A DNA stretch of 64,000 nucleotides from Patescibacteria group bacterium (GTDB taxonomy: Bacteria > Patescibacteriota > WWE3 > JAMCXX01 > JBBTUG01): positions 6,701 through 70,700 of the forward strand of contig JBBTUG010000006.1 in the NCBI GenBank assembly GCA_038063895.1. Reading direction: 5' to 3'. Shown here piece after piece: positions 1 through 64,000 of this stretch (positions are counted from its first letter, which is position 1; the number at the start of each line of letters is the position of its first letter). Position numbers and translations under genes: made by a program. The notes under the pieces are model-generated. The model did no database searches. It had not been told where the DNA came from and saw only the letters and a list, made by a program, of their open reading frames with translations.

Positions 1-33
1 GCCTTAAAACGCGGTTGGTTAATTCTCCTCATT

Positions 34-1470
34 TTGGGCGCCGTTTATTTCCTGACTTTTTCGGCGCTCTCAGTCCTGAAACACCGTTCTTTCCATTCGA
101 CCTATCTTGATTTGGGATTGGAAGCTCAATCGGTTTGGAATACGAGCCAAGGGCGGCCTTTACGGGTTTCGTTCGGTGAAAATGGAGAGGAAATATCCGC
201 GCTTTCGTACCATGTCAGCCCCGTTGTTGCTTTCCTGGCGCCTTTATACCGAGTTTGGCCGACTGTTGAGTTGCTGTTAATTATTCAGACCTTAATCCTT
301 ACTTTGGGCGCCGTTCCTCTGTATCTGCTGGCTAAGGACCTTTTGAAATCCCGGTTATTGCCCCTCATTGTGGTGATTTCCTATTTTCTTAGTCCGTCTC
401 TGCAGTGGTCGAACCTAAATGATTTCCACCCCCAAACTCTGGCCACTACCCCACTCCTGTTTCTTTTTTGGTTTTACTACAGAAAAAAATGGTTCTGGTT
501 CTTTCTGATGTTAGTTTTGTCGCTTCTCATCAAAGAAAATATCGCCTTAGTCACGGCCGTTTTCGGACTGTTGATTATATTTTCGAAAATTAAGCCATCC
601 TTTGAGAAACGGGAAACGCTTATTGGTCTGGCAGTTTTTATCCTCTCTTTATTCTGGTTCCTTAGCGCCGTTTATTTAATTATGCCGTTTTTTTCCGGCG
701 GAGCGATGGGGGCTTTGGGACGGTACGAATACTTGGGCCGCACCCCGGGGGAAATTATTTTCCGTCTGGCGACTGACTGGAATTTGGATTTAAAAATTCT
801 ACTGGTGCCGGCTAAAATTAAATATCTGTTTCATCTCCTCGTCTCCGCCGGCTTTTTTTCCCTACTAAGTCCTTTTTATCTGTTGCCCGCCGCGACTGAG
901 CTTATTCTGAACCTCTTTTCCGCCTATAATCCTCAATGGCAGGTAAAGTTCCATTACACGGCCGCGATTACCCCTTTTATCTATATTTCCGCCATTTATG
1001 GGATGAAACGATGCCGAACGTTTCTGGCAAAGAAATCTTTTGTAGCGCCCGTTTCCGAGATCATTATTGCATTTTATCTGGTAGCTATTTCGCTGTTGTG
1101 GAACTACGCGCACAGCCCCTCGCCCCTCGCGAAAGATTTTGATTCCTCTATCTACAAGGTTGCAGACAACGATGTGCAGCGGGAACGGGTTTTGCGAAGT
1201 CTACCGGTTTCGGCTTCCGTCTCCGCGATGAACAATCTTGGGGCGCACCTGGCCAACCGCCGTTACCTTTGGCGGTTCCCGATCGGGATTGAAAAGTCTG
1301 ATTTCATCGTCGTTGATCCGACCCTTCCCGGAACAAACTTTGATCTTTCCCAAATAGGTGCGGGCGAGTTTGATAAGATCTGGGGTCCACTGTTGACCGA
1401 CCAAAGATACGAAATATTTTTCCAGTCAAAGAACCTGTTTATCTTAAAAAGAAACTCTTTGCTAAACTAA
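34..1470 (+). CDS. Polytopic integral membrane protein, DUF2079-like (putative glycosyltransferase-associated); reading frame is open to the window start, so the 5' end may be truncated
   Basis: 478-aa ORF with many hydrophobic helices and an N-terminal 'HRSFHSTYLDLGLEAQSVWN' motif. It sits next to GT4 and GT2 genes. There is no stop codon between position 1 and the first candidate start (TTG at 34). Confidence 0.45.
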   Translation: MGAVYFLTFSALSVLKHRSFHSTYLDLGLEAQSVWNTSQGRPLRVSFGENGEEISALSYHVSPVVAFLAPLYRVWPTVELLLIIQTLILTLGAVPLYLLAKDLLKSRLLPLIVVISYFLSPSLQWSNLNDFHPQTLATTPLLFLFWFYYRKKWFWFFLMLVLSLLIKENIALVTAVFGLLIIFSKIKPSFEKRETLIGLAVFILSLFWFLSAVYLIMPFFSGGAMGALGRYEYLGRTPGEIIFRLATDWNLDLKILLVPAKIKYLFHLLVSAGFFSLLSPFYLLPAATELILNLFSAYNPQWQVKFHYTAAITPFIYISAIYGMKRCRTFLAKKSFVAPVSEIIIAFYLVAISLLWNYAHSPSPLAKDFDSSIYKVADNDVQRERVLRSLPVSASVSAMNNLGAHLANRRYLWRFPIGIEKSDFIVVDPTLPGTNFDLSQIGAGEFDKIWGPLLTDQRYEIFFQSKNLFILKRNSLLN

Positions 1471-1480
1471 GAGACGAAAA

Positions 1481-2683
1481 ATGAAAATAATTTTTATAAC
1501 TTACGATCTGCCTTATCCGTTATCCTCCGGGGGGAAGATTAGGGCTTTCCAGATGCTCAAAGCCCTGTCTGCCCGGTATGAGATTACCCTTTATTCCTAC
1601 GTACGGACGGATCCCGACCCCGGACACCTGACGGAATTGCGGAAATACTGTCGGGAGATTCGGCTTTATCAACGGCAAAAAGTCTGGTCATTGGGCCATT
1701 TTCTCCGGGCAGGTTTCTCGGCGTTGCCGGGAACTATCGCTCACTACGTTTGTCCTAAACTTAAGCAGGATTTACTGACGGAGTTGACTACCGGAGGCTA
1801 CCTGGCAGTTCATTTCGAATCCTATTATTCGAGTCTGTATTTACCGGAGGTAAAGGCGCTTGGGATAAATACCATCCTTGGAACGGAAAATATCGAATAT
1901 GATCTTTATCGTAAATTTGTCCTTAGCCTTCCGTTTATAGCCTTGCCGCTCAAGGCCTTCCTTTATTTTGATCTTGGCAAGATGCGCCGTTTTGAAGAGA
2001 ACTCGTGGCGGTTGGCGGACTCCGTTCTCGCCGTTTCGGAGGAAGAGGCTGCCGTTATCTCAAAGGCGGCCGGAAGAGAGGTTCAAGTAGTCGCCAATGG
2101 GGTGGACATACGCCAGTTTGCCGCTGTTGCCAGAAAAGCCTCCGGGCCCCCGACGGTTATTTTTGTCGGTAACCTAAAATACCTCCAAAACGACCGGGGG
2201 ATTAAAAAATTTCTCTCCGTGACTTTGCCGATAATAAGAAAAGAATGTCCGGACTTAGTAGTTAAAATCGTCAGCAGCCACCGGCCCGCCTGGATTAACG
2301 ATTATCTGTCCGGGATTGAACTGATTATCGATAGTCAAACGCCTTTTTCCGAATTTGCGCCCCGAGCCGACGTGCTGATTAATCCGGTCGAAGTCAAAGG
2401 GGGCACCCGGATAAAATTGCTGGAAGGATTAGCCGCCGGGTTGCCGGTTGTTACTTATAGCTCAAGTCTTTCGGGGTTTGACCGGCTGGTACCGGGACGA
2501 GATTTACTGGTCGCGGAAACGCCGGAAAGTTTTGCGGCCTCGGTTGTCCGGCTTTTGGGTGACGCCGCCTTGCGTGATAAGATAGGCGCGGGTGGCCGGG
2601 AAGTGGCGGTCGGGAATTACAGTTGGGATAAAAGCATGGCTCGCCTTTTGAATATTTACCAAAAACTGATTATCGATGAATAA
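1481..2683 (+). CDS. Glycosyltransferase family 4 (GT-B, 'group 1')
   Basis: 400 aa. C-terminal 'RADVLINPVEVKGGTRIKLLEGLAAGLPVVT' matches the GT4 EX7E/nucleotide-sugar binding region. Embedded in a polysaccharide locus. Confidence 0.7.
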   Translation: MKIIFITYDLPYPLSSGGKIRAFQMLKALSARYEITLYSYVRTDPDPGHLTELRKYCREIRLYQRQKVWSLGHFLRAGFSALPGTIAHYVCPKLKQDLLTELTTGGYLAVHFESYYSSLYLPEVKALGINTILGTENIEYDLYRKFVLSLPFIALPLKAFLYFDLGKMRRFEENSWRLADSVLAVSEEEAAVISKAAGREVQVVANGVDIRQFAAVARKASGPPTVIFVGNLKYLQNDRGIKKFLSVTLPIIRKECPDLVVKIVSSHRPAWINDYLSGIELIIDSQTPFSEFAPRADVLINPVEVKGGTRIKLLEGLAAGLPVVTYSSSLSGFDRLVPGRDLLVAETPESFAASVVRLLGDAALRDKIGAGGREVAVGNYSWDKSMARLLNIYQKLIIDE

Positions 2684-5237
2684 AATATTCTTTAAAATAT
2701 ATCAGTTCGGTTTGGTTATTCTGGTGTTGCTTTTTCCTCTCGCCAACAGCGATCTTTATTATTTTGTTAATCCCAAGCTCTATCCTGCCCGGGCTTTTCT
2801 GGTAGTTTTAATATTATTTTCCGGGTTGGCGCTTATGGCTAATTTACTTAGGAAGAAGAGCGCCGGTTTTATCATCAACGAAATAAAATCCGACCAGTTC
2901 TTAAAGATAGTTTTGGCGCTTTTTGTCGTCCGGGCGGTATCGATTAACATGAGCCGAAATTACCAGGCTAGTTTTCTTCTTCTGGCATTTTTTGCCTCAA
3001 TGATCGCCCTTTATCTGATGCTAAAATATGTTTTTTCACGGGATGGTAAATTTCTATTTAATCTTTATTTAGTTCATCTCCTTGCCGTCGCCCTGATCGG
3101 TTTTTACGGAATAGCCCAAGCCTTGCTTCTGCTCATAGATATTAAACTGCCGGGAGTTTTGCTGGGGGGAACATTCCTCCGAGTCCCGGCGACTTTTTAC
3201 GATGCCAACCATCTGCCGGCTTACTTACTGACTGGTCTGCCGTTTATCCTGGTTTTTGGATGGATGCAGAGAAATAAGATTCTCGGAAGGCTCCTATTGG
3301 GGCTGACCGGACTTTTAGGGGTTGTCGTCCTCTTATCTTTTTCCCGGAGCGGGTTTGCCGGATTTTTTCTCAGTTTTGTCATTATATTCCTGAGTATTGT
3401 CCGTTTCGGTTACTGGCAAAAAGCCGCCCAGTTATTTTCCATCGTTGTGATTATCGCTTTCGTTATCTTTCTCTCCGGCCGGACTCAGTTTTCTTTGGTC
3501 AACCGACTTTTCGGTTCCTTCACTTCGGCAGAGAAGTCAACGGTCGCCCACGTGGCGCTGCTTTACGGCGAGTTTAAAATATTCCTCGACCATCCGGTTT
3601 TGGGTGTCGGGTACGGCAGTTTCAGTGAGTATTTCCGCAGCTCGGAAATCGGGCGGGAGCACGCCGTTGTCGATCCGGCGACCCAGGTTAGGATTCCGCC
3701 GCACAGTCTTTGGCTGGAGGCACTCAGCGAGACGGGGATCGTCGGCTTTTCGCTGTACTTATCACTTTTGCTGCTTATTTTTGAGTCATTGGTGAAAGCG
3801 TTGAGAAAGGTTAGTGGCAAAAAAGACCGCCTATATCTGACGGGATTACTGGCCGGATTTTTAGGTCTGAACCTGGCCAGCATCTTTTATTCTTTCAATC
3901 TCGAATTCTTTTGGTTCTATCTGATTTATTGCTATCTTTACAGCCGGAAAGTTTATCAGACGAAAGAGGCGCTACCGACACCGGCCGCTTTGGAGGAGAG
4001 CGAAAAACTGCCGTGGCGGGAAATCGGCGCAATGTTATTCACCGCGTTATTTTCCGGAATATTTATTTTTTGGGGTTTGGGTTGGGGACACCTACTCAGC
4101 GAGGAAGAGGGGTTAAATGCTTATCTCTCGAAATGGATGTTGCGCCGCTACGAAATGGGCTGGCCAGATTTTTGGATAACGCAGCTTCAGGCTTCCGGCT
4201 GGTTCCAAAAGACGCCGTTTGCCTATTGGCTGGGAACGGTAATGATGTTTCTCTACTACATCACGACTTTTTCGGCTAAATTCTTTCCCGCCTTTTTTGG
4301 CTGGCTGGCAACATTACTGGTTTACCTGCTCGGACGGCGTTTCTTCGGCCGAGGGGTGGCGATTCTTGCCGGGATGATCCTTGTGGCGCTGCCTCTCTTT
4401 TTGTTAAATGTCCGCACAGGCGCGGTTTATCCGATCCTGCTCTTCTACCTGTTGACCTTAGTATTAGCCGCTTCCCGGCTGCGGACTCAACCGACATTGT
4501 GGCTGGCGGCGGGAATCATCCAACTGCTGTTTTTCTTTACCGACCAGCAATTGGCGTGGTGGCCGTTTACGATTTTGAGCCTTTACGGAATCTTTCTTCT
4601 TTTCCGGGCCGGGAAAGCCATTCGCAAACGGGCCTATTTTCCGCTGCTTTGTTTTCTAAGTTACTTAGTCCTGGCGATAGTACCTTTTAGTTTTTGGTAC
4701 CAATCGATGGCCGCCAAATTCGGGGAAGCATTTATCCAAGGATTTCCCCTGACACCGGTGTTAATTTATAGTCCGTTGCTTCTTTTAGTTTTATTATCTT
4801 TAAGTTCCCTCATTCTGGCTTATTGGCTTACGCGCCGTCTCCATTTGTTTAACAGCGTCCGCTCCCGGCTGGTACTCGTTGTTTTCTTAGCCATTTTGGC
4901 TGGAACCGGGAATCTTCAAACGCGGCAGATTTCGCCGGACTACCGGCAACTAAAGCTGGCGGCCGCCAGATATAATGATAATGGCGACGGGAACATGCCC
5001 TTATTGGTGGATCATACCCCTTCCTGGGTCCTTACTTACTACAGCGAAATTCCGATTTGGTGGCGGACCGGACGGACGGACATGGAAAAATCTTTTCTTG
5101 ATGGTAAACTGAATAGCTTCTACGCGATTTTGCCGGGAGCCGACTTCCGGGTAATCCGGCGGCAGTTGGTCGGTCGTCAGATTGGGATTAAGATTGTTGC
5201 CGCGGCCGAAGACTGGGTTTTGGTCAAAAAGTGGTAA
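2676..5237 (+). CDS. Large polytopic membrane protein: N-terminal O-antigen ligase/Wzy_C-like domain fused to a C-terminal GT39/ArnT/PMT-like glycosyltransferase-like domain
   Basis: 853 aa with about 20 predicted TM segments. The central region 'HVALLYGEFKIFLDHPVLGVGYGSF...HSLWLEALSETGIVGF' is typical of the Wzy_C/O-antigen ligase family. The C-terminal half 'FFGRGVAILAGMILVALPLFLL' resembles GT39/GT83. Confidence 0.5.
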   Translation: MNKIFFKIYQFGLVILVLLFPLANSDLYYFVNPKLYPARAFLVVLILFSGLALMANLLRKKSAGFIINEIKSDQFLKIVLALFVVRAVSINMSRNYQASFLLLAFFASMIALYLMLKYVFSRDGKFLFNLYLVHLLAVALIGFYGIAQALLLLIDIKLPGVLLGGTFLRVPATFYDANHLPAYLLTGLPFILVFGWMQRNKILGRLLLGLTGLLGVVVLLSFSRSGFAGFFLSFVIIFLSIVRFGYWQKAAQLFSIVVIIAFVIFLSGRTQFSLVNRLFGSFTSAEKSTVAHVALLYGEFKIFLDHPVLGVGYGSFSEYFRSSEIGREHAVVDPATQVRIPPHSLWLEALSETGIVGFSLYLSLLLLIFESLVKALRKVSGKKDRLYLTGLLAGFLGLNLASIFYSFNLEFFWFYLIYCYLYSRKVYQTKEALPTPAALEESEKLPWREIGAMLFTALFSGIFIFWGLGWGHLLSEEEGLNAYLSKWMLRRYEMGWPDFWITQLQASGWFQKTPFAYWLGTVMMFLYYITTFSAKFFPAFFGWLATLLVYLLGRRFFGRGVAILAGMILVALPLFLLNVRTGAVYPILLFYLLTLVLAASRLRTQPTLWLAAGIIQLLFFFTDQQLAWWPFTILSLYGIFLLFRAGKAIRKRAYFPLLCFLSYLVLAIVPFSFWYQSMAAKFGEAFIQGFPLTPVLIYSPLLLLVLLSLSSLILAYWLTRRLHLFNSVRSRLVLVVFLAILAGTGNLQTRQISPDYRQLKLAAARYNDNGDGNMPLLVDHTPSWVLTYYSEIPIWWRTGRTDMEKSFLDGKLNSFYAILPGADFRVIRRQLVGRQIGIKIVAAAEDWVLVKKW

Positions 5238-5239
5238 GT

Positions 5240-5941
5240 ATGAATAAACTGAAAGAACTATCTGTCTTTTTCCCGATATATAACGAGGAGAAAAATATCC
5301 GTACGACATTCGCGAAAACGTTAGCGGTTTTGCCGACTGTCGCCGAGAAGTTTGAAATTCTCCTGGTTAATGACGGTTCCAGTGACCGGACCGGTAAAGT
5401 TCTCGAAGAACTCGCGGCGGGCAACCCCCTTGTCAGAGTTATTACCCATCCCGTTAACCGCGGCTACGGCGCGGCTTTAAAAAGCGGTTTGTACGGAGCG
5501 GCCTACGAGTGGGTGGCCTTTACCGATTCGGACGGGCAGTTTGATTTTTCGGAAATCACCCGCTTTATCGAAACCCAGGCTAAAACCGGCGCCGATATGG
5601 TTATTGGCTATTATCTTCACCGGGCCGTTCCTTTCTACCGGAAAGTTAATTCTTTCCTTTGGCAATTTACCGTGCTCCTTTTTTTCGGCCTTTCCGTCCG
5701 GGACATTGATTGCGGTTTTAAGCTCTTCCGAAAAAAAGTAATTGAAACCATTCCACCCTTGGAGTCGGAACGCGGAGCGTTTATCAGCACCGAGTTCCTA
5801 ATTAAAGCGAAGAAATCAGGGTTTAAAATGGTCGAAATCGGTGTCCACCATTATCCCGCCACCCGGCCGGGGACAGGGGCGAATCTGAACGTGATTCTCA
5901 AAAGCTTTTCCGACCTGTTCAAACTTCGGCGGCGTTTATGA
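5240..5941 (+). CDS. GT2 polyprenyl-phosphate glycosyltransferase (DPM1/GtrB-like)
   Basis: 'SVFFPIYNEEKNI...LLVNDGSSDRT...AFTDSDGQFD' are GT-A DxD-type motifs. The length (about 233 aa) matches dolichol/undecaprenyl-phosphate sugar synthases. Confidence 0.7.
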   Translation: MNKLKELSVFFPIYNEEKNIRTTFAKTLAVLPTVAEKFEILLVNDGSSDRTGKVLEELAAGNPLVRVITHPVNRGYGAALKSGLYGAAYEWVAFTDSDGQFDFSEITRFIETQAKTGADMVIGYYLHRAVPFYRKVNSFLWQFTVLLFFGLSVRDIDCGFKLFRKKVIETIPPLESERGAFISTEFLIKAKKSGFKMVEIGVHHYPATRPGTGANLNVILKSFSDLFKLRRRL

Positions 5942-7206
5942 ATATCGGGATTATTGGCGGGGGATTAACGGGGCTGACGGCAGCCCTAAGACTGGCGCAG
6001 AAAGGCGAATCCGTAACCGTTTTCGAAAGCTCGGATAGTTGGGGCGGCCTGGCCTCGGCTTATGAAATTATTCCCGGCGTTTTAATCGAGCGTTTTTACC
6101 ACCATATTTTTACCAATGATCGGGATATTCTCTCTCTCTGCGCGGAGCTTAAGATTTCCGGGAAACTGAAAGTTCTTGACGGGAAAACCTCGCATCTTTA
6201 TCAAGGCAAAATTTATCCCCTCGATACTCCGTTGACGGTTTTAAAATTTTCGCCCTTAAGTTTTTTCGACCGGATCCGTTTTGGCCTTGTTACCCTTTAC
6301 CTAAAATTAAAAACCAGTCCGGGATACTTCGACCGGGTAACCGCCGTGGCTTGGCTTGAAAAATGGTACGGGAAAAGGGCCTACGGGATTGTCTGGCAGC
6401 CTTTGCTGCGGGGAAAGTTTGCCGCGGACTACGACAAAATCTCGATGACCTGGTTTTGGGCCCGGGTGAAAAAAAGAACATCGAAGCTGATATATCCGGA
6501 CGGCAGCTTTCAGGTGTTAATTACTGCCTTAACCGAGGAGATTCTCCGGCTTCGCGGAAGTCTCCGGCTGGGGGTTAATTTGGAGAGTGTGATGCCCGAA
6601 GGAAACGGCTGGAAAGTTACTGTAGGGGGTTTTCCCCTGTATTTCGATAAATTGATTACCACGACTTCCCTGCCGACTTTTTTGCGGATGTTTCCGGCCC
6701 TGCCCGTGCTTTACCGGAGTCAGCTCGCTTCGATCAAATATCTGACGGCCCAGGTAATGGTTTTGGTTTTAAAAAACCGTTTAAGCGCCAACTACTGGAT
6801 GAACGTTGGGGAGACGGATTTTCCGTTTCTGGTGGTCGGGGAGCAAAGCAACCTGTTCGGGACGGAGTATTATAAGGGCCGCTCCGTGGTGTATTTAGGC
6901 AACTATCTGATGGATACCGAGGCGCGACTGAAAATGGATGAAAAAGAATTACTGGCTCTTTACGAACCATACTTAAAGAAGATTAATCCGCGATTTGAAA
7001 CAGACTGGGTCGAGAAAGTAGCAAATTTCGTCGGACCTTTCGCCCAGCCGGTCGTTGATTTAGCTTATCGTGATAAGATCCCACCGCTTCCGGTTCCGGG
7101 CTACAGTAACTTATTTCTGGCGACAATGGCTCAAGTTTATCCTTGGGACCGGGGAACCAATTACAGCGTGAAGCTCGCTAATGAGCTGGTCGCGCAATTT
7201 TTTTAA
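5938..7206 (+). CDS. FAD/NAD(P)-binding oxidoreductase (UDP-galactopyranose mutase / protoporphyrinogen-oxidase-like fold)
   Basis: N-terminal dinucleotide-binding motif 'IGIIGGGLTGLTAALRLAQKGESVTVFE' followed by 'GGLASAYE' and 'RFYHHIFTNDRDI'. These resemble UGM/amine-oxidase superfamily motifs. The gene sits between glycosyltransferases. Confidence 0.5.
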   Translation: MNIGIIGGGLTGLTAALRLAQKGESVTVFESSDSWGGLASAYEIIPGVLIERFYHHIFTNDRDILSLCAELKISGKLKVLDGKTSHLYQGKIYPLDTPLTVLKFSPLSFFDRIRFGLVTLYLKLKTSPGYFDRVTAVAWLEKWYGKRAYGIVWQPLLRGKFAADYDKISMTWFWARVKKRTSKLIYPDGSFQVLITALTEEILRLRGSLRLGVNLESVMPEGNGWKVTVGGFPLYFDKLITTTSLPTFLRMFPALPVLYRSQLASIKYLTAQVMVLVLKNRLSANYWMNVGETDFPFLVVGEQSNLFGTEYYKGRSVVYLGNYLMDTEARLKMDEKELLALYEPYLKKINPRFETDWVEKVANFVGPFAQPVVDLAYRDKIPPLPVPGYSNLFLATMAQVYPWDRGTNYSVKLANELVAQFF

Positions 7207-7210
7207 ACAG

Positions 7211-8344
7211 ATGAAAATCGGAATTGATGCCCGTTTTTACAATGAGGCCGGACCGGGCCGTTATGTTAAGAACTTAATTTCCGAACTGGAAAAAATTGAT
7301 TCCGATAATACTTATTTTATTTTTTTAAAAAAATCCAATTACGACAGCTATATTCCGATTAACCCTAAGTTTAAAAAAATCTCCGCCCCCTACCAGTGGT
7401 ATAGCCTCAGTGAGCAGCTTTTGTTTCCTTTTAAAATTCTTTTGAGCGGAGTTGACCTGATGCACTTTACCCAATTCAATATTCCGGTCTTTTGGCCCGG
7501 CCCCTTTATCGTGACCATCCACGACATGATTATGCACGAATACTCCACCGAGAGGGACACCACCCGTTTTCCTTTTATCTATTGTCTGAAAAAAACTATC
7601 TACCTTATTGTTTTCCGGCTTGCCTGTTCCCGGGCCCGGCATATCCTGGTTCCCAGCCTTGCCACCCGCGACGATTTGGTGAATAAACTGAAAATACATA
7701 AAGAGAAAATTACCGTGACTTACGAAGGCGTGGGGGTGGAACCGGTTCAAGCTGAGGATGAGCCCGGAATCTTAGAAAAGTATGGAGTCCGCAGCCCGTA
7801 TCTACTGTACGTCGGGAGCATGTATCCGCACAAAAACTTAGAGCGGCTGATTTCCGCTTTTCAGTTGCTCTTGGGTAAGTTTCATTATCCCGGGAAGTTG
7901 GTGATTATCGGGAAGGAGAGCGATTTTTCCCGGCGTCTGCGCAGTTTAGTGGTCGGATTGGGTTTGGAAAAAGACGTGATCTTTCCCGGGGCGCAGTCTT
8001 CCGATGGTTACCTATCCGACCGGGAAGTTGCCGCTTTTTACCGGCAGGCGCAGTTGTATGTCTTCCCATCGTTAAAAGAAGGTTTCGGTTTGCCGACTCT
8101 GGAAGCGATGCGTTTTGGAATTCCAGTCGCGGCTTCGCGGGTCAGTTGCATTCCGGAGATTTGCGCACAGGCAGCGGTTTACTTCGACCCGGGTTCTCCC
8201 GAAGATATGGCGGAGAAAATCAACGGATTACTTACTGATGAAGATTTACGGAAAAGGCTGATTACGGCCGGCTATTCCCGGGCTGCTGAATTTTCCTGGA
8301 AAACGATGGCGGAGATGACTTTGTCGGCTTACCTCCGTTTGTGA
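7211..8344 (+). CDS. Glycosyltransferase family 4
   Basis: 'MKIGIDARF...' N-terminus and C-terminal 'FPSLKEGFGLPTLEAMRFGIPVAASRVSCIPEI' (the GT4 E-x7-E region). A likely real start at 7211 lies inside the ORF-track ORF 7181..8344. Confidence 0.7.
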   Translation: MKIGIDARFYNEAGPGRYVKNLISELEKIDSDNTYFIFLKKSNYDSYIPINPKFKKISAPYQWYSLSEQLLFPFKILLSGVDLMHFTQFNIPVFWPGPFIVTIHDMIMHEYSTERDTTRFPFIYCLKKTIYLIVFRLACSRARHILVPSLATRDDLVNKLKIHKEKITVTYEGVGVEPVQAEDEPGILEKYGVRSPYLLYVGSMYPHKNLERLISAFQLLLGKFHYPGKLVIIGKESDFSRRLRSLVVGLGLEKDVIFPGAQSSDGYLSDREVAAFYRQAQLYVFPSLKEGFGLPTLEAMRFGIPVAASRVSCIPEICAQAAVYFDPGSPEDMAEKINGLLTDEDLRKRLITAGYSRAAEFSWKTMAEMTLSAYLRL

Positions 8345-8369
8345 TATCCTTCTGTCAGTTGCTTCAACG

Positions 8370-9002
8370 ATGCTTATGATCGGGCGTAGTTACGAAATTG
8401 CTAAGCGGGTGACGGACATTATTATTTCTTTAATATGTTTTCTGTTACTTTCTCCGCTGTTCCTGGTTGTTAGTGTTTTAATTAAGCTGGACGACGGCGG
8501 TAAAGTGATTTATTTCCACGACCGCTGCGGCCGGGGACGGAAAACTTTCCGTCTTTATAAATTCCGTTCAATGGTTGAAAATGCCGATGATCTTCTTTTT
8601 TCGGATCCGAAGTTTCTGGAGCAGCTCCGTAGCGGGGTCCACAAAATTCCGAACGATCCGCGGATTACCCGGATCGGTAAGTTCATCCGGAAATACAGTA
8701 TTGATGAGCTGCCGCAGTTCATCAACGTTTTAAAGGGGGATATGAGCGTGGTCGGACCCCGGGCCTATCGGCCGGACGAGATGCAGAAGTTCGAGCAGGA
8801 CTGCCCCCAGATGGCGGGGGAAATTAACGATATTATGTCAGTCAAGCCGGGGATTACCGGTCTGTGGCAGGTCAGCGGCCGTTCAAAAATACCTTTCGAA
8901 AAGCGGGTCGTAATGGAAGCTTTCTACGCCCGGAAGAAATCGTTGGTCTTAGATTGGATTATAATGTTGAGAACGCCCCTGGCGATTATTGAAGGAGTCT
9001 AG
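8370..9002 (+). CDS. Small monotopic phosphoglycosyl transferase (bacterial sugar transferase, PglC/WbaP C-terminal-domain type); initiating enzyme
   Basis: 'KRVTDIIISLICFLLLSPLFLVVSVLIKLDDGGKVIYFHDRCGRGRKTFRLYKFRSM...DELPQFINVLKGDMSVVGPR' are hallmark motifs of polyprenyl-phosphate hexose-1-P transferases. Confidence 0.7.
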   Translation: MLMIGRSYEIAKRVTDIIISLICFLLLSPLFLVVSVLIKLDDGGKVIYFHDRCGRGRKTFRLYKFRSMVENADDLLFSDPKFLEQLRSGVHKIPNDPRITRIGKFIRKYSIDELPQFINVLKGDMSVVGPRAYRPDEMQKFEQDCPQMAGEINDIMSVKPGITGLWQVSGRSKIPFEKRVVMEAFYARKKSLVLDWIIMLRTPLAIIEGV

Positions 9003-9004
9003 CG

Positions 9005-10849
9005 ATGATTTTAACGGAAACAAAAAAGGGAAACAAAGTAAACAAAAGGAAACTGAAAATGGTATCGGTTATCATAGGTCTCTTGGCCGTTTTCGGCTAT
9101 TTTTTCGCTCTCAGTCCGGTTTTGGCAACGTTACATACCGCAAAACTGCTAACAGCCGATTTCAAATACTTTAAGGACGGAATTATTCTGCAAAATCTTC
9201 CCCAAATGAAAAATGCCATCACCGCCGCCGAAAAAGATGCGAAATCTCTAAAAAATAACTCCCAGCTGCTGGTGTGGCTAAATGTCGTTCCGGTGCTTAA
9301 CGGTTACTACAGTGACCTGGTCAACGGGTCGGAGGCACTTCTGCACGGGGTCCGCGCAGTGGGGTTGGTTCTGGATGCGGCTACGCCTGAGGCCGCCAGT
9401 TTGGGTTTTTCCCCTTCGGGGGCTAAGATTCCGATTTCCGGCCAGGATAGAATTTCCGGCTTGGTTAAAATCGCCCCCCTGCTTAGCGGTCAGTATGAAG
9501 AAATCGCGGCGGAGCTTACGCAAATTCAGAATAGTTTTAACCGGATTGACCCGAATAGATACCCGGAAACCTATTCCGGAAAGCCCCTTCGGGGAATTCT
9601 TACAAGCGTTAGGGATGCTTTGGAAACCGTTGGCGGAAACTCTACCGATCTGAAGGCTTTTCTTGACGCTGTCCCCGAAGTCCTCGGCGCCACCGAGGCT
9701 AAGACTTACTTGGTTCTTTTCCAGAATGATAAGGAGTTGCGTCCGACCGGCGGCTTTTGGACAGCTTACGCGCTCCTTCGGATGGAAAAAGGAAAGATTG
9801 TCAGTATTCAGGCCGGTGATATTTATTTTTTGGATATCGACAACCGTGTGGCTTTTTACCCGACCCCGCCGGCGGTTATCCAAAAATACTTAAAGCTTGA
9901 TAAGTGGTATATCCGAGATACAAATATGTCCCCCGATTTCCGGAAATCGATTGAGCTGTTTAACGAGTTTTGGGCCCGGGTTCCGGGGGTTCCGAAAACG
10001 GACGGCATTTTCGCTATTGATACCGCCTTTGTTCAGGGACTGTTAACGGTTTTAGGAGATATTAAAATACCGAATTACGAAACGTTTACCAGCGAGAATG
10101 TGGTTTATCAGTTGGAGCTGGTGGCAAACGTTTTGGGCAGTCGGGAGGAGAAACGCGGAGGCCGCAAGGATATCATCGGGGTTTTGATGCGGGAGATGAT
10201 GTCGAAAGCTTTCGCCCTCCCGTCCAATCAATACGATAAGATTATCGGGAAAGTAATGGATATGGCCGTGAAGAAACACCTGCTTTTGTATTTTAATAAT
10301 CCTGAAGCCCAGGCGCTGGCGGAGAAATATAATCTGGCCGGGCGGATTAATGATTTCGACGGCGATTATCTTCACGTGAACGATGCGAATTTAGGCGGAC
10401 GGAAAGCGAATATGTATATGAAGGAAGATATAAGCAAAGAGATAAAAATGTTGGGCGGCGGCAAAGAGGTTTTAAGCACGGTGACCGTTGATTATGAAAA
10501 TACCGGCAGTTACAACGCCGATTGGAATACCGGCTATCGGGATTACGTCCGGGTTTATGTTCCGAAAGGCTCCGAGCTGATTTCCGGTTCGGGTTCTTTG
10601 GAAACGATTACCAGCGGCGAAGACTTAGGCCGAACCTACTTCGATGCCTATATGGCCGTCAATCCGTTACAAAAAGCAAAGCTGACTTTAACTTACCGGT
10701 TGCCTTCGGGTCTGATAAAGAACGGACAGCCGTACCAATTGCTTATCCAGAAGCAGCCCGGAACCGACGGGCAGAACTACACGGTTTCTGTTGGAAACAA
10801 GAAAGAAAGTTTTGTTTTAGAGACCGACCGGATTGTGGAAATTAAATAG
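9005..10849 (+). CDS. DUF4012 domain membrane-anchored protein
   Basis: One N-terminal TM helix plus 'FQNDKELRPTGGFWTAYALL', the characteristic DUF4012 E(L)RPTGGF motif. The gene typically neighbours a priming sugar transferase, as it does here. Confidence 0.55.
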   Translation: MILTETKKGNKVNKRKLKMVSVIIGLLAVFGYFFALSPVLATLHTAKLLTADFKYFKDGIILQNLPQMKNAITAAEKDAKSLKNNSQLLVWLNVVPVLNGYYSDLVNGSEALLHGVRAVGLVLDAATPEAASLGFSPSGAKIPISGQDRISGLVKIAPLLSGQYEEIAAELTQIQNSFNRIDPNRYPETYSGKPLRGILTSVRDALETVGGNSTDLKAFLDAVPEVLGATEAKTYLVLFQNDKELRPTGGFWTAYALLRMEKGKIVSIQAGDIYFLDIDNRVAFYPTPPAVIQKYLKLDKWYIRDTNMSPDFRKSIELFNEFWARVPGVPKTDGIFAIDTAFVQGLLTVLGDIKIPNYETFTSENVVYQLELVANVLGSREEKRGGRKDIIGVLMREMMSKAFALPSNQYDKIIGKVMDMAVKKHLLLYFNNPEAQALAEKYNLAGRINDFDGDYLHVNDANLGGRKANMYMKEDISKEIKMLGGGKEVLSTVTVDYENTGSYNADWNTGYRDYVRVYVPKGSELISGSGSLETITSGEDLGRTYFDAYMAVNPLQKAKLTLTYRLPSGLIKNGQPYQLLIQKQPGTDGQNYTVSVGNKKESFVLETDRIVEIK

Positions 10850-10893
10850 TTACCCCGTTTCCGTTTTCTTCCCGCTGTTATACTTAGTTTATT

Positions 10894-11445
10894 ATGCCCT
10901 CATTTCAAGCTGACGGAATCATCGTGAAAAGAATTAATTTCGGCGAGAAAGATAAGATTCTCACTGTGATTACGCGCGATAGTGGAAAAATAAAGACGTT
11001 GGCTAAAGGAATCAGGCGGATTAACAGCCGCCGGGCGGGTAACGTCGAGCTATTTAATTTTGCCCGGCTGCATCTGGCTGTCGGGCGGACTTTTAATATT
11101 TTAACCGAAGCCAAGTTGCTGGAGACTTTCCCGTCGTTTCGGAGTGACCTTAAGAAATCAGCGGCAGCTTTTTATTTTTCCGAATTAGCCGACCGCTTTG
11201 TTCCGGAAGATCAGGAAAACCGGGAGTTATTTTTCATCCTGCTTGCCGCATTCCGGAAGTTAGAGAGCACCCAAAGTATCCAGATGGAGTTTATCCGTGA
11301 GTTTGAGGGCCGATTGCTGGAGCACACCGGTTTTGGCCATGACCGGGAATTTGAGCCCGAAAAACCCTATTTGATGCTGGAGAAAGTGCTGGGAAGGAAC
11401 CTACCTTCCCGCCTTTTTCTAGACCGGGTCTGGGGTATGGAATAA
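10894..11445 (+). CDS. recO: DNA repair protein RecO (short form)
   Basis: N-terminal OB-fold motif 'GIIVKRINFGEKDKILTVITRDSGKIKTLAKGIRR'. 183 aa. Confidence 0.6.
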   Translation: MPSFQADGIIVKRINFGEKDKILTVITRDSGKIKTLAKGIRRINSRRAGNVELFNFARLHLAVGRTFNILTEAKLLETFPSFRSDLKKSAAAFYFSELADRFVPEDQENRELFFILLAAFRKLESTQSIQMEFIREFEGRLLEHTGFGHDREFEPEKPYLMLEKVLGRNLPSRLFLDRVWGME

Positions 11446-11493
11446 ATGGATTAAATAAGCCTGTGCGTATCTTTAACGAATAGCAAACGATCG

Positions 11494-11522
11494 TTGAAAA
11501 AAGTTTAAAGATTAATTATACT
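11494..11522 (+). promoter_or_regulatory. Candidate sigma70-type promoter (TTGAAA-17-TATACT) upstream of the PaaX-like gene
   Basis: 'ttgaaa' at 11494-11499, a 17-nt spacer, then 'tatact' at 11517-11522. Confidence 0.35.
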
Positions 11523-11570
11523 GAGAGCGTAGCAAAGTTATCTTGCGAGAGCAAAGATACTTTAATTGAG

Positions 11571-12167
11571 ATGCCACACTCCATTCTACTAAGTAACTTA
11601 CCGCCTAGCGGCGGGTCTTTAACCCTTCGGGACAAAATTCTTTTGAGTCTTTTGTGTGTTGGGGCGATGGTTGAGACTACTTTAGCTGAAGCGTCTACGC
11701 CACAGACTATTGAATATGCTCTAAGTTCCTTGGAGCGGAAGGAGTTTATTCGAAAGAAGCGAGGTTCGATTAAGAGTACAATTTCTTACCTACTGGCCGA
11801 AAAACTTCTTCGGGCCAGCGGGTCGTATCGCAAGAGATCATTTCAGCTGACCGAGGAAGGGTTGAATACTCTTTTTTCCAAGTTTCCCACCCTTAAGTAT
11901 CGGAAGTTTAATTGGGACGGTCGTTGGCGTGTTGTGATTTATGATATCCGTGAACAGGATCACCGTCTCAGAGACCGGTTAAGAACAAGGCTTAAATCCC
12001 TCGGTTTTAAGTTTATGCAAAAAAGTGTTTGGATCTCGCCATATCCGATGGAAGCGGATCTGGAGGATTTTCTCCGAAAAGAAAATCTTTGGGGAAGAAT
12101 CTTCGTCTTTTCGGCGACTTTGCCGAAAAAGGAAAATCTAAAAATAATCCGATTATTTAATCTTTAA
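11571..12167 (+). CDS. PaaX-like family protein (winged-helix plus PaaX_C-like domain), paralog 1
   Basis: 'WDGRWRVVIYDIREQDHRLRDRLRTRLKSLGFKFMQKSVWISPYP' matches the PaaX C-terminal domain signature (W.G.W..V.Y.IPE..R..R..L...GFG.LQ...WISP). Confidence 0.5.
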   Translation: MPHSILLSNLPPSGGSLTLRDKILLSLLCVGAMVETTLAEASTPQTIEYALSSLERKEFIRKKRGSIKSTISYLLAEKLLRASGSYRKRSFQLTEEGLNTLFSKFPTLKYRKFNWDGRWRVVIYDIREQDHRLRDRLRTRLKSLGFKFMQKSVWISPYPMEADLEDFLRKENLWGRIFVFSATLPKKENLKIIRLFNL

Positions 12168-12249
12168 GGAAACACATACGATCGTGCGGCAAATATTAAG
12201 GGTTAAGAGTGGGAATTAAGGTAGTTAAGTATTGAGTGAAACAAATCAG

Positions 12250-12279
12250 TTGACAGTCGAGAGCCCCTCAGCCTATTAT
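12250..12279 (+). promoter_or_regulatory. Candidate promoter (TTGACA-18-TATTAT) driving the T-box leader
   Basis: 'ttgaca' at 12250-12255 and 'tattat' at 12274-12279. Confidence 0.35.
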
Positions 12280-12284
12280 GTCTT

Positions 12285-12425
12285 TGAAACTTAATATCGG
12301 TGATGAGGGGGTTGGCAGCCCGGAGCCGGAACGATAAAGAGTCTCGCTTCGGTCAGATGAGGCGGGGAACTAGGGTGGAACCGCCCAAGGATGGGTCCCT
12401 ATGCGTAAAAGCATGGGGTTTTTCG
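12285..12425 (+). promoter_or_regulatory. T-box riboswitch leader, glycine-type (T-box sequence plus intrinsic terminator)
   Basis: A canonical T-box motif 'AACTAGGGTGGAACCGCC' lies at 12368-12385. The 'UGGA' bulge fits discriminator U73 of tRNA-Gly. A candidate GGC specifier sits at 12313-12315 in 'uuGGCa'. A terminator hairpin 'ccctatgc/gcatgggg' followed by TTTTT lies at 12397-12423. glyS is downstream. Confidence 0.6.
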
Positions 12426-12469
12426 TTTTGGGGTGGACACTTAAAATTGGAAAGGAGGTGAGAAAAATG

Positions 12470-12688
12470 GGTAATCAAGCGGGTAACCAAGTTGGTGGTC
12501 CATTGGGTGATCGCTGGCTGAATTTCTTCTGGTACCTGGTTATGATTCTGGGGGTTGGTTCTTTAGTGGTATCTGGGTTTAACCAGGAGTTGGGCATGGT
12601 TGGTGTTGGGCTGACCTGTCTTAGCGTTGTTGTCTTCGCCGTCGTAGCTGCAGTCGGACTGGCAACAATAGGACCAATTGAGAAGTAA
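12470..12688 (+). CDS. Small (73 aa) two-TM membrane peptide with a strong SD, located between the T-box terminator and glyS
   Basis: 'ggaaAGGAGGTGagaaaaATG' is a near-perfect RBS. The product has two hydrophobic helices. The ORF-track version (12401..12688) begins inside the T-box terminator, so the start is trimmed to 12470. Confidence 0.4.
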   Translation, partial: GNQAGNQVGGPLGDRWLNFFWYLVMILGVGSLVVSGFNQELGMVGVGLTCLSVVVFAVVAAVGLATIGPIEK

Positions 12689-12707
12689 GAGGTTGAGAGA
12701 CAGCGAG

Positions 12708-12755
12708 GGGATGAAAGGATCTTGTGAAATCGTATGTCATCCCCTCGCTAGAAAC
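12708..12755 (+). other. 13-bp-stem perfect hairpin ('agcgaggggatga'...'tcatcccctcgct') immediately 5' of glyS
   Basis: Inverted repeat seen directly, with a 22-nt loop. It lies between the small ORF stop (12688) and the glyS start. Confidence 0.5.
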
Positions 12756-12792
12756 TATATCATTGGGTTTTTTTAGTGTAAAATTTAACTGT

Positions 12793-14115
12793 ATGGACGA
12801 ACAGACTGATTTAATGAAAAAAATTATTAGCCTGTGTAAACGCCGGGGATTTATCTATCCCGGCAGTGAAATTTACGGGGGGTTGGCCGGGACGTGGGAT
12901 TACGGGCCGCTGGGCACGGAGCTGAAACGCAATATTAAAAATGTGTGGTGGGAAGACGTGGTCCAAAAGCGGGAGGATATGGTAGGGCTCGATGCCGCAA
13001 TTATGATGAACCCGAAAGCCTGGGAGGCTTCAGGGCATGTCGAGGCCTTTACCGACCCGCTCGTCGAATGCAAGGTGTGCAATCAGCGTTTCCGGTCCGA
13101 TAAGCCGAAAGAAATTGAGGCGCACCAGACCGGTCACGAAAAGAAAAAGGAAAAGGTCGACTGGACGCAGCCGCAAAAGTTTAATCTTTTGGTTAAGGCG
13201 TATTTAGGCGTTATTGAAGGTAAGCAGTCCGAGATTTTCCTGCGCGGGGAGATTACCAACGGGGTTCAGGTTAATTTTAAAAATGTTGTTGATTCCACCC
13301 GCGTGAAAATACCTTTCGGCGTGGCCCAGATTGGGAAAGCTTTCCGGAACGAAATTACCCCCGGCAACTTTACCTTCCGCTCCCGGGAATTTGAACAGAT
13401 GGAAACCCAGTTTTACATTAAACCGGAAGCCGGGGAAGCGGAAAAGTGGTTTAACTATTGGAAAGAAGAACGAATGGGCTGGTATCAGCGGCTCGGAATT
13501 AATAAAGATAACCTCCGTTTCCGAGATCACGAACCGGACGAGCGGGCCCATTACGCGACGATGGCCACGGATGTAGAATACAAAGCGCCTTGGGGGTGGG
13601 ACGAGTTTATGGGAATCCACTACCGGGGGGAGTGGGATTTGTCCCGTCACCAGAAGTATTCCGGAGTGAGTTTGACTTATCGGGACCAGGAAACCGGGCA
13701 GACTTTTATTCCGCATGACGTTGAAACCTCCGCCGGGATTGACCGCTCCCTGCTTTTTTTCCTTCTTGACGCTTTTACGGAGGAGGAGAAACGGGTGGTC
13801 CTTAAACTCCATCCCAAACTGGCGCCTTTTAAAGCCGCGGTTTTTCCTCTAGTGGCGAACAAGGAAGACTTGGTTGCCAAAGCCAAAGACGTTTACCACG
13901 CCCTGCAAAGGAAATTTATGGTCGCCTGGGATGCCCGGGGCAATATCGGCAAACGGTACTTTTCCCAGGATGAGATCGGAACCCCCTGGTGTATTACGGT
14001 GGACTATCAGACCTTGCAGGATAACAGTGTAACCATCCGCGACCGGGATACTACCGGACAGGAAAGAGTGAACGCGGACGAATTAAGTACCCTTATCGGT
14101 TCCCGCCTTGAGTAA
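12793..14115 (+). CDS. glyS: Glycine--tRNA ligase (alpha2, single-chain type)
   Basis: 'KRRGFIYPGSEIYGGLAGTWDYGPLGTELKRNIKNVWW' is the class II GlyRS N-terminal signature. Likely start at 12793 or 12814. The ORF-track start at 12724 falls inside the hairpin. Confidence 0.85.
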   Translation: MDEQTDLMKKIISLCKRRGFIYPGSEIYGGLAGTWDYGPLGTELKRNIKNVWWEDVVQKREDMVGLDAAIMMNPKAWEASGHVEAFTDPLVECKVCNQRFRSDKPKEIEAHQTGHEKKKEKVDWTQPQKFNLLVKAYLGVIEGKQSEIFLRGEITNGVQVNFKNVVDSTRVKIPFGVAQIGKAFRNEITPGNFTFRSREFEQMETQFYIKPEAGEAEKWFNYWKEERMGWYQRLGINKDNLRFRDHEPDERAHYATMATDVEYKAPWGWDEFMGIHYRGEWDLSRHQKYSGVSLTYRDQETGQTFIPHDVETSAGIDRSLLFFLLDAFTEEEKRVVLKLHPKLAPFKAAVFPLVANKEDLVAKAKDVYHALQRKFMVAWDARGNIGKRYFSQDEIGTPWCITVDYQTLQDNSVTIRDRDTTGQERVNADELSTLIGSRLE

Positions 14116-14197
14116 CAGGCCATCACCTTAAAATCAGGCTTTTTCCAATATTCAGGTCAGAGTATAAAAGTCCATTTTCATATGGGCTAAATCCCTA

Positions 14198-14226
14198 TTG
14201 ACATCCGGCAATCGTAGGTTTTAAAT
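14198..14226 (+). promoter_or_regulatory. Candidate mraZ (Pmra) promoter TTGACA-17-TTAAAT
   Basis: 'ttgaca' at 14198-14203, a 17-nt spacer, then 'ttaaat'. Confidence 0.3.
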
Positions 14227-14257
14227 GGTAAAGAAGGGTGTAAAAAGGTGAAAAACG

Positions 14258-14680
14258 ATGAAAATGCTTTTGGGGGAGTACCGCCACAGTTTAGTCGAAG
14301 GTAAAAGGATTTCTTTGCCCAAAAAGATCCGGGAAAAGATCGCGGGTGACGCGGTAATCCTATCGAAGGGTTTCGAAAGTTACGTAGCGGGATTTGATTC
14401 TGAACAATGGGAAAAAACGGCGGAAGCCCCTTTAAACATTCCGCTTTATGATGAGCGGGGGCGGACATTGCGACGGCAGTTTTTCGCTTCGGCGGTGTCC
14501 TCCGAAATAGACGAACAGGGGCGGATCCTTCTTCCGGAGAGTCTATTATCTGCGGCTAATATAAAAGGCGGAGAGGTTATAGTCATCGGCGCGGGGGACC
14601 ACTTTGAAATTTGGGATCCGGCGTTGTGGCAGGAACAATCGGAAAAAGTCAGTAAAGAAGTTGTGAGCGGGAATCGGTAA
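14258..14680 (+). CDS. mraZ: Transcriptional regulator MraZ
   Basis: 'MLLGEYRHSLVEGKRISLPKKIREKI' is the MraZ signature. It is the first gene of the dcw cluster. Confidence 0.85.
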   Translation: MKMLLGEYRHSLVEGKRISLPKKIREKIAGDAVILSKGFESYVAGFDSEQWEKTAEAPLNIPLYDERGRTLRRQFFASAVSSEIDEQGRILLPESLLSAANIKGGEVIVIGAGDHFEIWDPALWQEQSEKVSKEVVSGNR

Positions 14681-15564
14681 TGGCCGGGACGTACCACACC
14701 CCAGTTCTTTTAAATGAGGTGCTGAATTTTTTCCGGCCTGGCTTGGAGAAAAAATATATCGATGCCACCTTCGGCTTTGGCGGACATAGTAACGCAATTG
14801 CGGAAAAGGGCGGAACGGTTCTTGGGATTGAAGCCGACGGCGCGGAGATGGGTGTGGTCGGAAAAACCACCGCGGTTAATCCGTCGGTTACCCTGGCCGA
14901 GGGAAATTTTAGAGATATCGGTAGGATTGCGAAAGAGAACGGATTTTTGAGCGTGGCGGGAATTCTTTTCGATCTGGGGCTATCGAGTTGGCAGTTGGAA
15001 ATGTCGGAGCGGGGATTTTCTTTTCAAAGGAATGAGCCTTTAGATATGCGGTTAAATGGTAAGTCGGGGGTTACCGCCGCCGATTTAGTTAACGGTCTGT
15101 ATGAAAATGAGCTTGCAGAACTTTTTAATAAATTTGGGCAGGAGCCTCGAGCTCGACGATTTGCTCGTGTTATTGCTCAGCGACGCCAGATAGAGCCTTT
15201 TAGAAGTGCCGTGGATTTGGCGGGGGTCGTTGAAAAGGCGTCGGGAACAGGAAGAGGAAGGATTCATCCGGCTACCCGGGTGTTTCAAGCGCTTCGGATT
15301 GCGGTTAATCAGGAACTGGAGAATATTTCAACCGCGCTGCCCCAGGCACTTGAACTCTTGGGTAGCGGTGGACGACTGGCTGTTATCAGCTTCCACTCGC
15401 TGGAGGACCGGATTGTTAAGCTTGCCTTTAAAGAGTGGTCTGGCCGGTTTGGGGATGGTGTCCGGATATTGACGCCAAAGCCAATTGTGCCCGGCAGTGC
15501 TGAAATTAGCCGGAACCCGAGATCCCGGAGCGCGAAACTCAGAGTTATGGAGCGAATAATATGA
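14680..15564 (+). CDS. rsmH: 16S rRNA (cytosine1402-N4)-methyltransferase RsmH/MraW
   Basis: 'YHTPVLLNEVLNFF...DATFGFGGHS' and 'FHSLEDRIVK'. Confidence 0.85.
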   Translation: MAGTYHTPVLLNEVLNFFRPGLEKKYIDATFGFGGHSNAIAEKGGTVLGIEADGAEMGVVGKTTAVNPSVTLAEGNFRDIGRIAKENGFLSVAGILFDLGLSSWQLEMSERGFSFQRNEPLDMRLNGKSGVTAADLVNGLYENELAELFNKFGQEPRARRFARVIAQRRQIEPFRSAVDLAGVVEKASGTGRGRIHPATRVFQALRIAVNQELENISTALPQALELLGSGGRLAVISFHSLEDRIVKLAFKEWSGRFGDGVRILTPKPIVPGSAEISRNPRSRSAKLRVMERII

Positions 15565-15944
15565 GCCGACAAAAACGCGAACTGCTACCTTATCAGAAAA
15601 GGGAAAAAATCGCTCCCGGTTCGTCCGGGAGAAACGGGCAGTTTATCACCGTCGGTCTCGTCGTTATATTTATCTGTCTCCAGGTGGTAATTACAAATCT
15701 ATTTTCGGGGAACGGGAGCGAGCTCCGGGATTTGGAGTCAAAAAAATTGAGCCTGGAAAAAACAAATGAGCAGTTTCGGGGGGAGTTGGCGGCGCTTGGC
15801 TCCTTAACTCGGATTCAATCCGCGGCTGTTAACAATTTAAAGATGACTACCAGTACCGACAGATTAGATTACCTCGTTCCTTCGCAATATAGCGCCGCGT
15901 CCGGAAAGGTGCCAACTCCGGCGACGATCGCCGTCCGTCAGTAA
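15561..15944 (+). CDS. ftsL: FtsL/DivIC-like cell-division protein
   Basis: Small bitopic protein with one TM helix followed by a coiled coil, positioned between rsmH and ftsI. Confidence 0.5.
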   Translation: MSRQKRELLPYQKREKIAPGSSGRNGQFITVGLVVIFICLQVVITNLFSGNGSELRDLESKKLSLEKTNEQFRGELAALGSLTRIQSAAVNNLKMTTSTDRLDYLVPSQYSAASGKVPTPATIAVRQ

Positions 15945-15959
15945 GGTCCTACTTCAACC

Positions 15960-17720
15960 GTGTCCAGCTTCCGCTACCAACTATTTAAACTCCTTTTAAC
16001 TGCCGGCGCCTTATTCGTTATTTCCCGGCTTTTTTACATCCAGGTCGCCAGAAACCAATACTACCGTGCGATGGCTGAGAGGGAACATAGTACGACGACA
16101 GAAATTGCTAACCGCCGCGGCCCGGTCTTTACCAGTGATAATTTTCCCTTAGTTCTTGACCGTCCTTCCTACGTCCTTTTTGCTGAACCAAAAAAAGTCA
16201 TCGAAAAAAGAAAAACTGCAGTTTTATTAGCGGAAGTTCTTTCTTTACCGGAGAGCAGTCAAAGCAGCCAAGGCAGCCAAGGCAGCCGGAGTATTGACCC
16301 GAAAGCGCTTGAGGCTACTCTTGAGTTAGATCTGGATTGGGTGGCTTTGGCGAAACGGTTGTCACTGCTGACGAAGGCGGCGATAAATAAACTTGCCCTT
16401 CCCGGGATCGGTTTTGACGAGGAGTACATCCGTTATTATCCGGAAGGGGTAATGGCCTCGTATGTTTTAGGTTTCTCCGGCTTTAATGACCGGGGCGAAC
16501 AGCAGGGTTACTACGGTCTTGAGGGTTACTATAACGGTGAGTTAAGGGGCCGGGTCGGGCGGGTGACTGAGGAAACAGCCGCTTCAGGCCGTCCAATCGT
16601 GATTGGGGACTACCGGTGGACTTCCGCCCAAGACGGGGCCACTCTTCAACTGACGGTGAGCCGGGGACTGCAATTTTTATTGGAAACGAAGATGGCTGAA
16701 GGTGTAGCCAGATACGGAGCCCGGTCGGCTACGGCGATCTTACTTGATTCCGGCAGCGGCGCCGTACTGGGAATGGCTTCAGCCCCTAATTACAATCCGG
16801 ATAACTACGGAGATGTTTTTAAAAAATCGGCCGAAACTCCGGAGGGGTCTATTTCCGATCCAATAGGTTTCCATAATCCGGCGATTGCGGAAACTTACGA
16901 GCCCGGCTCGGTCATTAAGGGTTTAACGATGTCGGCGGCGATTGAAACGGAAACGGTAAAGCCGAGTACTACTTTTGAGGACAAAGGGCCGGTTTTGGTG
17001 GCGGGGCACTCCGTTAACAATTGGGACGGAAAACATCACGGAACGCAGACAATGATCGAGTTGCTCCAAAAGTCGAATAATATCGGCGCAGCCACGGTCG
17101 GGCAGTGGTTAGGAACCAAAGTGCTACGCGAATATTTTCTTAAATTCGGCCTTGGGGCATTGACCGGAATCGATCTCGAAGGAGAAGCCCTCGGTATTTT
17201 AAAAGAAGAAAAAGATTGGGGAGAAATTGACCTGGTCACGGCGGCTTTCGGTCAGGGATTATCGGCAACTCCTTTGCAGGTAGTTAATGCCTACGCGGCC
17301 ATCGCCAACGGGGGCAGCCTGCTCAAACCGTTTATCGTTTCCCGGATTAGTGACAAGGAAGGGGTTCACACGTTAAAATCTACAAAGATACGGCGGGTGT
17401 TAAGTACGGAAACGGCGGTGACGATGCGGGAGATGCTGACCGCGGCGGCGGAAGGTGGGGAAGCCAAGTTCGCAATCCTGAAGAAATATAAAGTGGCCGG
17501 AAAAACCGGCACGGCGCAAATTCCTGTTCAAGGCCGTTACGACGCTAACCGGACTAACGCCACTTTTGTCGGCTTTTTAACCAACAGCCCGCAATACGTT
17601 CTTTTGGTTAAAATTACCGAGCCGACCACTTCTGTTTACGCCGCGGAAACCGCCGCGCCGCTTTGGATGGAGGTCATGCGGGATCTGGCTGTGATTGAGA
17701 AGATCCCGCCGGACAGGTAA
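15960..17720 (+). CDS. ftsI: Peptidoglycan D,D-transpeptidase (class B PBP, FtsI-like)
   Basis: SXXK 'GSVIKG', SXN 'KSNNIGA' and KTG 'KTGTAQ' motifs. Confidence 0.85.
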   Translation: MSSFRYQLFKLLLTAGALFVISRLFYIQVARNQYYRAMAEREHSTTTEIANRRGPVFTSDNFPLVLDRPSYVLFAEPKKVIEKRKTAVLLAEVLSLPESSQSSQGSQGSRSIDPKALEATLELDLDWVALAKRLSLLTKAAINKLALPGIGFDEEYIRYYPEGVMASYVLGFSGFNDRGEQQGYYGLEGYYNGELRGRVGRVTEETAASGRPIVIGDYRWTSAQDGATLQLTVSRGLQFLLETKMAEGVARYGARSATAILLDSGSGAVLGMASAPNYNPDNYGDVFKKSAETPEGSISDPIGFHNPAIAETYEPGSVIKGLTMSAAIETETVKPSTTFEDKGPVLVAGHSVNNWDGKHHGTQTMIELLQKSNNIGAATVGQWLGTKVLREYFLKFGLGALTGIDLEGEALGILKEEKDWGEIDLVTAAFGQGLSATPLQVVNAYAAIANGGSLLKPFIVSRISDKEGVHTLKSTKIRRVLSTETAVTMREMLTAAAEGGEAKFAILKKYKVAGKTGTAQIPVQGRYDANRTNATFVGFLTNSPQYVLLVKITEPTTSVYAAETAAPLWMEVMRDLAVIEKIPPDR

Positions 17721-17729
17721 AGAATAGAT

Positions 17730-19061
17730 ATGAAATTCATTGCTGAAGGCGGTCTCCCGCTTAAAGGAAATATTTCAATTTCCGGATCGAAAAATGCCGT
17801 GATCAAGATGATCGCAGCGTCTTTGCTGACGGAGGAGGAAGTCGTATTAAACAATGTCCCGGAGATCAAAGACGTTGATTTAATAAAAACTATTGCCGCC
17901 AATTTAGGGGTAAAAATCGACAACTCCGCTCCCCACCGGTTGAAACTCAGAGCGGATAATATTCCGACGACCGTCGTTCCCCAAACTTTGGGTTTACCCT
18001 CCCGGTCAAGTGTTATATTCCTCGGTCCTCTTTTGGCCCGTTTCGGGAAAGTGACATTTCCGGAGCCCGGCGGAGACCTCATCGGAAAACGGCCGATCAA
18101 TTGGCACTTATCCTCTCTTTCCCAACTCGGAGCCAAAGTCTCGTATGAAAACGGTATCTACCAGGCCGAAGCCGCGAAATTAACCGGAAGTACAATTGTT
18201 TTTAAGCGGAATACGGTGATGGGAACGGAAAATTGCCTTTTAGGCGCAACCCTGGCTGAAGGCGAGACTATTCTTTCTAATGCCGCCCAGGAACCGGAAG
18301 TGGACGATTTAATTGATTTGCTGAATAAGATGGGCGCGAAGATTACCCGGGTTGAAGACCGGACCATCAAAATTGTGGGAGTGCCCCGCCTTTCCGGCGC
18401 TAATCACGAAGTCCTTCCCGACCGCAACGAGACCGTAACTTACGCGGTAGCGGCGGTGGCTACCGCCGGAGATTTAACTTTAGAGAATGTCCGGCCGGGA
18501 AATCTGACCGCTTTTTTGGCCAAATTGGAAAAAATGGGCGCACATTTTGAAGCCGGGAAAGACACCCTCCGGGTTTGGCGCGATCCCGGCGTGGTCTTAA
18601 ATCCCGTCAGCGTGGAAACGTCGCCGCACCCCGGATTTATGACCGACTGGCAGCAGCCGTTTTGTATTTTGCTGACCCAGTGTAACGGCGAAAGTTATAT
18701 TTACGAGACGATTTACGCTAACCGCTTCGAATACGTTAAGGAGCTGAACCGGATGGGCGCCCAGGTCCGGCTGATGACTCCCGAGCAGCTCGGTCTCCCG
18801 TTTAAATTGGATGATGAAAGTTACGACGTGGCCGCCAACGGCCAGCCACCGATTGTGGCTAAGATAACCGGGCCGACCGCTCTCCAGGGAAAACGGGTGA
18901 GCATCAGCGATTTAAGAGCCGGAGCGACATTGGTAATTGCCGCTTTAACCGCGACCGGAAAAAGCGAGATTTTGGGAATCGACCACATCGACCGCGGTTA
19001 CGAATTTTTCGATGAAAAAATGCGCTCTATCGGTGCGAAACTGGAACGGGTTGAGGATTAG
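17730..19061 (+). CDS. murA: UDP-N-acetylglucosamine 1-carboxyvinyltransferase
   Basis: 'MKFIAEGGLPLKGNISISGSKNAVIKMIAASLL' is the MurA N-terminus. About 443 aa. Confidence 0.9.
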   Translation: MKFIAEGGLPLKGNISISGSKNAVIKMIAASLLTEEEVVLNNVPEIKDVDLIKTIAANLGVKIDNSAPHRLKLRADNIPTTVVPQTLGLPSRSSVIFLGPLLARFGKVTFPEPGGDLIGKRPINWHLSSLSQLGAKVSYENGIYQAEAAKLTGSTIVFKRNTVMGTENCLLGATLAEGETILSNAAQEPEVDDLIDLLNKMGAKITRVEDRTIKIVGVPRLSGANHEVLPDRNETVTYAVAAVATAGDLTLENVRPGNLTAFLAKLEKMGAHFEAGKDTLRVWRDPGVVLNPVSVETSPHPGFMTDWQQPFCILLTQCNGESYIYETIYANRFEYVKELNRMGAQVRLMTPEQLGLPFKLDDESYDVAANGQPPIVAKITGPTALQGKRVSISDLRAGATLVIAALTATGKSEILGIDHIDRGYEFFDEKMRSIGAKLERVED

Positions 19062-19624
19062 TTGCCGGAAAAGGCCATCAACTCCCGCAGTTTGGCGATT
19101 GACCGGTAGACGATTGTGGAGACATTGGTTTCGGAAAGACCCAACTGCGCGGCGATAGTTTTGTTCGTTTGTCCCTCGTAAAATTTTAAGTAGATAATTT
19201 CTTTTTCTCTTGCCGGAAGAGTGGCCAAGATTTCATCGATGTCGTTTTTTAGATCCATCTCCAGATAGCTTTCCTCAGGATCCTTAGTTTTATCCGGGAC
19301 AGTTTCCGCCTCCTGAAAAGGAAGCTTCCGGTTTACTTCCCGCGTGTACTGGCGGTAATAATCGATAAGAGTATTGCCGGCGATCCGGTAAAGCCAGGCC
19401 GAGAAGGAAACGCCCTGCCATTTATAATTGTCGAGGCCGGTGAAAGCCTTTTCGAAAACTTTAGCGGTCAGTTCATCCGCCGTTTCCGCCGGGACGTGGC
19501 GGAGAAAATAACTTTTTATATAGGGATAGTAATGCTCAAAGAGGGGTGCGAAATACTTTTTATCCCGGCGGCATTTTTTAATAAGGTCTTCTTCGAGTGC
19601 CGGATTTAAGGAAATTTTTGACAT
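19058..19624 (-). CDS. ECF-type RNA polymerase sigma factor (sigma-70 regions 2 and 4)
   Basis: Region 2 'FSAWLYRIAGNTLIDYYRQ' and region 4 'LSETNVSTIVYRSIAKLRE'. 188 aa. Confidence 0.8.
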   Translation of the reverse strand: MSKISLNPALEEDLIKKCRRDKKYFAPLFEHYYPYIKSYFLRHVPAETADELTAKVFEKAFTGLDNYKWQGVSFSAWLYRIAGNTLIDYYRQYTREVNRKLPFQEAETVPDKTKDPEESYLEMDLKNDIDEILATLPAREKEIIYLKFYEGQTNKTIAAQLGLSETNVSTIVYRSIAKLRELMAFSGN

Positions 19625-19629
19625 CAGAG

Positions 19630-20481
19630 TTATTCCAAAAAAGTCTGTAGCTTTGTCCGGGGACCACGGATAACGATAGTTTTATATTTTTCCAGTACAG
19701 GCTTTGGTTCTGGGGCGAATACCGGATCCTTAATTTGCGGGCCCTCTTTTTTTAGTAGACTCCGCTCAAGTACATAGGCTCGAGGCTCCGGCAAAGCTTC
19801 CGCTACTTCCTGAACTGCCCGGAGTGGGCAAGGGTAGTAATAATAGGAGGCGTCAAGGATAAATTGTTTGCGGAGGTTACGGCGGACGGAAATCCGGCTT
19901 TGGGGTAGCGCGACCATCTTTGGGACATTATTAATATATTCCTCCGGTATCCGGTAGTAGCGGCCCAGTCCGGCAATGGCCGAGGTATAGAGGTCCTGAG
20001 CGTCAAAAGAAACGGCGGGACATTGAATTACGGTTGTCTTTTCGGTGTTAATAATTTTTGGCAGGACGTTTTCCCCACTCAGGATTAGGAATTTCGGTTT
20101 TGTGATTTCCAGCCAGTATGTCAGGCTCTCGAGATTTCCGATGCCCATTTCCAGGATTAGGATATGGAAATAGGCTTTAGTGGTCAGCCATTGGCGGATA
20201 ATTTTGAAAAGCAGAGGCAGCCATTGCCAGTCGGCCGTCGGGTAGGACGGGCTTCCTAGGATGGTTAACGGAACGGAAAATTCGGATTCGGGTGACTCCA
20301 GGTTCCGCCGGGCCGGATATTTTTCGTGCAGGAGAGTATATACGGCTTCCCGGATAATGCCGGTTGGGCCGGTGCCGAGTACCGCAATCACGTCCGGCCG
20401 ATGTTTACTGATTACGGCACGGCTAAGGAATCTCAAGGCAATTCGCAGGGAACGCCGGGCGAACCGATGAATAACATTCAT
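19630..20481 (-). CDS. Mur-ligase-like protein with a degenerate P-loop (putative pseudoenzyme), co-oriented upstream of the ECF sigma factor
   Basis: 'VIAVLGTGPTGIIRE' aligns to the Mur ligase 'VIGVTGTNGKTTTKE' motif, with GKT replaced by PTG (codons at 20359-20376). 'ILEMGIGNLESLTYWLEITKPKFLILSGEN' aligns to 'vlEvg..l...l....kPdiavitNi..dH' but lacks the His. There is no Mur_ligase_C domain. Confidence 0.45.
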   Translation of the reverse strand: MNVIHRFARRSLRIALRFLSRAVISKHRPDVIAVLGTGPTGIIREAVYTLLHEKYPARRNLESPESEFSVPLTILGSPSYPTADWQWLPLLFKIIRQWLTTKAYFHILILEMGIGNLESLTYWLEITKPKFLILSGENVLPKIINTEKTTVIQCPAVSFDAQDLYTSAIAGLGRYYRIPEEYINNVPKMVALPQSRISVRRNLRKQFILDASYYYYPCPLRAVQEVAEALPEPRAYVLERSLLKKEGPQIKDPVFAPEPKPVLEKYKTIVIRGPRTKLQTFLE

Positions 20482-20558
20482 TCTGTAATTATATAACGTT
20501 TCGCCTCCGTTTTTCTGACAGTGGGGATAAGTGACGGGTCGGAGAGTGGTGCGTTACA

Positions 20559-21977
20559 ATGGTTAACATGCCTGAAACTCTTCCCCGAAATCTAAAACAC
20601 ATTCATTTTGTCGGCATTAAGGGCGTCGGATTAGCTAACCTGGCTCTTTACGCCAAGCAACAGGGAATAAAAGTCACCGGGTCGGACGTGGCGGAAGTTT
20701 TCGTAACCGACTCGGTTCTGGCCGAAAACGGAATAGGTTGGAGCGTGGGCTTTTCCAGAGCGAATATTCCTGGAAACCCTGATTTAGTGATAGCCACGGC
20801 CGGTCACGGCGGTATGACTAATCCGGAAGTCGAAGGCGCAAAAGAAGCGGGTCTGAAGGTCTTAACATACGCTCAGGCGTTAGGCCTATTTATGGAAGGA
20901 AGTTACGGCATCTCGGTTTGCGGCGTCGGGGGAAAAGGTTCGACTTCTTCTCTTTTGGCTGAGGTACTGGTTAGTGCCGGGACGGACCCCAGTTACATTA
21001 TTGGCGTGGCCCGGATTAACCCTCTCGGTTTTGGCGCCCACTACGGGTTGGGGCCGCATTTTGTGGCCGAGGCGGATGATTACGTTGCCTGCCCGTTAAC
21101 GGACCGCCAGCCGAAATTTAATTACCAAAAACCCAAGATGATTATTGTGACTAATATTGAGTACGATCATCCCGACGTCTACCCGAATTTTAAAGCCACG
21201 AAAATAGCGTTCGCCAAGTTTTTTAACGCTCTTCCCGAAGACGGGCTACTGGTGGCCAATATTGATAATGCCGGAGTGAGAGAGGTTTTAAAGCAGTATC
21301 ACGGATGTCTGGCGACGTATGGTTTTTCTCCGGAGGCCGAATATCGAATTACCGGCGACAAACTTTCTCCCAATGAGCAGGACTTTAATGTGGCAGGAAT
21401 CGGTAATTTTCAGCTCCATATTCCCGGCCGCTACAACGTCCTGAATGCTGCTGCGGCGGCCGTGGCCGCCAGTAAACTCGGGCTTAGCCCGGAGAAGATT
21501 AAGGCCGGAATCGGCCAATTTCAAGGAATGTCTCGCCGGTTTGAATTCGTTGCCAAGATCAACTCAATCGATCTCTACGATGACTACGCCCACCATCCCC
21601 AAGAAATTGCCGGTCTGATTGACGCCTCCCGGGAATGGTTTCCGAACCGCCGGCTGATCATAATTTTTCAACCGCATACCTTCAGTCGGACCCGCGCGCT
21701 TTTTGAGGAGTTTGCGGCTGCTTTGGGGAAAGCTGATTTAATTCTTCTGCTCGATATCTACGCCTCCGCCCGCGAGCAGCCGGACCCCGGGGTCAGCAGC
21801 GAAACACTTTCCGGGGCAGTTAAAAAATATAATCAGAATGTTCACTACCTCCCGAAGACGGCGGATCTCACCGATTTCTTAAAAAAGAATAAAAAGTCCG
21901 GGGACGTGGTAATTACGGTCGGGGCGGGAGATATATTCCTGTCGCATCCGGTAATAATTAAGGCTTTAGAAAGATGA
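20559..21977 (+). CDS. murC: UDP-N-acetylmuramate--L-alanine ligase
   Basis: N-terminal Rossmann 'IHFVGIKGVGLANLA', a P-loop variant 'GVGGKGSTSS', and 'IIVTNIEYDHPDVY'. Confidence 0.8.
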   Translation: MVNMPETLPRNLKHIHFVGIKGVGLANLALYAKQQGIKVTGSDVAEVFVTDSVLAENGIGWSVGFSRANIPGNPDLVIATAGHGGMTNPEVEGAKEAGLKVLTYAQALGLFMEGSYGISVCGVGGKGSTSSLLAEVLVSAGTDPSYIIGVARINPLGFGAHYGLGPHFVAEADDYVACPLTDRQPKFNYQKPKMIIVTNIEYDHPDVYPNFKATKIAFAKFFNALPEDGLLVANIDNAGVREVLKQYHGCLATYGFSPEAEYRITGDKLSPNEQDFNVAGIGNFQLHIPGRYNVLNAAAAAVAASKLGLSPEKIKAGIGQFQGMSRRFEFVAKINSIDLYDDYAHHPQEIAGLIDASREWFPNRRLIIIFQPHTFSRTRALFEEFAAALGKADLILLLDIYASAREQPDPGVSSETLSGAVKKYNQNVHYLPKTADLTDFLKKNKKSGDVVITVGAGDIFLSHPVIIKALER

Positions 21978-23026
21978 AAACAGAAATGATTAAACAGCAA
22001 TTAGAAAACTTGTTAGGGCTCGGGAGGGTGGAGATAAATGTGCCGATGGCGGGGAAAACTTATTTCCGTCTCGGTGGGAAAGCCGATTTTTATTTCGAAG
22101 CCCGCAGCCGAGAGGACCTGGAAAAGGCCGTCGGGTGGGCGGAAAATGCCGGAATTACTTATTGTGTTTTCGGTCTGGGCGCGAATTTATTGGTCGGGGA
22201 TCGGGGAATAAGGGGAATAGCAATCAAGGTGGCCAATAATGATTTTGAAATTATCGGTCCTTACGAAAGTAGAGAAGTGGGAGGGGTAGCCGGAAGTTCC
22301 CATTATCAATCCTTTGACACCGCGAAATATTTAAAGTTTGATGATCTCGATACTCCCGAGCCGGCGCCGGATACGCTCGTCAGGGTTGGGGCCGGGGTTT
22401 CTCTTTCTCATCTGATTGGCCTCACACTCAAGCTAGGTTTGACCGGATTGCAGTATTTTTCGGGAATCCCTTCGACAGTTGGTGGTTGTGTTTATAATAA
22501 CGTCCATGGCGGTACAAAACTGTTTGAGCAATTTGTTGACCGGGTGGTTCTTTTAAACAAAAACGGCCAGGTAGAGGAGGTCCCGGGAAAAGAGATGGCG
22601 TTCTCTTACGATTACAGCCGGGTGCAAAAAACGGGTGAGATTGTGGTCGAGGTGTATTTAAAACTTAGCCATGGGGATACGGCCCGGGCAAAAGTTGTCC
22701 GAGAAGAATGGCTGAAAAGAAAGCTTAAGGTTCAACCGCAAATTAATTGTTCCGGCTGCATTTTTAAAAATCTGACCCCGCAGGAGGCGACGCGGATTGG
22801 CGCCCCGACGGTCTCGGCGGGTTGGGTGCTGGATATTGGTTTAGGGATGAAGGGAACCCGGATTGGAGGAGTAGCAATCTCCGAAAAACATGCTAACTTT
22901 TTCGTGAATACCGGTACCGGCACCGCCGCCGACGTTTTGGCTTTAATTAACTTAGCCAAGAAAAAAACAAAGGAAAAGTTTAATTTGGATCTCCAGGAAG
23001 AAATCCAGAAAGTTGGGGAATTTTAA
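21974..23026 (+). CDS. murB: UDP-N-acetylenolpyruvoylglucosamine reductase
   Basis: FAD-binding PCMH N-terminus 'GGKADFYFEARSREDL' and C-terminus 'RIGGVAISEKHANFFVNTGTGTAADVLALI'. Confidence 0.8.
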   Translation: MKTEMIKQQLENLLGLGRVEINVPMAGKTYFRLGGKADFYFEARSREDLEKAVGWAENAGITYCVFGLGANLLVGDRGIRGIAIKVANNDFEIIGPYESREVGGVAGSSHYQSFDTAKYLKFDDLDTPEPAPDTLVRVGAGVSLSHLIGLTLKLGLTGLQYFSGIPSTVGGCVYNNVHGGTKLFEQFVDRVVLLNKNGQVEEVPGKEMAFSYDYSRVQKTGEIVVEVYLKLSHGDTARAKVVREEWLKRKLKVQPQINCSGCIFKNLTPQEATRIGAPTVSAGWVLDIGLGMKGTRIGGVAISEKHANFFVNTGTGTAADVLALINLAKKKTKEKFNLDLQEEIQKVGEF

Positions 23027-23028
23027 TT

Positions 23029-23871
23029 ATGGAAAAGAGGCAACCGATAATCTGGTACTTAGAAAACAAATTTATCCATTCCACGGATGCGAAAATTCCA
23101 ATCACCGATTTAGGCTTACAGCGGGGGTGGGGAGTCTTTGATTTTTTGCGGACCTACTCTGGTCAGCCTTTCCAGCTATCGGTGCACGTTGCGCGTTTTT
23201 TGCGTTCAACCAAAGGATCCTTGATTAATCTCAACAAATCCGCCGAGGAACTTACTCAATTGGTCAACCGATTGATTGCCCGTAACTCGGTGGTTGGGAG
23301 TGTCGGGATAAAGCTATTCGCCACGGCTGGGAATAGCCGTGATGGGCTGACAGGCGGGAAAAAGCCGACCTTTGGGATTATGCTTTTACCTCTCCATCGC
23401 TACCCCCGGGCAACGTATACTCGGGGAATTAAACTTGGTATTTATCGGGAGTTAAGGACAAATCCGGAGGTTAAATCCACCAACTACGCCGCGGTTCTCG
23501 TTAAAATGGCGGTGGAAAAACGCCGGGGTTTTGATGATATTCTTTACGTCGGGACGAATAATGTTGTTTATGAATCCGCCCGCAGTAATTTTTTTGCGTT
23601 GATTAACGGAACTTGGATAACGCCGAAGGAAGGGGTCTTGCCCGGAATTACCCGGAAGCTGGTGATTGGGTTGTCCCGAAAACGTTATCCGGTGAGGGAA
23701 GGGGTGCTGACTTTGGCGCAACTTAAAAAGGCCGGCGAGGCTTTTATCACTTCAACAGAGCGGGAGGTTATGCCGGTGGTGAAGGTGGGCAGCTTTCGCA
23801 TCGGAAACGGCAGGGTTGGGGATAAGACGAAACAACTAATGGCTGATTTTCACCGGTTTACTCTTCAATAA
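23029..23871 (+). CDS. Class IV (fold-type IV) aminotransferase, likely D-amino-acid transaminase supplying D-Glu
   Basis: 'GLQRGWGVFDFLRTYSGQPFQLSVHVARFLRS' is a Dat/IlvE family signature. The gene sits between murB and murD. Confidence 0.65.
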   Translation: MEKRQPIIWYLENKFIHSTDAKIPITDLGLQRGWGVFDFLRTYSGQPFQLSVHVARFLRSTKGSLINLNKSAEELTQLVNRLIARNSVVGSVGIKLFATAGNSRDGLTGGKKPTFGIMLLPLHRYPRATYTRGIKLGIYRELRTNPEVKSTNYAAVLVKMAVEKRRGFDDILYVGTNNVVYESARSNFFALINGTWITPKEGVLPGITRKLVIGLSRKRYPVREGVLTLAQLKKAGEAFITSTEREVMPVVKVGSFRIGNGRVGDKTKQLMADFHRFTLQ

Positions 23872-25283
23872 TGACCCTCCAGGAACTGAAGGATAAAAAA
23901 ATTGCGATTCTCGGATGCTCGATTGAGGGCCTATCCTCAGCTAGGTTTCTTTTAACTCACGGAATCAGTTTTACGGTTTTGGATAAACAGTGTTTGTCTG
24001 AATTAGGAGAAGAAGCCTTACAGTTATCTGGTAACCAATTAATTAATTGGGAACTTGGCGAAAATCATTTAGACCGCCTCGAAGATTTTGAGGTTATCTT
24101 CCGCACTCCCGGTTTTCCTTTGTGGAATCAACGTTTGCAGGCGGCCCTTGCCGCCGGGGCCGAGGTTACTTCCCAGACTAAATTATTCTTTAGTCTCTGT
24201 CCGTGTCCGGTGATCGGAGTTACCGGAACTAAAGGGAAAGGAACAACAGCCACCCTCATTTCTCTGATGCTTAAAAAATCCGGCCGAGATGTTTACCTGG
24301 GCGGGAATATCGGGACTCCTCCGCTTGATTTTCTAGATAAGTTAAATCCCAGTTCCTTTGCGGTTTTAGAATTAAGTTCGTTTCAGCTCGAGGATCTTAA
24401 GGTCAGTCCAAAAATCGCCGTAGTTTTATTGATCACGGCGGATCACCTAGTCTCGCAGTCTTCGGAAAGTCCCAACTATCACAAGACGGTAAAGGAGTAT
24501 GTCACGGCCAAAAAGAAACTGGTTCAGTTTCAAACAATTTCGGATACGGCGGTTATTAGCGCAGATTGGGAAACCAGTTTAGCGATGGAAAAGGAAACAG
24601 CGGCGGAGGCGTATTTTTTCAGCCGACAGCGCGAGGTTAAGCGGGGAACCTTCGTCCAGGATAAAACGATTATTTTTGTTGAACAAGGCAGGAAGGAAGA
24701 TATTATCTCTGTTTCGGAGTTGCTTCTGCGCGGAGAGCACAACTGGGAGAACGTTTGCGCGGCCGTGACCGTCGCAAAATTGTGCAAGGTGGAAAATACG
24801 GCAATTAGCTCGGTGCTTCGGACTTTTAGAGGTTTAGCGAACCGCCTGGAGTTTGTTGCTAGTGCGGGTGGAGTTAATTATTACAATGACTCTTTTTCCA
24901 CGACTCCGGAAACGGCCGTTGCCGCCCTGCGCGCATTTTCTGAGCCGCTGATTATTATTCTCGGCGGATCGGAAAAAGGGTCTGATTATACAGAGCTTGG
25001 CCGGGAACTTCACGAGGCGAAAAACTTAAAAGCCGTTATTCTGATCGGAAATACGGCCGGTAAAATTGAGTCAGCGGTGGTCCGCGCGGGAGGTTTCCCT
25101 CCGAAAATTGAAGTTATAAAAAATCTGCCGGATATGCCGTCAATTGTTTCCGCGGCAGCGAAAATTTCAGCACCCGGAGATGTTGTTCTTCTCTCGCCCG
25201 CCTGCGCCTCTTTCGATATGTTTAAAAATTATAAGGAACGCGGAAATCAATTTACACTGGGGGCTAAAAAAATATGCGCCTAG
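23871..25283 (+). CDS. murD: UDP-N-acetylmuramoylalanine--D-glutamate ligase
   Basis: 'IAILGCSIEGLSSARFL' and a 'GVTGTKGKGTTATLI' P-loop. Confidence 0.85.
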   Translation: MTLQELKDKKIAILGCSIEGLSSARFLLTHGISFTVLDKQCLSELGEEALQLSGNQLINWELGENHLDRLEDFEVIFRTPGFPLWNQRLQAALAAGAEVTSQTKLFFSLCPCPVIGVTGTKGKGTTATLISLMLKKSGRDVYLGGNIGTPPLDFLDKLNPSSFAVLELSSFQLEDLKVSPKIAVVLLITADHLVSQSSESPNYHKTVKEYVTAKKKLVQFQTISDTAVISADWETSLAMEKETAAEAYFFSRQREVKRGTFVQDKTIIFVEQGRKEDIISVSELLLRGEHNWENVCAAVTVAKLCKVENTAISSVLRTFRGLANRLEFVASAGGVNYYNDSFSTTPETAVAALRAFSEPLIIILGGSEKGSDYTELGRELHEAKNLKAVILIGNTAGKIESAVVRAGGFPPKIEVIKNLPDMPSIVSAAAKISAPGDVVLLSPACASFDMFKNYKERGNQFTLGAKKICA

Positions 25284-26827
25284 ATAAACTTCTTGCCGAC
25301 TTCGGAATTACCGAAACAGATGGCGGACCGGAAATTATCGGGATTACTGACGACTCCCGAAAAGTAAAACCAGGATATTTGTTCGTAGCAGTAAAAGGGT
25401 TGGAGCATGATGGGCACAAATACATCGAACAGGCAATTATGGCGGGAGCGTGTGCGGTTGTGTTCGATGTAAAGTCAAAAGTTTCCGCCCAAGGCGGATC
25501 CGCCGAGGGAGGAAAAAGTCAAAAGTCAAAATTTTCAGGCACTATTTTCGTGGGTGTGAGAGGTTCAAGAAAGGCCCTAGGGCTTCTTTGGGCGGCGTGG
25601 TACGGGTATCCGGCCAAATCGTTAAGAGTCATCGGTGTGACCGGGACGGACGGAAAAACAACGACAGCTAACCTTATCTACCACCTGTTGAAATCGGCCG
25701 GAAAAAAAGTTGGCCTAATCTCGACGATCAACGCTCAAATCGGGAACGATAGTTTTGAGACCGGTTTCCACGTGACCAACCCGGAGCCGGAGTTGCTCCA
25801 AAAGTTTTTAAGATTAATGGTTGATCGGGGCACGGAGTTTGCGGTTTTGGAAGTAACCTCGCACGGAATTGATCAGGAACGGATTGCCGGAATCGGTTTT
25901 GAGATTGCCGTGGTTACGAACGTGGCGCGGGAGCATCTCGATTACCACAAAACGTATGAAAATTATCTAAATACAAAAGGGCGTCTACTCGCTTCCGACA
26001 AGGTAAGTATTCTCAATCGGGACGACAGCTCCTTCTCTTATTTAAAGAGTGTTTCCGGAGGCGAGGTGCTCAGCTACGGCATTCACCAAAAAGCTGATTT
26101 TCAAGCCACCAAGGTTACGCTACTTGGGGAATCCGCCGTATTTACCTTGGAGCCCGGTTCCGTTGAAGTAAAAATTAATCTGCCCGGAGAATACAATATC
26201 GCTAACGCTCTTGCGGCGGCGGCCGCGGCCTTCACTGTTGGGCTGAGTGGGAAGCAAGTCGCTGCAGGGCTTCAAAGTTTCCAGACGCTTCCGGGGAGGT
26301 TTGAGGAGATAAAGACCGGACGGGATTTCCGGGTCGTGGTGGATTTCGCGCATACGCCCAACGCGCTTGAGAGTGTCCTGTCTATTAGCCGTAAAATCCT
26401 GATCATACCCACACCCTTAGGGTCAAGGCTTCCCGACCCTAAGGACGAGAAACCGCAAGAGCCAAAATTAATTGTAGTTTTCGGGTGCGCGGGGGAACGG
26501 GACAGTGGGAAGCGGCCGCTGATGGGTGAGATTGCAGGCCGGTTGGCGGATATCTCGATCCTGACCGCGGAGGATCCCCGGCGCGAGGATGTTAACGGAA
26601 TTATTGAGCAAATTGCTGCGGGATGCCAAAAATCGGGTGAGCATATATTTATTAAAGAACCTGACCGGCGGAAGGCGATCGAATTGGCAATAAATATGGC
26701 CAAGGCCGGCGACTTAATTATTATCACCGGCAAGGGGCACGAGAAATCAATGTGCTTCGGGACAACAGAGTATCCGTGGAGTGATCAGGAAGTAGCAAAG
26801 GGTATTTTAGAAAGGAATAACAAATAA
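25274..26827 (+). CDS. murE: UDP-N-acetylmuramoyl-L-alanyl-D-glutamate--2,6-diaminopimelate (or L-Lys) ligase; carries in-frame repeat insertions
   Basis: 'VIGVTGTDGKTTTANLI' P-loop and 'VTNVAREHLDYH'. An 'EDPRRED' motif retains the Arg typical of DAP-type enzymes. Confidence 0.85.
   Translation: MRLDKLLADFGITETDGGPEIIGITDDSRKVKPGYLFVAVKGLEHDGHKYIEQAIMAGACAVVFDVKSKVSAQGGSAEGGKSQKSKFSGTIFVGVRGSRKALGLLWAAWYGYPAKSLRVIGVTGTDGKTTTANLIYHLLKSAGKKVGLISTINAQIGNDSFETGFHVTNPEPELLQKFLRLMVDRGTEFAVLEVTSHGIDQERIAGIGFEIAVVTNVAREHLDYHKTYENYLNTKGRLLASDKVSILNRDDSSFSYLKSVSGGEVLSYGIHQKADFQATKVTLLGESAVFTLEPGSVEVKINLPGEYNIANALAAAAAAFTVGLSGKQVAAGLQSFQTLPGRFEEIKTGRDFRVVVDFAHTPNALESVLSISRKILIIPTPLGSRLPDPKDEKPQEPKLIVVFGCAGERDSGKRPLMGEIAGRLADISILTAEDPRREDVNGIIEQIAAGCQKSGEHIFIKEPDRRKAIELAINMAKAGDLIIITGKGHEKSMCFGTTEYPWSDQEVAKGILERNNK
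26412..26447 (+). repeat. 36-bp palindromic element, copy A (in-frame inside murE)
   Basis: Arms 'ccttagggtc'/'gaccctaagg' with loop 'aaggcttccc'. It encodes PTPLGSRLPDPK. Confidence 0.8.
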
Positions 26828-26829
26828 TT

Positions 26830-28593
26830 ATGTGCGGAATATTTGGTTACATCGGAAATAGAAAACAAGCCGGACCACTCGTACTTGCGGGTTTGAAAAC
26901 ACTCGAATACCGCGGCTACGATAGTTGGGGAATTGCCTGGCTGGACAACGGTTCAATTAAAGTCATTAAAAAGGTCGGAAAAATCGGTCTGGCAGCGCCG
27001 AAATTCCCCCCGTCCTTTCTGGCCTTGGGCCAAACTCGGTGGGCGACACACGGGGGGGTAACGGTGGCAAACGCTCACCCTCATTTTGACTGTCACCGAC
27101 GGGTGGCGATTGTCCATAACGGGATCGTGGAGAATTACCAGGAGATTACAAAGAGCTTTAAAAAAACCCATCTTATCCGTTCCCAGACGGATACCGAAAT
27201 TATCAGTCATCTAATTGAGGAGGAGTTAGTGATTCGGAATAATTTTACGGTGGCAGTGAGAGCGGCTTTCTTACGCTTAAAAGGGCTTAATGCGGTGGTA
27301 GCTTTGGATAAGGATAACCGGCAGTTGGTCGCCGTTAAAAACGGGTCCCCTTTAGCAGTCGGTTTAGGCAAAGAGGAAAATTATCTGGCCTCCGACGCGC
27401 TGGGGATTGCGGAACACACTAAAAAAATAATTTATCTGGGAGATAACGAGTTGGCTGAAATTAGCGGCAAACGGGTTTCCCTTTACGATGTAAAAACCGG
27501 AAAACCGAAAAAAATAAAGATCAGTAAAATTGACTGGCAGCAAAAGGATGAAGGCTTGGGAAAATATCCCCATTACTTAATTAAGGAGGTTTATGACCAG
27601 CCCCGGGTGCTGGCGCGGATTAATAAAGAAGCGGGTGGCGACATCTCTTACTTGTCCCGGTTAATTGCCCGGAGTTTCGGGACCTATCTAATCGGTTGCG
27701 GTTCGGCCGCTTACGCCGCTTTAACCGGAACCTACTTTTTCAGTGAGATCGCGAAAAAGCACGTGAATTTTTCTATCGGGAGCGAATTTACTTTCCAGGA
27801 GCATTTTATTACGCCGAAAAGTCTGATCATCGCCCTTTCCCAAAGTGGTGAGACGGCGGATATCCTCGAAGCGGTAAAAAAAGCCAAAGCTCGGGGAGGC
27901 AAAATTGGCGCTTTAGTTAATGTTCCGGGCTCTTCTCTTTTCCGTCTGGCCGATTATAAAATTCTCATCGGAGCCGGACAGGAACACGCAGTTCTTTCGA
28001 CCAAAGCCTTCACCGGCCAAATCGCGCTTTTATTGCTAACAGCATACAGTTTAGCCGGTCAGGCGGAGTCGGGCCGCAAGGTACTGGCTCGCGCGGTCCG
28101 CTCGTTAAAAATTGTGTTAAATAACCATACTCAGCGTAGGGTTAAAAAATTAGCCGTTATGCTTAAGAATAAGGACCATGTCTACGTTATCGGGCGGGGT
28201 GTTTCTTATCCGGCGGCGCTCGAGGGCGCTTTAAAAATTAAAGAAGACAGTTATATCCACGCCGAAGGTTTTGCCGCGGGTGAGCTAAAACACGGGGTAA
28301 TTGCGCTGATTGAATCGGGAACACCTTGTTTTGTTATAGCCCCACCTGATGAGACTTTCCCTGCAGCGCTGGCGGGGGCGATGGAGATGAAAGCGCGGGG
28401 CGGAATAATAATCGGCCTGGCCGCTAGGAACAACGAAATCTTTGATTATTTTATTGAAGTGCCCGATTGCGGACAGGCGTCGATTATTCCCAATGTAGCC
28501 GTTTTCCAGACTTTAAGTTATTATTTGGCAGTGCTTCGGGGGGCGGATCCGGATAAGCCGAGAAATCTGGCTAAAAGCGTCACCGTGAAGTAA
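26830..28593 (+). CDS. glmS: Glutamine--fructose-6-phosphate aminotransferase
   Basis: 'MCGIFGYIG' N-terminal Cys and two SIS domains. 587 aa. Confidence 0.9.
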   Translation: MCGIFGYIGNRKQAGPLVLAGLKTLEYRGYDSWGIAWLDNGSIKVIKKVGKIGLAAPKFPPSFLALGQTRWATHGGVTVANAHPHFDCHRRVAIVHNGIVENYQEITKSFKKTHLIRSQTDTEIISHLIEEELVIRNNFTVAVRAAFLRLKGLNAVVALDKDNRQLVAVKNGSPLAVGLGKEENYLASDALGIAEHTKKIIYLGDNELAEISGKRVSLYDVKTGKPKKIKISKIDWQQKDEGLGKYPHYLIKEVYDQPRVLARINKEAGGDISYLSRLIARSFGTYLIGCGSAAYAALTGTYFFSEIAKKHVNFSIGSEFTFQEHFITPKSLIIALSQSGETADILEAVKKAKARGGKIGALVNVPGSSLFRLADYKILIGAGQEHAVLSTKAFTGQIALLLLTAYSLAGQAESGRKVLARAVRSLKIVLNNHTQRRVKKLAVMLKNKDHVYVIGRGVSYPAALEGALKIKEDSYIHAEGFAAGELKHGVIALIESGTPCFVIAPPDETFPAALAGAMEMKARGGIIIGLAARNNEIFDYFIEVPDCGQASIIPNVAVFQTLSYYLAVLRGADPDKPRNLAKSVTVK

Positions 28594-28695
28594 GGTAGTA
28601 ATGCCACTAATCTTCTCCACGAATTAACCACGAATGGGAAGATTATTTGTGGACTATTCGTGAAGGGAATTCGTGGCGTTAATTCCAAAAAAACT

Positions 28696-29679
28696 ATGAA
28701 GAATTTTAAAATTACCGTCATTGGTGGGGGCACCGGAACGTTTGTGGTGCTGCGCGGATTAAAAAATTATCCGGTCGACTTAACGGCTATTATTACCGTA
28801 ACCGACAGCGGCGGTTCGACCGGCCGTCTTCGGTCTGAGTTCGGATTTTTACCGGTGGGGGATTTGCGCCAATGCTTAGCGGCTCTGGCCGACGACGACA
28901 ATGAAGCCTTAATAAAGCTTTTAACCTACCGCTTCAATAAGGGAAGGGGAATTAAAGGGCATAATCTCGGCAATCTTATTTTAACAGGGCTGCGCGATAT
29001 TTTCGGCTCAGAGCCGAAAGCGCTGGAGCACGCCGCTTCTCTTTTCCGGATAAACGGAAATGTTCTACCGGTCTCTCTGTCCCAAGCAACGCTTGGCGCT
29101 GTTTATGAAAATGGGAAAAAGCTTATCGGCGAGCACGAGATTGATCAGCCGAGTTTTGGCGGAGGGCTGCGGGTCCGCCGGATTTTTCTCAGACCGGAAA
29201 TAAGCCTTTACGCTAAGGCGGCCAAAGCGATTGAGGATTCGGATTTGATAGTTCTCGGCCCCGGAGATATTTACACCAGTACCTCCCCCTGCCTTCTCGT
29301 CAACGGGATGAGAGAAGCGTTAAATAAATCCCGGGGACAGTTGGTTTACATCGTAAATTTAATGAACCGATATTCCCAAACCCACAATTTTAAAGTTTCC
29401 GATTATATTAGCGAAATTGAAAAGTACGCCTGTCGGCCGGTAGATGTTGCCGTTGTGAATACCGGAAAAATCCCGGCAAAATTTCTTAAGTTTTACCTTA
29501 AAGAACGGGCAACGATACCTCTTGATGATTTAGCGGAGAACGAAAAGGTGCACGTCATCCGTGGGGATTTCGCCCGCCGGCAGTTAATTGAAAAGGTGGC
29601 GGGGGATAAACTTCAGCGGAGTTACTTGCGTCACGACGAGGATAAACTGGCGCGGGCGCTGATTAAGATACTGCTGTAA
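28696..29679 (+). CDS. YvcK/GlmR-like (UPF0052/CofD family) gluconeogenesis factor-like protein
   Basis: 'MKNFKITVIGGGTGTFVVLRGLK' and 'TVTDSGGSTGRLRSEFG' are family signatures. A likely real start at 28696 lies inside the ORF-track ORF 28660..29679. Confidence 0.7.
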   Translation: MKNFKITVIGGGTGTFVVLRGLKNYPVDLTAIITVTDSGGSTGRLRSEFGFLPVGDLRQCLAALADDDNEALIKLLTYRFNKGRGIKGHNLGNLILTGLRDIFGSEPKALEHAASLFRINGNVLPVSLSQATLGAVYENGKKLIGEHEIDQPSFGGGLRVRRIFLRPEISLYAKAAKAIEDSDLIVLGPGDIYTSTSPCLLVNGMREALNKSRGQLVYIVNLMNRYSQTHNFKVSDYISEIEKYACRPVDVAVVNTGKIPAKFLKFYLKERATIPLDDLAENEKVHVIRGDFARRQLIEKVAGDKLQRSYLRHDEDKLARALIKILL

Positions 29680-29680
29680 A

Positions 29681-30835
29681 ATGAAAGAAATGGAAAACGA
29701 AAAGAAAAACATCGGAGTAATATTTGGCGGAATGAGCGCCGAATGCGAGGTATCTTTAGCAACGGGGAGATACGTTTACTCGCTGCTAAATAATAAAAAA
29801 TTTACCGGAACGCCATTTTATTTGGATAAAAAAGGCACTCTTTGGCAGGTTCCAGACAAACTGGTAATCCAAAATACGACGACGGATATCGAGCAGCGCC
29901 TGGAGAAGGACGCGAGCCGGGTAAATTTCGAGGACCTTCCCGGGAAAGTCAGCTGTGTTTTTAATGCGCTGTTGGGCAAGTACGGCGAGGATGGCTGTTT
30001 TCAGGCGATCTTGGAATTGTTGAAAATTCCTTACACCGGTTCAGGAATTCTCGCTTCCGCGTTGGGGATGGATAAAAAAGTCCACAAGAAAATGCTCTCC
30101 GGGGCGGGGTTTTTAGTGGCCAAAGATCTATTAATTCGTAATTCGGAATTCGATATTCGGAAAGTTACGGAAAAAGTTTCCAGGGAAATCGGTTTCCCCT
30201 GCGTTGTGAAGCCGACCCGGGAAGGTTCAAGTATGGGAGTGTCGGTGGTTAAAGAAGAAAAGGGTTTGGAAACAGCGTTCGAGTACGCCTTTAAGTATGA
30301 TCAGGAGGTTCTTGTCGAAGAGTATCTGAAAGGGATGGAGTTTACCTGCGTGGTTTGGGGCAACGACGATCCGAAAGCTATGCTCCCTACCGAAGTCGTG
30401 TTCGAGGGCGATTTTTTTACGTATGAAGGTAAATACATGCCGGGAAAAACCCAGACGATTACGCCCGCCCGGCTTTCGGAAGAGGGCTTGGCCGAGATAC
30501 AGCGCCAATCCGTGGCGATTTATCAGCTGATTGGTTGCCAGGGCTATGGCCGGGTTGACGGCTTTGTCGTTCCTAAGACCCTAAAGGTCGGGGAGCCCAG
30601 ACCTTTAGGGTCTTTGAGTTTGTCTGATATCTCAATTTACATCGCTGAGCCGCACACGGGAACAATTATGGTTCCTTCGTCTTTCGTTTTTCAACAGGCG
30701 GCGAAGTTCCGGATTGATCTGTCCACAGAATTCCATGGAAAAAAAGGTTCGATTCCGATGACCCCGCGCATTTTGGTAACAAAAATTATTGAGTTAGCCT
30801 TCGAAGCGTTTAGCAATAAGAAAGGATTATTATGA
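29681..30835 (+). CDS. ddl: D-alanine--D-alanine ligase (paralog 1; Lys-Tyr retained at the K215/Y216-equivalent position)
   Basis: ATP-grasp motifs 'FPCVVKPTREGSSMGVS' and 'FFTYEGKYMPG' (K at 30431-33, Y at 30434-36). The C-terminus is extended by a repeat insertion. Confidence 0.8.
   Translation: MKEMENEKKNIGVIFGGMSAECEVSLATGRYVYSLLNNKKFTGTPFYLDKKGTLWQVPDKLVIQNTTTDIEQRLEKDASRVNFEDLPGKVSCVFNALLGKYGEDGCFQAILELLKIPYTGSGILASALGMDKKVHKKMLSGAGFLVAKDLLIRNSEFDIRKVTEKVSREIGFPCVVKPTREGSSMGVSVVKEEKGLETAFEYAFKYDQEVLVEEYLKGMEFTCVVWGNDDPKAMLPTEVVFEGDFFTYEGKYMPGKTQTITPARLSEEGLAEIQRQSVAIYQLIGCQGYGRVDGFVVPKTLKVGEPRPLGSLSLSDISIYIAEPHTGTIMVPSSFVFQQAAKFRIDLSTEFHGKKGSIPMTPRILVTKIIELAFEAFSNKKGLL
30577..30612 (+). 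repeat. 36-bp palindromic element, copy B (in-frame inside ddl paralog 1)
   Basis: Perfect 13-bp arms 'gaccctaaaggtc'/'gacctttagggtc' with loop 'ggggagccca'. It encodes KTLKVGEPRPLG. Confidence 0.85.
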
Positions 30836-31884
30836 GCGGCATATTAAGAATTGGTTTATTTATCGGCGGGCTGTCTTCGGAAAAGGAAATCTCTTTGGAA
30901 TCAGGGCGTCACGTCTACAACAGTCTTGACCGGGAAAAGTATGAAGTTCTTCCGATCTTTGTCGATAATGAAGCCCATCTTTGGGAGATTGAGGAGGGGT
31001 TGCTGTGGAAAAATACCACCACAGATCTTAAAGATGCCCTCGGTAGCGGGGGAAGCCGGGTTTACTACGAAGATTTAAGAAATAAGATTGATTTTGCTTT
31101 TATTTGCCTCCACGGAAAATACGGCGAGGACGCCTTCCCGGGACTTTTTGAGATACTGGGAATTCCCAACAACGGCGCCTCCGTTTTGGGAGGAGCATTG
31201 TCAATGGACAAATACCGCCAAAGGATGGTTTTGCAGGCGGCTGGGATCGATACTCCAAAGTATTTTCCAATCGAAAATTCCAAGTTCCAAATTCCAAATT
31301 CCAAAATATTTGATGAAGTAGAAGCTGTGTTAAGTTACCCGGTAATGGTGAAGCCGTCGCGGGAGGGAAGTTCAACCGCACTGCATAAGGTGAATAACCG
31401 GGGAGAACTTGAAGCCGCACTTTCCGATGCCTTTATTTACGATAAAGTCGCCTTGGTCGAGGAAGTTTTGGTCGGAACGGAGTTAACGACATTGGTTTAT
31501 GGCGAAGGCGAAAATATTAAAGCCCTGCCGCCATCGGAACTTCTCCGGGGAGGGGATTTCCTTACCGCCCAGGAAAAATTTCTGCCGGGTGGGGCGCAGA
31601 TGATAACCCCGCCGCGGCTACCTGTGGAAGTAGTTGAGGAGGTAAAGAGAGCAGCGGTGAATACGTTTCAGGCGTTAAGTCTTAAGGTCTATAGCCGGAT
31701 CGATTCATTTTACGTTCCGGGTCGGGGAGTGGTAATTTTGGAGCCGAATAACCCGCCGGCGATGACGCCCTCGACGGCTTTGTGGCTTGAGGCTGCCGAA
31801 GAAAACCTTAACGCTTCCCAATTGTTAGATGATCTGATCCGTATCTCCCTTGTCCTCCACGCCGCCAAACTCGGCCCACTTTAA
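30832..31884 (+). CDS. D-alanine--D-X ligase (Ddl paralog 2; Phe replaces Tyr at the Y216-equivalent position)
   Basis: 'YPVMVKPSREGSSTA' and 'FLTAQEKFLPG' (F codon at 31579-31581). About 350 aa. Confidence 0.75.
   Translation: MSGILRIGLFIGGLSSEKEISLESGRHVYNSLDREKYEVLPIFVDNEAHLWEIEEGLLWKNTTTDLKDALGSGGSRVYYEDLRNKIDFAFICLHGKYGEDAFPGLFEILGIPNNGASVLGGALSMDKYRQRMVLQAAGIDTPKYFPIENSKFQIPNSKIFDEVEAVLSYPVMVKPSREGSSTALHKVNNRGELEAALSDAFIYDKVALVEEVLVGTELTTLVYGEGENIKALPPSELLRGGDFLTAQEKFLPGGAQMITPPRLPVEVVEEVKRAAVNTFQALSLKVYSRIDSFYVPGRGVVILEPNNPPAMTPSTALWLEAAEENLNASQLLDDLIRISLVLHAAKLGPL
31278..31306 (+). repeat. Heptanucleotide tandem repeat (ttccaag/ttccaaa x4) inside the ddl paralog 2 coding sequence
   Basis: Seen directly. 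It encodes 'KFQIPNSKIF'. The unit length is not a multiple of 3. Confidence 0.7.
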
Positions 31885-31885
31885 G

Positions 31886-31914
31886 TTGACAAATTGCCTA
31901 TAGTGTGGTATAAT
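31886..31914 (+). promoter_or_regulatory. Perfect consensus sigma70 promoter: TTGACA - 17 nt - TG-n-TATAAT
   Basis: 'ttgaca' at 31886-31891, the 17-nt spacer 'aattgcctatagtgtgg', and 'tataat' at 31909-31914 with an upstream TGg extended -10. Confidence 0.6.
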
Positions 31915-31919
31915 AAACT

Positions 31920-32420
31920 CAGAGTCTTGAAAAAAGATTCCAAATCCCGAAAGGAGGTGCCATTCGATTATCTTTTTGGCGCTTTATTTGGGAATCCCCA
32001 ATCGGCAAGGGGATTTTGGGAGGTAAGTAACTCCCTAAGACGACGGCCACATTGATGGAACGCCCGTCGCCGAGACAGAAGGAAGCTGCCTTTACGGTCC
32101 GAACTGACTATCAGAGGCATCTGGTGGTTGGTTTGGGAGCACAGAGTTACGAGGATAACTCTGCGGTTAACCGGAAAGGATGGGTCGGATGAGGAAAGCA
32201 TCCCACCTGCTTCTGTCTTGAAGGAAATGGAGAAAGTTCCCGGCTAACAACCCCGTCTCCTAGCCAAGGTTGTTGTTCATTCTAACGTTGGAGAGCCTAG
32301 CGTCCTCGCGCAAAGCTCTATGCACCTTGTATGTTGCCACGATGAATACCGGTAAGGGAGAGAACCGAACGTTGGTCCCAACCCGTGATCCCACAGGGAT
32401 CACCATTCGCAATCGAGGAG
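31920..32420 (+). ncRNA. Candidate about 500-nt structured non-coding RNA or long leader (family unidentified), GC-rich
   Basis: There is no + strand ORF of 60 aa or more between the consensus promoter and the small ORF at 32427. GC content is elevated. Long-range complementary segments are present, for example 'agacagaag' at about 32073 with 'cttctgtct' at about 32207, plus local hairpins such as 'ggaatcccc/ggggatttt'. Confidence 0.35.
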
Positions 32421-32426
32421 GTTGCA

Positions 32427-32768
32427 ATGGGTAACAATTTCGTGGCACGGATCGCCTGGCGTCTGACCAAGGAGCTCGGGCTGACGCTCGAGATTCTTGA
32501 GACAGAAGTCATGCGGTCAGGCGAAGGCCCGGTTTGGAACGCGATTTACGTCCGGGTGAAGCGTATGAATCCCAGTACGTTGGGAATCATCGTTGCCACC
32601 GGTCGTGAGTTCGGTTCCAAATACCCGACCCTTTATCACGTACACTGCGGTACGTACGTGAATAAGTACTGGTCGGGGCGTCATACTCTGCGGGTTCTCG
32701 CCACCACAGCGCTCATATGCAAGATGTATGAGTTGCTGAAGGAGGAGGAGCTGCAGGCGCTGACGTAA
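32427..32768 (+). CDS. Hypothetical 113-aa protein with a strong SD ('gaggagg'), within the GC-rich module
   Basis: 'atcGAGGAGGttgcaATGggt'. The ORF is GC-rich and is followed by an intrinsic terminator. Confidence 0.4.
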   Translation: MGNNFVARIAWRLTKELGLTLEILETEVMRSGEGPVWNAIYVRVKRMNPSTLGIIVATGREFGSKYPTLYHVHCGTYVNKYWSGRHTLRVLATTALICKMYELLKEEELQALT

Positions 32769-32785
32769 CCGTGCTCGCGCCAAAG

Positions 32786-32827
32786 TGCCATGTTGGGGTA
32801 ACCTAACGTGGCATTTTCTTTTTTTAA
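32786..32827 (+). terminator. Rho-independent terminator
   Basis: Stem 'tgccatgttgggg'/'cctaacgtggca' followed by 'ttttcttttttt'. Confidence 0.55.
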
Positions 32828-32958
32828 TAGTAAATTTTCAATCGATTCATCTCATTTATTTTTGTTCGGTACTACTGATCTATTTTCCCCGGTTTTATAA
32901 ACATTTATCTACCAATATATACTTGCTATAGCAGTATGTTTTCGTCATAATCAAAGGG

Positions 32959-33840
32959 ATGAAGATAAGAAAGTGTAAATTAGAAGGTGACTCTAGGGAG
33001 TCCTGCCGCGAGCTCTTCTTAGTTGCCGGCTGGGATATAAAGACTACCAACTCCTTTTCCCGGTTTCTGGCCGAATTGGATGCAACCCCGGCCTCCAAGA
33101 TATTCATCGATTCAATGATCAAGTTTAAAGAAATGTATCCGCCGCTTCGAACCGGTCCCCGTCAGGTTGACTATTTAGGGCTCCTTCGCGGCGAAAATGA
33201 GTATAGGGCAATGAAACGGGCTCAATTTTACCTCAATAAGAAAGACCTTGTGAAGGTTTCCGGTGGACTAGGCGGCAAAAGATTAGTTTTGACAACCCGG
33301 GCCCACCGTATTTTTTACGAAGACTACCCTTTGGCCAAACTACGTCGGGAAAAGTGGAATGGGCTGTGGACAATAGTGATGTATGACTTACCGGAGAAAG
33401 AAAAAAGCTTTCGGGAGTATTTAAGACTAAAGTTAAAAGGACTTGGTTTCGGCAGTCCGCAGGAAAGTGTTCTAATTTCGCCATTGCCAATTGCCGCTCC
33501 GACCCAGGCGTTAATAGAGGGGGAGCAAGCTGAAAGATACGTTTGGGTGGTTTCGGCTCAACGGGTTTTAGGTTTGGACAATCGCGAGGTGGCGGAGAGA
33601 GCGTGGAAACTTGATGAACTTAACATGCTTTATAAATGTCTCTTAAAAGTTTCTCCGGTCGTTAAGGGGAAGAATGATAAGAGTCTTCTCGATGCGTGGC
33701 GCCGCTGCTTTTTAGCGCTGGACAATGTTGACCCGTATCTGCCGCTTGAACTTCTTCCTAAAGATTGGCAAGGAGAGAACTGCCGAAAAGTGGCTGAATC
33801 GTCAGGGTTCGCCGGGTTAATAAAGTCAATTTTTCAGTAA
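32959..33840 (+). CDS. PaaX-like family protein, paralog 2
   Basis: 'WNGLWTIVMYDLPEKEKSFREYLRLKLKGLGFGSPQESVLISPLP' is the same PaaX_C-like signature as the gene at 11571. Confidence 0.5.
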   Translation: MKIRKCKLEGDSRESCRELFLVAGWDIKTTNSFSRFLAELDATPASKIFIDSMIKFKEMYPPLRTGPRQVDYLGLLRGENEYRAMKRAQFYLNKKDLVKVSGGLGGKRLVLTTRAHRIFYEDYPLAKLRREKWNGLWTIVMYDLPEKEKSFREYLRLKLKGLGFGSPQESVLISPLPIAAPTQALIEGEQAERYVWVVSAQRVLGLDNREVAERAWKLDELNMLYKCLLKVSPVVKGKNDKSLLDAWRRCFLALDNVDPYLPLELLPKDWQGENCRKVAESSGFAGLIKSIFQ

Positions 33841-33913
33841 ACCCCATTTTTTTCTACTGCGAATTACTACAATTTCACCTTGCTATAGCTAGTAATATTT
33901 GTAGTAGATATAT

Positions 33914-35383
33914 TTATCTATAAATATCAGGGAGGTCGTTTTCGAAGAGGATCAGAGAGTTGGGTTTGACTAATTGCGGGATTATCTCTTTGGTTGCCTG
34001 ATCGAGGGAGTCAGTGATGAATAATCTCTGACCTATTGTTCCGTTGTTCCATTGTTTCATTGCTGTGGCGTTGCTCCAGCCGCCTTCTCTAATTCCTTGC
34101 AGAAGGGCTGCACGGTTGGTTTTGTTGACGATCACGGCGTAATCAAAATTTTCGGCAATCAGTTCTCCTAACTTTTTATTCTCTTCGAACTGCTGTTTTC
34201 CCAATTCCACTATTCCCGGAGTCACTATTATTTTTGGGTAGTTGGGTAAACGGGTAATCAGTTTTATTGCGGCCCGGGCGCCCTCCGGGTTGCTGCTGTA
34301 GGCGTCATCAATTATTAACGAGTTTTCGGGGCCGTGGATTAGTTGTAAGCGGTGTTCCGGTGGGCTGACCTTGAATAGGCCGTGCCTTATTTCCTCTTCA
34401 GTTAAGCCTAAATATGTTCCTACAGCAATAGCCGCCAGGGCATTGCTGACGTTGTGGTCTGCCGGGAGGTTGAGGGTGTAAGTGTCTTGTTTTACCCTGA
34501 ACTCGGAGGATTCGGGAGAGGATGAAATAATTTCCGCCTGAAGATCGGCTTCAACTCCGTGCGGTTTGCTAATCCGGGAGTAACCTACTTTATTTATTAT
34601 AGTTTTTAGATAGAGTTCTACGCATGGTTGGGAGTACAGATTGAAAACCGCCAAGCCCTCCTCCGGAAGGGATTGAATCAATTCCGATTTAGCTTCCACG
34701 ATATTTTCCAAACTCCCGAACCGCTCCAGGTGCTGATTAGTTATTCCGGTGATAATCCCGATTTTAGGTCGAACCATCCGGCAGAGTTCCGCAATCTCGC
34801 CTTTTTTGTAGGCGCCCATTTCGACGATAAAGACTTCGTGCTCCGGCTTTAATTTCATATTGATGATACCGGCTATGCCGAAAAGCGTATTGTAGCTTTT
34901 TGGAGTCGCCAAAACTTCGTACTTCGTTGCGAGAACAGTTGCTAGGATTTCCTTCACCGTGGTTTTGCCGTAACTGCCGGTAATTCCGATGACCAATAGG
35001 TTTTTGTGTTCCGTGATAATTTTTTGGGCACGGAGAACCGTCCGGCGGCGGTTGATGATTTCGTATGGCCGGAGAACTAGTAAAGATATTAGAAGTAACG
35101 GCTGGGGGAACAGCTGAAGAAGAATAACGATAATTACACCCTTAAGGTCAAGGCTCCCCGACCTTAAGGGTGTGGCCCAGGGCTGAAATAGAAATATGGG
35201 AGCTAGGCTGAGGGCAGTGGCGCATATGAAAAGAAACCTGGCCTTCGAAGTCCACACCAGCGCCTTTTTCTTTTCCAGTCCTAAACGGAACAAATTTTGA
35301 ACGGTCCATTTAATGAAGCGGACTAGGTCGTATTCCAAAACCTGCAGGGCGTAAAGCTGGTTGTAAAGCGGGATGTACCTCAT
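33914..35383 (-). CDS. murF: UDP-N-acetylmuramoyl-tripeptide--D-alanyl-D-alanine ligase, with an N-terminal hydrophobic extension containing a repeat insert
   Basis: 'LLVIGITGSYGKTTVKEIL' P-loop and 'IGIITGITNQHLERFGS'. The start is set at Met 'MRYIPLYNQL' (35383) because the longer ORF overlaps the upstream hydrolase gene. The two genes overlap in an ATGA arrangement. Confidence 0.85.
   Translation of the reverse strand: MRYIPLYNQLYALQVLEYDLVRFIKWTVQNLFRLGLEKKKALVWTSKARFLFICATALSLAPIFLFQPWATPLRSGSLDLKGVIIVILLQLFPQPLLLISLLVLRPYEIINRRRTVLRAQKIITEHKNLLVIGITGSYGKTTVKEILATVLATKYEVLATPKSYNTLFGIAGIINMKLKPEHEVFIVEMGAYKKGEIAELCRMVRPKIGIITGITNQHLERFGSLENIVEAKSELIQSLPEEGLAVFNLYSQPCVELYLKTIINKVGYSRISKPHGVEADLQAEIISSSPESSEFRVKQDTYTLNLPADHNVSNALAAIAVGTYLGLTEEEIRHGLFKVSPPEHRLQLIHGPENSLIIDDAYSSNPEGARAAIKLITRLPNYPKIIVTPGIVELGKQQFEENKKLGELIAENFDYAVIVNKTNRAALLQGIREGGWSNATAMKQWNNGTIGQRLFITDSLDQATKEIIPQLVKPNSLILFENDLPDIYR
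35137..35172 (+). repeat. 36-bp palindromic element, copy C (in-frame inside the murF N-terminal region)
   Basis: Perfect arms 'cacccttaaggtc'/'gaccttaagggtg' with loop 'aaggctcccc'. It encodes PLRSGSLDLKGV in murF. Confidence 0.85.
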
Positions 35384-36105
35384 AAAATAAATTCCGAGAT
35401 TAATTTTGCGACCAGAGCCGGTTGTTCTATAAACGGGAAATGGCCGCACTGCGGGATAATTTTTAAGACCGAGTTTTTTATTCCCCTTTTCATAATCGCC
35501 GCGTCGCGGATGGGAGTTTCGGGATCTTCCTCGCCCCAAATAAGTAACGTTGGAGCCGCAATATTGCTCAACTTAGTCCGAAGGTCCTCTTCCACAATTA
35601 TAGCCATTGTCGCCTTCATCGGACCGGCGGCGCGGTAATCTTCCGATTGGAAGGATTTTGCCAGAGGTTTTTTAATAAATTCGGGAGAATTCGAAAAAGC
35701 TTTCGACATTAGAAGTTTCGTTTGGGTGAGGATGTCGCGGCGGCGGATTCCCGCGCTGTCAATCAAAATCATTTTCTTTACTCCGTTATATTCCAGCGCG
35801 TAGGCGAGTGCAATTTTCCCGCCAACCGAGTGTCCCAATAAAATGGGTGATTCGATTTCCAGTTCCTTAAAAAATTGATTTAATAAGGCGGCGTAATCGC
35901 GGCTGGAAAAAGGGGTTGCCGGAACCGAGCTTTCTCCGAAACCGGGCAGGTCCAAAAAGATCATTTGGAAAGGGAGCGCCGCGAGGTAAGGTTTTAAACT
36001 TTCCCAAATCTGCAGATTAGCTCCCCACCCGTGCAAAAAAACAATTTGTTCTCCGCGCCCGTAAACCTCGAAGTTGATATTCAGTCCCTTGATTGAGATG
36101 TTCAT
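35380..36105 (-). CDS. Alpha/beta-hydrolase fold protein
   Basis: 'VFLHGWGANLQIWE' and the nucleophile elbow 'GHSVGG'. 241 aa. Confidence 0.7.
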   Translation of the reverse strand: MNISIKGLNINFEVYGRGEQIVFLHGWGANLQIWESLKPYLAALPFQMIFLDLPGFGESSVPATPFSSRDYAALLNQFFKELEIESPILLGHSVGGKIALAYALEYNGVKKMILIDSAGIRRRDILTQTKLLMSKAFSNSPEFIKKPLAKSFQSEDYRAAGPMKATMAIIVEEDLRTKLSNIAAPTLLIWGEEDPETPIRDAAIMKRGIKNSVLKIIPQCGHFPFIEQPALVAKLISEFIL

Positions 36106-36119
36106 GAGTCGTCGCCGCT

Positions 36120-36155
36120 CACCTTAAAGATCATGGCTCTTCGACCTTTAAGGTG
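36120..36155 (+). repeat. 36-bp palindromic element, copy D (intergenic, in the 5' UTR of the hydrolase-murF operon)
   Basis: Arms 'caccttaaagatc'/'gacctttaaggtg' with one mismatch, and loop 'atggctcttc'. Confidence 0.8.
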
Positions 36156-36314
36156 TACGTATCTATTCTACCGTTTCCGCCGCCCTTCTGTCACAACGGT
36201 ACGTTTAGGGGAAGAGGTATAAACACGTCGAGGAATCACGTGACGCAATAAGTTAAAAATAAACTCTACAAATTTAACCGCTGATCGGCTGAATATTTTG
36301 TAGAGTCGATGCTC

Positions 36315-36764
36315 CTATAAAGGCATGTTTTTATTACGCCACTTTTCGGCCTGTTCTAAAATCTCGGGAAGATTAATAATTGTTCCCGCCTGAGCCTCTA
36401 ATATGTCGAGTCTTTCCTTAGTTACGAAAGTTTCGGGGTTTGGGCTTTCGATCGTCTCTTGAGTTTGGACATCCACAATTGACCAATGAAGAAGTTGTGC
36501 CAGGCGGGCGATATTGCGCAAGATTCTTTGATAAATCTCTTTATCATAGTCGTAGACATTGATGATGTATTCGCCGTTTTTCAGAAGCGTAAATTCCAGC
36601 GGATCTCTTTCATCACCATGCTTTAGAGAAAACGAACTGATTTCTCCTTTATCTTCCTGGTGTTGAAGGATCTCAAATTCGGGGGAAAGAGCAGCTTGGA
36701 GGTTGCTGTAGGTTAGTCTTCCGCTTGTTTTATCTTTAGTTTGAAGACAATAATCAAGACTCAT
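36315..36764 (-). CDS. Hypothetical cytoplasmic protein (149 aa)
   Basis: ORF with a downstream hairpin-plus-T-run terminator on the minus strand ('actctacaaa'/'tttgtagagt'). No recognisable family. Confidence 0.4.
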   Translation of the reverse strand: MSLDYCLQTKDKTSGRLTYSNLQAALSPEFEILQHQEDKGEISSFSLKHGDERDPLEFTLLKNGEYIINVYDYDKEIYQRILRNIARLAQLLHWSIVDVQTQETIESPNPETFVTKERLDILEAQAGTIINLPEILEQAEKWRNKNMPL

Positions 36765-36850
36765 ACGCCTAAACTAGCTTCTCAAATATTTATTAAAAAA
36801 ACAAGGTGGCAAAAGCTGTAAGCTGTTGCCACCTCGCTAAGACGAACTAT

Positions 36851-37465
36851 TCAATTGTCAAAAACGTCGCACCGAAGGGGATCGGCGTTGGGACGAAGGT
36901 TTTTGTCGAGACTCCAGATCCCTATCAAGAACGAACCACCAGCCTCGCCCTGCAAATCCTGCACCACGAATCTCGATCCGGCACCGTTCTTGGCGAGGTA
37001 TTGTCTAATTTCTTTTTGGCACCCCGCTGATGTCGTTTCATACGACCGAATCGCCGCAAATCCCGTTTGATCTTGCTGGCCGGCATAGAAACGTCCCTTC
37101 AGGACGATTTCCGTGCCGTTGTCATTCGCAAACACCTGCTCCACCAACCAGTAGTCATAGAAAGCGTTCAGGCCACTTTCGATCACTGGCTTGGTAGGTC
37201 GCGACTCGCGGTTCAAATTCACGACGAGTCCTGTTCCTTTGGTGCTCTTCAACTCGGGTTTAGTGGTACTCGTACCAGTGGTCTCTCCTTGAGACTCAGC
37301 TGGCAAAAGCGATGAATAGATCATCGCGACTTCCCTCTTGACCACAACGAGGTCCCAGTCGCCGGTCTTCCAACCGTAGACGGGAAGCGCGATCAGAGTT
37401 GCTACCACTAAAATCGCGAGCCAGATCATGAACACCGTTCCGAGTACGTTCAGAAACTTTTTCAC
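36851..37465 (-). CDS. Hypothetical membrane-anchored extracytoplasmic protein (204 aa)
   Basis: N-terminal signal-anchor 'MKKFLNVLGTVFMIWLAILVVATLIALPV'. No recognisable family. Confidence 0.4.
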   Translation of the reverse strand: MKKFLNVLGTVFMIWLAILVVATLIALPVYGWKTGDWDLVVVKREVAMIYSSLLPAESQGETTGTSTTKPELKSTKGTGLVVNLNRESRPTKPVIESGLNAFYDYWLVEQVFANDNGTEIVLKGRFYAGQQDQTGFAAIRSYETTSAGCQKEIRQYLAKNGAGSRFVVQDLQGEAGGSFLIGIWSLDKNLRPNADPLRCDVFDN

Positions 37466-37731
37466 TTTGCCTCCTCAGGCGTATTCCGTTCTTTGGGCGG
37501 AACACATTTGAATTTGGTTTGTGCGATAAACAATAAAGCCGTTGTTTCAGACTTTGGAGAGGGGCAATTCTTCAGAACCTTGTAACAGCGGCCATTGTTT
37601 CTCTCTCCTCTTATTCGGTTATTAATTTGCTTACCATTATATCATTATACCATAAATAAGGCTTATAGTCAATTGGTAGTTTTAGCTAATAAGTCGGTGA
37701 AGCATGGGGCTGTGAGCTTTTGGGTTGAAGA

Positions 37732-38847
37732 ATGTTATACTTTCCTGGAATGATTCAATTTATCGCCCTCACCCTGTTTTCCTTTATTACCGCGTTTTTA
37801 ATGGCCGGAAAAATTATCGATACCCTTTACCGGTTTAATGTCCGGAAACGTTTAAAAATAGATCTCGATACAATATTGGAAACCCATAAAGCAAAAGTCG
37901 GGGTGCCGTTGATGGGCGGAATTATCGTTATTTTACCGGTTTTGATGATCAACCCGGTTTTTAATTCTGACCGGAACGTCCTGATTCTTTTGACCCTAAT
38001 CTTATTTGCGGGCATTATCGGACTGACTGACGATTTACTGACGGTCTTCGGACACGAGCGGTTGACATTTAGAGTCCGGGAGACCGTAAATCCTCTGGTT
38101 TCTTTTTCGGAATTAAGCTGGCTTTTTTACCGATTGCTTTTAAAACCCTGGCGGATGATAAAAGAATTTTTTCTGGGAATGGGCAGCCAGGCGAGCGGGC
38201 TCCGGGCGCATGAGAAATTTATTTTGGAATTAATAATTGCCGGATCGGCCGCCGCTTTTCTGTACTTTCGGATGGGTTTGAGTTCCGTCTGGCTTCCGGG
38301 CCTCGGTCCAATTAATATCGGAATCGTCTACATTTTATGGGCAACTCTGTTGATGGTCGGTTACGCCAGTGCTTTTGGTTTAACTGACGGGCTGGACGGG
38401 CTTTCCGCCGGAACGCATACCCTAGCTTTTCTGGCATTCGGTATTATTGCCTTCGCCTCCGGTTTATTCCCTTTGGCCTTCTTTTGCGCGACGGTGGTCG
38501 GGGCGGAGCTGGCTTTTTTGTATTTTAATATTTACCCGGCCCGGGTGGAGATGTCTGATGTCGGCACGGTGCCATTAGGGATGGCTTTCGCGCTAGTCGG
38601 TATATTAACCGGCCGGGAAATCCTTTTGCCCGTAATCGGCCTGGTTTTCACGCTGGAGATTCTTTCTAGTTTTTTGCAGGTCGTAGGGGTTAAACATTTT
38701 AAAAGAAAACTGTTTTTAATGGCCCCTCTGCACCACCACTTCGAAAAGTTGGGTTGGCCGGAGACGAAAGTGACAATGCGGCTTTGGTGGCTGGGTGCAA
38801 TCTCTGGCTTAACGGGAATAGTGCTGGCTTTCGCATTTAACCGATGA
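37732..38847 (+). CDS. mraY: Phospho-N-acetylmuramoyl-pentapeptide transferase
   Basis: 'GLTDDL' and 'MAPLHHHFEKLGWPETKVTMRLW'. The start may be at 37750 (MIQFIAL), and the mRNA may be leaderless. Confidence 0.8.
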   Translation: MLYFPGMIQFIALTLFSFITAFLMAGKIIDTLYRFNVRKRLKIDLDTILETHKAKVGVPLMGGIIVILPVLMINPVFNSDRNVLILLTLILFAGIIGLTDDLLTVFGHERLTFRVRETVNPLVSFSELSWLFYRLLLKPWRMIKEFFLGMGSQASGLRAHEKFILELIIAGSAAAFLYFRMGLSSVWLPGLGPINIGIVYILWATLLMVGYASAFGLTDGLDGLSAGTHTLAFLAFGIIAFASGLFPLAFFCATVVGAELAFLYFNIYPARVEMSDVGTVPLGMAFALVGILTGREILLPVIGLVFTLEILSSFLQVVGVKHFKRKLFLMAPLHHHFEKLGWPETKVTMRLWWLGAISGLTGIVLAFAFNR

Positions 38848-40103
38848 CGCTAAAAAAGATTAAGTCCTACCCGAAAAATAATTCGCGCCCGGATTATCCG
38901 CTGTTTTTTCTCCTTTGCCTCCTGCTCATCTTCGGGGTTTTAATGGTTTATAACGCCTCCGTCGTTTACAGCACTAACGTTTTCGGCGGAAAGTACTATT
39001 TTTTGCTTCTCCAGGGACTTTGGGTTTTGCTGGGACTGGTGGCTTTAACGGTCGCGGCGAACTTTGATTATCACCACTATCTTTCCCTCGCGAAGCCTCT
39101 AGCTATCCTGACTTTTATTCTGCTTATTTTTTTAGCTTGGCCAAATTTCCCGGTATTAAACCGGTTCGCGCCTACTCCGCTTTATCATTTATTAACGCCG
39201 CAAACCACGGAATTGCGGGTTTACCGCTGGATTATTGTTAATCCCTCCCCGTTGCCGCCGTTGCCCTTTCTCGGCCGCTTTAATTTTCAACCGACCGATA
39301 TGGCGAAGATTACACTGGTTATTTTCCTGGCGGCCTGGTTGTCACGATTGAAGGGTGATTTGCAATACCGGCGGGGAAAAAGAGACTGGCATACCTTTAA
39401 AATCTTTCTGAAGTTTTTTATTTTTTTTGGAGTCACGGCGCTGCTGACGGTGCTGGAACCGGATTTCGGCACGGCGGTTATTCTTTCGTCCTGTCTATTG
39501 CTGGTTTACTTTTTCGCTGAGTCGCCCCTGTGGTCGTTATTCCTCACTGTCGGTCTTTCCTTCCTTTCCGGAATATTTTTTATTTTAACCTCCGAGTACC
39601 GCCGGGAAAGACTAATGACTTATCTCAGTCACAGCGGTTCGGATCCGCTCTCAACCGGCTATCACCTGCAGCAAGTTCTCATCGCCCTGGGATCCGGCGG
39701 CTTGACCGGGTTGGGGCTTGGCCAGTCACGTCAGAAGTATGAGTATTTGCCGGAAGTCGCGACGGATTCTATTTTTGCGGTGGTTGGGGAAGAGCTGGGG
39801 CTGCTCGGGACCGTCGCCGTAATTCTTATTTTTGTCGGTTTAATCTACCGGTGCATTGATGTTTCTAAAAAAGCTCCGGATGAGTTCGGCCGTCTGCTGT
39901 CAGGCGGTCTGACTGCTTGGCTGGCAATTCAGTTTTTTGTGAATATCGCGGCAATGACCGGCATTTTACCCTTGACCGGAGTCCCGCTACCGTTTATCAG
40001 TTACGGCGGTTCCTCGATGGTGACCAGTTTAATCTCGGTCGGTATTATCCTGAATATCAGTCGCCAGGCCGTCCGTCCAACTTCCCCGGACATCCGGCGC
40101 TAA
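38844..40103 (+). CDS. ftsW: SEDS-family peptidoglycan glycosyltransferase FtsW
   Basis: 'PDFGTAVIL' and 'GLGQSRQKYEYLPEVATDSIFAVVGEELG'. Positioned between mraY and murG. Confidence 0.75.
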   Translation: MTLKKIKSYPKNNSRPDYPLFFLLCLLLIFGVLMVYNASVVYSTNVFGGKYYFLLLQGLWVLLGLVALTVAANFDYHHYLSLAKPLAILTFILLIFLAWPNFPVLNRFAPTPLYHLLTPQTTELRVYRWIIVNPSPLPPLPFLGRFNFQPTDMAKITLVIFLAAWLSRLKGDLQYRRGKRDWHTFKIFLKFFIFFGVTALLTVLEPDFGTAVILSSCLLLVYFFAESPLWSLFLTVGLSFLSGIFFILTSEYRRERLMTYLSHSGSDPLSTGYHLQQVLIALGSGGLTGLGLGQSRQKYEYLPEVATDSIFAVVGEELGLLGTVAVILIFVGLIYRCIDVSKKAPDEFGRLLSGGLTAWLAIQFFVNIAAMTGILPLTGVPLPFISYGGSSMVTSLISVGIILNISRQAVRPTSPDIRR

Positions 40104-40107
40104 TAAT

Positions 40108-41247
40108 ATGGATGACTTAAAAAATCCCCTTAAAATAGTTTTCGTCGGCGGCCACCACACGCCGGCTTTGGCGGTGATGGCCAGTCTTGCGGCGAAACTA
40201 AAGACCGCCGGAAAACCATATAAATTTTATTGGATAGGTCACAAGTATTCGATGTGGGGTGATAAAAAAGAAAGCGCCGAATACCGGGAGGTCACCGCGC
40301 TAAATATTCCTTTCTACGATTTAAAAGCCGGCAAACTTTACCGGACCTACCACCCATTAAAATTACTGCGTCTGCCTTTAGGTTTTCTTCAGGCGCTCCT
40401 TTATATCCGCCGTCTCAGTCCGCAACTAACCGTTTCTTTCGGGGGGTACTTGGCGGTTCCGGTGGCGCTGGTTTCCTGGTTTCGGCGGATTCCGGTATTT
40501 ACCCACGAACAGGCAGTGTCGCCCGGCTTAGCCAACCGTATAATTGCGCACTTTGCCAGAAAAGTCCTGATTTCCTTTCCCGAAAGCCAACAATATTTTC
40601 CGAAAAATAAATCCGTCCTGACGGGCAACCCGCTTCGCAAAGAGATATTTGAAGTTAACCAGCCCATTTCGTTCCCGCTTGATCGGGAAAAATATCCGAC
40701 AATTTATATCACGGGGGGAAAACAGGGGGGACACACAATCAACAGGACCGTCGGCGAAATTCTGCCGGAGCTGCTGAGCCATTTTAATATTATTCACCAA
40801 TGCGGCAGCTCCACCGTGTACGGCGATTTCCAATATTTGGAACTGGAGGCGGGAAAACTTCCCGATTCTTTAAGCGACGGATATATCCTAAAGGATTATT
40901 TTGCTGCTAGTCAAGTCGGATCCGTTTTCGCCAAGGCTGATTTTGTACTCTCCCGGTCCGGGGCAAATATCGTTTCAGAATTGGCGGCACTGGGCAAACC
41001 GGCGGTCTTAATTCCGATTCCGTGGTCCTCTGGCAACGAGCAGGAAAACAATGCAAAGGTTTTGGTTAAAGCCGGCTTGGCCGTTATCCTCCCGCAGACG
41101 GAATTATCCGGAGAGAGACTTTTGAAAACCTGTTTGGAGTTCTCCGGGAGACTAAAGGAATTCATCCCGGAGCGCGCAACGCGGGCACCGGTTGAGCTAA
41201 GCGCGGCCGAAATTATCGCAACCGAGCTTTTTATGGCTATCCGTTAA
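40108..41247 (+). CDS. murG: Undecaprenyldiphospho-muramoylpentapeptide beta-N-acetylglucosaminyltransferase
   Basis: GT28 family; 'IVFVGGHHTPALAV' and C-terminal 'SRSGANIVSELAALGKPAVLIP'. Confidence 0.8.
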   Translation: MDDLKNPLKIVFVGGHHTPALAVMASLAAKLKTAGKPYKFYWIGHKYSMWGDKKESAEYREVTALNIPFYDLKAGKLYRTYHPLKLLRLPLGFLQALLYIRRLSPQLTVSFGGYLAVPVALVSWFRRIPVFTHEQAVSPGLANRIIAHFARKVLISFPESQQYFPKNKSVLTGNPLRKEIFEVNQPISFPLDREKYPTIYITGGKQGGHTINRTVGEILPELLSHFNIIHQCGSSTVYGDFQYLELEAGKLPDSLSDGYILKDYFAASQVGSVFAKADFVLSRSGANIVSELAALGKPAVLIPIPWSSGNEQENNAKVLVKAGLAVILPQTELSGERLLKTCLEFSGRLKEFIPERATRAPVELSAAEIIATELFMAIR

Positions 41248-41255
41248 TTGTCTCT

Positions 41256-42098
41256 ATGACCAAAGCGCTTTTAAATGCCGGAAAACTCTCCCCGCGTTTT
41301 TCTCCCCGACGCCGTTTTGCGCGGCGGGCAGGGCCGGGAAAAGGCCGTAACCGAATAAAATATTTGCTGCTTGGTATTATCGTTCTGGTTCTCTTAATCG
41401 GTGCTTTGATTATTTTAGTCAGCACAAAAAACTTATTGCCGGTCGGAAAAGTAAACTGTAGAGGGGGTTGGGAAGTTACGGAAGCGCAACGCGGAGAGTG
41501 GTGCGCTTTTATTGAAGAAAATATTATTGGCAGGAGCCTGATTTTTTTGGATGAAGCCAAACTTAGAAGCTTAATGAAAACCGCTTTTCCGGCTGTCTCG
41601 AAAATCAGTTTCGAAAAGAACTTCCCGGCGGCGGTTTCTGTAATGATCGCTAAGAGGTTACCGGTATTTTCCGTTTTTGCCGAAGGGGAAGCGACCACCT
41701 CCGCAACAGCGTCCGGTTTCTTTTGGGTTGACGAGACCGGGGCTTTATTTTCGGAAGTGGAGAATCCGGAAATAGTTCCCGCTCTTTATTTCCCCGAGGC
41801 CACAGGATCATCAAACTTCAAGGTGGGCGGGACATTGGATTCCGGATTCTTACGCTTTACCGCTGAAGTGCTCTCAAAACTTAAAGCTGAAGGACTGGAA
41901 AGCGTATTATTGCGTCAAGGCACGGACAATTATTTAAACGTCACTTTGGTCGGCGGGGTAGTGGTTCAATTCAGTCCCCGCAAGCCGGTGGATCCGCAGG
42001 TTACAATCTTGCAATTAATGATTGAGAAATATAGAATGGAAGGGAGGGCGCTTAAGAGAGTTGACTTGCGTTTTCAAGACCCGGTAGTTGAGTACTAA
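41256..42098 (+). CDS. ftsQ: FtsQ/DivIB-like cell-division protein (POTRA)
   Basis: Basic N-terminus, one TM helix and a POTRA-like 'IIGRSLIFLDEAKLRSLM...VSVMIAKRLPV'. Confidence 0.6.
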   Translation: MTKALLNAGKLSPRFSPRRRFARRAGPGKGRNRIKYLLLGIIVLVLLIGALIILVSTKNLLPVGKVNCRGGWEVTEAQRGEWCAFIEENIIGRSLIFLDEAKLRSLMKTAFPAVSKISFEKNFPAAVSVMIAKRLPVFSVFAEGEATTSATASGFFWVDETGALFSEVENPEIVPALYFPEATGSSNFKVGGTLDSGFLRFTAEVLSKLKAEGLESVLLRQGTDNYLNVTLVGGVVVQFSPRKPVDPQVTILQLMIEKYRMEGRALKRVDLRFQDPVVEY

Positions 42099-42135
42099 AA
42101 CTACTCTAAAAGGGTCGAGTTAGGTTTACCTGACC

Positions 42136-43440
42136 ATGTCTAGAGAACGAATAATAACCGGTATCGATATTGGCTCTTCAAAGATCTGCACCGTTATTGC
42201 GCAGCTTTCCGGCGAAGATAAAGTTTCCGTCATTGGCGTCTCTTCTACCCCTTCCCGGGGGATAAAGAAAGGCGTTGTTGTCGGTATCGACGAAGCAGTG
42301 GAAGCGATTGCTAAAAGTTTAGAAGCGGCTGAGCGGATGGCCGGTTACGCTGTCAATGGCGCCTTTGTTTTAGTTGACGGTAGCCATATAGCCTCAATGA
42401 ATTCCAAAGGAGTCGTCGCGGTCGCCCATCAGGATACGGAAATTACGCCCGTTGATGTCTCGCGGGCAACCGAAGCCGCCCAGGCGGTCTCCATCCCCTC
42501 CAGTCAGGAAATGATTCACGTTATTCCCCGCGGTTACATCGTTGATTCCCAGGAAGGGATTAAGGATCCACTGGGGATGAGCGGAATACGTCTCGAGGTT
42601 GAAACCAATATTATTTACGGAGCCGCAGCGGTGATGCGGAATCTCGTCCGCTGTGTCCAGCAGGTCGGGGTTGATGTTGAGGATCTGGTTTACTCAGGCA
42701 TCGCCGGAGCCGAATCGGTTCTTAACGACACCGAAAAAGAATTGGGCACGATTTTAGCGGACATCGGCGGCGGTACTGCTTCGGTGACGATTTTCTTAGC
42801 CGGTAGTCCTATTTATTCGTCAGTGCTTCCGATCGGTGGGCAGAATATTACCAACGATTTAGCCATTGGCCTTCGGACCTCGATTGATAATGCCGAAAAA
42901 ATTAAAATCCGTCTTTCCCAGGAAACCGCGCAACACAACTTAATGACGGGAATTAACAGTGATACTGATTTCACCCCCGTGCTGGCTAAACTGGTTTCCC
43001 AGGAAACAGTCCGGAACGATTTATTGGACGTATCCGATTTGGGTTTGGAAACCGGAAAAGTGGAAAAAAGAATTTTAAATGAAATTATTAGAGCCCGTCT
43101 GAATGAAATATTTTCCCTGATTGCGTTGGAGATAAAAAAGAGCGGACTGGCCGGCAGACTGCCTGGGGGAATCGTAATTACCGGCGGGGCAGCGGAAACC
43201 GTGGGAGTGACGGAAGCGGCTAGGAGCATTTTGAAAATGCCGGTACGAATCGGATATCCGAATGGGGCGACGGGATTGATTGAGGAAGTTCGGGGTCCGG
43301 CCTACGCGGCGTCGATCGGGTTAGTTTTGTACGGGGTGAAAAACGTGACCTCCGGCGGCGGACTTTCCGGGTTGTCTAAAGGAAAGTTCGGTAGTGTGCT
43401 TAAAAAAATAATCGGATTCGTTAAATCCTTATTGCCCTAA
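42136..43440 (+). CDS. ftsA: Cell-division protein FtsA
   Basis: Actin-like ATPase; '[18 protein letters not shown]' and '[15 protein letters not shown]'. Confidence 0.85.
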
Positions 43441-43445
43441 ATCCA

Positions 43446-44510
43446 ATGTTTATTAAACCGGAAATCGAAAAATTCGCGAAAATTAAAGTAGTTGGAGTCG
43501 GCGGCGGGGGTGGAAATGCCGTTGCTTCAATGATTAATACCGGTCTCATTCAGGGGGTTGAGTTCGTTACGGTGAATACCGATAAACAGGCGCTGGCGGG
43601 AAATCCCGCCTTGGCAAAGGTTCAGATTGGCGAGGCGTTAACAAAAGGACTGGGGAGCGGCGGACAGCCGGATATCGGGCGAAAAGCGGCCGAGGAGAGC
43701 GCGGAGAAGTTGCAGGAAGTCCTTAAGGGCTGCGATATGGTTTTTATTACCGGCGGGATGGGCGGGGGAACGTGTACCGGGGCGGCCCCGGTTGTCGCCC
43801 GGATTGCGAAAGAGCAAGGAGCACTGACTGTCGGAGTCGTGACTCGTCCGTTTAATTTTGAAATGTCAAAGCGGGCTTCCCAAGCCGAGGAGGGAATTAA
43901 CCAACTGCGGGAAAAAGTCGATGCTTTAATTACAATTCCGAACCAAAAACTCCTGGATTTAGTTGACAAAAAAATGTCGATTATTGAAGCCTTCCGGATG
44001 GCTGATTCGGTTCTTGGCCAGGGAGTGCAGGGGATTTCCGATCTGATTGTTACGCCCGGACTAATAAACGTCGATTTTGCCGATGTCCGGACGATTATGA
44101 CGAATGCCGGCTCCGCATTAATGGGAATTGGAGAGGCCACCGGTGAAAACCGCGCGACTCTAGCCGCTAAAGCTGCTGTTTCTTCCCCGCTGCTGGAAGT
44201 TTCGATTGACGGAGCAACGGGGCTGTTGATAAATATCTTCGGAGGCAAGGATCTGACAATGCACGAAGTCGACGCCGCGGCCCGGATTATTTCCGAAGCC
44301 GCCGATCCGGAGGCGAACGTTATCTTCGGGGCGACGATCGACGAGAGTTTATCGGAAACGATGCGGGTGACCGTCATCGCGACGGGGTTTTCACTCGGAG
44401 CCGCGAAGGCGATTGAAAAGGCCGCACAGGAATCCTCCGACTCTCTGAAGAAAGAAAAAGAAGAAGATGACTTTTTTGAGATCCCGACATTTATCCGGCA
44501 GAAAAGATGA
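43446..44510 (+). CDS. ftsZ: Cell-division GTPase FtsZ
   Basis: '[14 protein letters not shown]' and the tubulin signature '[16 protein letters not shown]'. Confidence 0.9.
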
Positions 44511-45007
44511 ACAGTAAAAGCAGCGAAAAAATAATTTATCTCGGCATCGGCATCCTGTCCCTTTTTGGAATCCTCTTAACCGCTTTTCTAATTTTTAAAG
44601 CCAGCCGCCTTTCCGGTAATTCCGTCCCCGTCGTCGATTTTTCGAGTGAGCGGGTTTCCACGACTTCAGCCGACTCTCTGCAGGAGGCGTCCCTGAGCGC
44701 CCTCCTCACGCTTGATTTCGGGACCGCTTCAAAGGAAGCGGAAAGGCTGTCGACTTACAGCGGGATAATTGACAATAAGACGACGGCTCTGGACTTTTTA
44801 GCGCAGATTGCGAAAGAAAATAATTTTACTCTGGAGTGGATTGATCAGCCTTTCGGGGCATTTGTGAAGGCAATTTCCGGGATCGTGAATAAGCGGAGTT
44901 TACTTTGGATTTTTTACTATAACGGCCGCTCTGCCCCCATTTCCCCGGATAAACAAGTTCTCCGGGCGGGCGACAGTGTCGAGTTCCGCTACTCTCCGGC
45001 GAATTAA
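44507..45007 (+). CDS. Signal-anchored hypothetical protein (possible DUF4430-like C-terminal domain)
   Basis: N-terminal TM helix and C-terminal '[46 protein letters not shown]'. Confidence 0.35.
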
Positions 45008-45072
45008 TTACCCTCTGCCTTTTTGTTTTTTCCCGTGCACGTCGGGTTAAGTTTTGTTAATATTAGTCTGTT

Positions 45073-47952
45073 ATGAGCAAAATTGAAGCCGTTCCCGATT
45101 TTCCCCTGAATGAAAGAGAAACTCTTGCGGGTTGGAAAAAAGACGGAGTGGAAAAGAAATATTTAGCCAGAAATGAGTCTTCCCCGAAGCGGTTCCGGTT
45201 TATCGATGGCCCAATTACGGCTAATAACCCGATGGGGGTTCACCACGCCTGGGGCCGGACCTACAAAGATTTTTTCCAGCGTTATAAAAATATGCAGGGC
45301 TTTGCCCAGAGGTTCCAGAACGGTTTTGACTGCCAAGGTCTTTGGCTCGAGGTTGAAGAGGAAAAGAGCCGGGGCTTTAATTCGAAGAAAGACATTGAAA
45401 ATTTCGGCTTGGCTAACTTCAGCCATGCCTGCCGGGCCCGGGTCGAGAAATATTCCGCCATTCAAACTGAACAATCGCAGCGGCTGGGGATGTTTATGGA
45501 TTGGGGAAATTCGTATTATACGATGTCCGAGACGAACAACCTTTATATCTGGCACTTTTTAAAAAAATGCAATGAAAAAGGCTGGTTGTATAAAGGCGTG
45601 AACTCGATGCCCTGGTGCGTCCGCTGCGGCACGGCGATTTCCGCTCACGAACTCTCCGACGAAGGTTATAAAATAGTGGAACACGAATCAGTTTACGTGA
45701 AGTTTCCGTTAGTTTCGGACGATTCCAAATCCACGGCAACAAGTCTTCTAATTTGGACAACGACGCCTTGGACGCTTCTCGCCAATGTGGCCGTGGCCGT
45801 GAATCCCGATTATTCCTACGTTAAAATCAGAACGGAAAGCCGGCCGGAAGAGTTATTAATCGTAGCCGAAAACCGTCTTTCCGTAATCCCGGACGGCTAC
45901 CAGGTGCTTGAAAAAATCGCGGGGAAAGACCTGGTTGGGAAGACTTACCGTGGGCCTTTTGATGAACTAGGGGCGCAAAAAGAAGTGCAGCACCGGGTAA
46001 TTGACTGGCCGGAAGTTTCGGAAACGGAGGGAACGGGACTGGTGCACATCGCTCCCGGCGCCGGCGAGGAGGACTTTATATTAGGGAAAAAATTTAAACT
46101 CCCGGTTTTGGCGCCGCTTGATGAGTTTGGGATTTACTTGCCCGGTTACGGCGAATTTACCGGTAAGGATGCCCGCCGGATTAATGCCGAAGTGTTTGCT
46201 TCTCTGGAAGCGAAAAAATTCCTTTTTAAAACCGAAAAAATAAAACACAGTTATCCGCATTGCTGGCGGTGTAAGGAGCCGTTGGTTTTCCGGGTGACGG
46301 AGGAGTGGTTTATTAAGGTTGACCCGATTCGTCCTCTGCTAAAGCAGCTAACTGAAAAGATTGACTGGCGGCCGGATTACGTCGGGAAAAGGATGCAGGA
46401 TTGGTTGTTGAATATGAACGACTGGCCGATCTCCCGCCGGCGATATTGGGGGCTGGCGCTGCCGTTTTATGAATGTCCGAATAATCACTTAACTGTCGTC
46501 GGTTCGAAAGAAGAACTAAGACAGTTGGCGGTGGAGCCGGAAAAGGTTGACCACTTGCCGGAACTGCACCGGCCGTGGATTGATGAGATAAAAATTAAAT
46601 GTCCGCAGTGCGGGACGACAGTGGCCCGGGTGAGTTACGTCGGTGACTGCTGGCTGGACGCGGGGATCGTTTCCTTTTCGACTTTAAAGTACCTCGAGGA
46701 TAAAAGTTATTGGGAGAAATGGTTTCCGGCGGAAATGGTGACGGAATACGTGGCCCAGGTGAAACTTTGGTTTTACTCCCTACTTTTTATGGCCGCGACT
46801 CTTGAAGAAAGAGCGCCTTTTGAGAAAGTTTTTACCGACGGGTATGTGGTGGATGAAAAAGGGGAAGTGATGCATAAATCGAAAGGGAATGCGATCTGGT
46901 TTGACGAGGCGGTGGAGAAGATGGGGGCGGATATTATGCGCTGGGTTTATATGCGCGCCGATAATGCTAAGGATATAAGGTTCGGTTACGGCATTGGTGA
47001 CGAGGCCCGCCGGCGTTTTTTCCTGATTTTATGGAATAGCCTGAAGTTCGTGCTGGATAACCGGGAGGTTGACGGAGTGCCGGTAGGGAAGTTATCGCAG
47101 GGGGTTGGAAAATCACTGCCGGTCCTCGACCGCTGGATTCTATCCCGCCTCAACAGCACGCTAAAGCTGGTGACAGAGGCGAATGATGATTATCACCCCC
47201 AGCCCGGGGCGTTGGCGATTGAAGGTCTGGTAAATGACTTATCCACCTGGTATATAAGGCGCAGCCGCAACCGGGTCGGACCGGCGGCGGAAAATCAGGA
47301 GGATAAAGAGTCTTTTTACCAAACCGCTAATTCCGTTTTTTCGGTTCTGGTCAGGATGCTCTCTCCGTATACGCCTTTCTGGGTCGAGCGGATTTATAAA
47401 TACTTGGGCGGGGAAAAGCTCTCGGTTCATCTTGAAGACTGGCCGGTTGTAGAGGAACTACGGATTGATGCTGAGCTTGAAAAGGAAATGGCGTTAGTCC
47501 GGCAGATTTGCGAGGCGGGTCACGCGGCGCGGAAAGCCGCTAAAATTAAAGTCCGACAGCCACTTGCTTCGCTCGATGTCAAAGTTTCCACCAAAGGTGG
47601 ATCCGCCTTGGGCGGACAAAATTCAAGATTAATAATTTCTGAAGATATAAAAAAACTTGTACTGGCGGAGCTTAACGTGAAACAGCTGAAGTTTACCGAA
47701 GAGGCGGGTCTGAAAGAGATGACGGTGGAATATGATTTGAATATCACTCCTGAACTGAAAGCTGAGGGCGAGGCGCGGGAGCTGATCCGTTCTATTCAGG
47801 AGCTGCGGAAAGAAAAAGGCTGCCGGCTGACGGACAAGATTGTGGTTTCGGCGTCGGCCTGGCCGGAGGCTTTTGAAGCCCTAATTAAGCGGGAAACTTT
47901 AACGGCAGAACTAAAACAGTCCTCCGATCCTCTTTCCATCACAGTTTTATAA
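45073..47952 (+). CDS. ileS: Isoleucine--tRNA ligase (type 2-like; atypical HIGH region 'GVHHAWG', KMSKS as 'MHKSKGN')
   Basis: 'KDFFQRYKNMQGF', 'FDCQGLWLEVE', 'DWPISRRRYWGLALPFYEC' and a zinc-binding 'CPQCG'. 959 aa. Confidence 0.75.
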   Translation: MSKIEAVPDFPLNERETLAGWKKDGVEKKYLARNESSPKRFRFIDGPITANNPMGVHHAWGRTYKDFFQRYKNMQGFAQRFQNGFDCQGLWLEVEEEKSRGFNSKKDIENFGLANFSHACRARVEKYSAIQTEQSQRLGMFMDWGNSYYTMSETNNLYIWHFLKKCNEKGWLYKGVNSMPWCVRCGTAISAHELSDEGYKIVEHESVYVKFPLVSDDSKSTATSLLIWTTTPWTLLANVAVAVNPDYSYVKIRTESRPEELLIVAENRLSVIPDGYQVLEKIAGKDLVGKTYRGPFDELGAQKEVQHRVIDWPEVSETEGTGLVHIAPGAGEEDFILGKKFKLPVLAPLDEFGIYLPGYGEFTGKDARRINAEVFASLEAKKFLFKTEKIKHSYPHCWRCKEPLVFRVTEEWFIKVDPIRPLLKQLTEKIDWRPDYVGKRMQDWLLNMNDWPISRRRYWGLALPFYECPNNHLTVVGSKEELRQLAVEPEKVDHLPELHRPWIDEIKIKCPQCGTTVARVSYVGDCWLDAGIVSFSTLKYLEDKSYWEKWFPAEMVTEYVAQVKLWFYSLLFMAATLEERAPFEKVFTDGYVVDEKGEVMHKSKGNAIWFDEAVEKMGADIMRWVYMRADNAKDIRFGYGIGDEARRRFFLILWNSLKFVLDNREVDGVPVGKLSQGVGKSLPVLDRWILSRLNSTLKLVTEANDDYHPQPGALAIEGLVNDLSTWYIRRSRNRVGPAAENQEDKESFYQTANSVFSVLVRMLSPYTPFWVERIYKYLGGEKLSVHLEDWPVVEELRIDAELEKEMALVRQICEAGHAARKAAKIKVRQPLASLDVKVSTKGGSALGGQNSRLIISEDIKKLVLAELNVKQLKFTEEAGLKEMTVEYDLNITPELKAEGEARELIRSIQELRKEKGCRLTDKIVVSASAWPEAFEALIKRETLTAELKQSSDPLSITVL

Positions 47953-48213
47953 GCACACACATTTATATAGAGGAAACACTCTCGATTAGACTTACGCTTC
48001 GAGCCGAGGGCGAGAAGTTCTCGGCCTGACGGCCTCGAACGGTAACTTTTGGTCCAATCCAAGCGTGTTATGTGAGTAAGCGTGTTTGTCTTATTAATAT
48101 CAATACCAAAAACACCTTGCTATCGCGTGCGTATTTTGTATTGAACAAAAAAAGAAACGCGCACCTTTTTCGGGGTACGCGTTTGTAGAGATACTGATTC
48201 CCTGTTCACCATG

Positions 48214-48849
48214 TTACGTGGAAAACGGATTGGTGATGTTGAACCAGCCGTCAAAGGGATCATCAAAATCCGCAATGAGTACCGCCAAGCCACCAAATAG
48301 TACATTCCATCCGATTAAAACCACCACTGTGGTAATCGGGGTGAATTGCACCATCGCCACCAGTAGTGACGAAAAAAAATTGGTGGAAAATAAAGCTATC
48401 CACAGTGCGGTCGGAAGGCGCGTCGTCGCGATTGCGACCAGTTTTCGCCACCGGTCGACTAGCTCAAGACGCAACTCCGTCGGAGCATACCGGAAAGCTT
48501 CTTCAAAGCCCAATTCGGCTTCTCTCCGCCGGCCATAGAAAGCCTCGCCGAGGTTCGAAAGGCTCCTGCGCAGAGAGTTATCGTTTTTGACCCAACCCCC
48601 CTTGTCCGGAAGAATCATCGTTATAGCGTAGAACTCTTCCAGCTTTTCTCTCGTCCCCGCATGTTGGGAAAGGACGAGAAAAAGTAGGAGGCCGATGACA
48701 ATGCCGATGGGCGTAGCGACGATCGAAAAGAATCCGACCAGCGCTCCGGTATCGGAGCTAATGTCTACCATCGCCCGTAAAACTAATCCGGCCGCAGTTC
48801 CTCCTACCGTGGAAGCTACCGCCAGGACCTTAAGAGGAATGTCTCTCAT
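48214..48849 (-). CDS. Hypothetical 4-TM membrane protein (possibly DUF4239-like)
   Basis: Two N-terminal and two C-terminal hydrophobic helices with a central soluble region. Confidence 0.35.
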   Translation of the reverse strand: MRDIPLKVLAVASTVGGTAAGLVLRAMVDISSDTGALVGFFSIVATPIGIVIGLLLFLVLSQHAGTREKLEEFYAITMILPDKGGWVKNDNSLRRSLSNLGEAFYGRRREAELGFEEAFRYAPTELRLELVDRWRKLVAIATTRLPTALWIALFSTNFFSSLLVAMVQFTPITTVVVLIGWNVLFGGLAVLIADFDDPFDGWFNITNPFST

Positions 48850-48861
48850 TATTGTGCCTCC

Positions 48862-49146
48862 TTAGGACGGGGTGAAAATAAGCAAGCAGAGAGTGACTGT
48901 ACCGACGATGAGCAGCAGCCACTGCGCCCAGCGTCGACCTTTAATTCGGCTACGTTCCGACAGCCAAAAAGTTCCGGCTGTTATCAACCCGCAAGCAAGC
49001 CGGAAAGTCCAGTCACCCTTAAGTCCGATTGCCTGGATTACCCGTGCCGCAAAAACAGGGAACACAAACCCGGCGGCGACGAAAGCGATAACAAAAATAA
49101 CAGGTGCCACGAGTTCCCCAGCAACGCTCCACATCGATTTGCCCAT
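48862..49146 (-). CDS. Small hypothetical membrane protein (94 aa, 3 TM)
   Basis: Hydrophobic ORF immediately upstream of and co-oriented with 48214..48849. Confidence 0.3.
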   Translation of the reverse strand: MGKSMWSVAGELVAPVIFVIAFVAAGFVFPVFAARVIQAIGLKGDWTFRLACGLITAGTFWLSERSRIKGRRWAQWLLLIVGTVTLCLLIFTPS

Positions 49147-49254
49147 AATGCCTCCTTTAGTTGTTTGGTGCCTCTAATATTAAAACTGTATACATTATAG
49201 GACACTAGGTTCCTTTTGTCAAATGGCGGCTTCCTGTAGAATATATAGAGACAT

Positions 49255-50319
49255 ATGTTTAGTTTTTTAAAACGTTTCGATTGGGGATTATTTTTGGCCG
49301 GGGTGCTGTTGTCGGCTTTTGGTCTATTAGTGATATATTCCCTGTCTCCGGCTACGGCCAAGGAGCAGCTGATCTTTTTCGGAATCGGAATTGTTCTTTA
49401 CTTTTTCGCCGCCCTGCTCGATTACCACTACTTCACCAGTTTTTCCTTAATCCTCTATATTCTGATTTTGATCCTTGTCTCGGCCACTCATTTTTTAGGG
49501 GTTACCGTCTTCGGATCCTCCCGATGGCTTTCTGTAAGTGGAATAAATCTTCAGCCCTCAGAGTTATCAAAGTTAGCGGTGATCTTAGCCCTGGCCTCAT
49601 TTCTTTCCTCAGCCCGTTACCAAGCAAACTCCCTCGTTGCTTACCTTTCCTCCGCGCTAATAGTCCTTTTACCGGCGGCCGTCGTCTTTTTTCAGCCCGA
49701 TTTAGGGACGGCCCTAGTTATTCTGGCGATTTGGGTTGGGATGGTCTTTACCGCCGGCGTCAATTTTAAGTTTATTATGACTTCTCTCGGGTCGTTAGTT
49801 ATCCTCGCCATTCCTTTTTGGCTGGTCCTAAAAGACTATCAACGCAGCCGTTTTTTAACTTTTTTCAGTCCGACTTCCGATCCACTGGGAGCGGGCTATA
49901 ATGTGATTCAATCGATTATTGCTGTCGGGTCGGGGGGAATCTTCGGTCGAGGTTTCGGGCGTGGGACGCAGTCGCACCTTAAATTCCTGCCCGCTAGGCA
50001 CACCGATTTTATTTTCGCCAGCCTGTCGGAAGAGTGGGGTTTAATTGGCGGCTTGATTCTTCTTATCCTGTTTTTATTTTTAGCCTACCGGATAATTAAG
50101 ATTTTAGGCCAGGCGCCGGATAATTTAGGCCTGCTGATCGCCGCTGGGGTTCTCACGATGCTTTTTTTCCAAACGACAGTGAATATCGGGATGAACTTAG
50201 GCTTAATGCCGATTACCGGTATTCCTCTGCCACTTATCTCGTCGGGGGGCAGTTCCTTGGTTATGACCCTTTTTTGCCTGGGCTTAGTGCAGTCTATTGC
50301 TCTCCGAAGAAAGATATAG
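49255..50319 (+). CDS. rodA: SEDS-family protein RodA-like (second SEDS paralog)
   Basis: 'PDLGTALVILAIW' and 'GFGRGTQSHLKFLPARHTDFIFASLSEEWGLIGG'. A candidate promoter TTGTCA...TAGAAT lies at 49216-49242. Confidence 0.7.
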   Translation: MFSFLKRFDWGLFLAGVLLSAFGLLVIYSLSPATAKEQLIFFGIGIVLYFFAALLDYHYFTSFSLILYILILILVSATHFLGVTVFGSSRWLSVSGINLQPSELSKLAVILALASFLSSARYQANSLVAYLSSALIVLLPAAVVFFQPDLGTALVILAIWVGMVFTAGVNFKFIMTSLGSLVILAIPFWLVLKDYQRSRFLTFFSPTSDPLGAGYNVIQSIIAVGSGGIFGRGFGRGTQSHLKFLPARHTDFIFASLSEEWGLIGGLILLILFLFLAYRIIKILGQAPDNLGLLIAAGVLTMLFFQTTVNIGMNLGLMPITGIPLPLISSGGSSLVMTLFCLGLVQSIALRRKI

Positions 50320-50336
50320 TACTATAGCAAGAGCCT

Positions 50337-50741
50337 ATGGTTAAAAAAGCCGTAAAAACAACTAAAACAGTTAAAAAAGAGGTAAGAAAGGCCGTGGTCA
50401 AACTGGTTAAAAAGGCGCCGGCAAAGTCCGCCTGGGCAGTGGTTCCTCTTTCCGGGACGCAATTACGGGTTCACGAGGGCGATGTTTTCACCATCGACCG
50501 GGTCGGCCCGGAAGTTGGAAAGAGCTTTGAAGTAACTAAGGTTTACCTGGTCAACAACGGCACAGAGTTGAAAATCGGCCAGCCGGAAGTTGCGGGAGCG
50601 AAAGTCGTCTTTGAGGTTCTTGGAGACGAGCGGGGTGAAAAAATTGACGTTTTTAAATTTAAAGCCAAGGCTCGATACCGTAAACGCCACGGCCACCGTT
50701 CCGCTCTATCAAAAGTTAAAGTGATTAGTATTAGTGGCTGA
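50337..50741 (+). CDS. rplU: 50S ribosomal protein L21 (with a possible Lys-rich N-terminal extension)
   Basis: Core 'AVVPLSGTQLRVHEGDVFTIDRV...KFKAKARYRKRHGHR'. If the core starts at GTG (about 50430) the extension is absent. Confidence 0.8.
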   Translation: MVKKAVKTTKTVKKEVRKAVVKLVKKAPAKSAWAVVPLSGTQLRVHEGDVFTIDRVGPEVGKSFEVTKVYLVNNGTELKIGQPEVAGAKVVFEVLGDERGEKIDVFKFKAKARYRKRHGHRSALSKVKVISISG

Positions 50742-50754
50742 TTATTTTTAAACT

Positions 50755-51006
50755 ATGGCCCACAAAAAAGCCGGCGGGAGTAAAGCCCGACAAAAAAGTA
50801 ATAAAGAAGGAAAACGTTTAGGCGTAAAGCTTTTCGGCGGTCAGGTGATTAAGACCGGCCAGATAATTTTGCGCCAACACAGTGCGGTTTTTAAAGCCGG
50901 GGAGAATGTTGGGGTCGGCCGCGATTACACCATTTACGCTTTAAAAGACGGTGTTGTTAAGTTTACCCAAATCGCCGATAACCACAGCCGAGTCTCCGTA
51001 GTCTAA
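50755..51006 (+). CDS. rpmA: 50S ribosomal protein L27
   Basis: '[30 protein letters not shown]'. Confidence 0.9.
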
Positions 51007-51032
51007 TTTATCCTTAACATCCGATAAAAAAA

Positions 51033-51068
51033 CACCCTAAAGGTCGGTGGAGGTTGACCTTCAGGGTG
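51033..51068 (+). repeat. 36-bp palindromic element, copy E (intergenic, at the rpmA 3' end; terminator-like)
   Basis: Arms 'caccctaaaggtc'/'gaccttcagggtg' with one mismatch and loop 'ggtggaggtt'. It is followed by 'taaatgttttt'. Confidence 0.75.
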
Positions 51069-51080
51069 TAAATGTTTTTC

Positions 51081-52406
51081 TCAACGATCCTCTCTCGGGC
51101 AGTCATCGAACGCAGGGTTCGAGCATACCGTCATCCGCCTTCCCATCTTCATTGGTGCGTGGCAGAACGGACACTGTCCAAGTCCCGTATTAACTTTCGG
51201 CGTCTTAATTCGTTGGCTGCCGACCGGAACGTAAGGAACCCCAAGATTCCACATCCCCGGCTGTGCAACTGACTTCGGACACAGGTGGTTCGCGAAAGCA
51301 AAGTCGCAGCCAGGGCATTGCCACTCTGAGGGGCGGGCAGGAAAGCCTTCCCGTTGATATTTCTGGTAAGTCGCAATCGCCAATTTCAGGCTGACCAGCG
51401 TTTCTTTCCAGAGCCGTGAATCGAAGGGAATGGGTATCTTTTCGAGGCGCATCGGATTGAGGGTTAGTCGGTGGACCCACAACGAAACGTTCTCCGCTTT
51501 AATCCCAAGTCCGGAAAAAGCCTGCATTGCCCAGCTGGCATACAGCGCTAATTGGAGCTGACAGTCCTGATGGTCCAGCTCGGAGTGGATATCGATGCCG
51601 GTCACTTTGTGGTCGATGATCCGGACCGAATACTGGCCGTCGTGCTCAGTGAGAATAACGAGATCAACGGCTCCGTTTAATCCCCATTTTTCTCCCTCAG
51701 TCATCGTGAGGCCGGTACCGGAAAGCAGCCAGTTGAGGTCAATAACCGGGAGACGCATCTCCGCGTCCCACCAGACCAGCTTCGTACCGCTGCGGGCTAA
51801 GGCTTCTCCGTAGGCTTTGACAGACACCATCTGGTGATGATGCCAAAGGAAACGGATAACCTGCTCCAGGTAGTAACGCATCGTCGGAATTTCCCAATCG
51901 TTTTGGGTGCCTATTCTGTGCCGGAAAAACTTTTCATCCGTAAACTTTCCTAAGATGTTGCTCAACCCCCACCGCGTCCGAAAAAATCCGACTTCGCTTA
52001 GTGACTTTTGTTCGGACAGCTGACGGGCGAGGTGGTAAACGGTACCGAAAGCGTTGCCCGGAGAGCTGGGTTGGCATGGATGTTCTTTCCGCAGCTGGTA
52101 GGCAAGCGGACAACCAAATCCCAGCATCTGAACCGCGAGCGTCGGGGTCATCCGGTTTGCCGGCCGGTGTTTTAATATCACCTCGCTGGTCGGTATGCAG
52201 TTTTCGCAAAGCCGTGATTTCGGCGCTTTCTTCCGAGGCAAGCCCGGTAAACTTTTTCCGGGTAAATAAAGGCGGCCGGTTCGTAAAGAGAAATTCCCAC
52301 AGCGGGCGCAAACCGCCGGGTGGTTCCAATTCCGGGATCTGACTAAAGCCGGCTTACGCATCGCTAAATGCGGCTGCATAAGCACCAGTTGTGTCGCTAA
52401 AGTCAT
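51081..52406 (-). CDS. PD-(D/E)xK (RecB/Cas4-like) nuclease family protein with Fe-S-type cysteine cluster
   Basis: 'GAVDLVILTEHDGQYSVRIIDHKVTG' supplies nuclease motifs II and III. 'QLQLALYA' is the RecB-family QhxxY motif. The N-terminus has 'CARCG' and the C-terminus 'CPGCDFAFANHLC'. Confidence 0.5.
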   Translation of the reverse strand: MTLATQLVLMQPHLAMRKPALVRSRNWNHPAVCARCGNFSLRTGRLYLPGKSLPGLPRKKAPKSRLCENCIPTSEVILKHRPANRMTPTLAVQMLGFGCPLAYQLRKEHPCQPSSPGNAFGTVYHLARQLSEQKSLSEVGFFRTRWGLSNILGKFTDEKFFRHRIGTQNDWEIPTMRYYLEQVIRFLWHHHQMVSVKAYGEALARSGTKLVWWDAEMRLPVIDLNWLLSGTGLTMTEGEKWGLNGAVDLVILTEHDGQYSVRIIDHKVTGIDIHSELDHQDCQLQLALYASWAMQAFSGLGIKAENVSLWVHRLTLNPMRLEKIPIPFDSRLWKETLVSLKLAIATYQKYQREGFPARPSEWQCPGCDFAFANHLCPKSVAQPGMWNLGVPYVPVGSQRIKTPKVNTGLGQCPFCHAPMKMGRRMTVCSNPAFDDCPREDR

Positions 52407-52437
52407 CTCACCTCCTTAACCCTTAAATTGTCGGGTG

Positions 52438-53016
52438 CTAATATTTTGCGTGAGCGATAAATGAAAAACTGTTTGGCGGCCAAAGGCGAACAAGACTGCG
52501 GCCGATAATTTCGCTTTTGGTTACCGCGCCCCATGTTCGGGAATCGGAGCTAACCGCGCGGTTATCACCGAAGACGACGTAGGAGTCCGCCGGGACCGTG
52601 TATTTCGTTTGATTTGGCATTGCGGTTTTACCTTCGGTGACCATTCCTGGTTCGAGATAGTCCTCTTTCAACTGGTAGCCTTGGGGATGGGTGGCATTAT
52701 AGATATAGACTTTTCCGTCACTAATCGTGACGCTCTCTCCCGGCAGACCGATCACTCTTTTAATGTAGTCGCGGTGTGGCGGCTCGGGAGATTTGAAAAT
52801 AATAACGTCGCCGCGTTGCGGATTTCTAAAGCGGTAAGTAACTTTATCGGTCAGGAGATATTCGCCATTTTTAAAATCCGGCAACATCGAGTTGCCGTAG
52901 ACCTCGTGCAACTGGGCAACAAAGACGTTCACGACGATAAAGAGCGCGAACGCCAAAACGACGGTTTCGAGGATATCGCTGATAAAGAGATAAAGGTCGT
53001 GAAATATTTTTTTCAT
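52438..53016 (-). CDS. lepB: Signal peptidase I
   Basis: 'YGNSMLPDF', 'RGDVIIFKSP', 'KRVIGLPGE' and 'VFGDNRAVSSDSR'. The start is trimmed to MKKIF to avoid the tRNA. Confidence 0.8.
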   Translation of the reverse strand: MKKIFHDLYLFISDILETVVLAFALFIVVNVFVAQLHEVYGNSMLPDFKNGEYLLTDKVTYRFRNPQRGDVIIFKSPEPPHRDYIKRVIGLPGESVTISDGKVYIYNATHPQGYQLKEDYLEPGMVTEGKTAMPNQTKYTVPADSYVVFGDNRAVSSDSRTWGAVTKSEIIGRSLVRLWPPNSFSFIAHAKY

Positions 53017-53020
53017 AGGC

Positions 53021-53097
53021 TTGGTGCGCATGCCTGGAATCGAACCAGGGACCTCTACGATGTGAACGTAGCGCTCTAACCATCTGAGCTACATGCG
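53021..53097 (-). tRNA. tRNA-Val (anticodon CAC), CCA encoded
   Basis: Reverse complement folds as a cloverleaf: acceptor GCGCATG/CATGCGC, D-arm GCTC-AGATGGTTA-GAGC, anticodon stem CTACG with loop TTCACAT, T-arm CCTGG-TTCGATT-CCAGG, discriminator A, then CCA. Confidence 0.85.
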
Positions 53098-53117
53098 CTT
53101 AAGAATAAATGGTGTCA

Positions 53118-53140
53118 ATGAAACAATGAAACGATGAAAC
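53118..53140 (+). repeat. Tandem 'ATGAAAC' octamer-spaced repeat (x3) forming overlapping mini-ORFs (MKQ, MKR, MKP...)
   Basis: 'atgaaacaatgaaacgatgaaacc'. Each TGA stop overlaps the next ATG (ATGA). Confidence 0.6.
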
Positions 53141-53224
53141 CATTCTCCCCTGTAGAATTATAATTCCCCTTCCGTATTAACTCAACCCGAAAATCGGCGG
53201 ATTTTGCTATAATTTTGAAGAATA

Positions 53225-54514
53225 ATGAACCTTCGCGTTAAAAAAGTGGCCGGGAATACGTTGTTCCAATTAGCTGGAAAGGCGGTTTCAATCACCTGTT
53301 CGCTGCTGGCGACGGCGTTAATTACCCGCCGGTTTGGTGAGAATGGCTACGGCCTGTTTGCCCTAATGACGACTTTCGCCGCCTATTTCTACCTGGTGGT
53401 GGATTTCGGCATTAATGCCATCGTGATCCGGGCGGTGACGGAAAATAAGGAAAAGATCGCCGATTACTTCCGCAACCTCTACACTTTCCGTTTTTTGTTC
53501 TCTTTAGTTATCTTTTTAGTTGTTCTTTGCCTTCTGCCCCGGATTAATTTTAAAACCTCCGAACTCAGTCTTGTCCGGTGGGGGATTGCGATCAGTTTAT
53601 TTACGGTTATTTCCCAATCCCTTTATATCTCCGCCAACGCGATCTTCCAAAAAATATCCCGCTACGATCTTTCCAACCTCGCCTTAACCGCCGGAAATAT
53701 TCTGGCCCTACTGCTGACCCTTCTCTTCCTTTTCCTAGGCAAAGATTTGCTGTGGATGGTAGGGGCGACGGTAGTGGGAGCCTTTTTGTCCGTGGCTTTT
53801 TCCTTTGCGCTGATCCGGCCTTTCGTGCACTCCCTTCGGCCGTCGTTCGAGACGAAAGTGTGGAAAGAAATATTACTGCCGTCCTTGCCGGTAGGACTGG
53901 GGCTAATCACGATGGTGATTATGGCCAAGACGGATATGTTTTTGCTCTCAACAATTACTTTGCCCTCAGCTTTGGGCTATACTAACGGCCAGGCTTTAGG
54001 CTTCTACGGTCTGGCCTACAAAGTTTTTGAGACCGCCCTGGTTTTCCCGACCTTCTTTATCAACGCCCTCTACCCGTTACTCTTGGAGGATCATTTTTCC
54101 GACCGGGAGAAACTTAAAAACACCGTGAAGAAATCGGCTCTGTTTCTCTTTCTCATCGGGCTGGTGGCAGCTATTGTAGGCATTATTTTCGCCCCCTTTG
54201 CTATTACGGTTCTGGGTGGGAGCCGTTTCTTACCCGCCGTCGCGCCGCTGCAAATTCTCCTGCTGTCGCTGCCGATCTTCTTTCCTTCGGCTCTGTTTGT
54301 CTGGCTGTTAGTTACGCTAGGGCGGGAAAAATATCTGCCCTTAATTTACGCGTTCGGATCCGTATTTAATATCGCCGGCAATCTGTATTTTATTCCCCGT
54401 TACGGTTTTCTCGCTTCCGCGTGGCTGACCGGAATTACGGAAGTAATTGTTACCGTTTTGACGGCCTATTTATCTTTAAAAATACTTTTTGCCAAGGAAG
54501 GTTCCCGTGCTTAA
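53225..54514 (+). CDS. wzx: Polysaccharide flippase (Wzx/MOP superfamily)
   Basis: 429 aa with about 12 TM segments. The N-terminus 'LRVKKVAGNTLFQLAGKAVSITCSLLATALITRRFGENGYGLFAL' is a polysaccharide_synt signature. An extended -10 'TGcTATAAT' at 53205-53213 suggests a leaderless transcript. Confidence 0.7.
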   Translation: MNLRVKKVAGNTLFQLAGKAVSITCSLLATALITRRFGENGYGLFALMTTFAAYFYLVVDFGINAIVIRAVTENKEKIADYFRNLYTFRFLFSLVIFLVVLCLLPRINFKTSELSLVRWGIAISLFTVISQSLYISANAIFQKISRYDLSNLALTAGNILALLLTLLFLFLGKDLLWMVGATVVGAFLSVAFSFALIRPFVHSLRPSFETKVWKEILLPSLPVGLGLITMVIMAKTDMFLLSTITLPSALGYTNGQALGFYGLAYKVFETALVFPTFFINALYPLLLEDHFSDREKLKNTVKKSALFLFLIGLVAAIVGIIFAPFAITVLGGSRFLPAVAPLQILLLSLPIFFPSALFVWLLVTLGREKYLPLIYAFGSVFNIAGNLYFIPRYGFLASAWLTGITEVIVTVLTAYLSLKILFAKEGSRA

Positions 54515-55427
54515 TCCCCTGATATCCATTGTTATTGCCTCAAGCCGAAAAGATAGGAATAAGCTTTCGGCGTGTTTGGATTCCATTTACAAGGGATCTT
54601 TTCCGGCTGCTTCTTTTGAAGTTATTGTTGTCGACAGCGGGGCGGGGGACGAGGCAAAAGATTATCTTTTGGAGACAGCGAAAAGTCGCCCCAACCTTGT
54701 GCCTGCCTTTCCCGGCTTTGGTAATATCGGTCCGGCGCGGGCGCGAAATATTGGGATTAAGCTGGCCAAGTCGTCCTTGGTGGCTTTCACAGATGATGAT
54801 ATTTCGGTTGATCCGCAATGGCTGGAAAAGATTACTAAGGCTTTTCTTGAGCATCCCGAAGTGGCCGCTGTTGGCGGAATGACTTTGCCCCCGGACTCCT
54901 TGAGGCGAAATCCGTTTGCCGAATACGAATCGTCTATCTACCAACGCTATCTGAAAAATGGTTGCGCGGGCAGTTACTTATCAACGACGCGGGACGAGCA
55001 CCCGGTATTTACCGGCAATATTGCTTATCGGAAGGAGGTTTTAGAAAAAGCCGGGGGTTTCAGCGAAAATTTTCCGCCTTTTGTCTATGGGGAAGATGGG
55101 GATTTAAAGGAACGGGTGCTAAAAATGGGCGGCCGGTTTTTGTACATCGACTCGGTAAATTACCACAATACGGAGTACAGTCTCGCCAGCTTTTGGCAAA
55201 AAGAGGAGAAACGGGGGGCGGGGATTTTGCGCTATCGGAAAGACCACTACGGGACGTCTAGGCTTACACCTTTAAGATCGGGGAGCCGTGACCTTAAAGG
55301 TGTTTTGCATATGGTTATGAACTTAATACACCTTAAAGGTGTAAAAAATATTATGGGTATGTTTATTCTGGGTTTGGCGGTTGTCGCCCGACAAGTGGGG
55401 AAAATTCGTTACTATGGAAAAGTCTAA
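54489..55427 (+). CDS. GT2 family glycosyltransferase (3' end altered by palindromic-element insertions)
   Basis: 'ISIVIASSRKDRNKLSACLDSI...FEVIVVDSGAGDE...AFTDDDISVDPQW'. The C-terminal roughly 50 aa are encoded by repeat copies F and G. Confidence 0.6.
   Translation: MPRKVPVLNPLISIVIASSRKDRNKLSACLDSIYKGSFPAASFEVIVVDSGAGDEAKDYLLETAKSRPNLVPAFPGFGNIGPARARNIGIKLAKSSLVAFTDDDISVDPQWLEKITKAFLEHPEVAAVGGMTLPPDSLRRNPFAEYESSIYQRYLKNGCAGSYLSTTRDEHPVFTGNIAYRKEVLEKAGGFSENFPPFVYGEDGDLKERVLKMGGRFLYIDSVNYHNTEYSLASFWQKEEKRGAGILRYRKDHYGTSRLTPLRSGSRDLKGVLHMVMNLIHLKGVKNIMGMFILGLAVVARQVGKIRYYGKV
55267..55342 (+). repeat. 36-bp palindromic element copy F (55267-55302) plus a solo arm G (55329-55341), in the 3' end of the GT2 ORF
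   Basis: Arms 'cacctttaagatc'/'gaccttaaaggtg' with loop 'ggggagccgt'. A solo 'caccttaaaggtg' follows. Together they encode TPLRSGSRDLKGV...HLKGV. Confidence 0.8.
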
Positions 55428-56538
55428 AATTCTTTTTACCGACCATACTCCTTTCGTCGGTGGGGCGCAGCTGGCGCTTCTCCGTCACCTCCGGCACCTG
55501 TCTCGGGATCGGTATACCCCTTTCGTTGCCTGTTCCGACGCGGTTCCTCTGTTTGTTGAAAAGTTACGGGCGGCTGAAACTGCAACCACGATTTTAGCCT
55601 TTCCCAAATTGAAGTTACTCGGTCTCCCGTCAGTAGCTAACCTCATTAAAATCACTTGGGAGCTTTGTATAATAATCCGGAAGGAAAAGATTGACGTTAT
55701 CGTAGCCAATACTGAGCGGGCGGCCTATCCGTCTCTTTTGGCGGCGAAACTAACTGGCCGGCCGTTTATTTTGTGGGTTCGGGATTTTGAGTACGGGCAG
55801 AAGATGTTTGCCTTCTTGGCATTTTTTAGTTCGGACGTGGTTTTCGTTTCCCGGGCCCTGAAAAATTATTATCACAGTGATAAGGGACACGTTGTTTATG
55901 TCGGCACCGAAGTACCGCAATCCACTACAACCGCTGATACAACCCATTACCCCCTGATTCACATCGGCTTCGCTGGTCGGCTGGTCGCCTGGAAAGGCGC
56001 GCAAGTCCTAATTGAGGCGGCCCGGTTGCTGAAAGAGGAGAACTTTCTTCCCGGTGGCTGGCAGATAGTTATTGCCGGCTCGGGGGAAAATCAGGCGGGG
56101 TCGAATGAGATGGAGCTTCACCAAATGGTGGAAAGAGGGGGTTTGCAGACTGTTATTAAATTTTCCGGTTTTAGAGAACAGATGACTGAGTTTTACGAAT
56201 CACTGGACATTTTTGTCCACCCGTCAATTAAGCCCGAACCATTCGCTACGGTAGTCGTGGAGGCGATGGCCTTGGGGCTTCCGGTTGTAGCGAGTAACGC
56301 CGGGGGAACGCCGGAAATAATAAAGGACGGGGAAAACGGCTTCCTCTTTCCGAGCGGAGACGCCCAATCTCTCACGGGACAGCTGAAAATATTATTATTG
56401 GATAAGGAGTTACGGAAAAGAATTGGGGAGAATGCGCGCGAAACTGTGCACTCGGAATTTACGGAAGAGAAGGTGACCGGGCAGATGGAAACTATATATG
56501 GAGAGGTTCTCCCCGCCGGGTGGCGGATCGAACGGTAA
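55414..56538 (+). CDS. Glycosyltransferase family 4
   Basis: 'HPSIKPEPFATVVVEAMALGLPVVASNAGGTPEIIKDGENGFLF' is the GT4 E-x7-E region. The start is set at MEKSKILF. Confidence 0.7.
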   Translation: MEKSKILFTDHTPFVGGAQLALLRHLRHLSRDRYTPFVACSDAVPLFVEKLRAAETATTILAFPKLKLLGLPSVANLIKITWELCIIIRKEKIDVIVANTERAAYPSLLAAKLTGRPFILWVRDFEYGQKMFAFLAFFSSDVVFVSRALKNYYHSDKGHVVYVGTEVPQSTTTADTTHYPLIHIGFAGRLVAWKGAQVLIEAARLLKEENFLPGGWQIVIAGSGENQAGSNEMELHQMVERGGLQTVIKFSGFREQMTEFYESLDIFVHPSIKPEPFATVVVEAMALGLPVVASNAGGTPEIIKDGENGFLFPSGDAQSLTGQLKILLLDKELRKRIGENARETVHSEFTEEKVTGQMETIYGEVLPAGWRIER

Positions 56539-56547
56539 TTAGTGGCT

Positions 56548-56575
56548 ATGAAACAATGAAACAATGAAACCATGA
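56548..56575 (+). repeat. Tandem 'ATGAAAC' repeat (x3) forming three overlapping mini-ORFs (MKQ*, MKQ*, MKP*) whose last TGA overlaps the ATG of the downstream gene
   Basis: 'atgaaacaatgaaacaatgaaaccATGAgaatt'. ATGs at 56548, 56556, 56564 and 56572, with a TGA overlapping each next ATG. Confidence 0.6.
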
Positions 56576-57750
56576 GAATTACTAAGGCATTTCTCTACAT
56601 TTTTATTTTATCGCTGACCCTTGGACAACTGGGCAGTTACCGGTTTGGGGAGGGTGTGGTTTATATCTCGGATTTACTGCTGGCGGCTTTAATCGTCATC
56701 TGGCTGCTGGAAAGTTTTTTGGTTATCCGTTCCTTAAGACTTGAGCGTAAGGGGATTTTTATCTTTTTGTTCGGGGTGGTTTCCCTCCTAACCCTTCTTA
56801 ATGCCACCAGGTTTTTCAGCTCCGCCGAAATTATTACTGGCAGTTTGTACTGGTTCCGTTGGGTCGCTTATGCGCTTGTTTATTTCCTGGTTCGGGATTT
56901 AATCACCAAAGGAGAAAAGATTCGTGAGCCGATCATATTTCTTTTAATTGTTGACGGCCTTTTTCTGGCTCTGTCTGGTTTTATCCAATTGGCGGTTATT
57001 CCGGATTTCCGCCTCCAGGCGGTGGAATCAGGCTGGGACCCACACAAAAACCGTCTGCTTTCGACCTTTTTCGACCCGAATTTTACCGGGGCTTTTTTGT
57101 CTTTAACTTTGAGTTTAGTCATCAGCCGGCTTTTTTCGCCGGGGCGAAAATTGCTCTACGTTGTGGCTTTACCAGTTCTTCTATTAGCCCTTCTCCTAAC
57201 CTTCTCCCGCAGTGCCTGGCTGATGTTCGGCGTGATTATCCTGGTCTTCGGCCTTCTCCGTTCCCGTTGGCTCTTATTGCTCGCCGTTTTTCTCGCTTTC
57301 TCCGCCTACTTTTTCGTGCCCCGGGTGCAGACCCGACTTTCGGGGGTAACGGATCCGGCCGATTCCGCTCACTTTCGGCTCATCTCGTGGAATAATACTT
57401 TGAAAATCGCCGGCGACTATCCGCTCAGTGGCGTCGGGTTTAATCTTTTCCGCTACGCCCAGGCTGATTACGGCTTCTTCGGTTTTCGCGATCCCTCGGG
57501 AGGGCACGCCGGGGCCGGTTCCGATTCCAGCTGGCTTTTGGTTCTCGCTACCACCGGTGTTTTCGGGTTTCTAATTTTCAGTCTGCTATATTTACGTCTT
57601 TTATTGGAAAGCTGGAAGGCTCGAGGCACTGTCGTTGGTTTGGCGCTTCTGGCGGCTTTAGCGGGATTAGTAGTCGAAACCAACTTCATCAATGCTCTTT
57701 TTTATGTGCCCATAATGTCATGGGTCTGGCTTGTGGCAGCGCTTCTATAA
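56572..57750 (+). CDS. O-antigen ligase/polymerase-like (Wzy_C family) membrane protein
   Basis: 392 aa and polytopic. 'LTFSRSAWLMFGVIILVFGLL' and 'YPLSGVGFNLFRYAQADYGFFGFRDPSGGHAGAGSDSSWL' are Wzy_C-like. Confidence 0.6.
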   Translation: MRITKAFLYIFILSLTLGQLGSYRFGEGVVYISDLLLAALIVIWLLESFLVIRSLRLERKGIFIFLFGVVSLLTLLNATRFFSSAEIITGSLYWFRWVAYALVYFLVRDLITKGEKIREPIIFLLIVDGLFLALSGFIQLAVIPDFRLQAVESGWDPHKNRLLSTFFDPNFTGAFLSLTLSLVISRLFSPGRKLLYVVALPVLLLALLLTFSRSAWLMFGVIILVFGLLRSRWLLLLAVFLAFSAYFFVPRVQTRLSGVTDPADSAHFRLISWNNTLKIAGDYPLSGVGFNLFRYAQADYGFFGFRDPSGGHAGAGSDSSWLLVLATTGVFGFLIFSLLYLRLLLESWKARGTVVGLALLAALAGLVVETNFINALFYVPIMSWVWLVAALL

Positions 57751-58233
57751 GTCAAAATTCAAAAATGTCTCCTGTCATCCTGAGGAGTCAACGACGAAGG
57801 ATCTCTGACCTTGTGTCAGGCTTTCAACTGATTCCAATCTCAATAAAATCCGGGTTAGTTTCTTGAATTAGTCTCATCTTTTTTTGTCTGGTCCATCCTT
57901 TTAGTTCTTTCTCTCGCGCTATGGCTTCAAGCGGGTTGTTGTAATTTTCAACGTATATCAGTTTGTTAATGTTGTATCTCTTTGTAAATCCATCAACCTT
58001 TTTATTTTTGTGCTCCCAAATTCTTCGGCTAAGATTACTTGTTATTCCGATGTAAAGTGTTGCGGATAGGTTGGTGAGGATATAGACATAGAACGTTTTG
58101 TCCATTTAGTTAAGTTTAAGCACTAGGACGCCCATTCGGGCGAGATCCTTCCCTTCCTTCGGCCCTTGGCGAAGTCCGGTCAGGATGACTTAAAGTCACT
58201 TTTTAATTTTGAATTGAACTTTTGAATTTTGAC
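57751..58233 (+). mobile_element. Candidate small inserted unit: GIY-YIG gene bounded by compound inverted repeats (14-bp outer 'GTCAAAATTCAAAA', 10-bp inner 'GTCATCCTGA')
   Basis: The outer inverted repeat lies at 57751-57764 and 58220-58233 as its reverse complement. The inner repeat lies at 57774-57783 and 58180-58189. 'TTTTGAC' tandem repeats occur at the right end. Confidence 0.3.
57824..58105 (-). CDS. GIY-YIG nuclease domain protein (93 aa)
   Basis: 'FYVYILTNLSATLYIGITSNLSRRIWEHK' contains the GIY...YIG motif and the conserved Arg/Glu. Confidence 0.7.
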   Translation of the reverse strand: MDKTFYVYILTNLSATLYIGITSNLSRRIWEHKNKKVDGFTKRYNINKLIYVENYNNPLEAIAREKELKGWTRQKKMRLIQETNPDFIEIGIS

Positions 58234-58253
58234 TTTTGACTTTTGAATTAGTC

Positions 58254-59012
58254 TTAAAATGTGCGACTGAAGTACACCGTCCGATACACGTCCGTCTTAT
58301 TGCCGGCGATGTCTTCCGCCTCAATGGTTAACTTATTTTCCCCGTCCTTCAGCGAGTAAAGAATCTTAAAGTTGCCCAGCTCGTCCACCACCGCCTGCAA
58401 CTCGTTAACCCGGATCGTCGTATTCGGATCGGTCTTGCCGGCGACCTTGATCTCGCTTTCTTTCTGGTTAAAGGTTGCCCGGTCGGCGGGTTCCAGCAGG
58501 CTTAAAACCGGGGCCTTCTTCTTGTAAATCACCGTGACTACCCGGGACGGCCTACTCTCCGCCCCGCCTTCAATGGAGGCTTTGACGTAAAACTTATTTT
58601 CCCCGTCGGAAAGCGAAATGCTTTCGAAGGAGAAAGTGCCCTCCTTATCAACAACTCGCTTTTCCAATTGTAGGTCATTCACGAAAAGAGTGACGGTCAC
58701 ACCCGGATCGGCGTAACCGGAAATATTTATCGATTCGGCTTTGGTGGCCGTCGGGAGGCTGGTTAGGCGGGGCGAGGCCGGGGTTATTATTCTACTGCGA
58801 GCCGGTGTTGAGGCGTTGCCGGAGAAGCTGATGGTTTTCCAAAAAGTGTCGATGTTGGAGATTATGGCGAGGCCCCAAAAATACATAGCGGCTAAAACGG
58901 CCAGAACAATTAGGAAGCGGAGGCCGATTTTCCGGAACAGCTCCATTTCGGTCGAGATTTCTTTCTTGGCCGGACTGCTGGGGCGATGGAGGTGATAATT
59001 TCCCGCTTTCAT
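58254..59012 (-). CDS. Membrane-anchored extracellular protein with two Ig-like (Big-like) repeats
   Basis: One TM helix, then the repeated units 'ISGYADPGVTVTLFVNDLQLEKRVVDKEGTFSFE' and 'VAGKTDPNTTIRVNELQAVVDELGNFKI'. Confidence 0.45.
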   Translation of the reverse strand: MKAGNYHLHRPSSPAKKEISTEMELFRKIGLRFLIVLAVLAAMYFWGLAIISNIDTFWKTISFSGNASTPARSRIITPASPRLTSLPTATKAESINISGYADPGVTVTLFVNDLQLEKRVVDKEGTFSFESISLSDGENKFYVKASIEGGAESRPSRVVTVIYKKKAPVLSLLEPADRATFNQKESEIKVAGKTDPNTTIRVNELQAVVDELGNFKILYSLKDGENKLTIEAEDIAGNKTDVYRTVYFSRTF

Positions 59013-59090
59013 TTACACTCTAACTCTACCAAACTCCTCCCCCAACTTCCACAACTTGACATTTATGGCTTAATTCAGTAACATGACAAT

Positions 59091-59690
59091 ATGGTCAAAT
59101 TAGTGAATCAGACAATATTTACTGCTCTATTAAAGGAGAAACAGCTCCTAACCTTTACGGCGGCGGACATCTGCGCTCTTTTCGGAGTCAGCGCGGTGGC
59201 AACAGCAGGGTTACTCAACCGCTACACAAAAAGAGGACTTATTCTCCGGATAAAACGGGGGTTTTACGTGTTGGCCGAGGCTTTACCGCCCGATGTTTAC
59301 CTCGCAAATAAAATTTACAGCCCTTCATATATCTCGCTCGAATTTGCATTGTCGTATCACGGGGTTATTCCCGAGACCGTTTACGAAATTACTTCGGTTA
59401 CGACGAAGGCCACCCGTCGGCTGGAAACCCTGGGAAAGGTATTTTCTTATCGGAGAATTAAGAAGTCTGCGTATACCGGGTATGGGACCGAGAAACAAGG
59501 TACAGCCAGTTTTTTTATCGCCGACGCCGAGAAAGCTTTCGTGGATACAAATTACTTCCGGATAATAAACGCGCAGGAACCCTTATCCCGGTTTCATAAG
59601 GATAAAATCAACCCCGAAAAAGCCTTATACTACGCAAAACTGTTTAATAACCTGAAATTGACCAGCATTATTAAAACAACCCTTCAATGA
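59091..59690 (+). CDS. abiEi: Type IV toxin-antitoxin / abortive-infection AbiEi-family antitoxin (transcriptional regulator)
   Basis: 'RGLILRIKRGFYVL...SPSYISLEFALSYHGVIPE' is an AbiEi_4 signature. The gene overlaps the downstream AbiEii. Confidence 0.7.
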   Translation: MVKLVNQTIFTALLKEKQLLTFTAADICALFGVSAVATAGLLNRYTKRGLILRIKRGFYVLAEALPPDVYLANKIYSPSYISLEFALSYHGVIPETVYEITSVTTKATRRLETLGKVFSYRRIKKSAYTGYGTEKQGTASFFIADAEKAFVDTNYFRIINAQEPLSRFHKDKINPEKALYYAKLFNNLKLTSIIKTTLQ

Positions 59691-60451
59691 TTAATATTGA
59701 AACACTTGAAAAATTAGCGCGGCAGACTCAGACTAGTGTGTTTCCGAACGTTGTTCGTGAGTATTTTCAGCACGTATTTTTGGCCGAGCTTTACAGGTTA
59801 CCGGAGGCGGGGCGAATCCTTTTTAAAGGTGGTACGGCGCTTCGCGTGGTTTATAACAGTCCGCGTTTTTCGGAGGATTTGGATTTTTCCCTTTTTAGTA
59901 CTCCTTTAAAAAAGGTTACCTCTTTCGTTGAGGACTTATTTGTCCAAGTATTAACTGAGATGGAAAATGCCGGAATAAGGGTTGAACTCGGCGATAAACT
60001 CGGATCGACCAGTGGGGGATATTTTGGTCTGGCCACTTTCCGTATGTTTGAATACCCATTGATCAGTGTGGAATTGAATGTATCGGCGCGAAATATCAGG
60101 GACGTAATTGGGGAAATTGACAGCGTAGCGAACAACTTTGTACCCACCTATACAATTATGCATCTGCCGCAAAAAGAGATCGTTGAAGAAAAAGTTTTTG
60201 GGGCGCTTCGGGATCGTAAAAAACCCCGGGATTTCTACGATTTATATTTTATTATGCGCAGTAACCTTCTTTCCCACGACCAAAAAAAACGATTATCCGG
60301 ACTAAAAGAGCAGATAGTTAGGGATGCAAAAGCTATTAATTTTCGCACCGAGCTTGGGGTATTTTTACCGGCGGATCAGCAGGCGATTATCCGTGATTTT
60401 CCCGCAACACTTGCGCGCGAGCTCAATCGACAGTTAAGCACTTTGAGTTGA
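59687..60451 (+). CDS. abiEii: AbiEii/AbiGii-family nucleotidyltransferase toxin (DUF1814)
   Basis: 'LFKGGTALRVVYNSPRFSEDLDFS' is the NTase motif. Confidence 0.75.
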   Translation: MINIETLEKLARQTQTSVFPNVVREYFQHVFLAELYRLPEAGRILFKGGTALRVVYNSPRFSEDLDFSLFSTPLKKVTSFVEDLFVQVLTEMENAGIRVELGDKLGSTSGGYFGLATFRMFEYPLISVELNVSARNIRDVIGEIDSVANNFVPTYTIMHLPQKEIVEEKVFGALRDRKKPRDFYDLYFIMRSNLLSHDQKKRLSGLKEQIVRDAKAINFRTELGVFLPADQQAIIRDFPATLARELNRQLSTLS

Positions 60452-60502
60452 TAATGGCTGTAAATTATTGACAATATATAATAAGTACGTTATAATGTAC
60501 GT

Positions 60503-60865
60503 ATGGATACTAAAACCACCCTCTCGATCTCCCAAGCCCGCAAAGTCATTTTTTCAATCGCCGAAAAAGTCCAAAGGCCTGGCGCTTACTACACTCTGAC
60601 TGAAAAAGGCCGACCGAAGGCTGTCGTTATGTCGGCGCAGGAATTCGAAAATTGGCAAGAGACTCTAGAGGTAATGCAGGAATTTCCGGATTTAAAAAAG
60701 GATATTGTCGAAACGGAATCGGCTGTTAAAAGCGGTGAATACAAAAGCTGGACGACTTTGACGACCCTTTTGGGCCGGGAAGGCTTCGTTGTCGCCGAGA
60801 ATACTCCGAAAAGGTATGCAGTTCCAACTACGACTAAAACCAAGCGCGCAAAAAGAGTTAGATAA
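60503..60865 (+). CDS. Phd/YefM-family type II antitoxin
   Basis: 'ISQARKVIFSIAEKVQRPGAYYTLTEKGRPKAVVMSAQEFENWQETLEVM'. Confidence 0.65.
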   Translation: MDTKTTLSISQARKVIFSIAEKVQRPGAYYTLTEKGRPKAVVMSAQEFENWQETLEVMQEFPDLKKDIVETESAVKSGEYKSWTTLTTLLGREGFVVAENTPKRYAVPTTTKTKRAKRVR

Positions 60866-61067
60866 ACTGGAGAAAACAGCCCGTTATAAGGTTCTGGCGG
60901 CTTTTTCGGAAATCGCTAAGGACCCTTTTGTCGGGAAGAAATTGGAAGGGGAGTTTCGCGGCTGCTACTCTTACCGGGTTTGGCCTTTTAGGATTATTTA
61001 CCTCATCTACAAAAAAGAGCTCCTCGTTCTCGTTATCCGCATCGGTCACCGCCAAGGCGTTTATTGA
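60816..61067 (+). CDS. RelE/ParE-family type II toxin
   Basis: 'FRGCYSYRVWPFRIIYLIYKKELLVLVIRIGHRQ'. The start is set at MQFQ and overlaps the antitoxin 3' end. Confidence 0.65.
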   Translation: MQFQLRLKPSAQKELDKLEKTARYKVLAAFSEIAKDPFVGKKLEGEFRGCYSYRVWPFRIIYLIYKKELLVLVIRIGHRQGVY

Positions 61068-61107
61068 TATATTTTCAGGTCATGCGGTAATATTTAAGAA
61101 CGGAGGT

Positions 61108-61911
61108 ATGACGGAGAACATCTTTGAGAAAATCAAGAATATTAATGAATACGGGCAGGAATTTTGGAGCGCCCGTGATTTGTATAAATTACTTGGTTAC
61201 ACCGAATACGGGAAGTTTCTTCCGGCTATAGAGCGGGCAAAGGAAGCCTGCAAAAACAGTGGGCAGGGTGTAGAGGTGCATTTCGCTCACCTGAGCGATA
61301 TGGTTCCCATTGGCTCCGGAGCCGAAAGGTCTGTTGAAAATTTCTCTCTTTCCCGCTATGCCTGTTACCTTATCGCCCAAAACGGTGATCCGCGGAAAGA
61401 AGAGATTGCCAGGGCGCAGACTTATTTTGCGATCCAAACTAGGCGCCAGGAGGTGCAGGAACTGCAAATTGAGGACAGCAAACGCGTATTTCTGCGGGAT
61501 GAGATGAAGGAACACAATAAGGAATTGGCCCAGGCGGCCAAATCCGCTGGTGTTATTAACCATGCCAATTTTCAGGACTTCGGATACATGGGACTTTACG
61601 GGGGTTTAAGGCAAAAAGACATTCATTCCAAGAAGAAACTTAATAAAACTGATGCAATTTTAGACCATATGGGAAGTGAAGAACTCGCGGCTAATCTATT
61701 CCGGGCCACGCAAGCCGCGGCTAAACTTAAGCGGGAAAATATTTTCGGCCAGAGAAATGCCAGCCTGGCCCACTTTAATGTTGGGAAGAAGGTCCGTCAG
61801 ACAATTAGAGAATTGGGCGGCACGATGCCGGAGCATTTACCAACCCCGGAAAACGTAAAAGAATCTAGAAAGCGCCTTAAAAAATCCCCAGGAAAGTTAT
61901 TGTCAACTTAG
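61108..61911 (+). CDS. DinD-like DNA-damage-inducible protein (BRO-N/KilA-N-type N-terminal domain)
   Basis: 'YGQEFWSARDLYKLLGYTEY...SRYACYLIAQNGDPRKEEIARAQTYFAIQTRRQE' matches the DinD family. A strong RBS 'aacggaggt' precedes the ATG at 61108. Confidence 0.5.
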   Translation: MTENIFEKIKNINEYGQEFWSARDLYKLLGYTEYGKFLPAIERAKEACKNSGQGVEVHFAHLSDMVPIGSGAERSVENFSLSRYACYLIAQNGDPRKEEIARAQTYFAIQTRRQEVQELQIEDSKRVFLRDEMKEHNKELAQAAKSAGVINHANFQDFGYMGLYGGLRQKDIHSKKKLNKTDAILDHMGSEELAANLFRATQAAAKLKRENIFGQRNASLAHFNVGKKVRQTIRELGGTMPEHLPTPENVKESRKRLKKSPGKLLST

Positions 61912-62116
61912 TTAATCTCCCAGCCAATTACCCTAGCAAAGAAACAACCTGCCTCGCTGGTCATCGACTCTGAGGCTCAGACTCGAAGAGCAGGCGGGTG
62001 AAGCAATTCTGCAACCCAACTCGAAATATGAGGGGGAAAGGGGTAGAATTATAATAGGCTTAGGAATTCAAAATCATTTTCAAATGAGGTTGGTATTGTT
62101 AGCATGGTCAACTATA

Positions 62117-64000
62117 TGAATACAATATTTGAACAACTTACAGATTTATTAAAAAAAGACGAGCGCCTTGTTTCGCAAGACGACGTATTGTTGAAAAATC
62201 AAACACAGGAATTGGCGCGCAAGAATGATCCGGCGCTCTTAAAACTTTTACTTTCCGACAAAACGATAAAACAGCACTTCCTTTTTGAGGTAGAAAAAAC
62301 GCTGATTTTTGATAAAGAAAAGTTTGTCCGCTTTATCTCCAACAAACAATTTTTGCCGGATTCTTATACTGCTTTCAAAAACAAAATTGGTTTAACTGCT
62401 GGTGATGAGTATGTGAGCGAAAACAAAGAAGTGGTTTTGGTATGGCCTTACAAAGACTGTGTTTTGGAAGGCGGAATGACAAAAGAAGATCAAAAAAGAG
62501 ATGAGATTTTTTATAACGAAACATTAGCGCCGGACGACATCAATCGCTTGCTTGACGCCAAAGTTTTTACCAATTTTAAGCGGTTAGACAAAAAAGGCGA
62601 ACACAAGCTGGACGGTTTCAAGCGCGATGAAAAAGGCACGATTAAAGATAATTTGATTATTAAAGGCAATAACCTACTCGCGCTCGCTTCGCTCAAAAAA
62701 GAATTCGCCGGAAAAGTTAAACTGATTTATATTGATCCGCCGTATTATTTTTCTGAAAAGAAAGATGGAGATACCTTTGCGTATAATTCAAATTTCATAC
62801 TTTCTACCTGGCTAGTTTTTATGAAAAATCGGTTAGAAATTGCCAAAAAACTTCTAGACAAGGAAGGTTCAATATTCGTGCAGATCTCTGATGATGGGGC
62901 TTCTTATTTAAAATTACTAATGGATCAGGTTTTTGGCGTAGAAAATTTTGTAAATGTTATTAGTGTCAGAATGAAAAATATTGCTGGCGCGAGTGGTGGT
63001 GGTGAAGATAAAAAATTAAAGAAAAACATTGAGTTTATATATATTTATTCTTGCAATGAATCTTATTTCAAACCTTTTAATAATATTTACGATTACAAAG
63101 AATTATATGAAGTGGTACAAGAATACAAAGAAAATGAAGTGAGTTGGAAGTACACCTCTGTTTTGTATGACGAGGGTTCAAAGAAATATATAGCACTAGC
63201 AAAAGATGGCGATGGGAATGATATTAAGATATATAAAAGAGTAAATCCTATTTTTAAATCAGTAAATCAAATATCAAAAGAAGAGAAAATATCAGAAAAG
63301 GATGCATATTATAAGTATTCGGATAAAATATATACAACAGCAATGCCGCAGAGTTCTATTAGATTAAGAGTCATGGATGTTCTAGGAGAAAGGGTTAATG
63401 ATGCTGATTTATTTTCAATTGAATATGTCCCGAGGAGTGGAAGAAATAAAGGTAGACCTTACGAACAATTTTATAAAGGTGAAAAACTCAGACTTTTTTC
63501 TTGGCTACGAGATGTTTCTGTGAAAAAAGATGGATTAATTCTTAAAAAAGAATTACAGGGTACATATTGGGACGGATTTAATTTAAACAATCTATCAAAA
63601 GAAGGGAGAGTCCAATTAGAGAATGGGAAAAAACCAGAAGCTTTGCTCCGGAGAATAATTGATATGGCGACAGAAGAAGGCGAAACTGTTTTGGATTACC
63701 ATATTGGTTCGGGGACAACTTGTGCTGTGGCGCACAAAATGGGAAGAAAATACATTGGAATGGAGCAAATTGACGATCAAATGAATAAATCCATAGAAAG
63801 ACTTCATAATGTAATAAACGGAGATGATAGTGGTATATCAAAATCAGTGGATTGGAAGGGAGGAGGAGATTTTGTATATATGGAACTTGCCAAGTGGAAT
63901 GAAGAGTGGATTGAAAAAATTGAAAAAGCTAAGACCGGAAAAGAACTTGCCAAACTTTGGGATGAGATGAAAGAAACCGCCTTTTTAAGCTACAAAGTAG
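62117..64000 (+). CDS. Beta-class DNA N6-adenine/N4-cytosine methyltransferase (Type III Mod-like), 3' truncated by the window end; AT-rich (horizontally acquired)
   Basis: Motif IV 'KLIYIDPPY' lies upstream of motif I 'VLDYHIGSGTTCAVAHKMGRKYIGME'. The frame is still open at 64000. GC content is markedly lower than in the rest of the window. Confidence 0.65.

Follow-up and report, generated by a model that had tools for sequence, protein, structure and literature searches.

The Y1 HUH transposases of the IS200/IS605 family, such as those of IS608 and ISDra2, recognise hairpins in single-stranded DNA and act without target duplication. Di Nocera et al. (2013, PMC3733652) described REP singles and dimers in Opitutus terrae, Rickettsia conorii and others that occur wholly within the ORFs of known proteins, in frame, and have proposed that the short peptide stretches so added lie in flexible linkers or loops. 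The Rickettsia palindromic elements (RPEs; Ogata et al. 2000) are, as PMC10969869 outlines them, palindromic selfish DNA inserted in frame in unrelated housekeeping genes, in such a way that the fold and function of the protein can accommodate it; the same outline gives RPE-1 as an element of about 150 bp that encodes a conserved peptide of some tens of residues. Intragenic REPs (PMC3733652) and in-frame RPEs (PMC10969869) have thus both been described before.

The window, by which we mean the whole 64-kb stretch of DNA analysed here, points to a system of REP/RAYT type in an ultra-small Patescibacteria genome from groundwater. A full-text literature search for RAYT or REPIN in Patescibacteria returned no paper linking them. 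Analysis of the window and of related contigs suggests, with a probability that we put at about three in four, that a REP-type palindromic family tied to a RAYT-type HUH/Y1 transposase is represented in a GT2 glycosyltransferase gene by two adjacent repeats, the doublet F and the singlet G.

A dispersed family of hairpin repeats

The window carries six 38-nt doublets (A to F) and one 15-nt singlet (G), far above the shuffled expectation, and four of the six doublets lie in frame within genes (MurE, Ddl, MurF and GT2). The doublets outside the GT2 gene are the following.

26411..26448, minus strand: copy A, a doublet in the MurE gene (25274..26827), encoding TPLGSRLPDPKD; one arm is decayed at its outer end
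30576..30613, plus strand: copy B, a doublet in the first Ddl gene (29681..30835), in another frame, read as KTLKVGEPRPLGS
35136..35173, minus strand: copy C, a doublet with a perfect 14-bp stem in the MurF gene (33914..35383, minus strand), read as TPLRSGSLDLKGV
36119..36156, minus strand: copy D, a doublet between genes, 13 nt upstream of where a hydrolase gene (35380..36105, minus strand) starts
51032..51069, plus strand: copy E, a doublet in the spacer that separates the ribosomal protein L27 gene (50755..51006) from the convergent ORF 51081..52406

Copy E is the only one with flanking A and T runs, in its case an A run and T-rich sequence. When metagenome contigs were scanned with a loop-inclusive pattern, the element was found on five Hainich contigs from the same groundwater samples, which represent three distinct loci, and a hairpin scan of those contigs added one more variant. 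The hosts there are an aminotransferase-like ORF (assigned by eye) and two membrane-protein ORFs, the peptides being TPLGSRLPDPKGV, TPLRSGSLDLKGV and PPGRSGLPDLPGV; three of the four distinct copies on these other contigs sit within ORFs.

The singlet unit has the consensus ACACC-YWWWR-GGTGT, and a doublet consists of two such units, inverted, around the loop GGGGAGCCNT, giving a 14-bp hairpin. Ten distinct copies, from which a covariance model was built, align without gaps to the doublet consensus ACACC-YWWAR-GGTC GGGGAGCCNT GACC-YWWWR-GGTGT, each arm of which fits the singlet pattern with two mismatches. Across the 14-bp stem of the ten copies, 96.4% of cells are paired and compensatory double changes occur at 5 of the 14 pairs; none of 500 shuffles reaches the observed pairing score, nor do partners slid by one to three columns. 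In one copy the stem core is G/C-substituted (CCCGGAAGG/CCTTCCGGG). The folding energies of the doublets correspond to z-scores of -3.2 to -5.2. The ends of the repeat are ACAC and GTGT, the GTAG and CGTC tags being absent from them, and the flanks of the ten copies are unconserved except for a frequent A after GTGT; no consistent direct repeat, and hence no target-site duplication of the kind by which a MITE is recognised, was found beside the ten copies.

Searches of the window against Rfam at gathering thresholds returned only a tRNA and no family for the repeat. The strict loop-inclusive pattern matched none of the species-representative genomes, among which the source lineage is not included, and a loop-free pattern applied to the same genomes (596 Gb) gave 15 loci, mostly in Anaerolineae MAGs, with the same stem core and other loops. 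Some of these 15 loci could be chance matches, since so many hairpins exist in 596 Gb. No match to the repeat was found in the viral contigs searched, and a hairpin scan of the syntenic relatives L018, L019 and L020 yielded no intact family member.

In-frame copies inside genes

Translation of all copies in all frames indicates that every intragenic copy sits in a stop-free reading frame. The gene-borne variants are open only in the frame used, with a product of the form TPL...KGV in either orientation, and a stop in frame 1 is confined to B and the three copies between genes; B is read in a different frame, and its loop variant CCCAGA (consensus CCTTGA) removes the TGA of the consensus. Four of the intragenic copies are in sense orientation and three in antisense orientation, the loop being GGGGAGCC in some mRNAs and GGCTCCCC in others. 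A motif selected at the level of the protein was considered and rejected on account of the two orientations, the two frames and the non-coding copies.

Copy A lies in an insertion of 16-19 residues relative to solved MurE structures, in the linker before the C-terminal domain; MurE of the orthologous loci L018 and L019 is without A, and the window protein is 15-16 residues longer. Copy B lies just past RVDGF, a motif of Ddl beyond which solved structures no longer align, at a hypervariable site with 0-45 extra residues in close Ddl orthologs and none in distant ones. Copy C lies in an N-terminal hydrophobic extension of MurF relative to solved structures; the site in L018 is one codon shorter and has GGTCGGGGAG in common with the window. 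Sites B and C have a nucleotide identity to L018 of 0.62-0.64, compared with about 0.48 for the third-position baseline (for C alone, 0.64 against 0.485), and the stems of B and C are still perfect in the window and broken in L018. The covariance model did not detect the L018 remnants; their homology is proposed because their nucleotide identity exceeds the third-position baseline. Since the B and C stretches have the same or nearly the same length in L018 as well as raised identity, these insertions would predate the split. Short palindromes unrelated to the family also sit at the same permissive sites in relatives. That most visible copies are in essential cell-wall and envelope genes is presumably because spacers are so short.

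Copies F and G in the GT2 glycosyltransferase gene

The GT2 gene, the two repeats within it and the gene that follows are arranged as listed below, and the peptide stretch of the repeat-decorated protein is LTPLRSGSRDLK.

54507..55427, plus strand: GT2 glycosyltransferase gene, with a GTG start as for the identical database protein P0001 (306 aa)
55266..55303, plus strand: copy F, a 38-nt REP-type doublet (REPIN-like hairpin) with left arm 55266-55279, loop 55280-55289 and right arm 55290-55303
55304..55327, plus strand: spacer from F to G, which together with the F loop and right arm is a hypervariable linker stretch
55328..55342, strand not applicable: copy G, a REP-type singlet, ACACCTTAAAGGTGT, a perfect 15-nt palindrome (7+1+7)
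55343..55424, plus strand: C-terminal helix of GT2 (KNIMGMFILGLAVVARQVGKIRYYGKV), native and not repeat-derived according to alignment and model
55414..56538, plus strand: GT4 glycosyltransferase gene (Pfam Glycos_transf_1, 142.9 bits)

The window GT2 protein is 100% identical to P0001, and gene calls on orthologous contigs agree with these gene limits; residues are numbered here from the mechanical ORF 54489..55427, which begins at a TTG at 54489 and has 312 codons. Copy F consists of the left arm ACACCTTTAAGATC, the loop GGGGAGCCGT and the right arm GACCTTAAAGGTGT, the 14-nt arms being complementary at 13 of 14 positions. It scores 61.2 bits with the covariance model of the family, is 89% complementary to copy C (35136-35173) across 38 nt, and is stop-free in only one of the three sense frames, the frame actually used, in which it encodes the 13 residues TPLRSGSRDLKGV (260-272). 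Copy G differs from the F right arm at one of 14 positions and encodes the five residues HLKGV. The F/G region folds at -27.6 kcal/mol (z = -3.2 for the sense strand and -5.1 for the antisense strand). The arm core CACCTTTAAG, with at most one mismatch, occurs 17 times in the window against 4.3 expected, a count reached by none of 100 shuffles, and the unit ACACCYWWWRGGTGT, with at most two mismatches, occurs 8 times against 0.72 expected (likewise 0 of 100 shuffles). Inspection of F and G for an intrinsic terminator found a coding location and no T run. Tandem duplication was rejected as the origin of the F right arm and G, which lie 39 nt apart with weak similarity past the 13-nt arm and with a loop that is family-specific.

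The initial annotation had recognised a full palindrome and an adjacent solo arm at this site, and the sequence is as it described, with both inside ORF 54489..55427. It had further held that roughly the last 50 codons of the gene are built from these repeats, which is borne out only in that F and G are translated in frame: they supply 13 and 5 of the last 53 codons, and the final 27 codons of GT2 are native.

The protein scores 68.8 bits with Pfam Glycos_transf_2, and Pfam GT2 domain matches stop at residue 251 at the latest. The protein has more than 100 homologs, and in the best 40, which are mostly 296-322 aa long, coverage of it is 75-98% (mostly 92-98%); the homologs taken as evidence for the gene span 96-98% of the query. 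Twenty-eight homologs of 296-318 aa and 35-77% identity, most of them without repeats, can be aligned right to the C-terminal end, and R301, G304 and K305 of the motif RQxGKxxYY are kept in all or nearly all of the 29 aligned sequences. The distance from RGAGIL to RQxGK is 53 residues in the window GT2 and its two closest orthologs and 49-50 in other homologs, so that the linker of the window clade is only 3-4 residues longer than that of repeat-free GT2 proteins. An AlphaFold model from the 29-sequence alignment has a mean pLDDT of 89.6; residues 258-268, which overlap the F-encoded residues 260-272, are non-helical with pLDDT below 50, and the model has helices at 265-284 and 288-308, the latter being the last, conserved helix (pLDDT about 90 or more). 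In this model the G-encoded residues 281-285 fall at the turn between the two helices.

Judged by alignment and model, the native C-terminus of GT2 has been neither replaced nor extended by the repeats. Replacement or extension was what the initial annotation proposed, and the alignment to homologs, named beforehand as the test that could refute it, does refute the proposal: similarity runs to the C-terminal end, and homologs down to 35% identity possess the same C-terminal helix without repeats. The accompanying suggestion that the insertion caused the overlap with the GT4 gene fares no better. The GT4 ATG at 55414 overlaps the GT2 stop (55425-55427) by 14 nt, G ends 70 nt before this overlap, and the same 14-nt overlap, with conserved DNA, is found in both orthologs L001 and L002; being common to them, it is therefore an ancestral feature that has nothing to do with the repeats. 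An annotation should treat the GT2 gene as intact and the repeats as a short added loop, not as a truncation or fusion.

History of the GT2 locus

The window, L001 and L002 are about equidistant, with nucleotide identities of 0.76-0.77 and third-position identities of 0.59-0.61, and there are no indels across the F/G region in the three GT2 orthologs. G is conserved at 15 of 15 positions in L001 and L002; it lies within the longest fully conserved nucleotide run of GT2 (55327-55344, 18 nt) and also in the gene's longest run of conserved third positions. By comparison, only 7 of the 48 positions from 55280 to 55327 are conserved in all three orthologs, against 43% of the gene's third codon positions. 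The F left arm survives intact in L001, forming 13 bp with G over an intervening 48 nt, and has decayed in L002. The common ancestor of the three GT2 orthologs thus already had both the F left arm and G.

The 24 nt that comprise the F loop and right arm have a different history. There the window is 0.21-0.29 identical to L001 and L002, which is the random level, and between L001 and L002 the identity is 0.58, near the neutral baseline. Since this patch is unrelated to the sequence of orthologs of identical length, a piece of the linker was later overwritten in one lineage, with its length unchanged. A simple insertion of F fits poorly with a linker only 3-4 residues longer and no indel among the three orthologs, and no empty site for F was found among the GT2 sequences compared.

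A RAYT-type transposase linked to the repeat

The singlet-type matches of the covariance model are G, its orthologs in L001 and L002, and positions 8804-8826 of contig L021. The L021 match, ACACCTTTAAGGTGT, is the reverse complement of G and lies 11 nt upstream of the ATG of the following ORF.

L021 8834..9532: RAYT-type Y1 transposase gene encoding protein P0232 (232 aa; Pfam Y1_Tnp)

P0232 scores 38 bits with Pfam Y1_Tnp (cut-off 23), and its sole NCBIfam match is REP_Tyr_transpos, at 46.2 bits below the cut-off of 80. The HUH histidines H90 and H92 and the catalytic Y150 are invariant in 33 homologs. The best PDB fold match of the P0232 model (pLDDT 84.1), with E = 5e-5 and a target-normalised TM of 0.69, is 4ER8, in which E. 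coli TnpA-REP is bound to a REP hairpin; the transposases of IS608 and ISDra2 come next. When the PDB was searched by sequence, neither P0232 nor a 33-sequence profile found a RAYT, E. coli TnpA-REP included.

The palindrome keeps its place beside this gene. A singlet lies 11-12 nt upstream of the RAYT ATG in L021, L028, L027 and L026, its variants being compensated, and RAYT orthologs at 43-84% identity have a palindrome at the same place: ACACCTTTAAGGTGT in L028, ACACCCTAAGGGTGT at both sides of the gene in L027, and AGACCCTTAGGGTCT in L026. In the WWE3 ortholog L036 (50% identity), CGAACCCTWAGGGTTCG occurs on both sides, about 33 nt upstream of the start. The L021/L028 singlet includes AAGGTG, which resembles a Shine-Dalgarno sequence. 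RAYT fragments also lie beside palindromes of the same core in a Moraniibacteriota MAG and, as a lead from the loop-free pattern loci, are found in L005, L014 and L009. The gene order LysM-RAYT-NrdG-NrdD-NrdR is kept in three lineages at 43-100% identity, consistent with the expectation that a single-copy RAYT is vertically inherited (PMC3337134); the associated RAYT gene may be both single-copy and vertically inherited.

By tblastn there is no RAYT gene within the window. The RAYT and the window GT2 protein both occur in assembly ERZ1292633, at coverages of 11 and 12, and both occur in SRR32696680; the tetranucleotide correlation between the RAYT contig and the window is 0.972, which is the value between the window's own two halves, although composition does not separate close relatives (for L018, too, the correlation is high, at 0.967). 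From co-occurrence, coverage and composition we infer that contig L021 comes from the same genome as the window.

Weighing the explanations

A dispersed hairpin family, a palindrome at the RAYT gene and a transposase fold nearest 4ER8 together therefore indicate a REP/REPIN-RAYT system. If E. coli TnpA-REP and IS200/IS605 are taken as models, the transposase would bind and cleave the hairpin in single-stranded DNA and would spread or maintain copies without target duplication, and selection may then retain only those intragenic copies that are open in frame and lie in tolerant loops. The signs that bear, indirectly, on mobilisation by the RAYT are the presence or absence of the repeat at MurE site A and the lack of a target-site duplication.

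The hairpins could instead be cis-acting elements of the host (for mRNA stability, termination or pausing, or sites for a regulator), placed by selection and with their spread secondary, a possibility that we consider unlikely. Compensated stem changes speak for such elements, as does the location of G in the longest conserved nucleotide and third-position runs of GT2; B and C, at sites common with L018, have identity above the baseline and stems that are perfect in the window although broken in L018; E, between convergent genes and with its A run and T-rich flanks, resembles a bidirectional terminator; and the singlet upstream of RAYT has the Shine-Dalgarno-like AAGGTG. Yet the repeats occur in both orientations to transcription, with GGGGAGCC or GGCTCCCC as the loop in the mRNA, their host genes and spacers are unrelated, Rfam has no match, F itself is unconserved among orthologs, and the family is linked to a transposase gene. 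A host function might be held by single copies such as G or E, but fits poorly with two orientations and unrelated hosts. Quite improbable, in turn, is a family of mobile or recombinogenic palindromes without a tie to RAYT (MITE-like remnants, or products of template switching), of which the palindrome beside RAYT would be just one more copy. It would accommodate the lack of a RAYT gene in the window, the indirect assignment of that gene to the same genome, the missing GTAG tag, the same-length replacement at F, which looks more like conversion than transposition, and the other short palindromes at the same permissive sites in relatives. It does not account for the fixed, compensated position of the palindrome at the RAYT start in orthologs of 43-100% identity, in two of them at both ends of the gene, nor for the RAYT fragments beside same-core palindromes in a Moraniibacteriota genome; terminal inverted repeats with target-site duplication are lacking, and purely local template switching is ruled out because an asymmetric loop is common to the copies.

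Scarcely tenable is the view that a repeat insertion replaced or extended the GT2 C-terminus and pushed the gene into the next. The end of the Pfam GT2 domain by residue 251 and the position of the repeats within the last 53 codons are compatible with it, but homologs as distant as 35% identity keep both the helix and the overall length although they have no repeats, the model predicts the tail as a helix with high confidence, and both orthologs have the 14-nt overlap with GT4.

Returning to the REP-type family tied to a RAYT, a further proposal is that its intragenic copies are not passive scars but are actively kept up, or copied anew at their sites, by RAYT or by conversion among copies. 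We regard this as rather unlikely. If it were true, loops of essential proteins would be overwritten repeatedly with their length unchanged, the nucleotide sequence of REP arms such as G would be preserved for use as an anchor or binding site, and a minimal genome would undergo transposase-driven turnover of protein loops. More generally, the family offers a test bed for how much small selfish DNA proteins tolerate and for the long-term maintenance of REP hairpins at the DNA level. It would explain hypervariable loop insertions in alignments of this group's proteins, and contig breaks beside RAYT genes may possibly be explained by the repeats.

Comparison with known systems

Among described systems, the REP/REPIN-RAYT systems (E. 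coli TnpA-REP, 4ER8; the REPINs of Pseudomonas fluorescens; PMC3337134, PMC3116915) are alike in several respects: short imperfect palindromes; singlets and inverted, hairpin-forming doublets with compensated stem changes; an HUH/Y1 transposase gene, here perhaps also single-copy and vertically inherited, flanked by its cognate palindrome; no target-site duplication; and, here, a transposase fold nearest 4ER8. They differ in that the doublet here is 38 nt, as opposed to about 89 nt for the GI REPIN of P. fluorescens, and in that each arm here is nearly self-complementary. The REP superfamilies that have been described carry a GTAG or CGTC tag (PMC3733652), whereas the family here is without one. 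The RAYT here, of 232 aa, is undetectable against 4ER8 by sequence and belongs to a clade distant from the E. coli protein; moreover, most copies here are intragenic, whereas REPs are extragenic by name.

IS200/IS605 elements differ in that their hairpins are subterminal in an autonomous element with its own transposase, whereas the repeats here are dispersed alone. RPEs are alike only in being inserted in frame: compared by length and by eye, the element here is 38 nt long and has no apparent similarity to RPE sequences, and the account of RPEs drawn on here (PMC10969869) does not describe a RAYT link. The intragenic REPs of PMC3733652 have GTAG or CGTC tags and often reside in genes of DNA synthesis and repair, unlike the repeats here, whose hosts are cell-wall genes (MurE, Ddl, MurF), a glycosyltransferase gene and genes for membrane proteins. 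With 4 of the window's 6 doublets inside genes, the intragenic share is unusually high. What distinguishes the family described here is thus the lack of a tag, a very short doublet, a distant RAYT clade, a Patescibacteria host and a high intragenic share.

A second intragenic palindromic repeat family

The window contains a second palindromic repeat that lies within coding sequence, represented by one copy in the MurE gene and one in the IleS gene:

25484-25515: MurE copy; a 30-nt in-frame insertion, TCCGCCCAAGGCGGATCCGCCGAGGGAGGA, read as SAQGGSAEGG
47585-47616: IleS copy; in inverted orientation within IleS (45073..47952), translated as STKGGSALGG

The two copies have the core GGATCCGCCTTGGGCGGA in common, and the MurE copy is a clean insertion of 30 nt that preserves the reading frame and is missing from the MurE orthologs on L018 and L019, contigs of syntenic relatives. 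Together, the two sites constitute a second intragenic palindromic repeat family in the window. The linker of the L019 MurE (5547-7199) has a palindrome of its own, ATCCGCCAGTCGGCGGAT, at the position equivalent to that of copy A, the REP doublet in the MurE gene of the window.

The Ddl loop that holds copy B in the window is occupied in relatives by other short palindromes or peptide inserts (L019 10001-11200; proteins P0114, P0117, P0126, P0127, P0120 and P0130), such as CCGACTCCGGGAGTCGG, which is translated as PTPGVG. RSDSGQ-type inserts are found at three different Ddl positions in different genomes. This variety suggests that there are several such repeat families in the clade.

Other features of the window

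An octamer recurs in the polysaccharide gene cluster, and two genes elsewhere were identified by their products:

53106-53143 and 56536-56573: octamer AATGAAAC, with three copies in direct orientation distributed over two spacers of this cluster
57824-58105, minus strand: small stand-alone GIY-YIG domain protein
32959-33840: PaaX-like protein

The first octamer site lies upstream of the flippase gene, which starts at 53225, and the second lies between the stop codon of the GT4 gene and the Wzy-like gene, whose start is at 56572; a weaker inverted copy is present at 34035-34063. The octamer may mark a regulatory site common to both spacers or belong to a third repeat family. The ORF at 51081..52406, neighbour of the intergenic doublet copy E, has no Pfam match.

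RAYT genes and palindromes in other genomes

The RAYT (REP-associated tyrosine transposase) ortholog on contig L027 (250-954) carries a REP singlet within its own coding sequence, at 462-476, besides two flanking singlets. Many RAYT homologs were found on contigs only ~1 kb long, which would fit assembly breaks at flanking repeats, although short contigs are in any case the majority in this collection. In Moraniibacteriota UBA12116, two contig ends (L005 5999-6353 and L014 27-209) break at palindromes of the form ACCCTTAGGGTC-N10-GACCCTAAGGGT, adjoining the C-terminal and N-terminal halves of a RAYT homolog and having one flank in common, in inverted orientation. This arrangement may reflect either a doublet interrupting the gene or an assembly break at the repeat. 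Anaerolineae MAGs (L009-L013 and L017) possess a multi-copy palindrome that shares the stem core ACCCTTAGGGTC/GACCCTAAGGGT and differs in its loop, CGCTTCGCGA; on L009 a RAYT-like match lies ~3 kb away from this palindrome.

Follow-up and report, generated by a model that had tools for sequence, protein, structure and literature searches.

Coupling of neighbouring genes through ATGA or 1-nt overlaps of stop and start codons has been described by Huber et al. 2019 (PMC6728339) and Huber et al. 2023 (PMC10666635), and each step of the ladder of minimal open reading frames (ORFs) analysed here is likewise ATGA. In that kind of coupling the overlap joins genes, whereas here the overlaps link 3-codon ORFs made by a repeat, and the real upstream gene stops 9 nt short of them. 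Very short ORFs lying just 5′ of a gene are also found among uORFs, minigenes, and start-stop elements (lambda bar; retapamulin ribosome profiling, bioRxiv 10.1101/520783), and such elements can capture ribosomes. Those are single and usually conserved or SD-driven, whereas the triple in our window is generated by a repeat and is absent from relatives. A further parallel is offered by the 7-bp repeats of H. influenzae hmw1A/hmw2A (PMC8262952, PMC12721329), which likewise lie 5′ of a gene for a surface structure and occur at two loci. Compared with the hmw repeats, the array in the window has three units only, is unable to shift a reading frame, and has one copy that probably lies in a tRNA leader; no copy-number variation was seen here in five assemblies, which represent one clone. 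The feature itself falls into known kinds, namely simple sequence repeats and ATGA-coupled ORFs, and we know of no described chain of minimal ORFs that acts as a relay.

The window, by which we mean the whole stretch of 64,000 nucleotides that was analysed, comes from an uncultured Patescibacteria (CPR) bacterium from Hainich groundwater. The array at the junction of its GT4 and wzy genes (array 2 in the following) is, in our reading, a recent 8-bp microsatellite confined to this lineage and sitting in a duplicated 38-nt segment, and the ladder of mini-ORFs that it carries would be a tolerated by-product, possibly a useful one. We put the probability of this reading at about one half.

The array and its operon

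The sequence of array 2, at 56548-56575 on the plus strand, was confirmed as ATGAAACAATGAAACAATGAAACCATGA, that is, ATGAAACA ATGAAACA ATGAAACC followed by ATGA, and Tandem Repeats Finder describes it as 3.5 copies of a period of 8 with 95% matches. An earlier note on this DNA had claimed three mini-ORFs here, the last of which would overlap the start of the wzy-like gene with its stop codon. Both points are borne out by the sequence, which contains three overlapping 3-codon ORFs encoding MKQ (56548-56559), MKQ (56556-56567), and MKP (56564-56575), each closed by a stop codon. The TGA of the third (56573-56575) forms a -4 overlap with the wzy ATG at 56572, and the mini-ORFs overlap one another in the same way. 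The GT4 stop codon TAA occupies 56536-56538, with the first ATG of the array 9 nt on and the wzy ATG 33 nt on.

Array 2 is real and a chance origin is excluded. When the two-unit pattern ATGAAACNATGAAAC was searched for with at most one mismatch, the window gave 5 matches vs a mean of 0.04 in dinucleotide-preserving shuffles (n = 100), and not one of the 100 shuffles reached 5. The matches fall at three sites: array 2, a sister array (array 1) at 53118-53143, and, on the minus strand, a degenerate stretch (34060-34035). The lone heptamer ATGAAAC shows no enrichment in the window (13 matches vs 10.2 expected). The ladder of mini-ORFs comes automatically with the repeat, because an 8-nt unit containing ATGA always gives ATG-NNN-NNA-TGA together with an ATGA overlap, and its geometry therefore provides no evidence of design beyond the repeat itself.

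Genes near the arrays were assigned by Pfam scans. Four of them are co-directional on the plus strand, namely a wzx-like flippase gene, which is the first of the operon (53225..54514), a GT2 glycosyltransferase gene (54507..55427), the GT4 glycosyltransferase gene (55414..56538 from the gene-caller start, the mechanical ORF beginning at 55381), and wzy (56572..57750), which encodes a 392-aa Wzy_C protein (O-antigen ligase/polymerase-like; MRITKAFLYIF...). This wzx-GT2-GT4-wzy order is common to the window and two relatives (L128 and L218), and we infer that the four genes are co-transcribed. The start of wzy at 56572, as proposed in the earlier note, stands: ten homologues have the same aligned Met, within the motif M[KR][LIFV]T, and the gene callers agree on it.

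On the minus strand lie the gene for tRNA-Val(CAC) (53022..53098), whose 5′ end is 20-45 nt from array 1 with array 1 upstream of it, and an S26 signal peptidase gene (52438-53031; Pfam scan). The mechanical start of the S26 ORF (ATG 53031-53029) falls inside the 3′ end of tRNA-Val; as Pfam matches the protein only from residue 19 onwards, its real start codon probably lies further downstream. Another large glycosylation cluster, ~50 kb upstream (window 34-10849 plus L220 1-10000), includes several GT4 genes, two DUF2079, PMT_2, Bac_transf, and an 853-aa Wzy_C (2676-5237), which brings the Wzy_C genes of this genome to two or more.

A sister array and the history of the junction

Both arrays are part of a 38-nt direct repeat on the plus strand. 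Copy 1 (53106..53143) contains array 1, which reads ATGAAACA ATGAAACG ATGAAACC AT (53118-53143), and copy 2 (56536..56573) consists of TAATTAGTGGCT, the array, and CCAT, its first three bases being the GT4 stop codon TAA. The copies are 87% identical, with a start-to-start distance of 3430 nt. Between them, the non-repeat flank matches at 8/12 positions (P = 0.003) and the array at 25/26. The array is thus better kept than the flank (1/26 vs 4/12 mismatches, Fisher P = 0.027), which fits homogenisation of the repeat and also fits selection on the array as a DNA element. Given the likeness of both flank and array, independent slippage at two seeds is unlikely, and a short templated, microhomology-guided copy between the sites is the simplest account. 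The final C of the third unit and the next CAT are ancestral at site 1 (the divergent tRNA-Val/wzx spacer), as seen in the relative L217, so that a transfer from site 1 to site 2 is slightly favoured. No further copy of the 38-mer was found in ~80 kb of the genome, including 15.7 kb of extra flanking sequence, and a metagenome scan with the 26-mer returned 5 matches, none of them with the flanks of the window 38-mer; a dispersed 38-mer element was rejected on these two grounds.

Direct repeats of 26-38 nt that bracket exactly wzx-GT2-GT4 might also serve as a recombination substrate, permitting deletion of this 3.4-kb block or marking its rearrangement. We consider this highly improbable, as the order tRNA-wzx-GT2-GT4-wzy is ancestral (L128, L218), GT4 is upstream in all contigs carrying this wzy, and a nearby recombinase gene is absent. 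An attachment site beside the tRNA was rejected as well, with the array on the 5′ side of the tRNA, integrase absent, and the gene order ancestral.

Contigs of relatives were fetched via Wzy and Wzx homologues. Identity to the window is 88% in Wzy and 77-81% at the nucleotide level for L126, and the Wzy identity is 70% for L127 and 58% for L128 and L218. In 4/4 of these relatives the TGA of GT4 directly overlaps the ATG of wzy (ATGA), and the array is absent from the GT4-wzy junction of each. Their wzy genes begin with ATGAAACT(C/T)ACT, ATGAAATT, or ATGAAATTTACC, so that the unit of the repeat is identical to the first 7 nt of the ancestral gene. Relative to L126, ~64 nt have been added at the junction in the window, made up of a longer, unrelated GT4 tail (GEVLPAGWRIER), the new TAA stop, the 9-nt spacer, and the three units. 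By alignment, the segment 56500..56547 (plus strand), which carries this GT4 tail and ends in the 9-nt spacer, is a lineage-specific replacement of the ancestral junction; two small GC hairpins, GGAGAggtTCTCC and CCGCCgggtGGCGG, lie within it. A blastn-short search against the window gave nothing convincing as the source of this 48-nt non-repeat part of the insertion, which includes the 36 nt of new GT4 tail.

In L217 (Wzx 73%), one lone ATGAAAACCATT at site 1 aligns with the third unit of the window, in a proto-repeat that reads ...ATAAAACA ATGAAAAC CATTATCCC..., with CATT after ATGAAAAC. Nothing resembling the array is present at site 1 in L218 and L128. From this absence or proto state in the relatives it follows that both arrays are recent and lineage-specific, and that they were seeded on pre-existing ATGAAAC-like sequence.

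The promoter of wzx is probably marked by an extended -10 box, TGCTATAAT (53205..53213, plus strand), which the alignment places 11 nt from the start of the gene and which is kept as TG(C/T)TATA(A/C)T, 10-11 nt before the ATG, in all four relatives. Array 1 is ~65-90 nt upstream of this core promoter, and its last ORF on the plus strand, MKPFSPVEL and a stop, ends ~57 nt before the wzx ATG. The suggestion that array 1 couples translation into wzx therefore fails, and since the array is not placed for such coupling, the motif as such is no dedicated translational device. On the minus strand a promoter-like site (TTGAGT-17-TATAAT, 53157..53185, 10/12 matches) faces the tRNA, and the L217 spacer, read by eye, has the same tRNA-facing layout. 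Judged from these promoter motifs, array 1 probably lies inside the pre-tRNA-Val leader. We also noticed that a 13-mer, GTAGAATTATAAT, occurs twice, at 53152-53164 and 62043-62055, and that in both places a plus-strand gene begins 50-60 nt downstream of it (wzx and a type III methylase gene at ~62104, respectively); it holds the palindrome AATTATAATT, which is readable as a -10 box on both strands.

A short tandem repeat at the 5′ end of a surface-glycan gene is the classical setting of phase variation. Array 2, with its period of 8 and 3.5 copies immediately 5′ of such a gene, and the several other 7-9-nt tandem repeats in the window, would suit a contingency locus, in which gain or loss of units by slipped-strand mispairing switches or grades the surface-polysaccharide gene. 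A change in unit number cannot, however, shift the frame of GT4 or wzy, because the array sits after the stop codon of the one and before the ATG of the other and each unit has its own start and stop, nor can it alter the promoter spacing of wzx, because array 1 is upstream of the whole core promoter. Three units are found at both sites in 5/5 assemblies (five runs), which are consensus sequences of one clone; being 100% identical over up to 12 kb, they make a weak test of variation. Overall, a contingency locus appears very unlikely.

Translation into wzy

An SD-like motif was found for 7/45 genes, and wzy is without one. Co-directional neighbours are often tightly packed, with 20/37 pairs no more than 10 nt apart; the 4-nt ATGA overlap occurs in six pairs and the 1-nt overlap in two. 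A TAnnnT hexamer stands exactly 6 nt before the ATG of six genes, for example at 19630 (minus strand), 59091 (plus strand), and 60503 (plus strand), and at the 59091 ATG it forms part of TTGACA-17-TAACAT, which ends 6 nt before the start codon. This peak of TAnnnT suggests that leaderless or near-leaderless mRNAs are probably common here, and the genes seem to be translated either via tight coupling or from promoters abutting the start codon. A literature search for leaderless mRNAs or SD use in Patescibacteria found no paper. An alternative code in which TGA is not a stop was rejected, as TGA ends ORFs at the six -4 overlaps and ORF lengths are normal.

The same TAnnnT peak (six genes) is one of the observations that would agree with a shared DNA-level cis element, the 38-nt module being an operator or promoter before both wzx and wzy. 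Others are the near-identical pair of copies in one operon, the better conservation of the array than of its flank between the copies, and the situation of wzy, which lacks an SD-like motif and no longer overlaps GT4 by ATGA. In one variant, the unit junction TGAAACAAT at 56557-56565 could act as a weak extended -10-like element (TGn + AACAAT) from which a leaderless wzy mRNA would start at 56572. The TG, the A at -11, and the T at -7 are present, the latter exactly 7 nt before the ATG of the next unit (a 6-nt gap, as in those six genes), but position -12 is A instead of T, the likely -10 boxes picked by eye here all begin with TA, and no -35-like hexamer was found on reading the sequence. The relatives have either no module or a single unit, so it is not a conserved regulatory site. 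In addition, the site-1 copy precedes the conserved wzx -10 box by 65-90 nt and lies on the side that the tRNA promoter would transcribe, and the presence of only two copies in ~80 kb speaks against a cis element or an iteron set. A cis element of this kind is, in our view, unlikely.

Reporter experiments in E. coli and Haloferax found hardly any termination-reinitiation coupling left at an intergenic distance of ~20 nt (PMC10666635), so a bare 33-nt gap should uncouple wzy. The GT4-wzy pair, at +33 nt, has neither a 4-nt or 1-nt overlap nor a very short gap.

Under our preferred reading of a recent microsatellite, both sites would already have borne an ATGAAAC seed, ATGAAACT in the wzy start region and the proto-repeat ATAAAACA ATGAAAAC in the spacer. 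Replication slippage at one of the sites most likely expanded the repeat, which may then have been copied to the other in a short templated or microhomology-guided event. At the junction, the new sequence has put a 33-nt spacer in place of the ancestral 4-nt ATGA stop/start overlap. Ribosomes finishing GT4 might restart at the first AUG, 9 nt downstream, and three successive termination-reinitiation steps would hand them on to the wzy AUG. Such a relay would keep part of the coupling that the relatives get from direct overlap.

In a genome with few SD sites and frequent 4-nt overlaps, where coupling should matter, a termination-reinitiation relay into wzy is plausible. What counts against it is its first step, in which ribosomes would have to re-initiate over 9 nt with no SD site to help. 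Very short ORFs tend to lose peptidyl-tRNA by drop-off, as in the lambda bar minigenes, and the upstream AUGs could equally be decoys that lower wzy expression. A microsatellite that is merely tolerated is somewhat more likely than a true relay. If the relay is true, the repeat would be a simple repair of translational coupling after an insertion breaks an overlap, relevant to bacteria without SD-driven initiation, in the form of a small and testable element. If the microsatellite is only tolerated, it carries a caution, namely that start/stop ladders follow automatically from ATGA-containing 8-nt repeats and that their recurrence is repeat background.

Octamer arrays elsewhere and other repeats in the window

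Arrays of at least three units of ATGAAACN were found at 120 or more loci in many phyla in a scan of species-representative genomes. Among the matches listed, Bacteroidota are the commonest phylum, especially Saprospiraceae, with Clostridia, Kiritimatiellia, and CPR also present, and the arrays have 3-20 units. In viral contigs, three-unit arrays of ATGAAACN occur at 10 loci, vs 35 and 38 for the control octamers ATCAAACN and AAGTAACN, the two controls being composition-matched and counted in viral contigs only. With the controls commoner in viral contigs, we take the wide recurrence to be the usual background of A-rich microsatellites, and recurrence was rejected as evidence for function. The motif does recur beyond these loci, as the earlier note required, in many phyla, but only in the trivial sense of a repeat that is rarer than control octamers in viral contigs.

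Among the matches listed, 16/129 arrays coincide exactly at their end with the ATG of an ORF that has 100 or more codons, and seven of those 16 follow a co-directional ORF at a distance of no more than 60 nt. A great many genes begin with ATGAAA (Met-Lys), and such array ends are to be expected if slippage often sets in at these starts; the search pattern, moreover, selects ATG-containing repeats. The arrays in other phyla have the same unit as the window but differ in context, which may be a gene start, a gene 3′ end (L214), or inverted MITE-like ends (Clostridia). In L214 the array comes directly after the stop codon of a gene that, by eye, we take to resemble NadA, in a convergent spacer where no gene starts.

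The earlier note had expected the last stop codon of the array to couple wzy translation to leader-peptide termination. The wzy start, the stop overlap, and the SD-poor, overlap-rich genome agree with this; conservation, the sister array, and recurrence do not. The stronger form of the idea, dedicated regulatory leader peptides that tune wzy translation (e.g., by sensing tRNA or release-factor supply), draws on the ATGA-overlap geometry, on the same SD-poor, overlap-rich genome, and on the arrays among the matches listed that end on a long-ORF ATG (16/129, seven near a co-directional ORF). Its difficulties are that the array is not kept in any relative examined, that the ladder is automatic for an 8-nt unit with ATGA, that the sister array lies outside a translated context, and that the octamer is not over-represented relative to the controls in viral contigs. 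The encoded peptides are only MKQ and MKP, with no sensing feature. The RNA of array 2 is not more stable than shuffled sequence (z = +0.63), the region being unstructured, and Rfam gave zero matches at array 1 or array 2, even at E up to 1. We regard dedicated leader peptides as distinctly unlikely, and the ladder is best seen as no dedicated leader-peptide device.

A more general proposal would be that tandem AUGA octamers form a stepping-stone relay, passing a post-termination ribosome along a chain of minimal ORFs to starts that are otherwise too distant, arising repeatedly by slippage at ATGAAAC starts in SD-poor bacteria (CPR, Bacteroidota) and being kept for operon coupling; we hold it to be unlikely.

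Several of the loci in other genomes have features of their own. In Clostridia/Oscillospiraceae MAGs (L011, L020, L062, L032, L012, and L042), a ~130-150-nt element occurs in both orientations, bounded by the inverted octamer arrays (ATGAAACT)n and (AGTTTCAT)n and enclosing two conserved hairpins (GGTGTCCCTTCGGGACGAA and TTTTCCATATC..GATATGGAAAA). The element resembles a MITE or a small RNA gene, and no Rfam family match to it was found. The Saprospiraceae loci (L036, L116, L119, and others) have 17-20-unit ATGAAACC arrays, with many arrays per genome and mixed variants ATGCAACC and ATGAAGCC; in L036, 20 units lead straight to the ATG of a 258-codon ORF. Divergent arrays pointing outwards from a short centre are present in L008, L045, and L079. 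A full-text literature search for the repeat sequence returned no paper.

Within the window, the degenerate third stretch (34035-34062, minus strand) reads ATGAAACA ATGGAACA ACGGAACA with a period of 8, lies in frame in a MurF-like ORF (33914-35539), and encodes MKQWNNGT. A recent insertion into MurF was rejected here: the peptide (A/T)M(K/E)QWNN(G/K)TI is kept in the 70-71% homologues P0124 and P0125, and the stretch is therefore coding sequence and no recent array. The peptide is not kept in the 76-79% homologues P0122 and P0123. Two adjacent D-Ala-D-Ala ligase paralogues have 7-nt tandem repeats within the coding sequence near codon 150, TAATTCG x3 and AAATTCC x4.4, at 30132-30162 and 31275-31305, respectively, and resemble the ATGAAAC arrays in being paired, similar short repeats in neighbouring genes.

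A ~500-nt insertion (57751-58253) separates wzy from a Glucodextran_B-like gene. It contains a 93-aa GIY-YIG nuclease ORF on the minus strand (57824-58105, Pfam E = 2e-15), and its flanks consist of a 16-nt inverted repeat without mismatches (57749-57764 and 58220-58235), the hairpin arms GTCATCCTGA/TCAGGATGAC, and a TTTTGAA/TTTTGAC heptamer array of 7 copies (58200-58249). L128 lacks the insertion and has a 36-nt spacer instead, whereas L127 has DNA that matches the GIY-YIG region. Each of the four Logan contigs of the strain ends at 57821, inside the insertion, which suggests a multi-copy or polymorphic mobile cassette. Further downstream of the glycan operon, a defence/mobile-gene island, absent there in L128, extends over 59091-64000 and into L222 up to 19242. 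Its genes include AbiEi/AbiEii, a Phd/YefM antitoxin, two BRO-N, a type III methylase, a D12 methylase, a ResIII/HI_1054 helicase, and a PD-(D/E)XK protein.

Follow-up and report, generated by a model that had tools for sequence, protein, structure and literature searches.

What kind of unit is a 93-aa GIY-YIG gene that lies among nested inverted repeats between two convergent genes, and how did it come to be there? The locus belongs to a Patescibacteria MAG and was analyzed within a 64,000-nucleotide stretch of one contig (hereafter, the window). An earlier note, made from the sequence alone, had taken the gene and its repeats for a possible miniature mobile unit, similar to a homing-endonuclease or MITE-like cassette. 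Based on the analyses below, window positions 57751–58253 very probably constitute an SRM-ssn-SRM cassette, i.e., a gene for an Ssn-family GIY-YIG nuclease placed between two copies of its cognate hairpin motif. Ssn proteins are ~94-aa single-domain GIY-YIG enzymes that bind hairpins as ssDNA only and cut just upstream; the SRM-ssn-SRM layout has already been described, along with N. meningitidis SsnA (CDD cd10448), and mobility of the motif-gene-motif unit was raised there as a hypothesis only (Chenal et al. 2025, PMC11893778). The family was described only in 2025, and that work left open both its role outside Neisseria and the mobility of the unit.

Layout of the cassette

The cassette spans ~0.5 kb (roughly 500 bp) and is bounded by the stop codons of two convergent genes. 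Its features, with strand where one applies, are as follows:

57748–57750, plus: stop codon TAA of a Wzy_C / O-antigen-ligase-like gene (gene 56572–57750); the cassette starts at the following base
57751–57772: 3'-side A/T heptad arm, GTCAAAATTCAAAA + 8 nt; outer inverted-repeat partner of 58220–58233
57773–57805, plus: 3' SRM hairpin motif, tGTCATCCTGA-ggagtcaacgac-GAAGGATCTC; reversed relative to the gene
57805–57819: small inner hairpin CTGAC-cttgt-GTCAG; abuts the 3' SRM
57824–58105, minus: ssn gene for a predicted 93-aa single-domain GIY-YIG nuclease (Pfam PF01541, family-invariant residues, AlphaFold model)
58129–58142: inner hairpin, CGCCC-gaat-GGGCG when read on the minus strand; separates the 5' SRM from the start codon
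58142–58190, minus: 5' SRM hairpin motif, aGTCATCCTGA-(28-nt insert with its own stem)-GAAGGATCTC, read on the gene strand
58196–58253: 5'-side A/T heptad arm of TTTTGAA/TTTTGAC repeats, holding the outer inverted-repeat partner 58220–58235 and a second in-frame TAA (58248–58250)
58254–58256, minus: stop codon of a Big/Glucodextran_B-domain surface protein gene (gene 58254–59012)

The repeats reported earlier were all recovered, the outer one with revised limits. The outer inverted repeat GTCAAAATTCAAAA (57751–57764, reverse complement at 58220–58233; sequence reading and repeat search) had been given as 14 bp and is in fact perfect over 16 nt (57749–57764 / 58220–58235), so that it takes in the final two bases of the TAA that ends wzy. 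The inner 10-bp repeat GTCATCCTGA was found as described (57774–57783 / 58180–58189), and the TTTTGAC repeats at the right end are part of tandem TTTTGAA/TTTTGAC heptads at 58220–58247, which continue in degenerate form from ~58199 to 58249. A third perfect 10-nt inverted repeat, GAAGGATCTC (57796–57805 / 58142–58151), was absent from the earlier note, and the “inner repeat” is therefore one half of a hairpin motif. Specifically, the inner 10-mers are the two halves of a single motif, GTCATCCTGA-insert-GAAGGATCTC, with one copy to either side of the gene and the two copies oppositely oriented. What had been read as a single compound terminus is thus two things: a conserved hairpin motif that includes the 10-mer, and heptads that are a variable feature of the sub-lineage.

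At ≤2 mismatches, the 14-mer matched the window at 9 places where 1.7 were expected, a count reached in 0 of 100 shuffles. The suggested search for further copies of the termini returned no exact copy of GTCATCCTGA in the 64 kb other than these two, and tandem heptads at just three window sites, i.e., both cassette ends and position 25518. The strongest evidence that the repeats exceed chance is comparative: the whole unit is kept in another contig, where it has other neighbors.

The Ssn protein

The 93-aa ORF is a GIY-YIG gene. Its product matches Pfam GIY-YIG (PF01541) with an E-value of 2.3e-15 over residues 5–76, and none of the residues Y8, Y18, R28, H32, E65, and N84 varies in an alignment of 33 family sequences. 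The residues mutated in N. meningitidis SsnA (Y6A, Y17A, and E64A; GIY Tyr, YIG Tyr, and Glu) correspond to Y8, Y18, and E65 in the window protein. The AlphaFold model (pLDDT 91) consists of one beta-beta-alpha-alpha-beta-alpha-alpha domain with the GIY-YIG fold, and its nearest solved structures are UPF0213, Slx1, and UvrC-N (UPF0213/Slx1-type PDB 1zg2, 1ywl, and 6seh). Slx1 itself cleaves branched DNA in a structure-specific manner. Although UPF0213/Slx1-type proteins provide the closest solved folds, they share only ~23–28% identity with the window protein and come without associated hairpin repeats. A PDB sequence search retrieved distant UPF0213 proteins only (E 6e-5) and no Ssn structure, while NCBIfam, PADLOC, and PHROGs gave sub-threshold matches restricted to the catalytic core.

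Matches to Neisseria were found by tblastn, which aligned the protein to the N. gonorrhoeae chromosome with an E-value of 7e-14 (7.3-Gb database), below the E < 1e-10 used as homology criterion in PMC11893778, at a locus flanked by canonical NTS copies. In a pairwise comparison, identity to N. gonorrhoeae ssnA was 44% over 82 aa (E 3e-23). Identity rose to 52% (E 9e-34) for the protein of locus L060, which has the Neisseria NTS consensus on both sides, and, as a proxy for assignment to cd10448, ranged from 51 to 58% for proteins whose flanking motifs match 27/28 NTS consensus positions. By sequence, the window protein is thus a member of the Ssn family. The gene is intact, and its codon positions 1 and 2 are more conserved than position 3 in comparison with the related cassette of contig L007.

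SRM hairpins across ssn loci

Both sides of the gene carry an SRM with a GTC tag, an AT-first stem, and a C after the stem, in inverted arrangement (58190–58142 on the minus strand; 57773–57805 on the plus strand). The stems are 5 bp, the inserts 12 and 28 nt, and the tail is CTC. Folded alone as ssDNA, the 3' SRM was indistinguishable from shuffled sequences (z = −0.06); the 5' region gave z = −2.2, with a minimum-energy fold lacking the ATCCT/AGGAT stem, and RNA folding of the flanks yielded weak or non-significant z-scores. Because the isolated stems fold weakly, our reading of these motifs as hairpins rests on covariation across loci and not on folding energy.

We surveyed ssn loci found by tblastn. 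Across 139 distinct loci from most bacterial phyla, the forward hairpin was present upstream in 96 (69%) and the reverse hairpin downstream in 91 (65%), with both in 74, against a background of 3.4%; eight stem variants covaried across loci. For the 76 loci from reference genomes, the 10-mer was detected within 1 mismatch upstream in 39 and downstream in 26 (background ~1%). The small inner hairpin at 58129–58142 is also kept in L007, and similar hairpins occur in Patescibacteria loci L025, L091, and L093.

The published SRM pattern, HGTCWYN(0-2)YYVSBRHN(0-5)WNVSBRGN(0-2)RNCYNB, is a search pattern derived from 29 genomes rather than a functional definition; it matched canonical NTS controls, matched neither window hairpin, and also missed the common GTCATCCTGAGCGAAGCGAAGGATCT type. 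Only two SRM copies were found in the 64 kb, both at ssn, with no sign in this stretch of a Neisseria-like genome-wide repeat network.

Empty and occupied junctions in relatives

Next, we compared the Wzy/Big-domain junction across relatives, as the earlier note had suggested in its call for empty sites. The orthologous junction lacked the cassette in four relatives: L171, where 36 bp separate Wzy from the Big-domain ortholog (59% identity), L172 (7 bp), L173 (4-bp overlap), and L178. A 97-aa ORF in L178, considered as a divergent ssn, was rejected since it encodes a Pro/Thr/Val-rich low-complexity protein. The junction was occupied by the cassette in L170 (Wzy 70%). In addition, the cassette was identified with sharp boundaries in two other gene neighborhoods of other Patescibacteria, L007 and L175/L176.

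Conservation between the window and L007 was concentrated within the unit: identity reached 88% for the 5' SRM, 91% for the 3' SRM, and 100% for the 3' spacer with its inner hairpin (57805–57819), as against 71% at third codon positions, 59–73% in the heptad arms, and 29–49% outside the unit. Empty and occupied junctions, together with the other neighborhoods, therefore indicate that the unit spreads as a ~0.5-kb block. On these sequence comparisons, the cassette is an insertion between two genes, apparently gained naturally, with gain versus loss at the Wzy junction judged from a small set of relatives and no rooted tree.

This places the locus apart from an ordinary housekeeping gene, as had been proposed from the sequence; the region is not syntenic as a whole in relatives, the observation that would have favored plain terminators. 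The two labels offered at the time are not supported. The cassette is not a MITE, being a protein-coding unit whose termini are not multi-copy in the window and whose ends showed neither a target-site duplication nor defined termini, and its 93-aa single-domain protein, without DNA-binding domain, intron, or intein, is not a homing endonuclease. Searches for a carrier pointed to no clear vector: plasmid matches were mostly to large rhizobial/sphingomonad replicons or to chromosomes filed as plasmids, and the phage collection contained just two weak matches (39%).

Heptad arms and a 30-nt element

The 3'-side heptad arm is kept in L007 and L170 and is missing from the empty sites, and overall the arms travel with the cassette in at least three contexts. 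However, those of L175/L176 are of a direct TTTTTAA type, as opposed to the inverted TTCAAAAGTC type, and we dropped the firm claim that the arms are true terminal inverted repeats given this difference in sequence and orientation. No heptads accompany ssn cassettes beyond this sub-lineage, to which the outer TTTTGAC arms are confined.

Separately, a 30-nt double hairpin interrupts the L007 homologue of the 5'-side arm. This element, composed of two abutting 6-bp hairpins and encoding a G/S-rich decapeptide, lands in A/T heptads at heptad boundaries, including in frame in MurE, with no target-site duplication at the 30-nt insertion. Like the Rickettsia palindromic elements, it is a short palindrome inserted in frame in a protein-coding gene (PMC3733652 and general background), while differing from them in being just 30 nt, made of two abutting hairpins, and placed at heptad boundaries. 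A Y1 transposase is present on the L007 contig, and none in the window.

Proposed mechanism and alternative readings

If it behaves like N. meningitidis SsnA and the three homologs examined in PMC11893778, the protein encoded here would ignore dsDNA and RNA and bind its hairpin in single-stranded DNA, as may arise in replication, repair, or DNA uptake. Recognition would depend on the GTC tag and on the C that follows the stem, with the nick falling a few bases 5' of the tag. The two SRM copies are inverted, so each strand has a single cleavable copy, placed at the unit's outer 5' edge. Nicks are accordingly predicted near 58193 (minus strand) and 57770 (plus strand) and would bracket the cassette; one SRM per strand in cleavable orientation would by itself give no excision. 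Both cleavage activity and motif recognition at this locus are thus predictions from characterized homologs.

A bolder version of this scheme, which we regard as speculative and rather unlikely, would make the SRM-ssn-SRM block an autonomous mobile element whose sole protein is the 93-aa ssDNA nuclease and which inserts exactly between adjacent stop codons. Its arms would then be the landing pad of the 30-nt element, itself found in frame in essential genes (MurE, and probably IleRS) to which it adds G/S-rich decapeptides. If true, the block would be among the smallest self-mobilizing units in bacteria, and if Ssn, or repair initiated by Ssn, moves both the block and the 30-nt element, the long-missing “transposase” of the CGTC-REP class would be supplied.

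The same observations can be read with the nuclease in a lesser role, and to such a reading we attach a similarly low probability: the cassette may be a passive passenger, with an enzyme acting in trans that recognizes the heptad arms or other ends, ssn and its hairpins being cargo, and the same machinery possibly moving the 30-nt double hairpins. That the arms accompany the cassette across contexts and are missing at empty sites would fit, as would the predicted nick sites falling within the arms, so that the conserved block exceeds the SRM-to-SRM interval, the 30-nt element landing in heptads, and the Y1 transposase of the L007 contig. Yet the window holds no such transposase, the arms vary between contexts in sequence and relative orientation (59–73% identity between window and L007), and cassettes beyond the sub-lineage do without heptads altogether. 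Slightly less improbable, and still tentative, is the view put forward for Neisseria that the nuclease has been domesticated by its host; here Ssn would cut motif-bearing ssDNA that is incoming or exposed and so limit recombination or uptake, the hairpins being relics or regulators. N. meningitidis SsnA lowers transformation by NTS-bearing DNA ~5-fold (PMC11893778), and the intact gene, retained catalytic residues, and stronger conservation of codon positions 1 and 2 than of position 3 are consistent with such a function here. A host role sits less easily with a motif count of two in 64 kb, each copy adjoining ssn, and the patchy presence in related genomes and occurrence in unrelated contexts are more in keeping with a selfish or recently acquired unit.

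Two conventional explanations are largely set aside by the comparative data. Inverted repeats beside wzy and between convergent stop codons, with T-rich runs after the 3' SRM on the gene strand, could suggest bidirectional terminators next to a housekeeping UPF0213/YhbQ-type GIY-YIG gene. This is now very improbable and largely refuted: a promoter/terminator scan of 57500–58500 found none in either flank, the same 10-mers stand beside ssn relatives of distant phyla at ~50% protein identity, UPF0213 proteins match only distantly (E 6e-5), and the whole block is missing in relatives. GIY-YIG homing endonucleases such as I-TevI and I-BmoI add a linker plus a DNA-binding domain to the catalytic fold, cleave dsDNA at the cognate empty allele, and reside in introns and phage genomes; we know of no characterized GIY-YIG homing enzyme that dispenses with the DNA-binding domain. 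The window locus resembles them in its catalytic fold and its tie to mobile DNA, the other homing traits being absent. A free-standing or intron-borne enzyme of the I-TevI type, spreading by cutting empty alleles, might be invoked from the GIY-YIG domain, the insertion polymorphism, and a weak PHROG “homing endonuclease” match (E 2e-4, core only), but is hardly tenable: 93 aa leave no room for a DNA-binding domain, the protein reaches 17.9 bits with the NCBIfam group I intron endonuclease model TIGR01453, whose cut-off is 56, no intron or relevant Rfam match was found (whole window at gathering threshold; 57650–58350 at E ≤ 5), and the insertions lie in unrelated contexts, not at a single cognate target.

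Relation to known systems and implications

As an SRM-ssn-SRM cassette, the locus shares with the described Ssn/SRM system (PMC11893778) the protein size, single domain, GTC tag, AT-first stem, C after the stem, and inverted flanking motifs. It departs from the Neisseria NTS in its motif, a GTCATCCTGA...GAAGGATC type whose outer stem is 5 bp and whose inserts measure 12 and 28 nt, and in copy number, with two in 64 kb as opposed to hundreds per Neisseria genome. Further differences are its host, a Patescibacteria MAG from a group unmentioned in PMC11893778, the extra A/T heptad arms, and the insertion polymorphism documented here, which goes beyond that study.

CGTC-tagged REPs, including Neisseria dRS3 and Rickettsia RPE-4/RPE-6, are the repeat class later tied to Ssn; their families combine 8–9-bp stems and 4–5-nt loops with a CCA tail, copy numbers range from tens to thousands, and no dedicated enzyme was found for them (Di Nocera et al. 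2013, PMC3733652). The window motifs are similar in their unpaired tag ((A/T)GTC here, (C/T)GTC there), AT-first stem, short unpaired tail, and frequent head-to-head arrangement, but with a 5-bp stem, long inserts, a CTC tail, and two copies they fall outside the definition of a CGTC-tagged REP. In REPtrons, genes for RAYT (Y1/HUH) transposases lie between inverted GTAG-tagged REPs, which are multi-copy genome-wide. Both arrangements bracket a small nuclease gene by inverted copies of a hairpin recognized as ssDNA, and both may be domesticated or selfish; with a GIY-YIG instead of an HUH/Y1 enzyme and another tag, the layout alone is analogous.

Taken together, natural empty and occupied sites combined with unrelated neighborhoods provide direct comparative evidence of gain as a block. 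Since the only motif copies in the window lie at the gene itself, the biology of the cassette appears separable from the genome-wide repeat network of Neisseria. The Patescibacteria hairpin type escapes the published pattern, so that pattern-based surveys would undercount the Ssn system, and for users of such enzymes the locus offers another candidate pair of ssDNA-specific nuclease and recognition site.

A single-domain nuclease gene within inverted motifs

A compact unit (57751-58253, hereafter the cassette) separates a Wzy_C protein gene from a convergent gene for a Big-domain protein. The features that the earlier note had read as a GIY-YIG gene in compound inverted repeats are all present: sequence reading (57400-58600) and a repeat search recovered the outer repeat (perfect over 16 nt and overlapping the wzy stop codon), the inner repeat and the open reading frame (ORF), together with a third inverted pair that had been overlooked.

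Features of the cassette locus
Ends at 57750, plus strand: Wzy_C protein gene, flanking the cassette (stop codon TAA, 57748-57750)
57749-57764 / 58220-58235: outer inverted repeat, 16 nt
57774-57783 / 58180-58189: inner inverted repeat, GTCATCCTGA
57796-57805 / 58142-58151: third perfect 10-nt inverted pair, GAAGGATCTC
57805-57819: small hairpin, CTGAC-cttgt-GTCAG
57824-58105, minus strand: 93-aa GIY-YIG ORF (Pfam E 2.3e-15)
58129-58142: small hairpin, CGCCC-gaat-GGGCG
58254-58256, minus strand: stop codon of the Big/Glucodextran_B-domain protein gene, flanking the cassette

Read along the gene strand, the 5′ half runs from an arm of A/T heptads (TTTTGAA/TTTTGAC type) through GTCATCCTGA-(28 nt)-GAAGGATCTC and a small hairpin to the ATG and the gene, and the 3′ half from the stop codon through a small hairpin and GAGATCCTTC-(12 nt)-TCAGGATGAC to a second heptad arm. 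Because of this layout, we read the inner 10-mers as two halves of one hairpin motif, with one copy per side in opposite orientation. The second, small hairpin lies on the inner side of each motif; the 3′ one (57805-57819) is 100% identical in L007, a Patescibacteria contig with a related gene, and similar GNAT-loop hairpins follow the motif in other Patescibacteria loci (L025, L091, L093).

The 94-aa SsnA of Neisseria meningitidis, a single-domain GIY-YIG protein (CDD cd10448), binds its repeat, NTS (CGTCATTCCCGCGMAVGCGGGAATCYRG), in one orientation only and exclusively as ssDNA, and cuts a few nucleotides upstream; cutting is governed by the three bases that precede the palindrome (GTC), and binding depends most on the C that follows it (Chenal et al. 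2025, PMC11893778). Ssn-related hairpin motifs (SRMs) occur near 71% of homolog genes and on both sides of 42%, a motif-gene-motif layout likened to an insertion sequence or REP/RAYT unit, with mobility not shown by the authors (PMC11893778). The same repeat class had earlier been defined as “CGTC-tagged REPs”, for which no dedicated enzyme was reported (PMC3733652).

The window protein is likewise a single domain of 93 aa, and the family-invariant residues Y8, Y18, R28, H32, E65, and N84 match positions mutated in N. meningitidis SsnA. Its AlphaFold model is confident (pLDDT 91) and has GIY-YIG topology, with UPF0213 proteins, Slx1, and UvrC-N as the nearest solved folds. In a plasmid collection, tblastn matched two N. 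gonorrhoeae chromosomes (E 6e-14 to 7e-14) at a locus surrounded by canonical NTS copies, and the pairwise comparison with the N. gonorrhoeae protein gave 44% identity over 82 aa (E 3e-23). Proteins 51–58% identical to that of the window adjoin motifs matching 27/28 NTS positions, on both sides of the gene at locus L060, and the window motif itself has the GTC tag, an AT-first stem, a C after the stem, and the inverted arrangement. The published degenerate SRM pattern (PMC11893778) matched neither window hairpin, nor the common GTCATCCTGAGCGAAGCGAAGGATCT type; since it was hand-built from 29 genomes, we take this failure to reflect a motif variant rather than non-membership. One of the N. gonorrhoeae records, strain 2022NG-0032 (NZ_CP119142.1), is a 2.17-Mb chromosome labelled plasmid in PLSDB; its ssnA (L177, 683-973) has a reading frame without an in-frame ATG and a nearby ATG (~696) in another frame, so that this strain may carry a frameshifted copy.

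Hairpin flanks across the family

Within the 64-kb window, exact copies of GTCATCCTGA are confined to the two cassette sites and tandem heptads to three sites, and the outer 14-mer has 9 matches at ≤2 mismatches vs 1.7 expected. Shuffled sequences folded as well as the 3′ motif (z −0.06), and in the 5′ region the ATCCT/AGGAT stem was absent from the minimum-energy fold. The case for the predicted hairpin is a comparative one, its folding energy being unconvincing.

We compared relatives at 44–60% identity from 80 reference genomes, spanning nearly all bacterial phyla, and added 80 further metagenomic loci. For the 76 reference-genome loci with full flanks, GTCATCCTGA was found upstream in 39 and TCAGGATGAC downstream in 26 (≤1 mismatch; background ~1%). 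The stem covaries (ATCCT/AGGAT, ATTCT/AGAAT, ATCCC/GGGAT, ATTCC/GGAAT, ACCCT/AGGGT), and other lineages use GTCATTCCCGCgaagGCGGGAATCC or longer variants. Across 139 distinct loci, a GTCAY-tagged hairpin lay forward upstream in 96, reversed downstream in 91, and on both sides in 74, against a background of 3.4% per 250-nt strand segment. Judged from these loci, the putative flanking hairpin is a feature of the whole ssn family. At many ssn loci (L011, L059, L069, L014, L025, L029, L061, L096, L106), SRMs are repeated in tandem on one side, with as many as 4 copies in L011, or form same-side inverted pairs, which recall the head-to-head dimers of CGTC REPs.

Heptads do not characterise Ssn loci in general: of 160 loci, only the closest relatives of the window cassette had them. 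There they accompany the cassette and are missing from empty sites; they may belong to the block that is transferred, serve as a preferred target, or act as A/T regulatory tracts. Their candidacy as terminal inverted repeats was dropped, as the arms at L175/L176 (Patescibacteria loci with a cassette) are of a TTTTTAA type and in direct rather than inverted orientation.

Conserved block and empty sites

The window protein is identical in several assemblies of one Patescibacteria MAG from Hainich groundwater. Its 78% identical relative P0002 is encoded on L007 between genes for a TPR protein and a PaaX-like protein. Similarity between the two loci starts at TAATTCAAAAGTC, abutting the upstream stop codon, and ends at TTTTTGAwTTTTGACTT, directly beside the stop codon of the convergent gene downstream, with a collapse beyond both points (29–49% identity outside the unit). 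Within it, identity was 88–91% for the SRMs, 100% for the 3′ spacer plus inner hairpin, 83% for the coding sequence, 71% at third codon positions, and 59–73% in the heptad arms; the non-coding motifs are therefore more constrained than synonymous sites.

Relatives of the Wzy protein beside the cassette were collected together with their gene neighborhoods.

Wzy/Big junctions in relatives (locus; Wzy identity; junction)
L169; 88%; heptad arm present, then contig end
L170; 70%; occupied, with the same heptad arm and SRM
L172; 60–62%; Wzy and Big-domain genes 7 bp apart
L173; 59%; Wzy and Big-domain genes overlap by 4 bp
L171; 58%; empty, 36-bp spacer with no SRM and no heptads
L178; 51%; Pro/Thr-rich small ORF between the genes, no ssn

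The empty locus L171 retains the synteny of the window (S26 peptidase, Polysacc_synt, GT2, GT4, Wzy, and a convergent Big-domain gene at 59% identity). In a further relative, L179 (Wzy 49%), the neighbor of Wzy is not a Big-domain gene, and the locus is uninformative. A third, unrelated cassette context, between an unknown gene and atpC, was found at L175/L176. With empty junctions in relatives and cassettes in unrelated neighborhoods, the earlier idea of a small mobile unit holds in the form of an inserted cassette; among the relatives compared, a single gain in the 70–100% Wzy clade would be the parsimonious history. Three independent short-read assemblies (L002, L004, L005) break exactly 26 nt past the ssn stop, where the 3′ SRM starts, the pattern expected if the motifs were common to several community sequences. 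L094 is grouped with these loci, and L169 ends inside a 30-nt double hairpin.

Beyond the Big-domain gene, 59091-64000 holds a run of toxin–antitoxin and restriction-type genes (AbiEi/AbiEii, Phd/ParE, Bro-N, and a type III methylase, the last seen in L001). As L171 has VIT1, NrdR, and NrdD in its place, this stretch is a second variable region beside the cassette.

A 30-nt double hairpin in heptad arrays

A 30-nt double hairpin (TCCRCC-NNN-GGYGGA, twice) lies amid heptads at two other window positions, in frame in essential genes. In MurE (25274-26827), the element at 25484-25513 (TCCGCCcaaGGCGGA TCCGCCgagGGAGGA) adds SAQGGSAEGG; the closest relatives (79% and 61–62%) lack exactly these 10 residues and keep the heptad-encoded SKVKSQKSKFS. 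Aligned with the fetched locus L174, the DNA has a precise insertion at the heptad boundary (...CAAAAGTT / 30 nt / AAAAGTC...), with no target duplication in that alignment, and the heptad array is therefore the target. In IleRS (45073-47952), the element at 47587-47616 (TCCACCaaaGGTGGA TCCGCCttgGGCGGA), flanked by degenerate heptads, encodes STKGGSALGG in a length-variable loop between VRQPL and ELNVK, consistent with an insertion in a comparison with relatives at ≤51% identity. As ssDNA, such double hairpins form strong folds (z −3.1 to −4.5).

Double hairpins of the same kind sit in the heptad arms of ssn cassettes on the Patescibacteria contigs L007 (5851-5880, TCGACCAGAGGTCGATCCACCTCTGGTGGA), L169 (3486-3512, identical over the first 27/30 nt, then contig end), and L176 (~265-294); a copy in locus L067 (4201-4230) has no heptads. 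Taken together, this suggests a small mobile element targeting heptad arrays. No Y1 transposase was found in the window; on the L007 contig, one is encoded at 10442-11107. In other Patescibacteria, the two protein loops hold additional segments of a different kind: STLRLRSGQ in the IleRS P0369, which looks like a translated SRM-like repeat, and 19 aa in the MurE P0248. Small repeats may land in these loops recurrently.

Possible mechanism and alternative readings

Architecture, homology to a biochemically characterised family, motif constraint, and presence/absence polymorphism are shown, and we consider an Ssn-family cassette, inserted here, to be probable. By analogy with the Neisseria and Wolbachia enzymes, the protein would bind each SRM in single-stranded DNA and nick 3–4 nt 5′ of the GTC tag, at about 58193 (minus strand) and about 57770 (plus strand). 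Owing to the inverted motifs, each strand would have a single cleavable site, at the unit's outer 5′ edge. A single cut in each strand does not excise the block; flanking 3′-OH ends that prime displacement synthesis through the unit would be a plausible, speculative route. That Ssn itself moves the cassette seems unlikely to us.

We hold it equally unlikely that the cassette is passive cargo moved via its heptad arms by another enzyme: this fits a block larger than SRM-to-SRM, yet the arms vary. Slightly less unlikely is that Ssn has been domesticated for a host role, as in Neisseria, but only two motif copies are seen in 64 kb. The tests run lend no support to the inverted repeats being bidirectional terminators, which we regard as very improbable, or to a homing endonuclease, which is hardly credible. 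The earlier interpretation thus stands for the small inserted cassette and gives way on the homing endonuclease or MITE: the cassette is of the Ssn/SRM kind. As a known kind of system, it is by itself of modest interest; what the locus adds is the empty-site evidence, a motif type missed by the published pattern, and the 30-nt in-frame element alongside.
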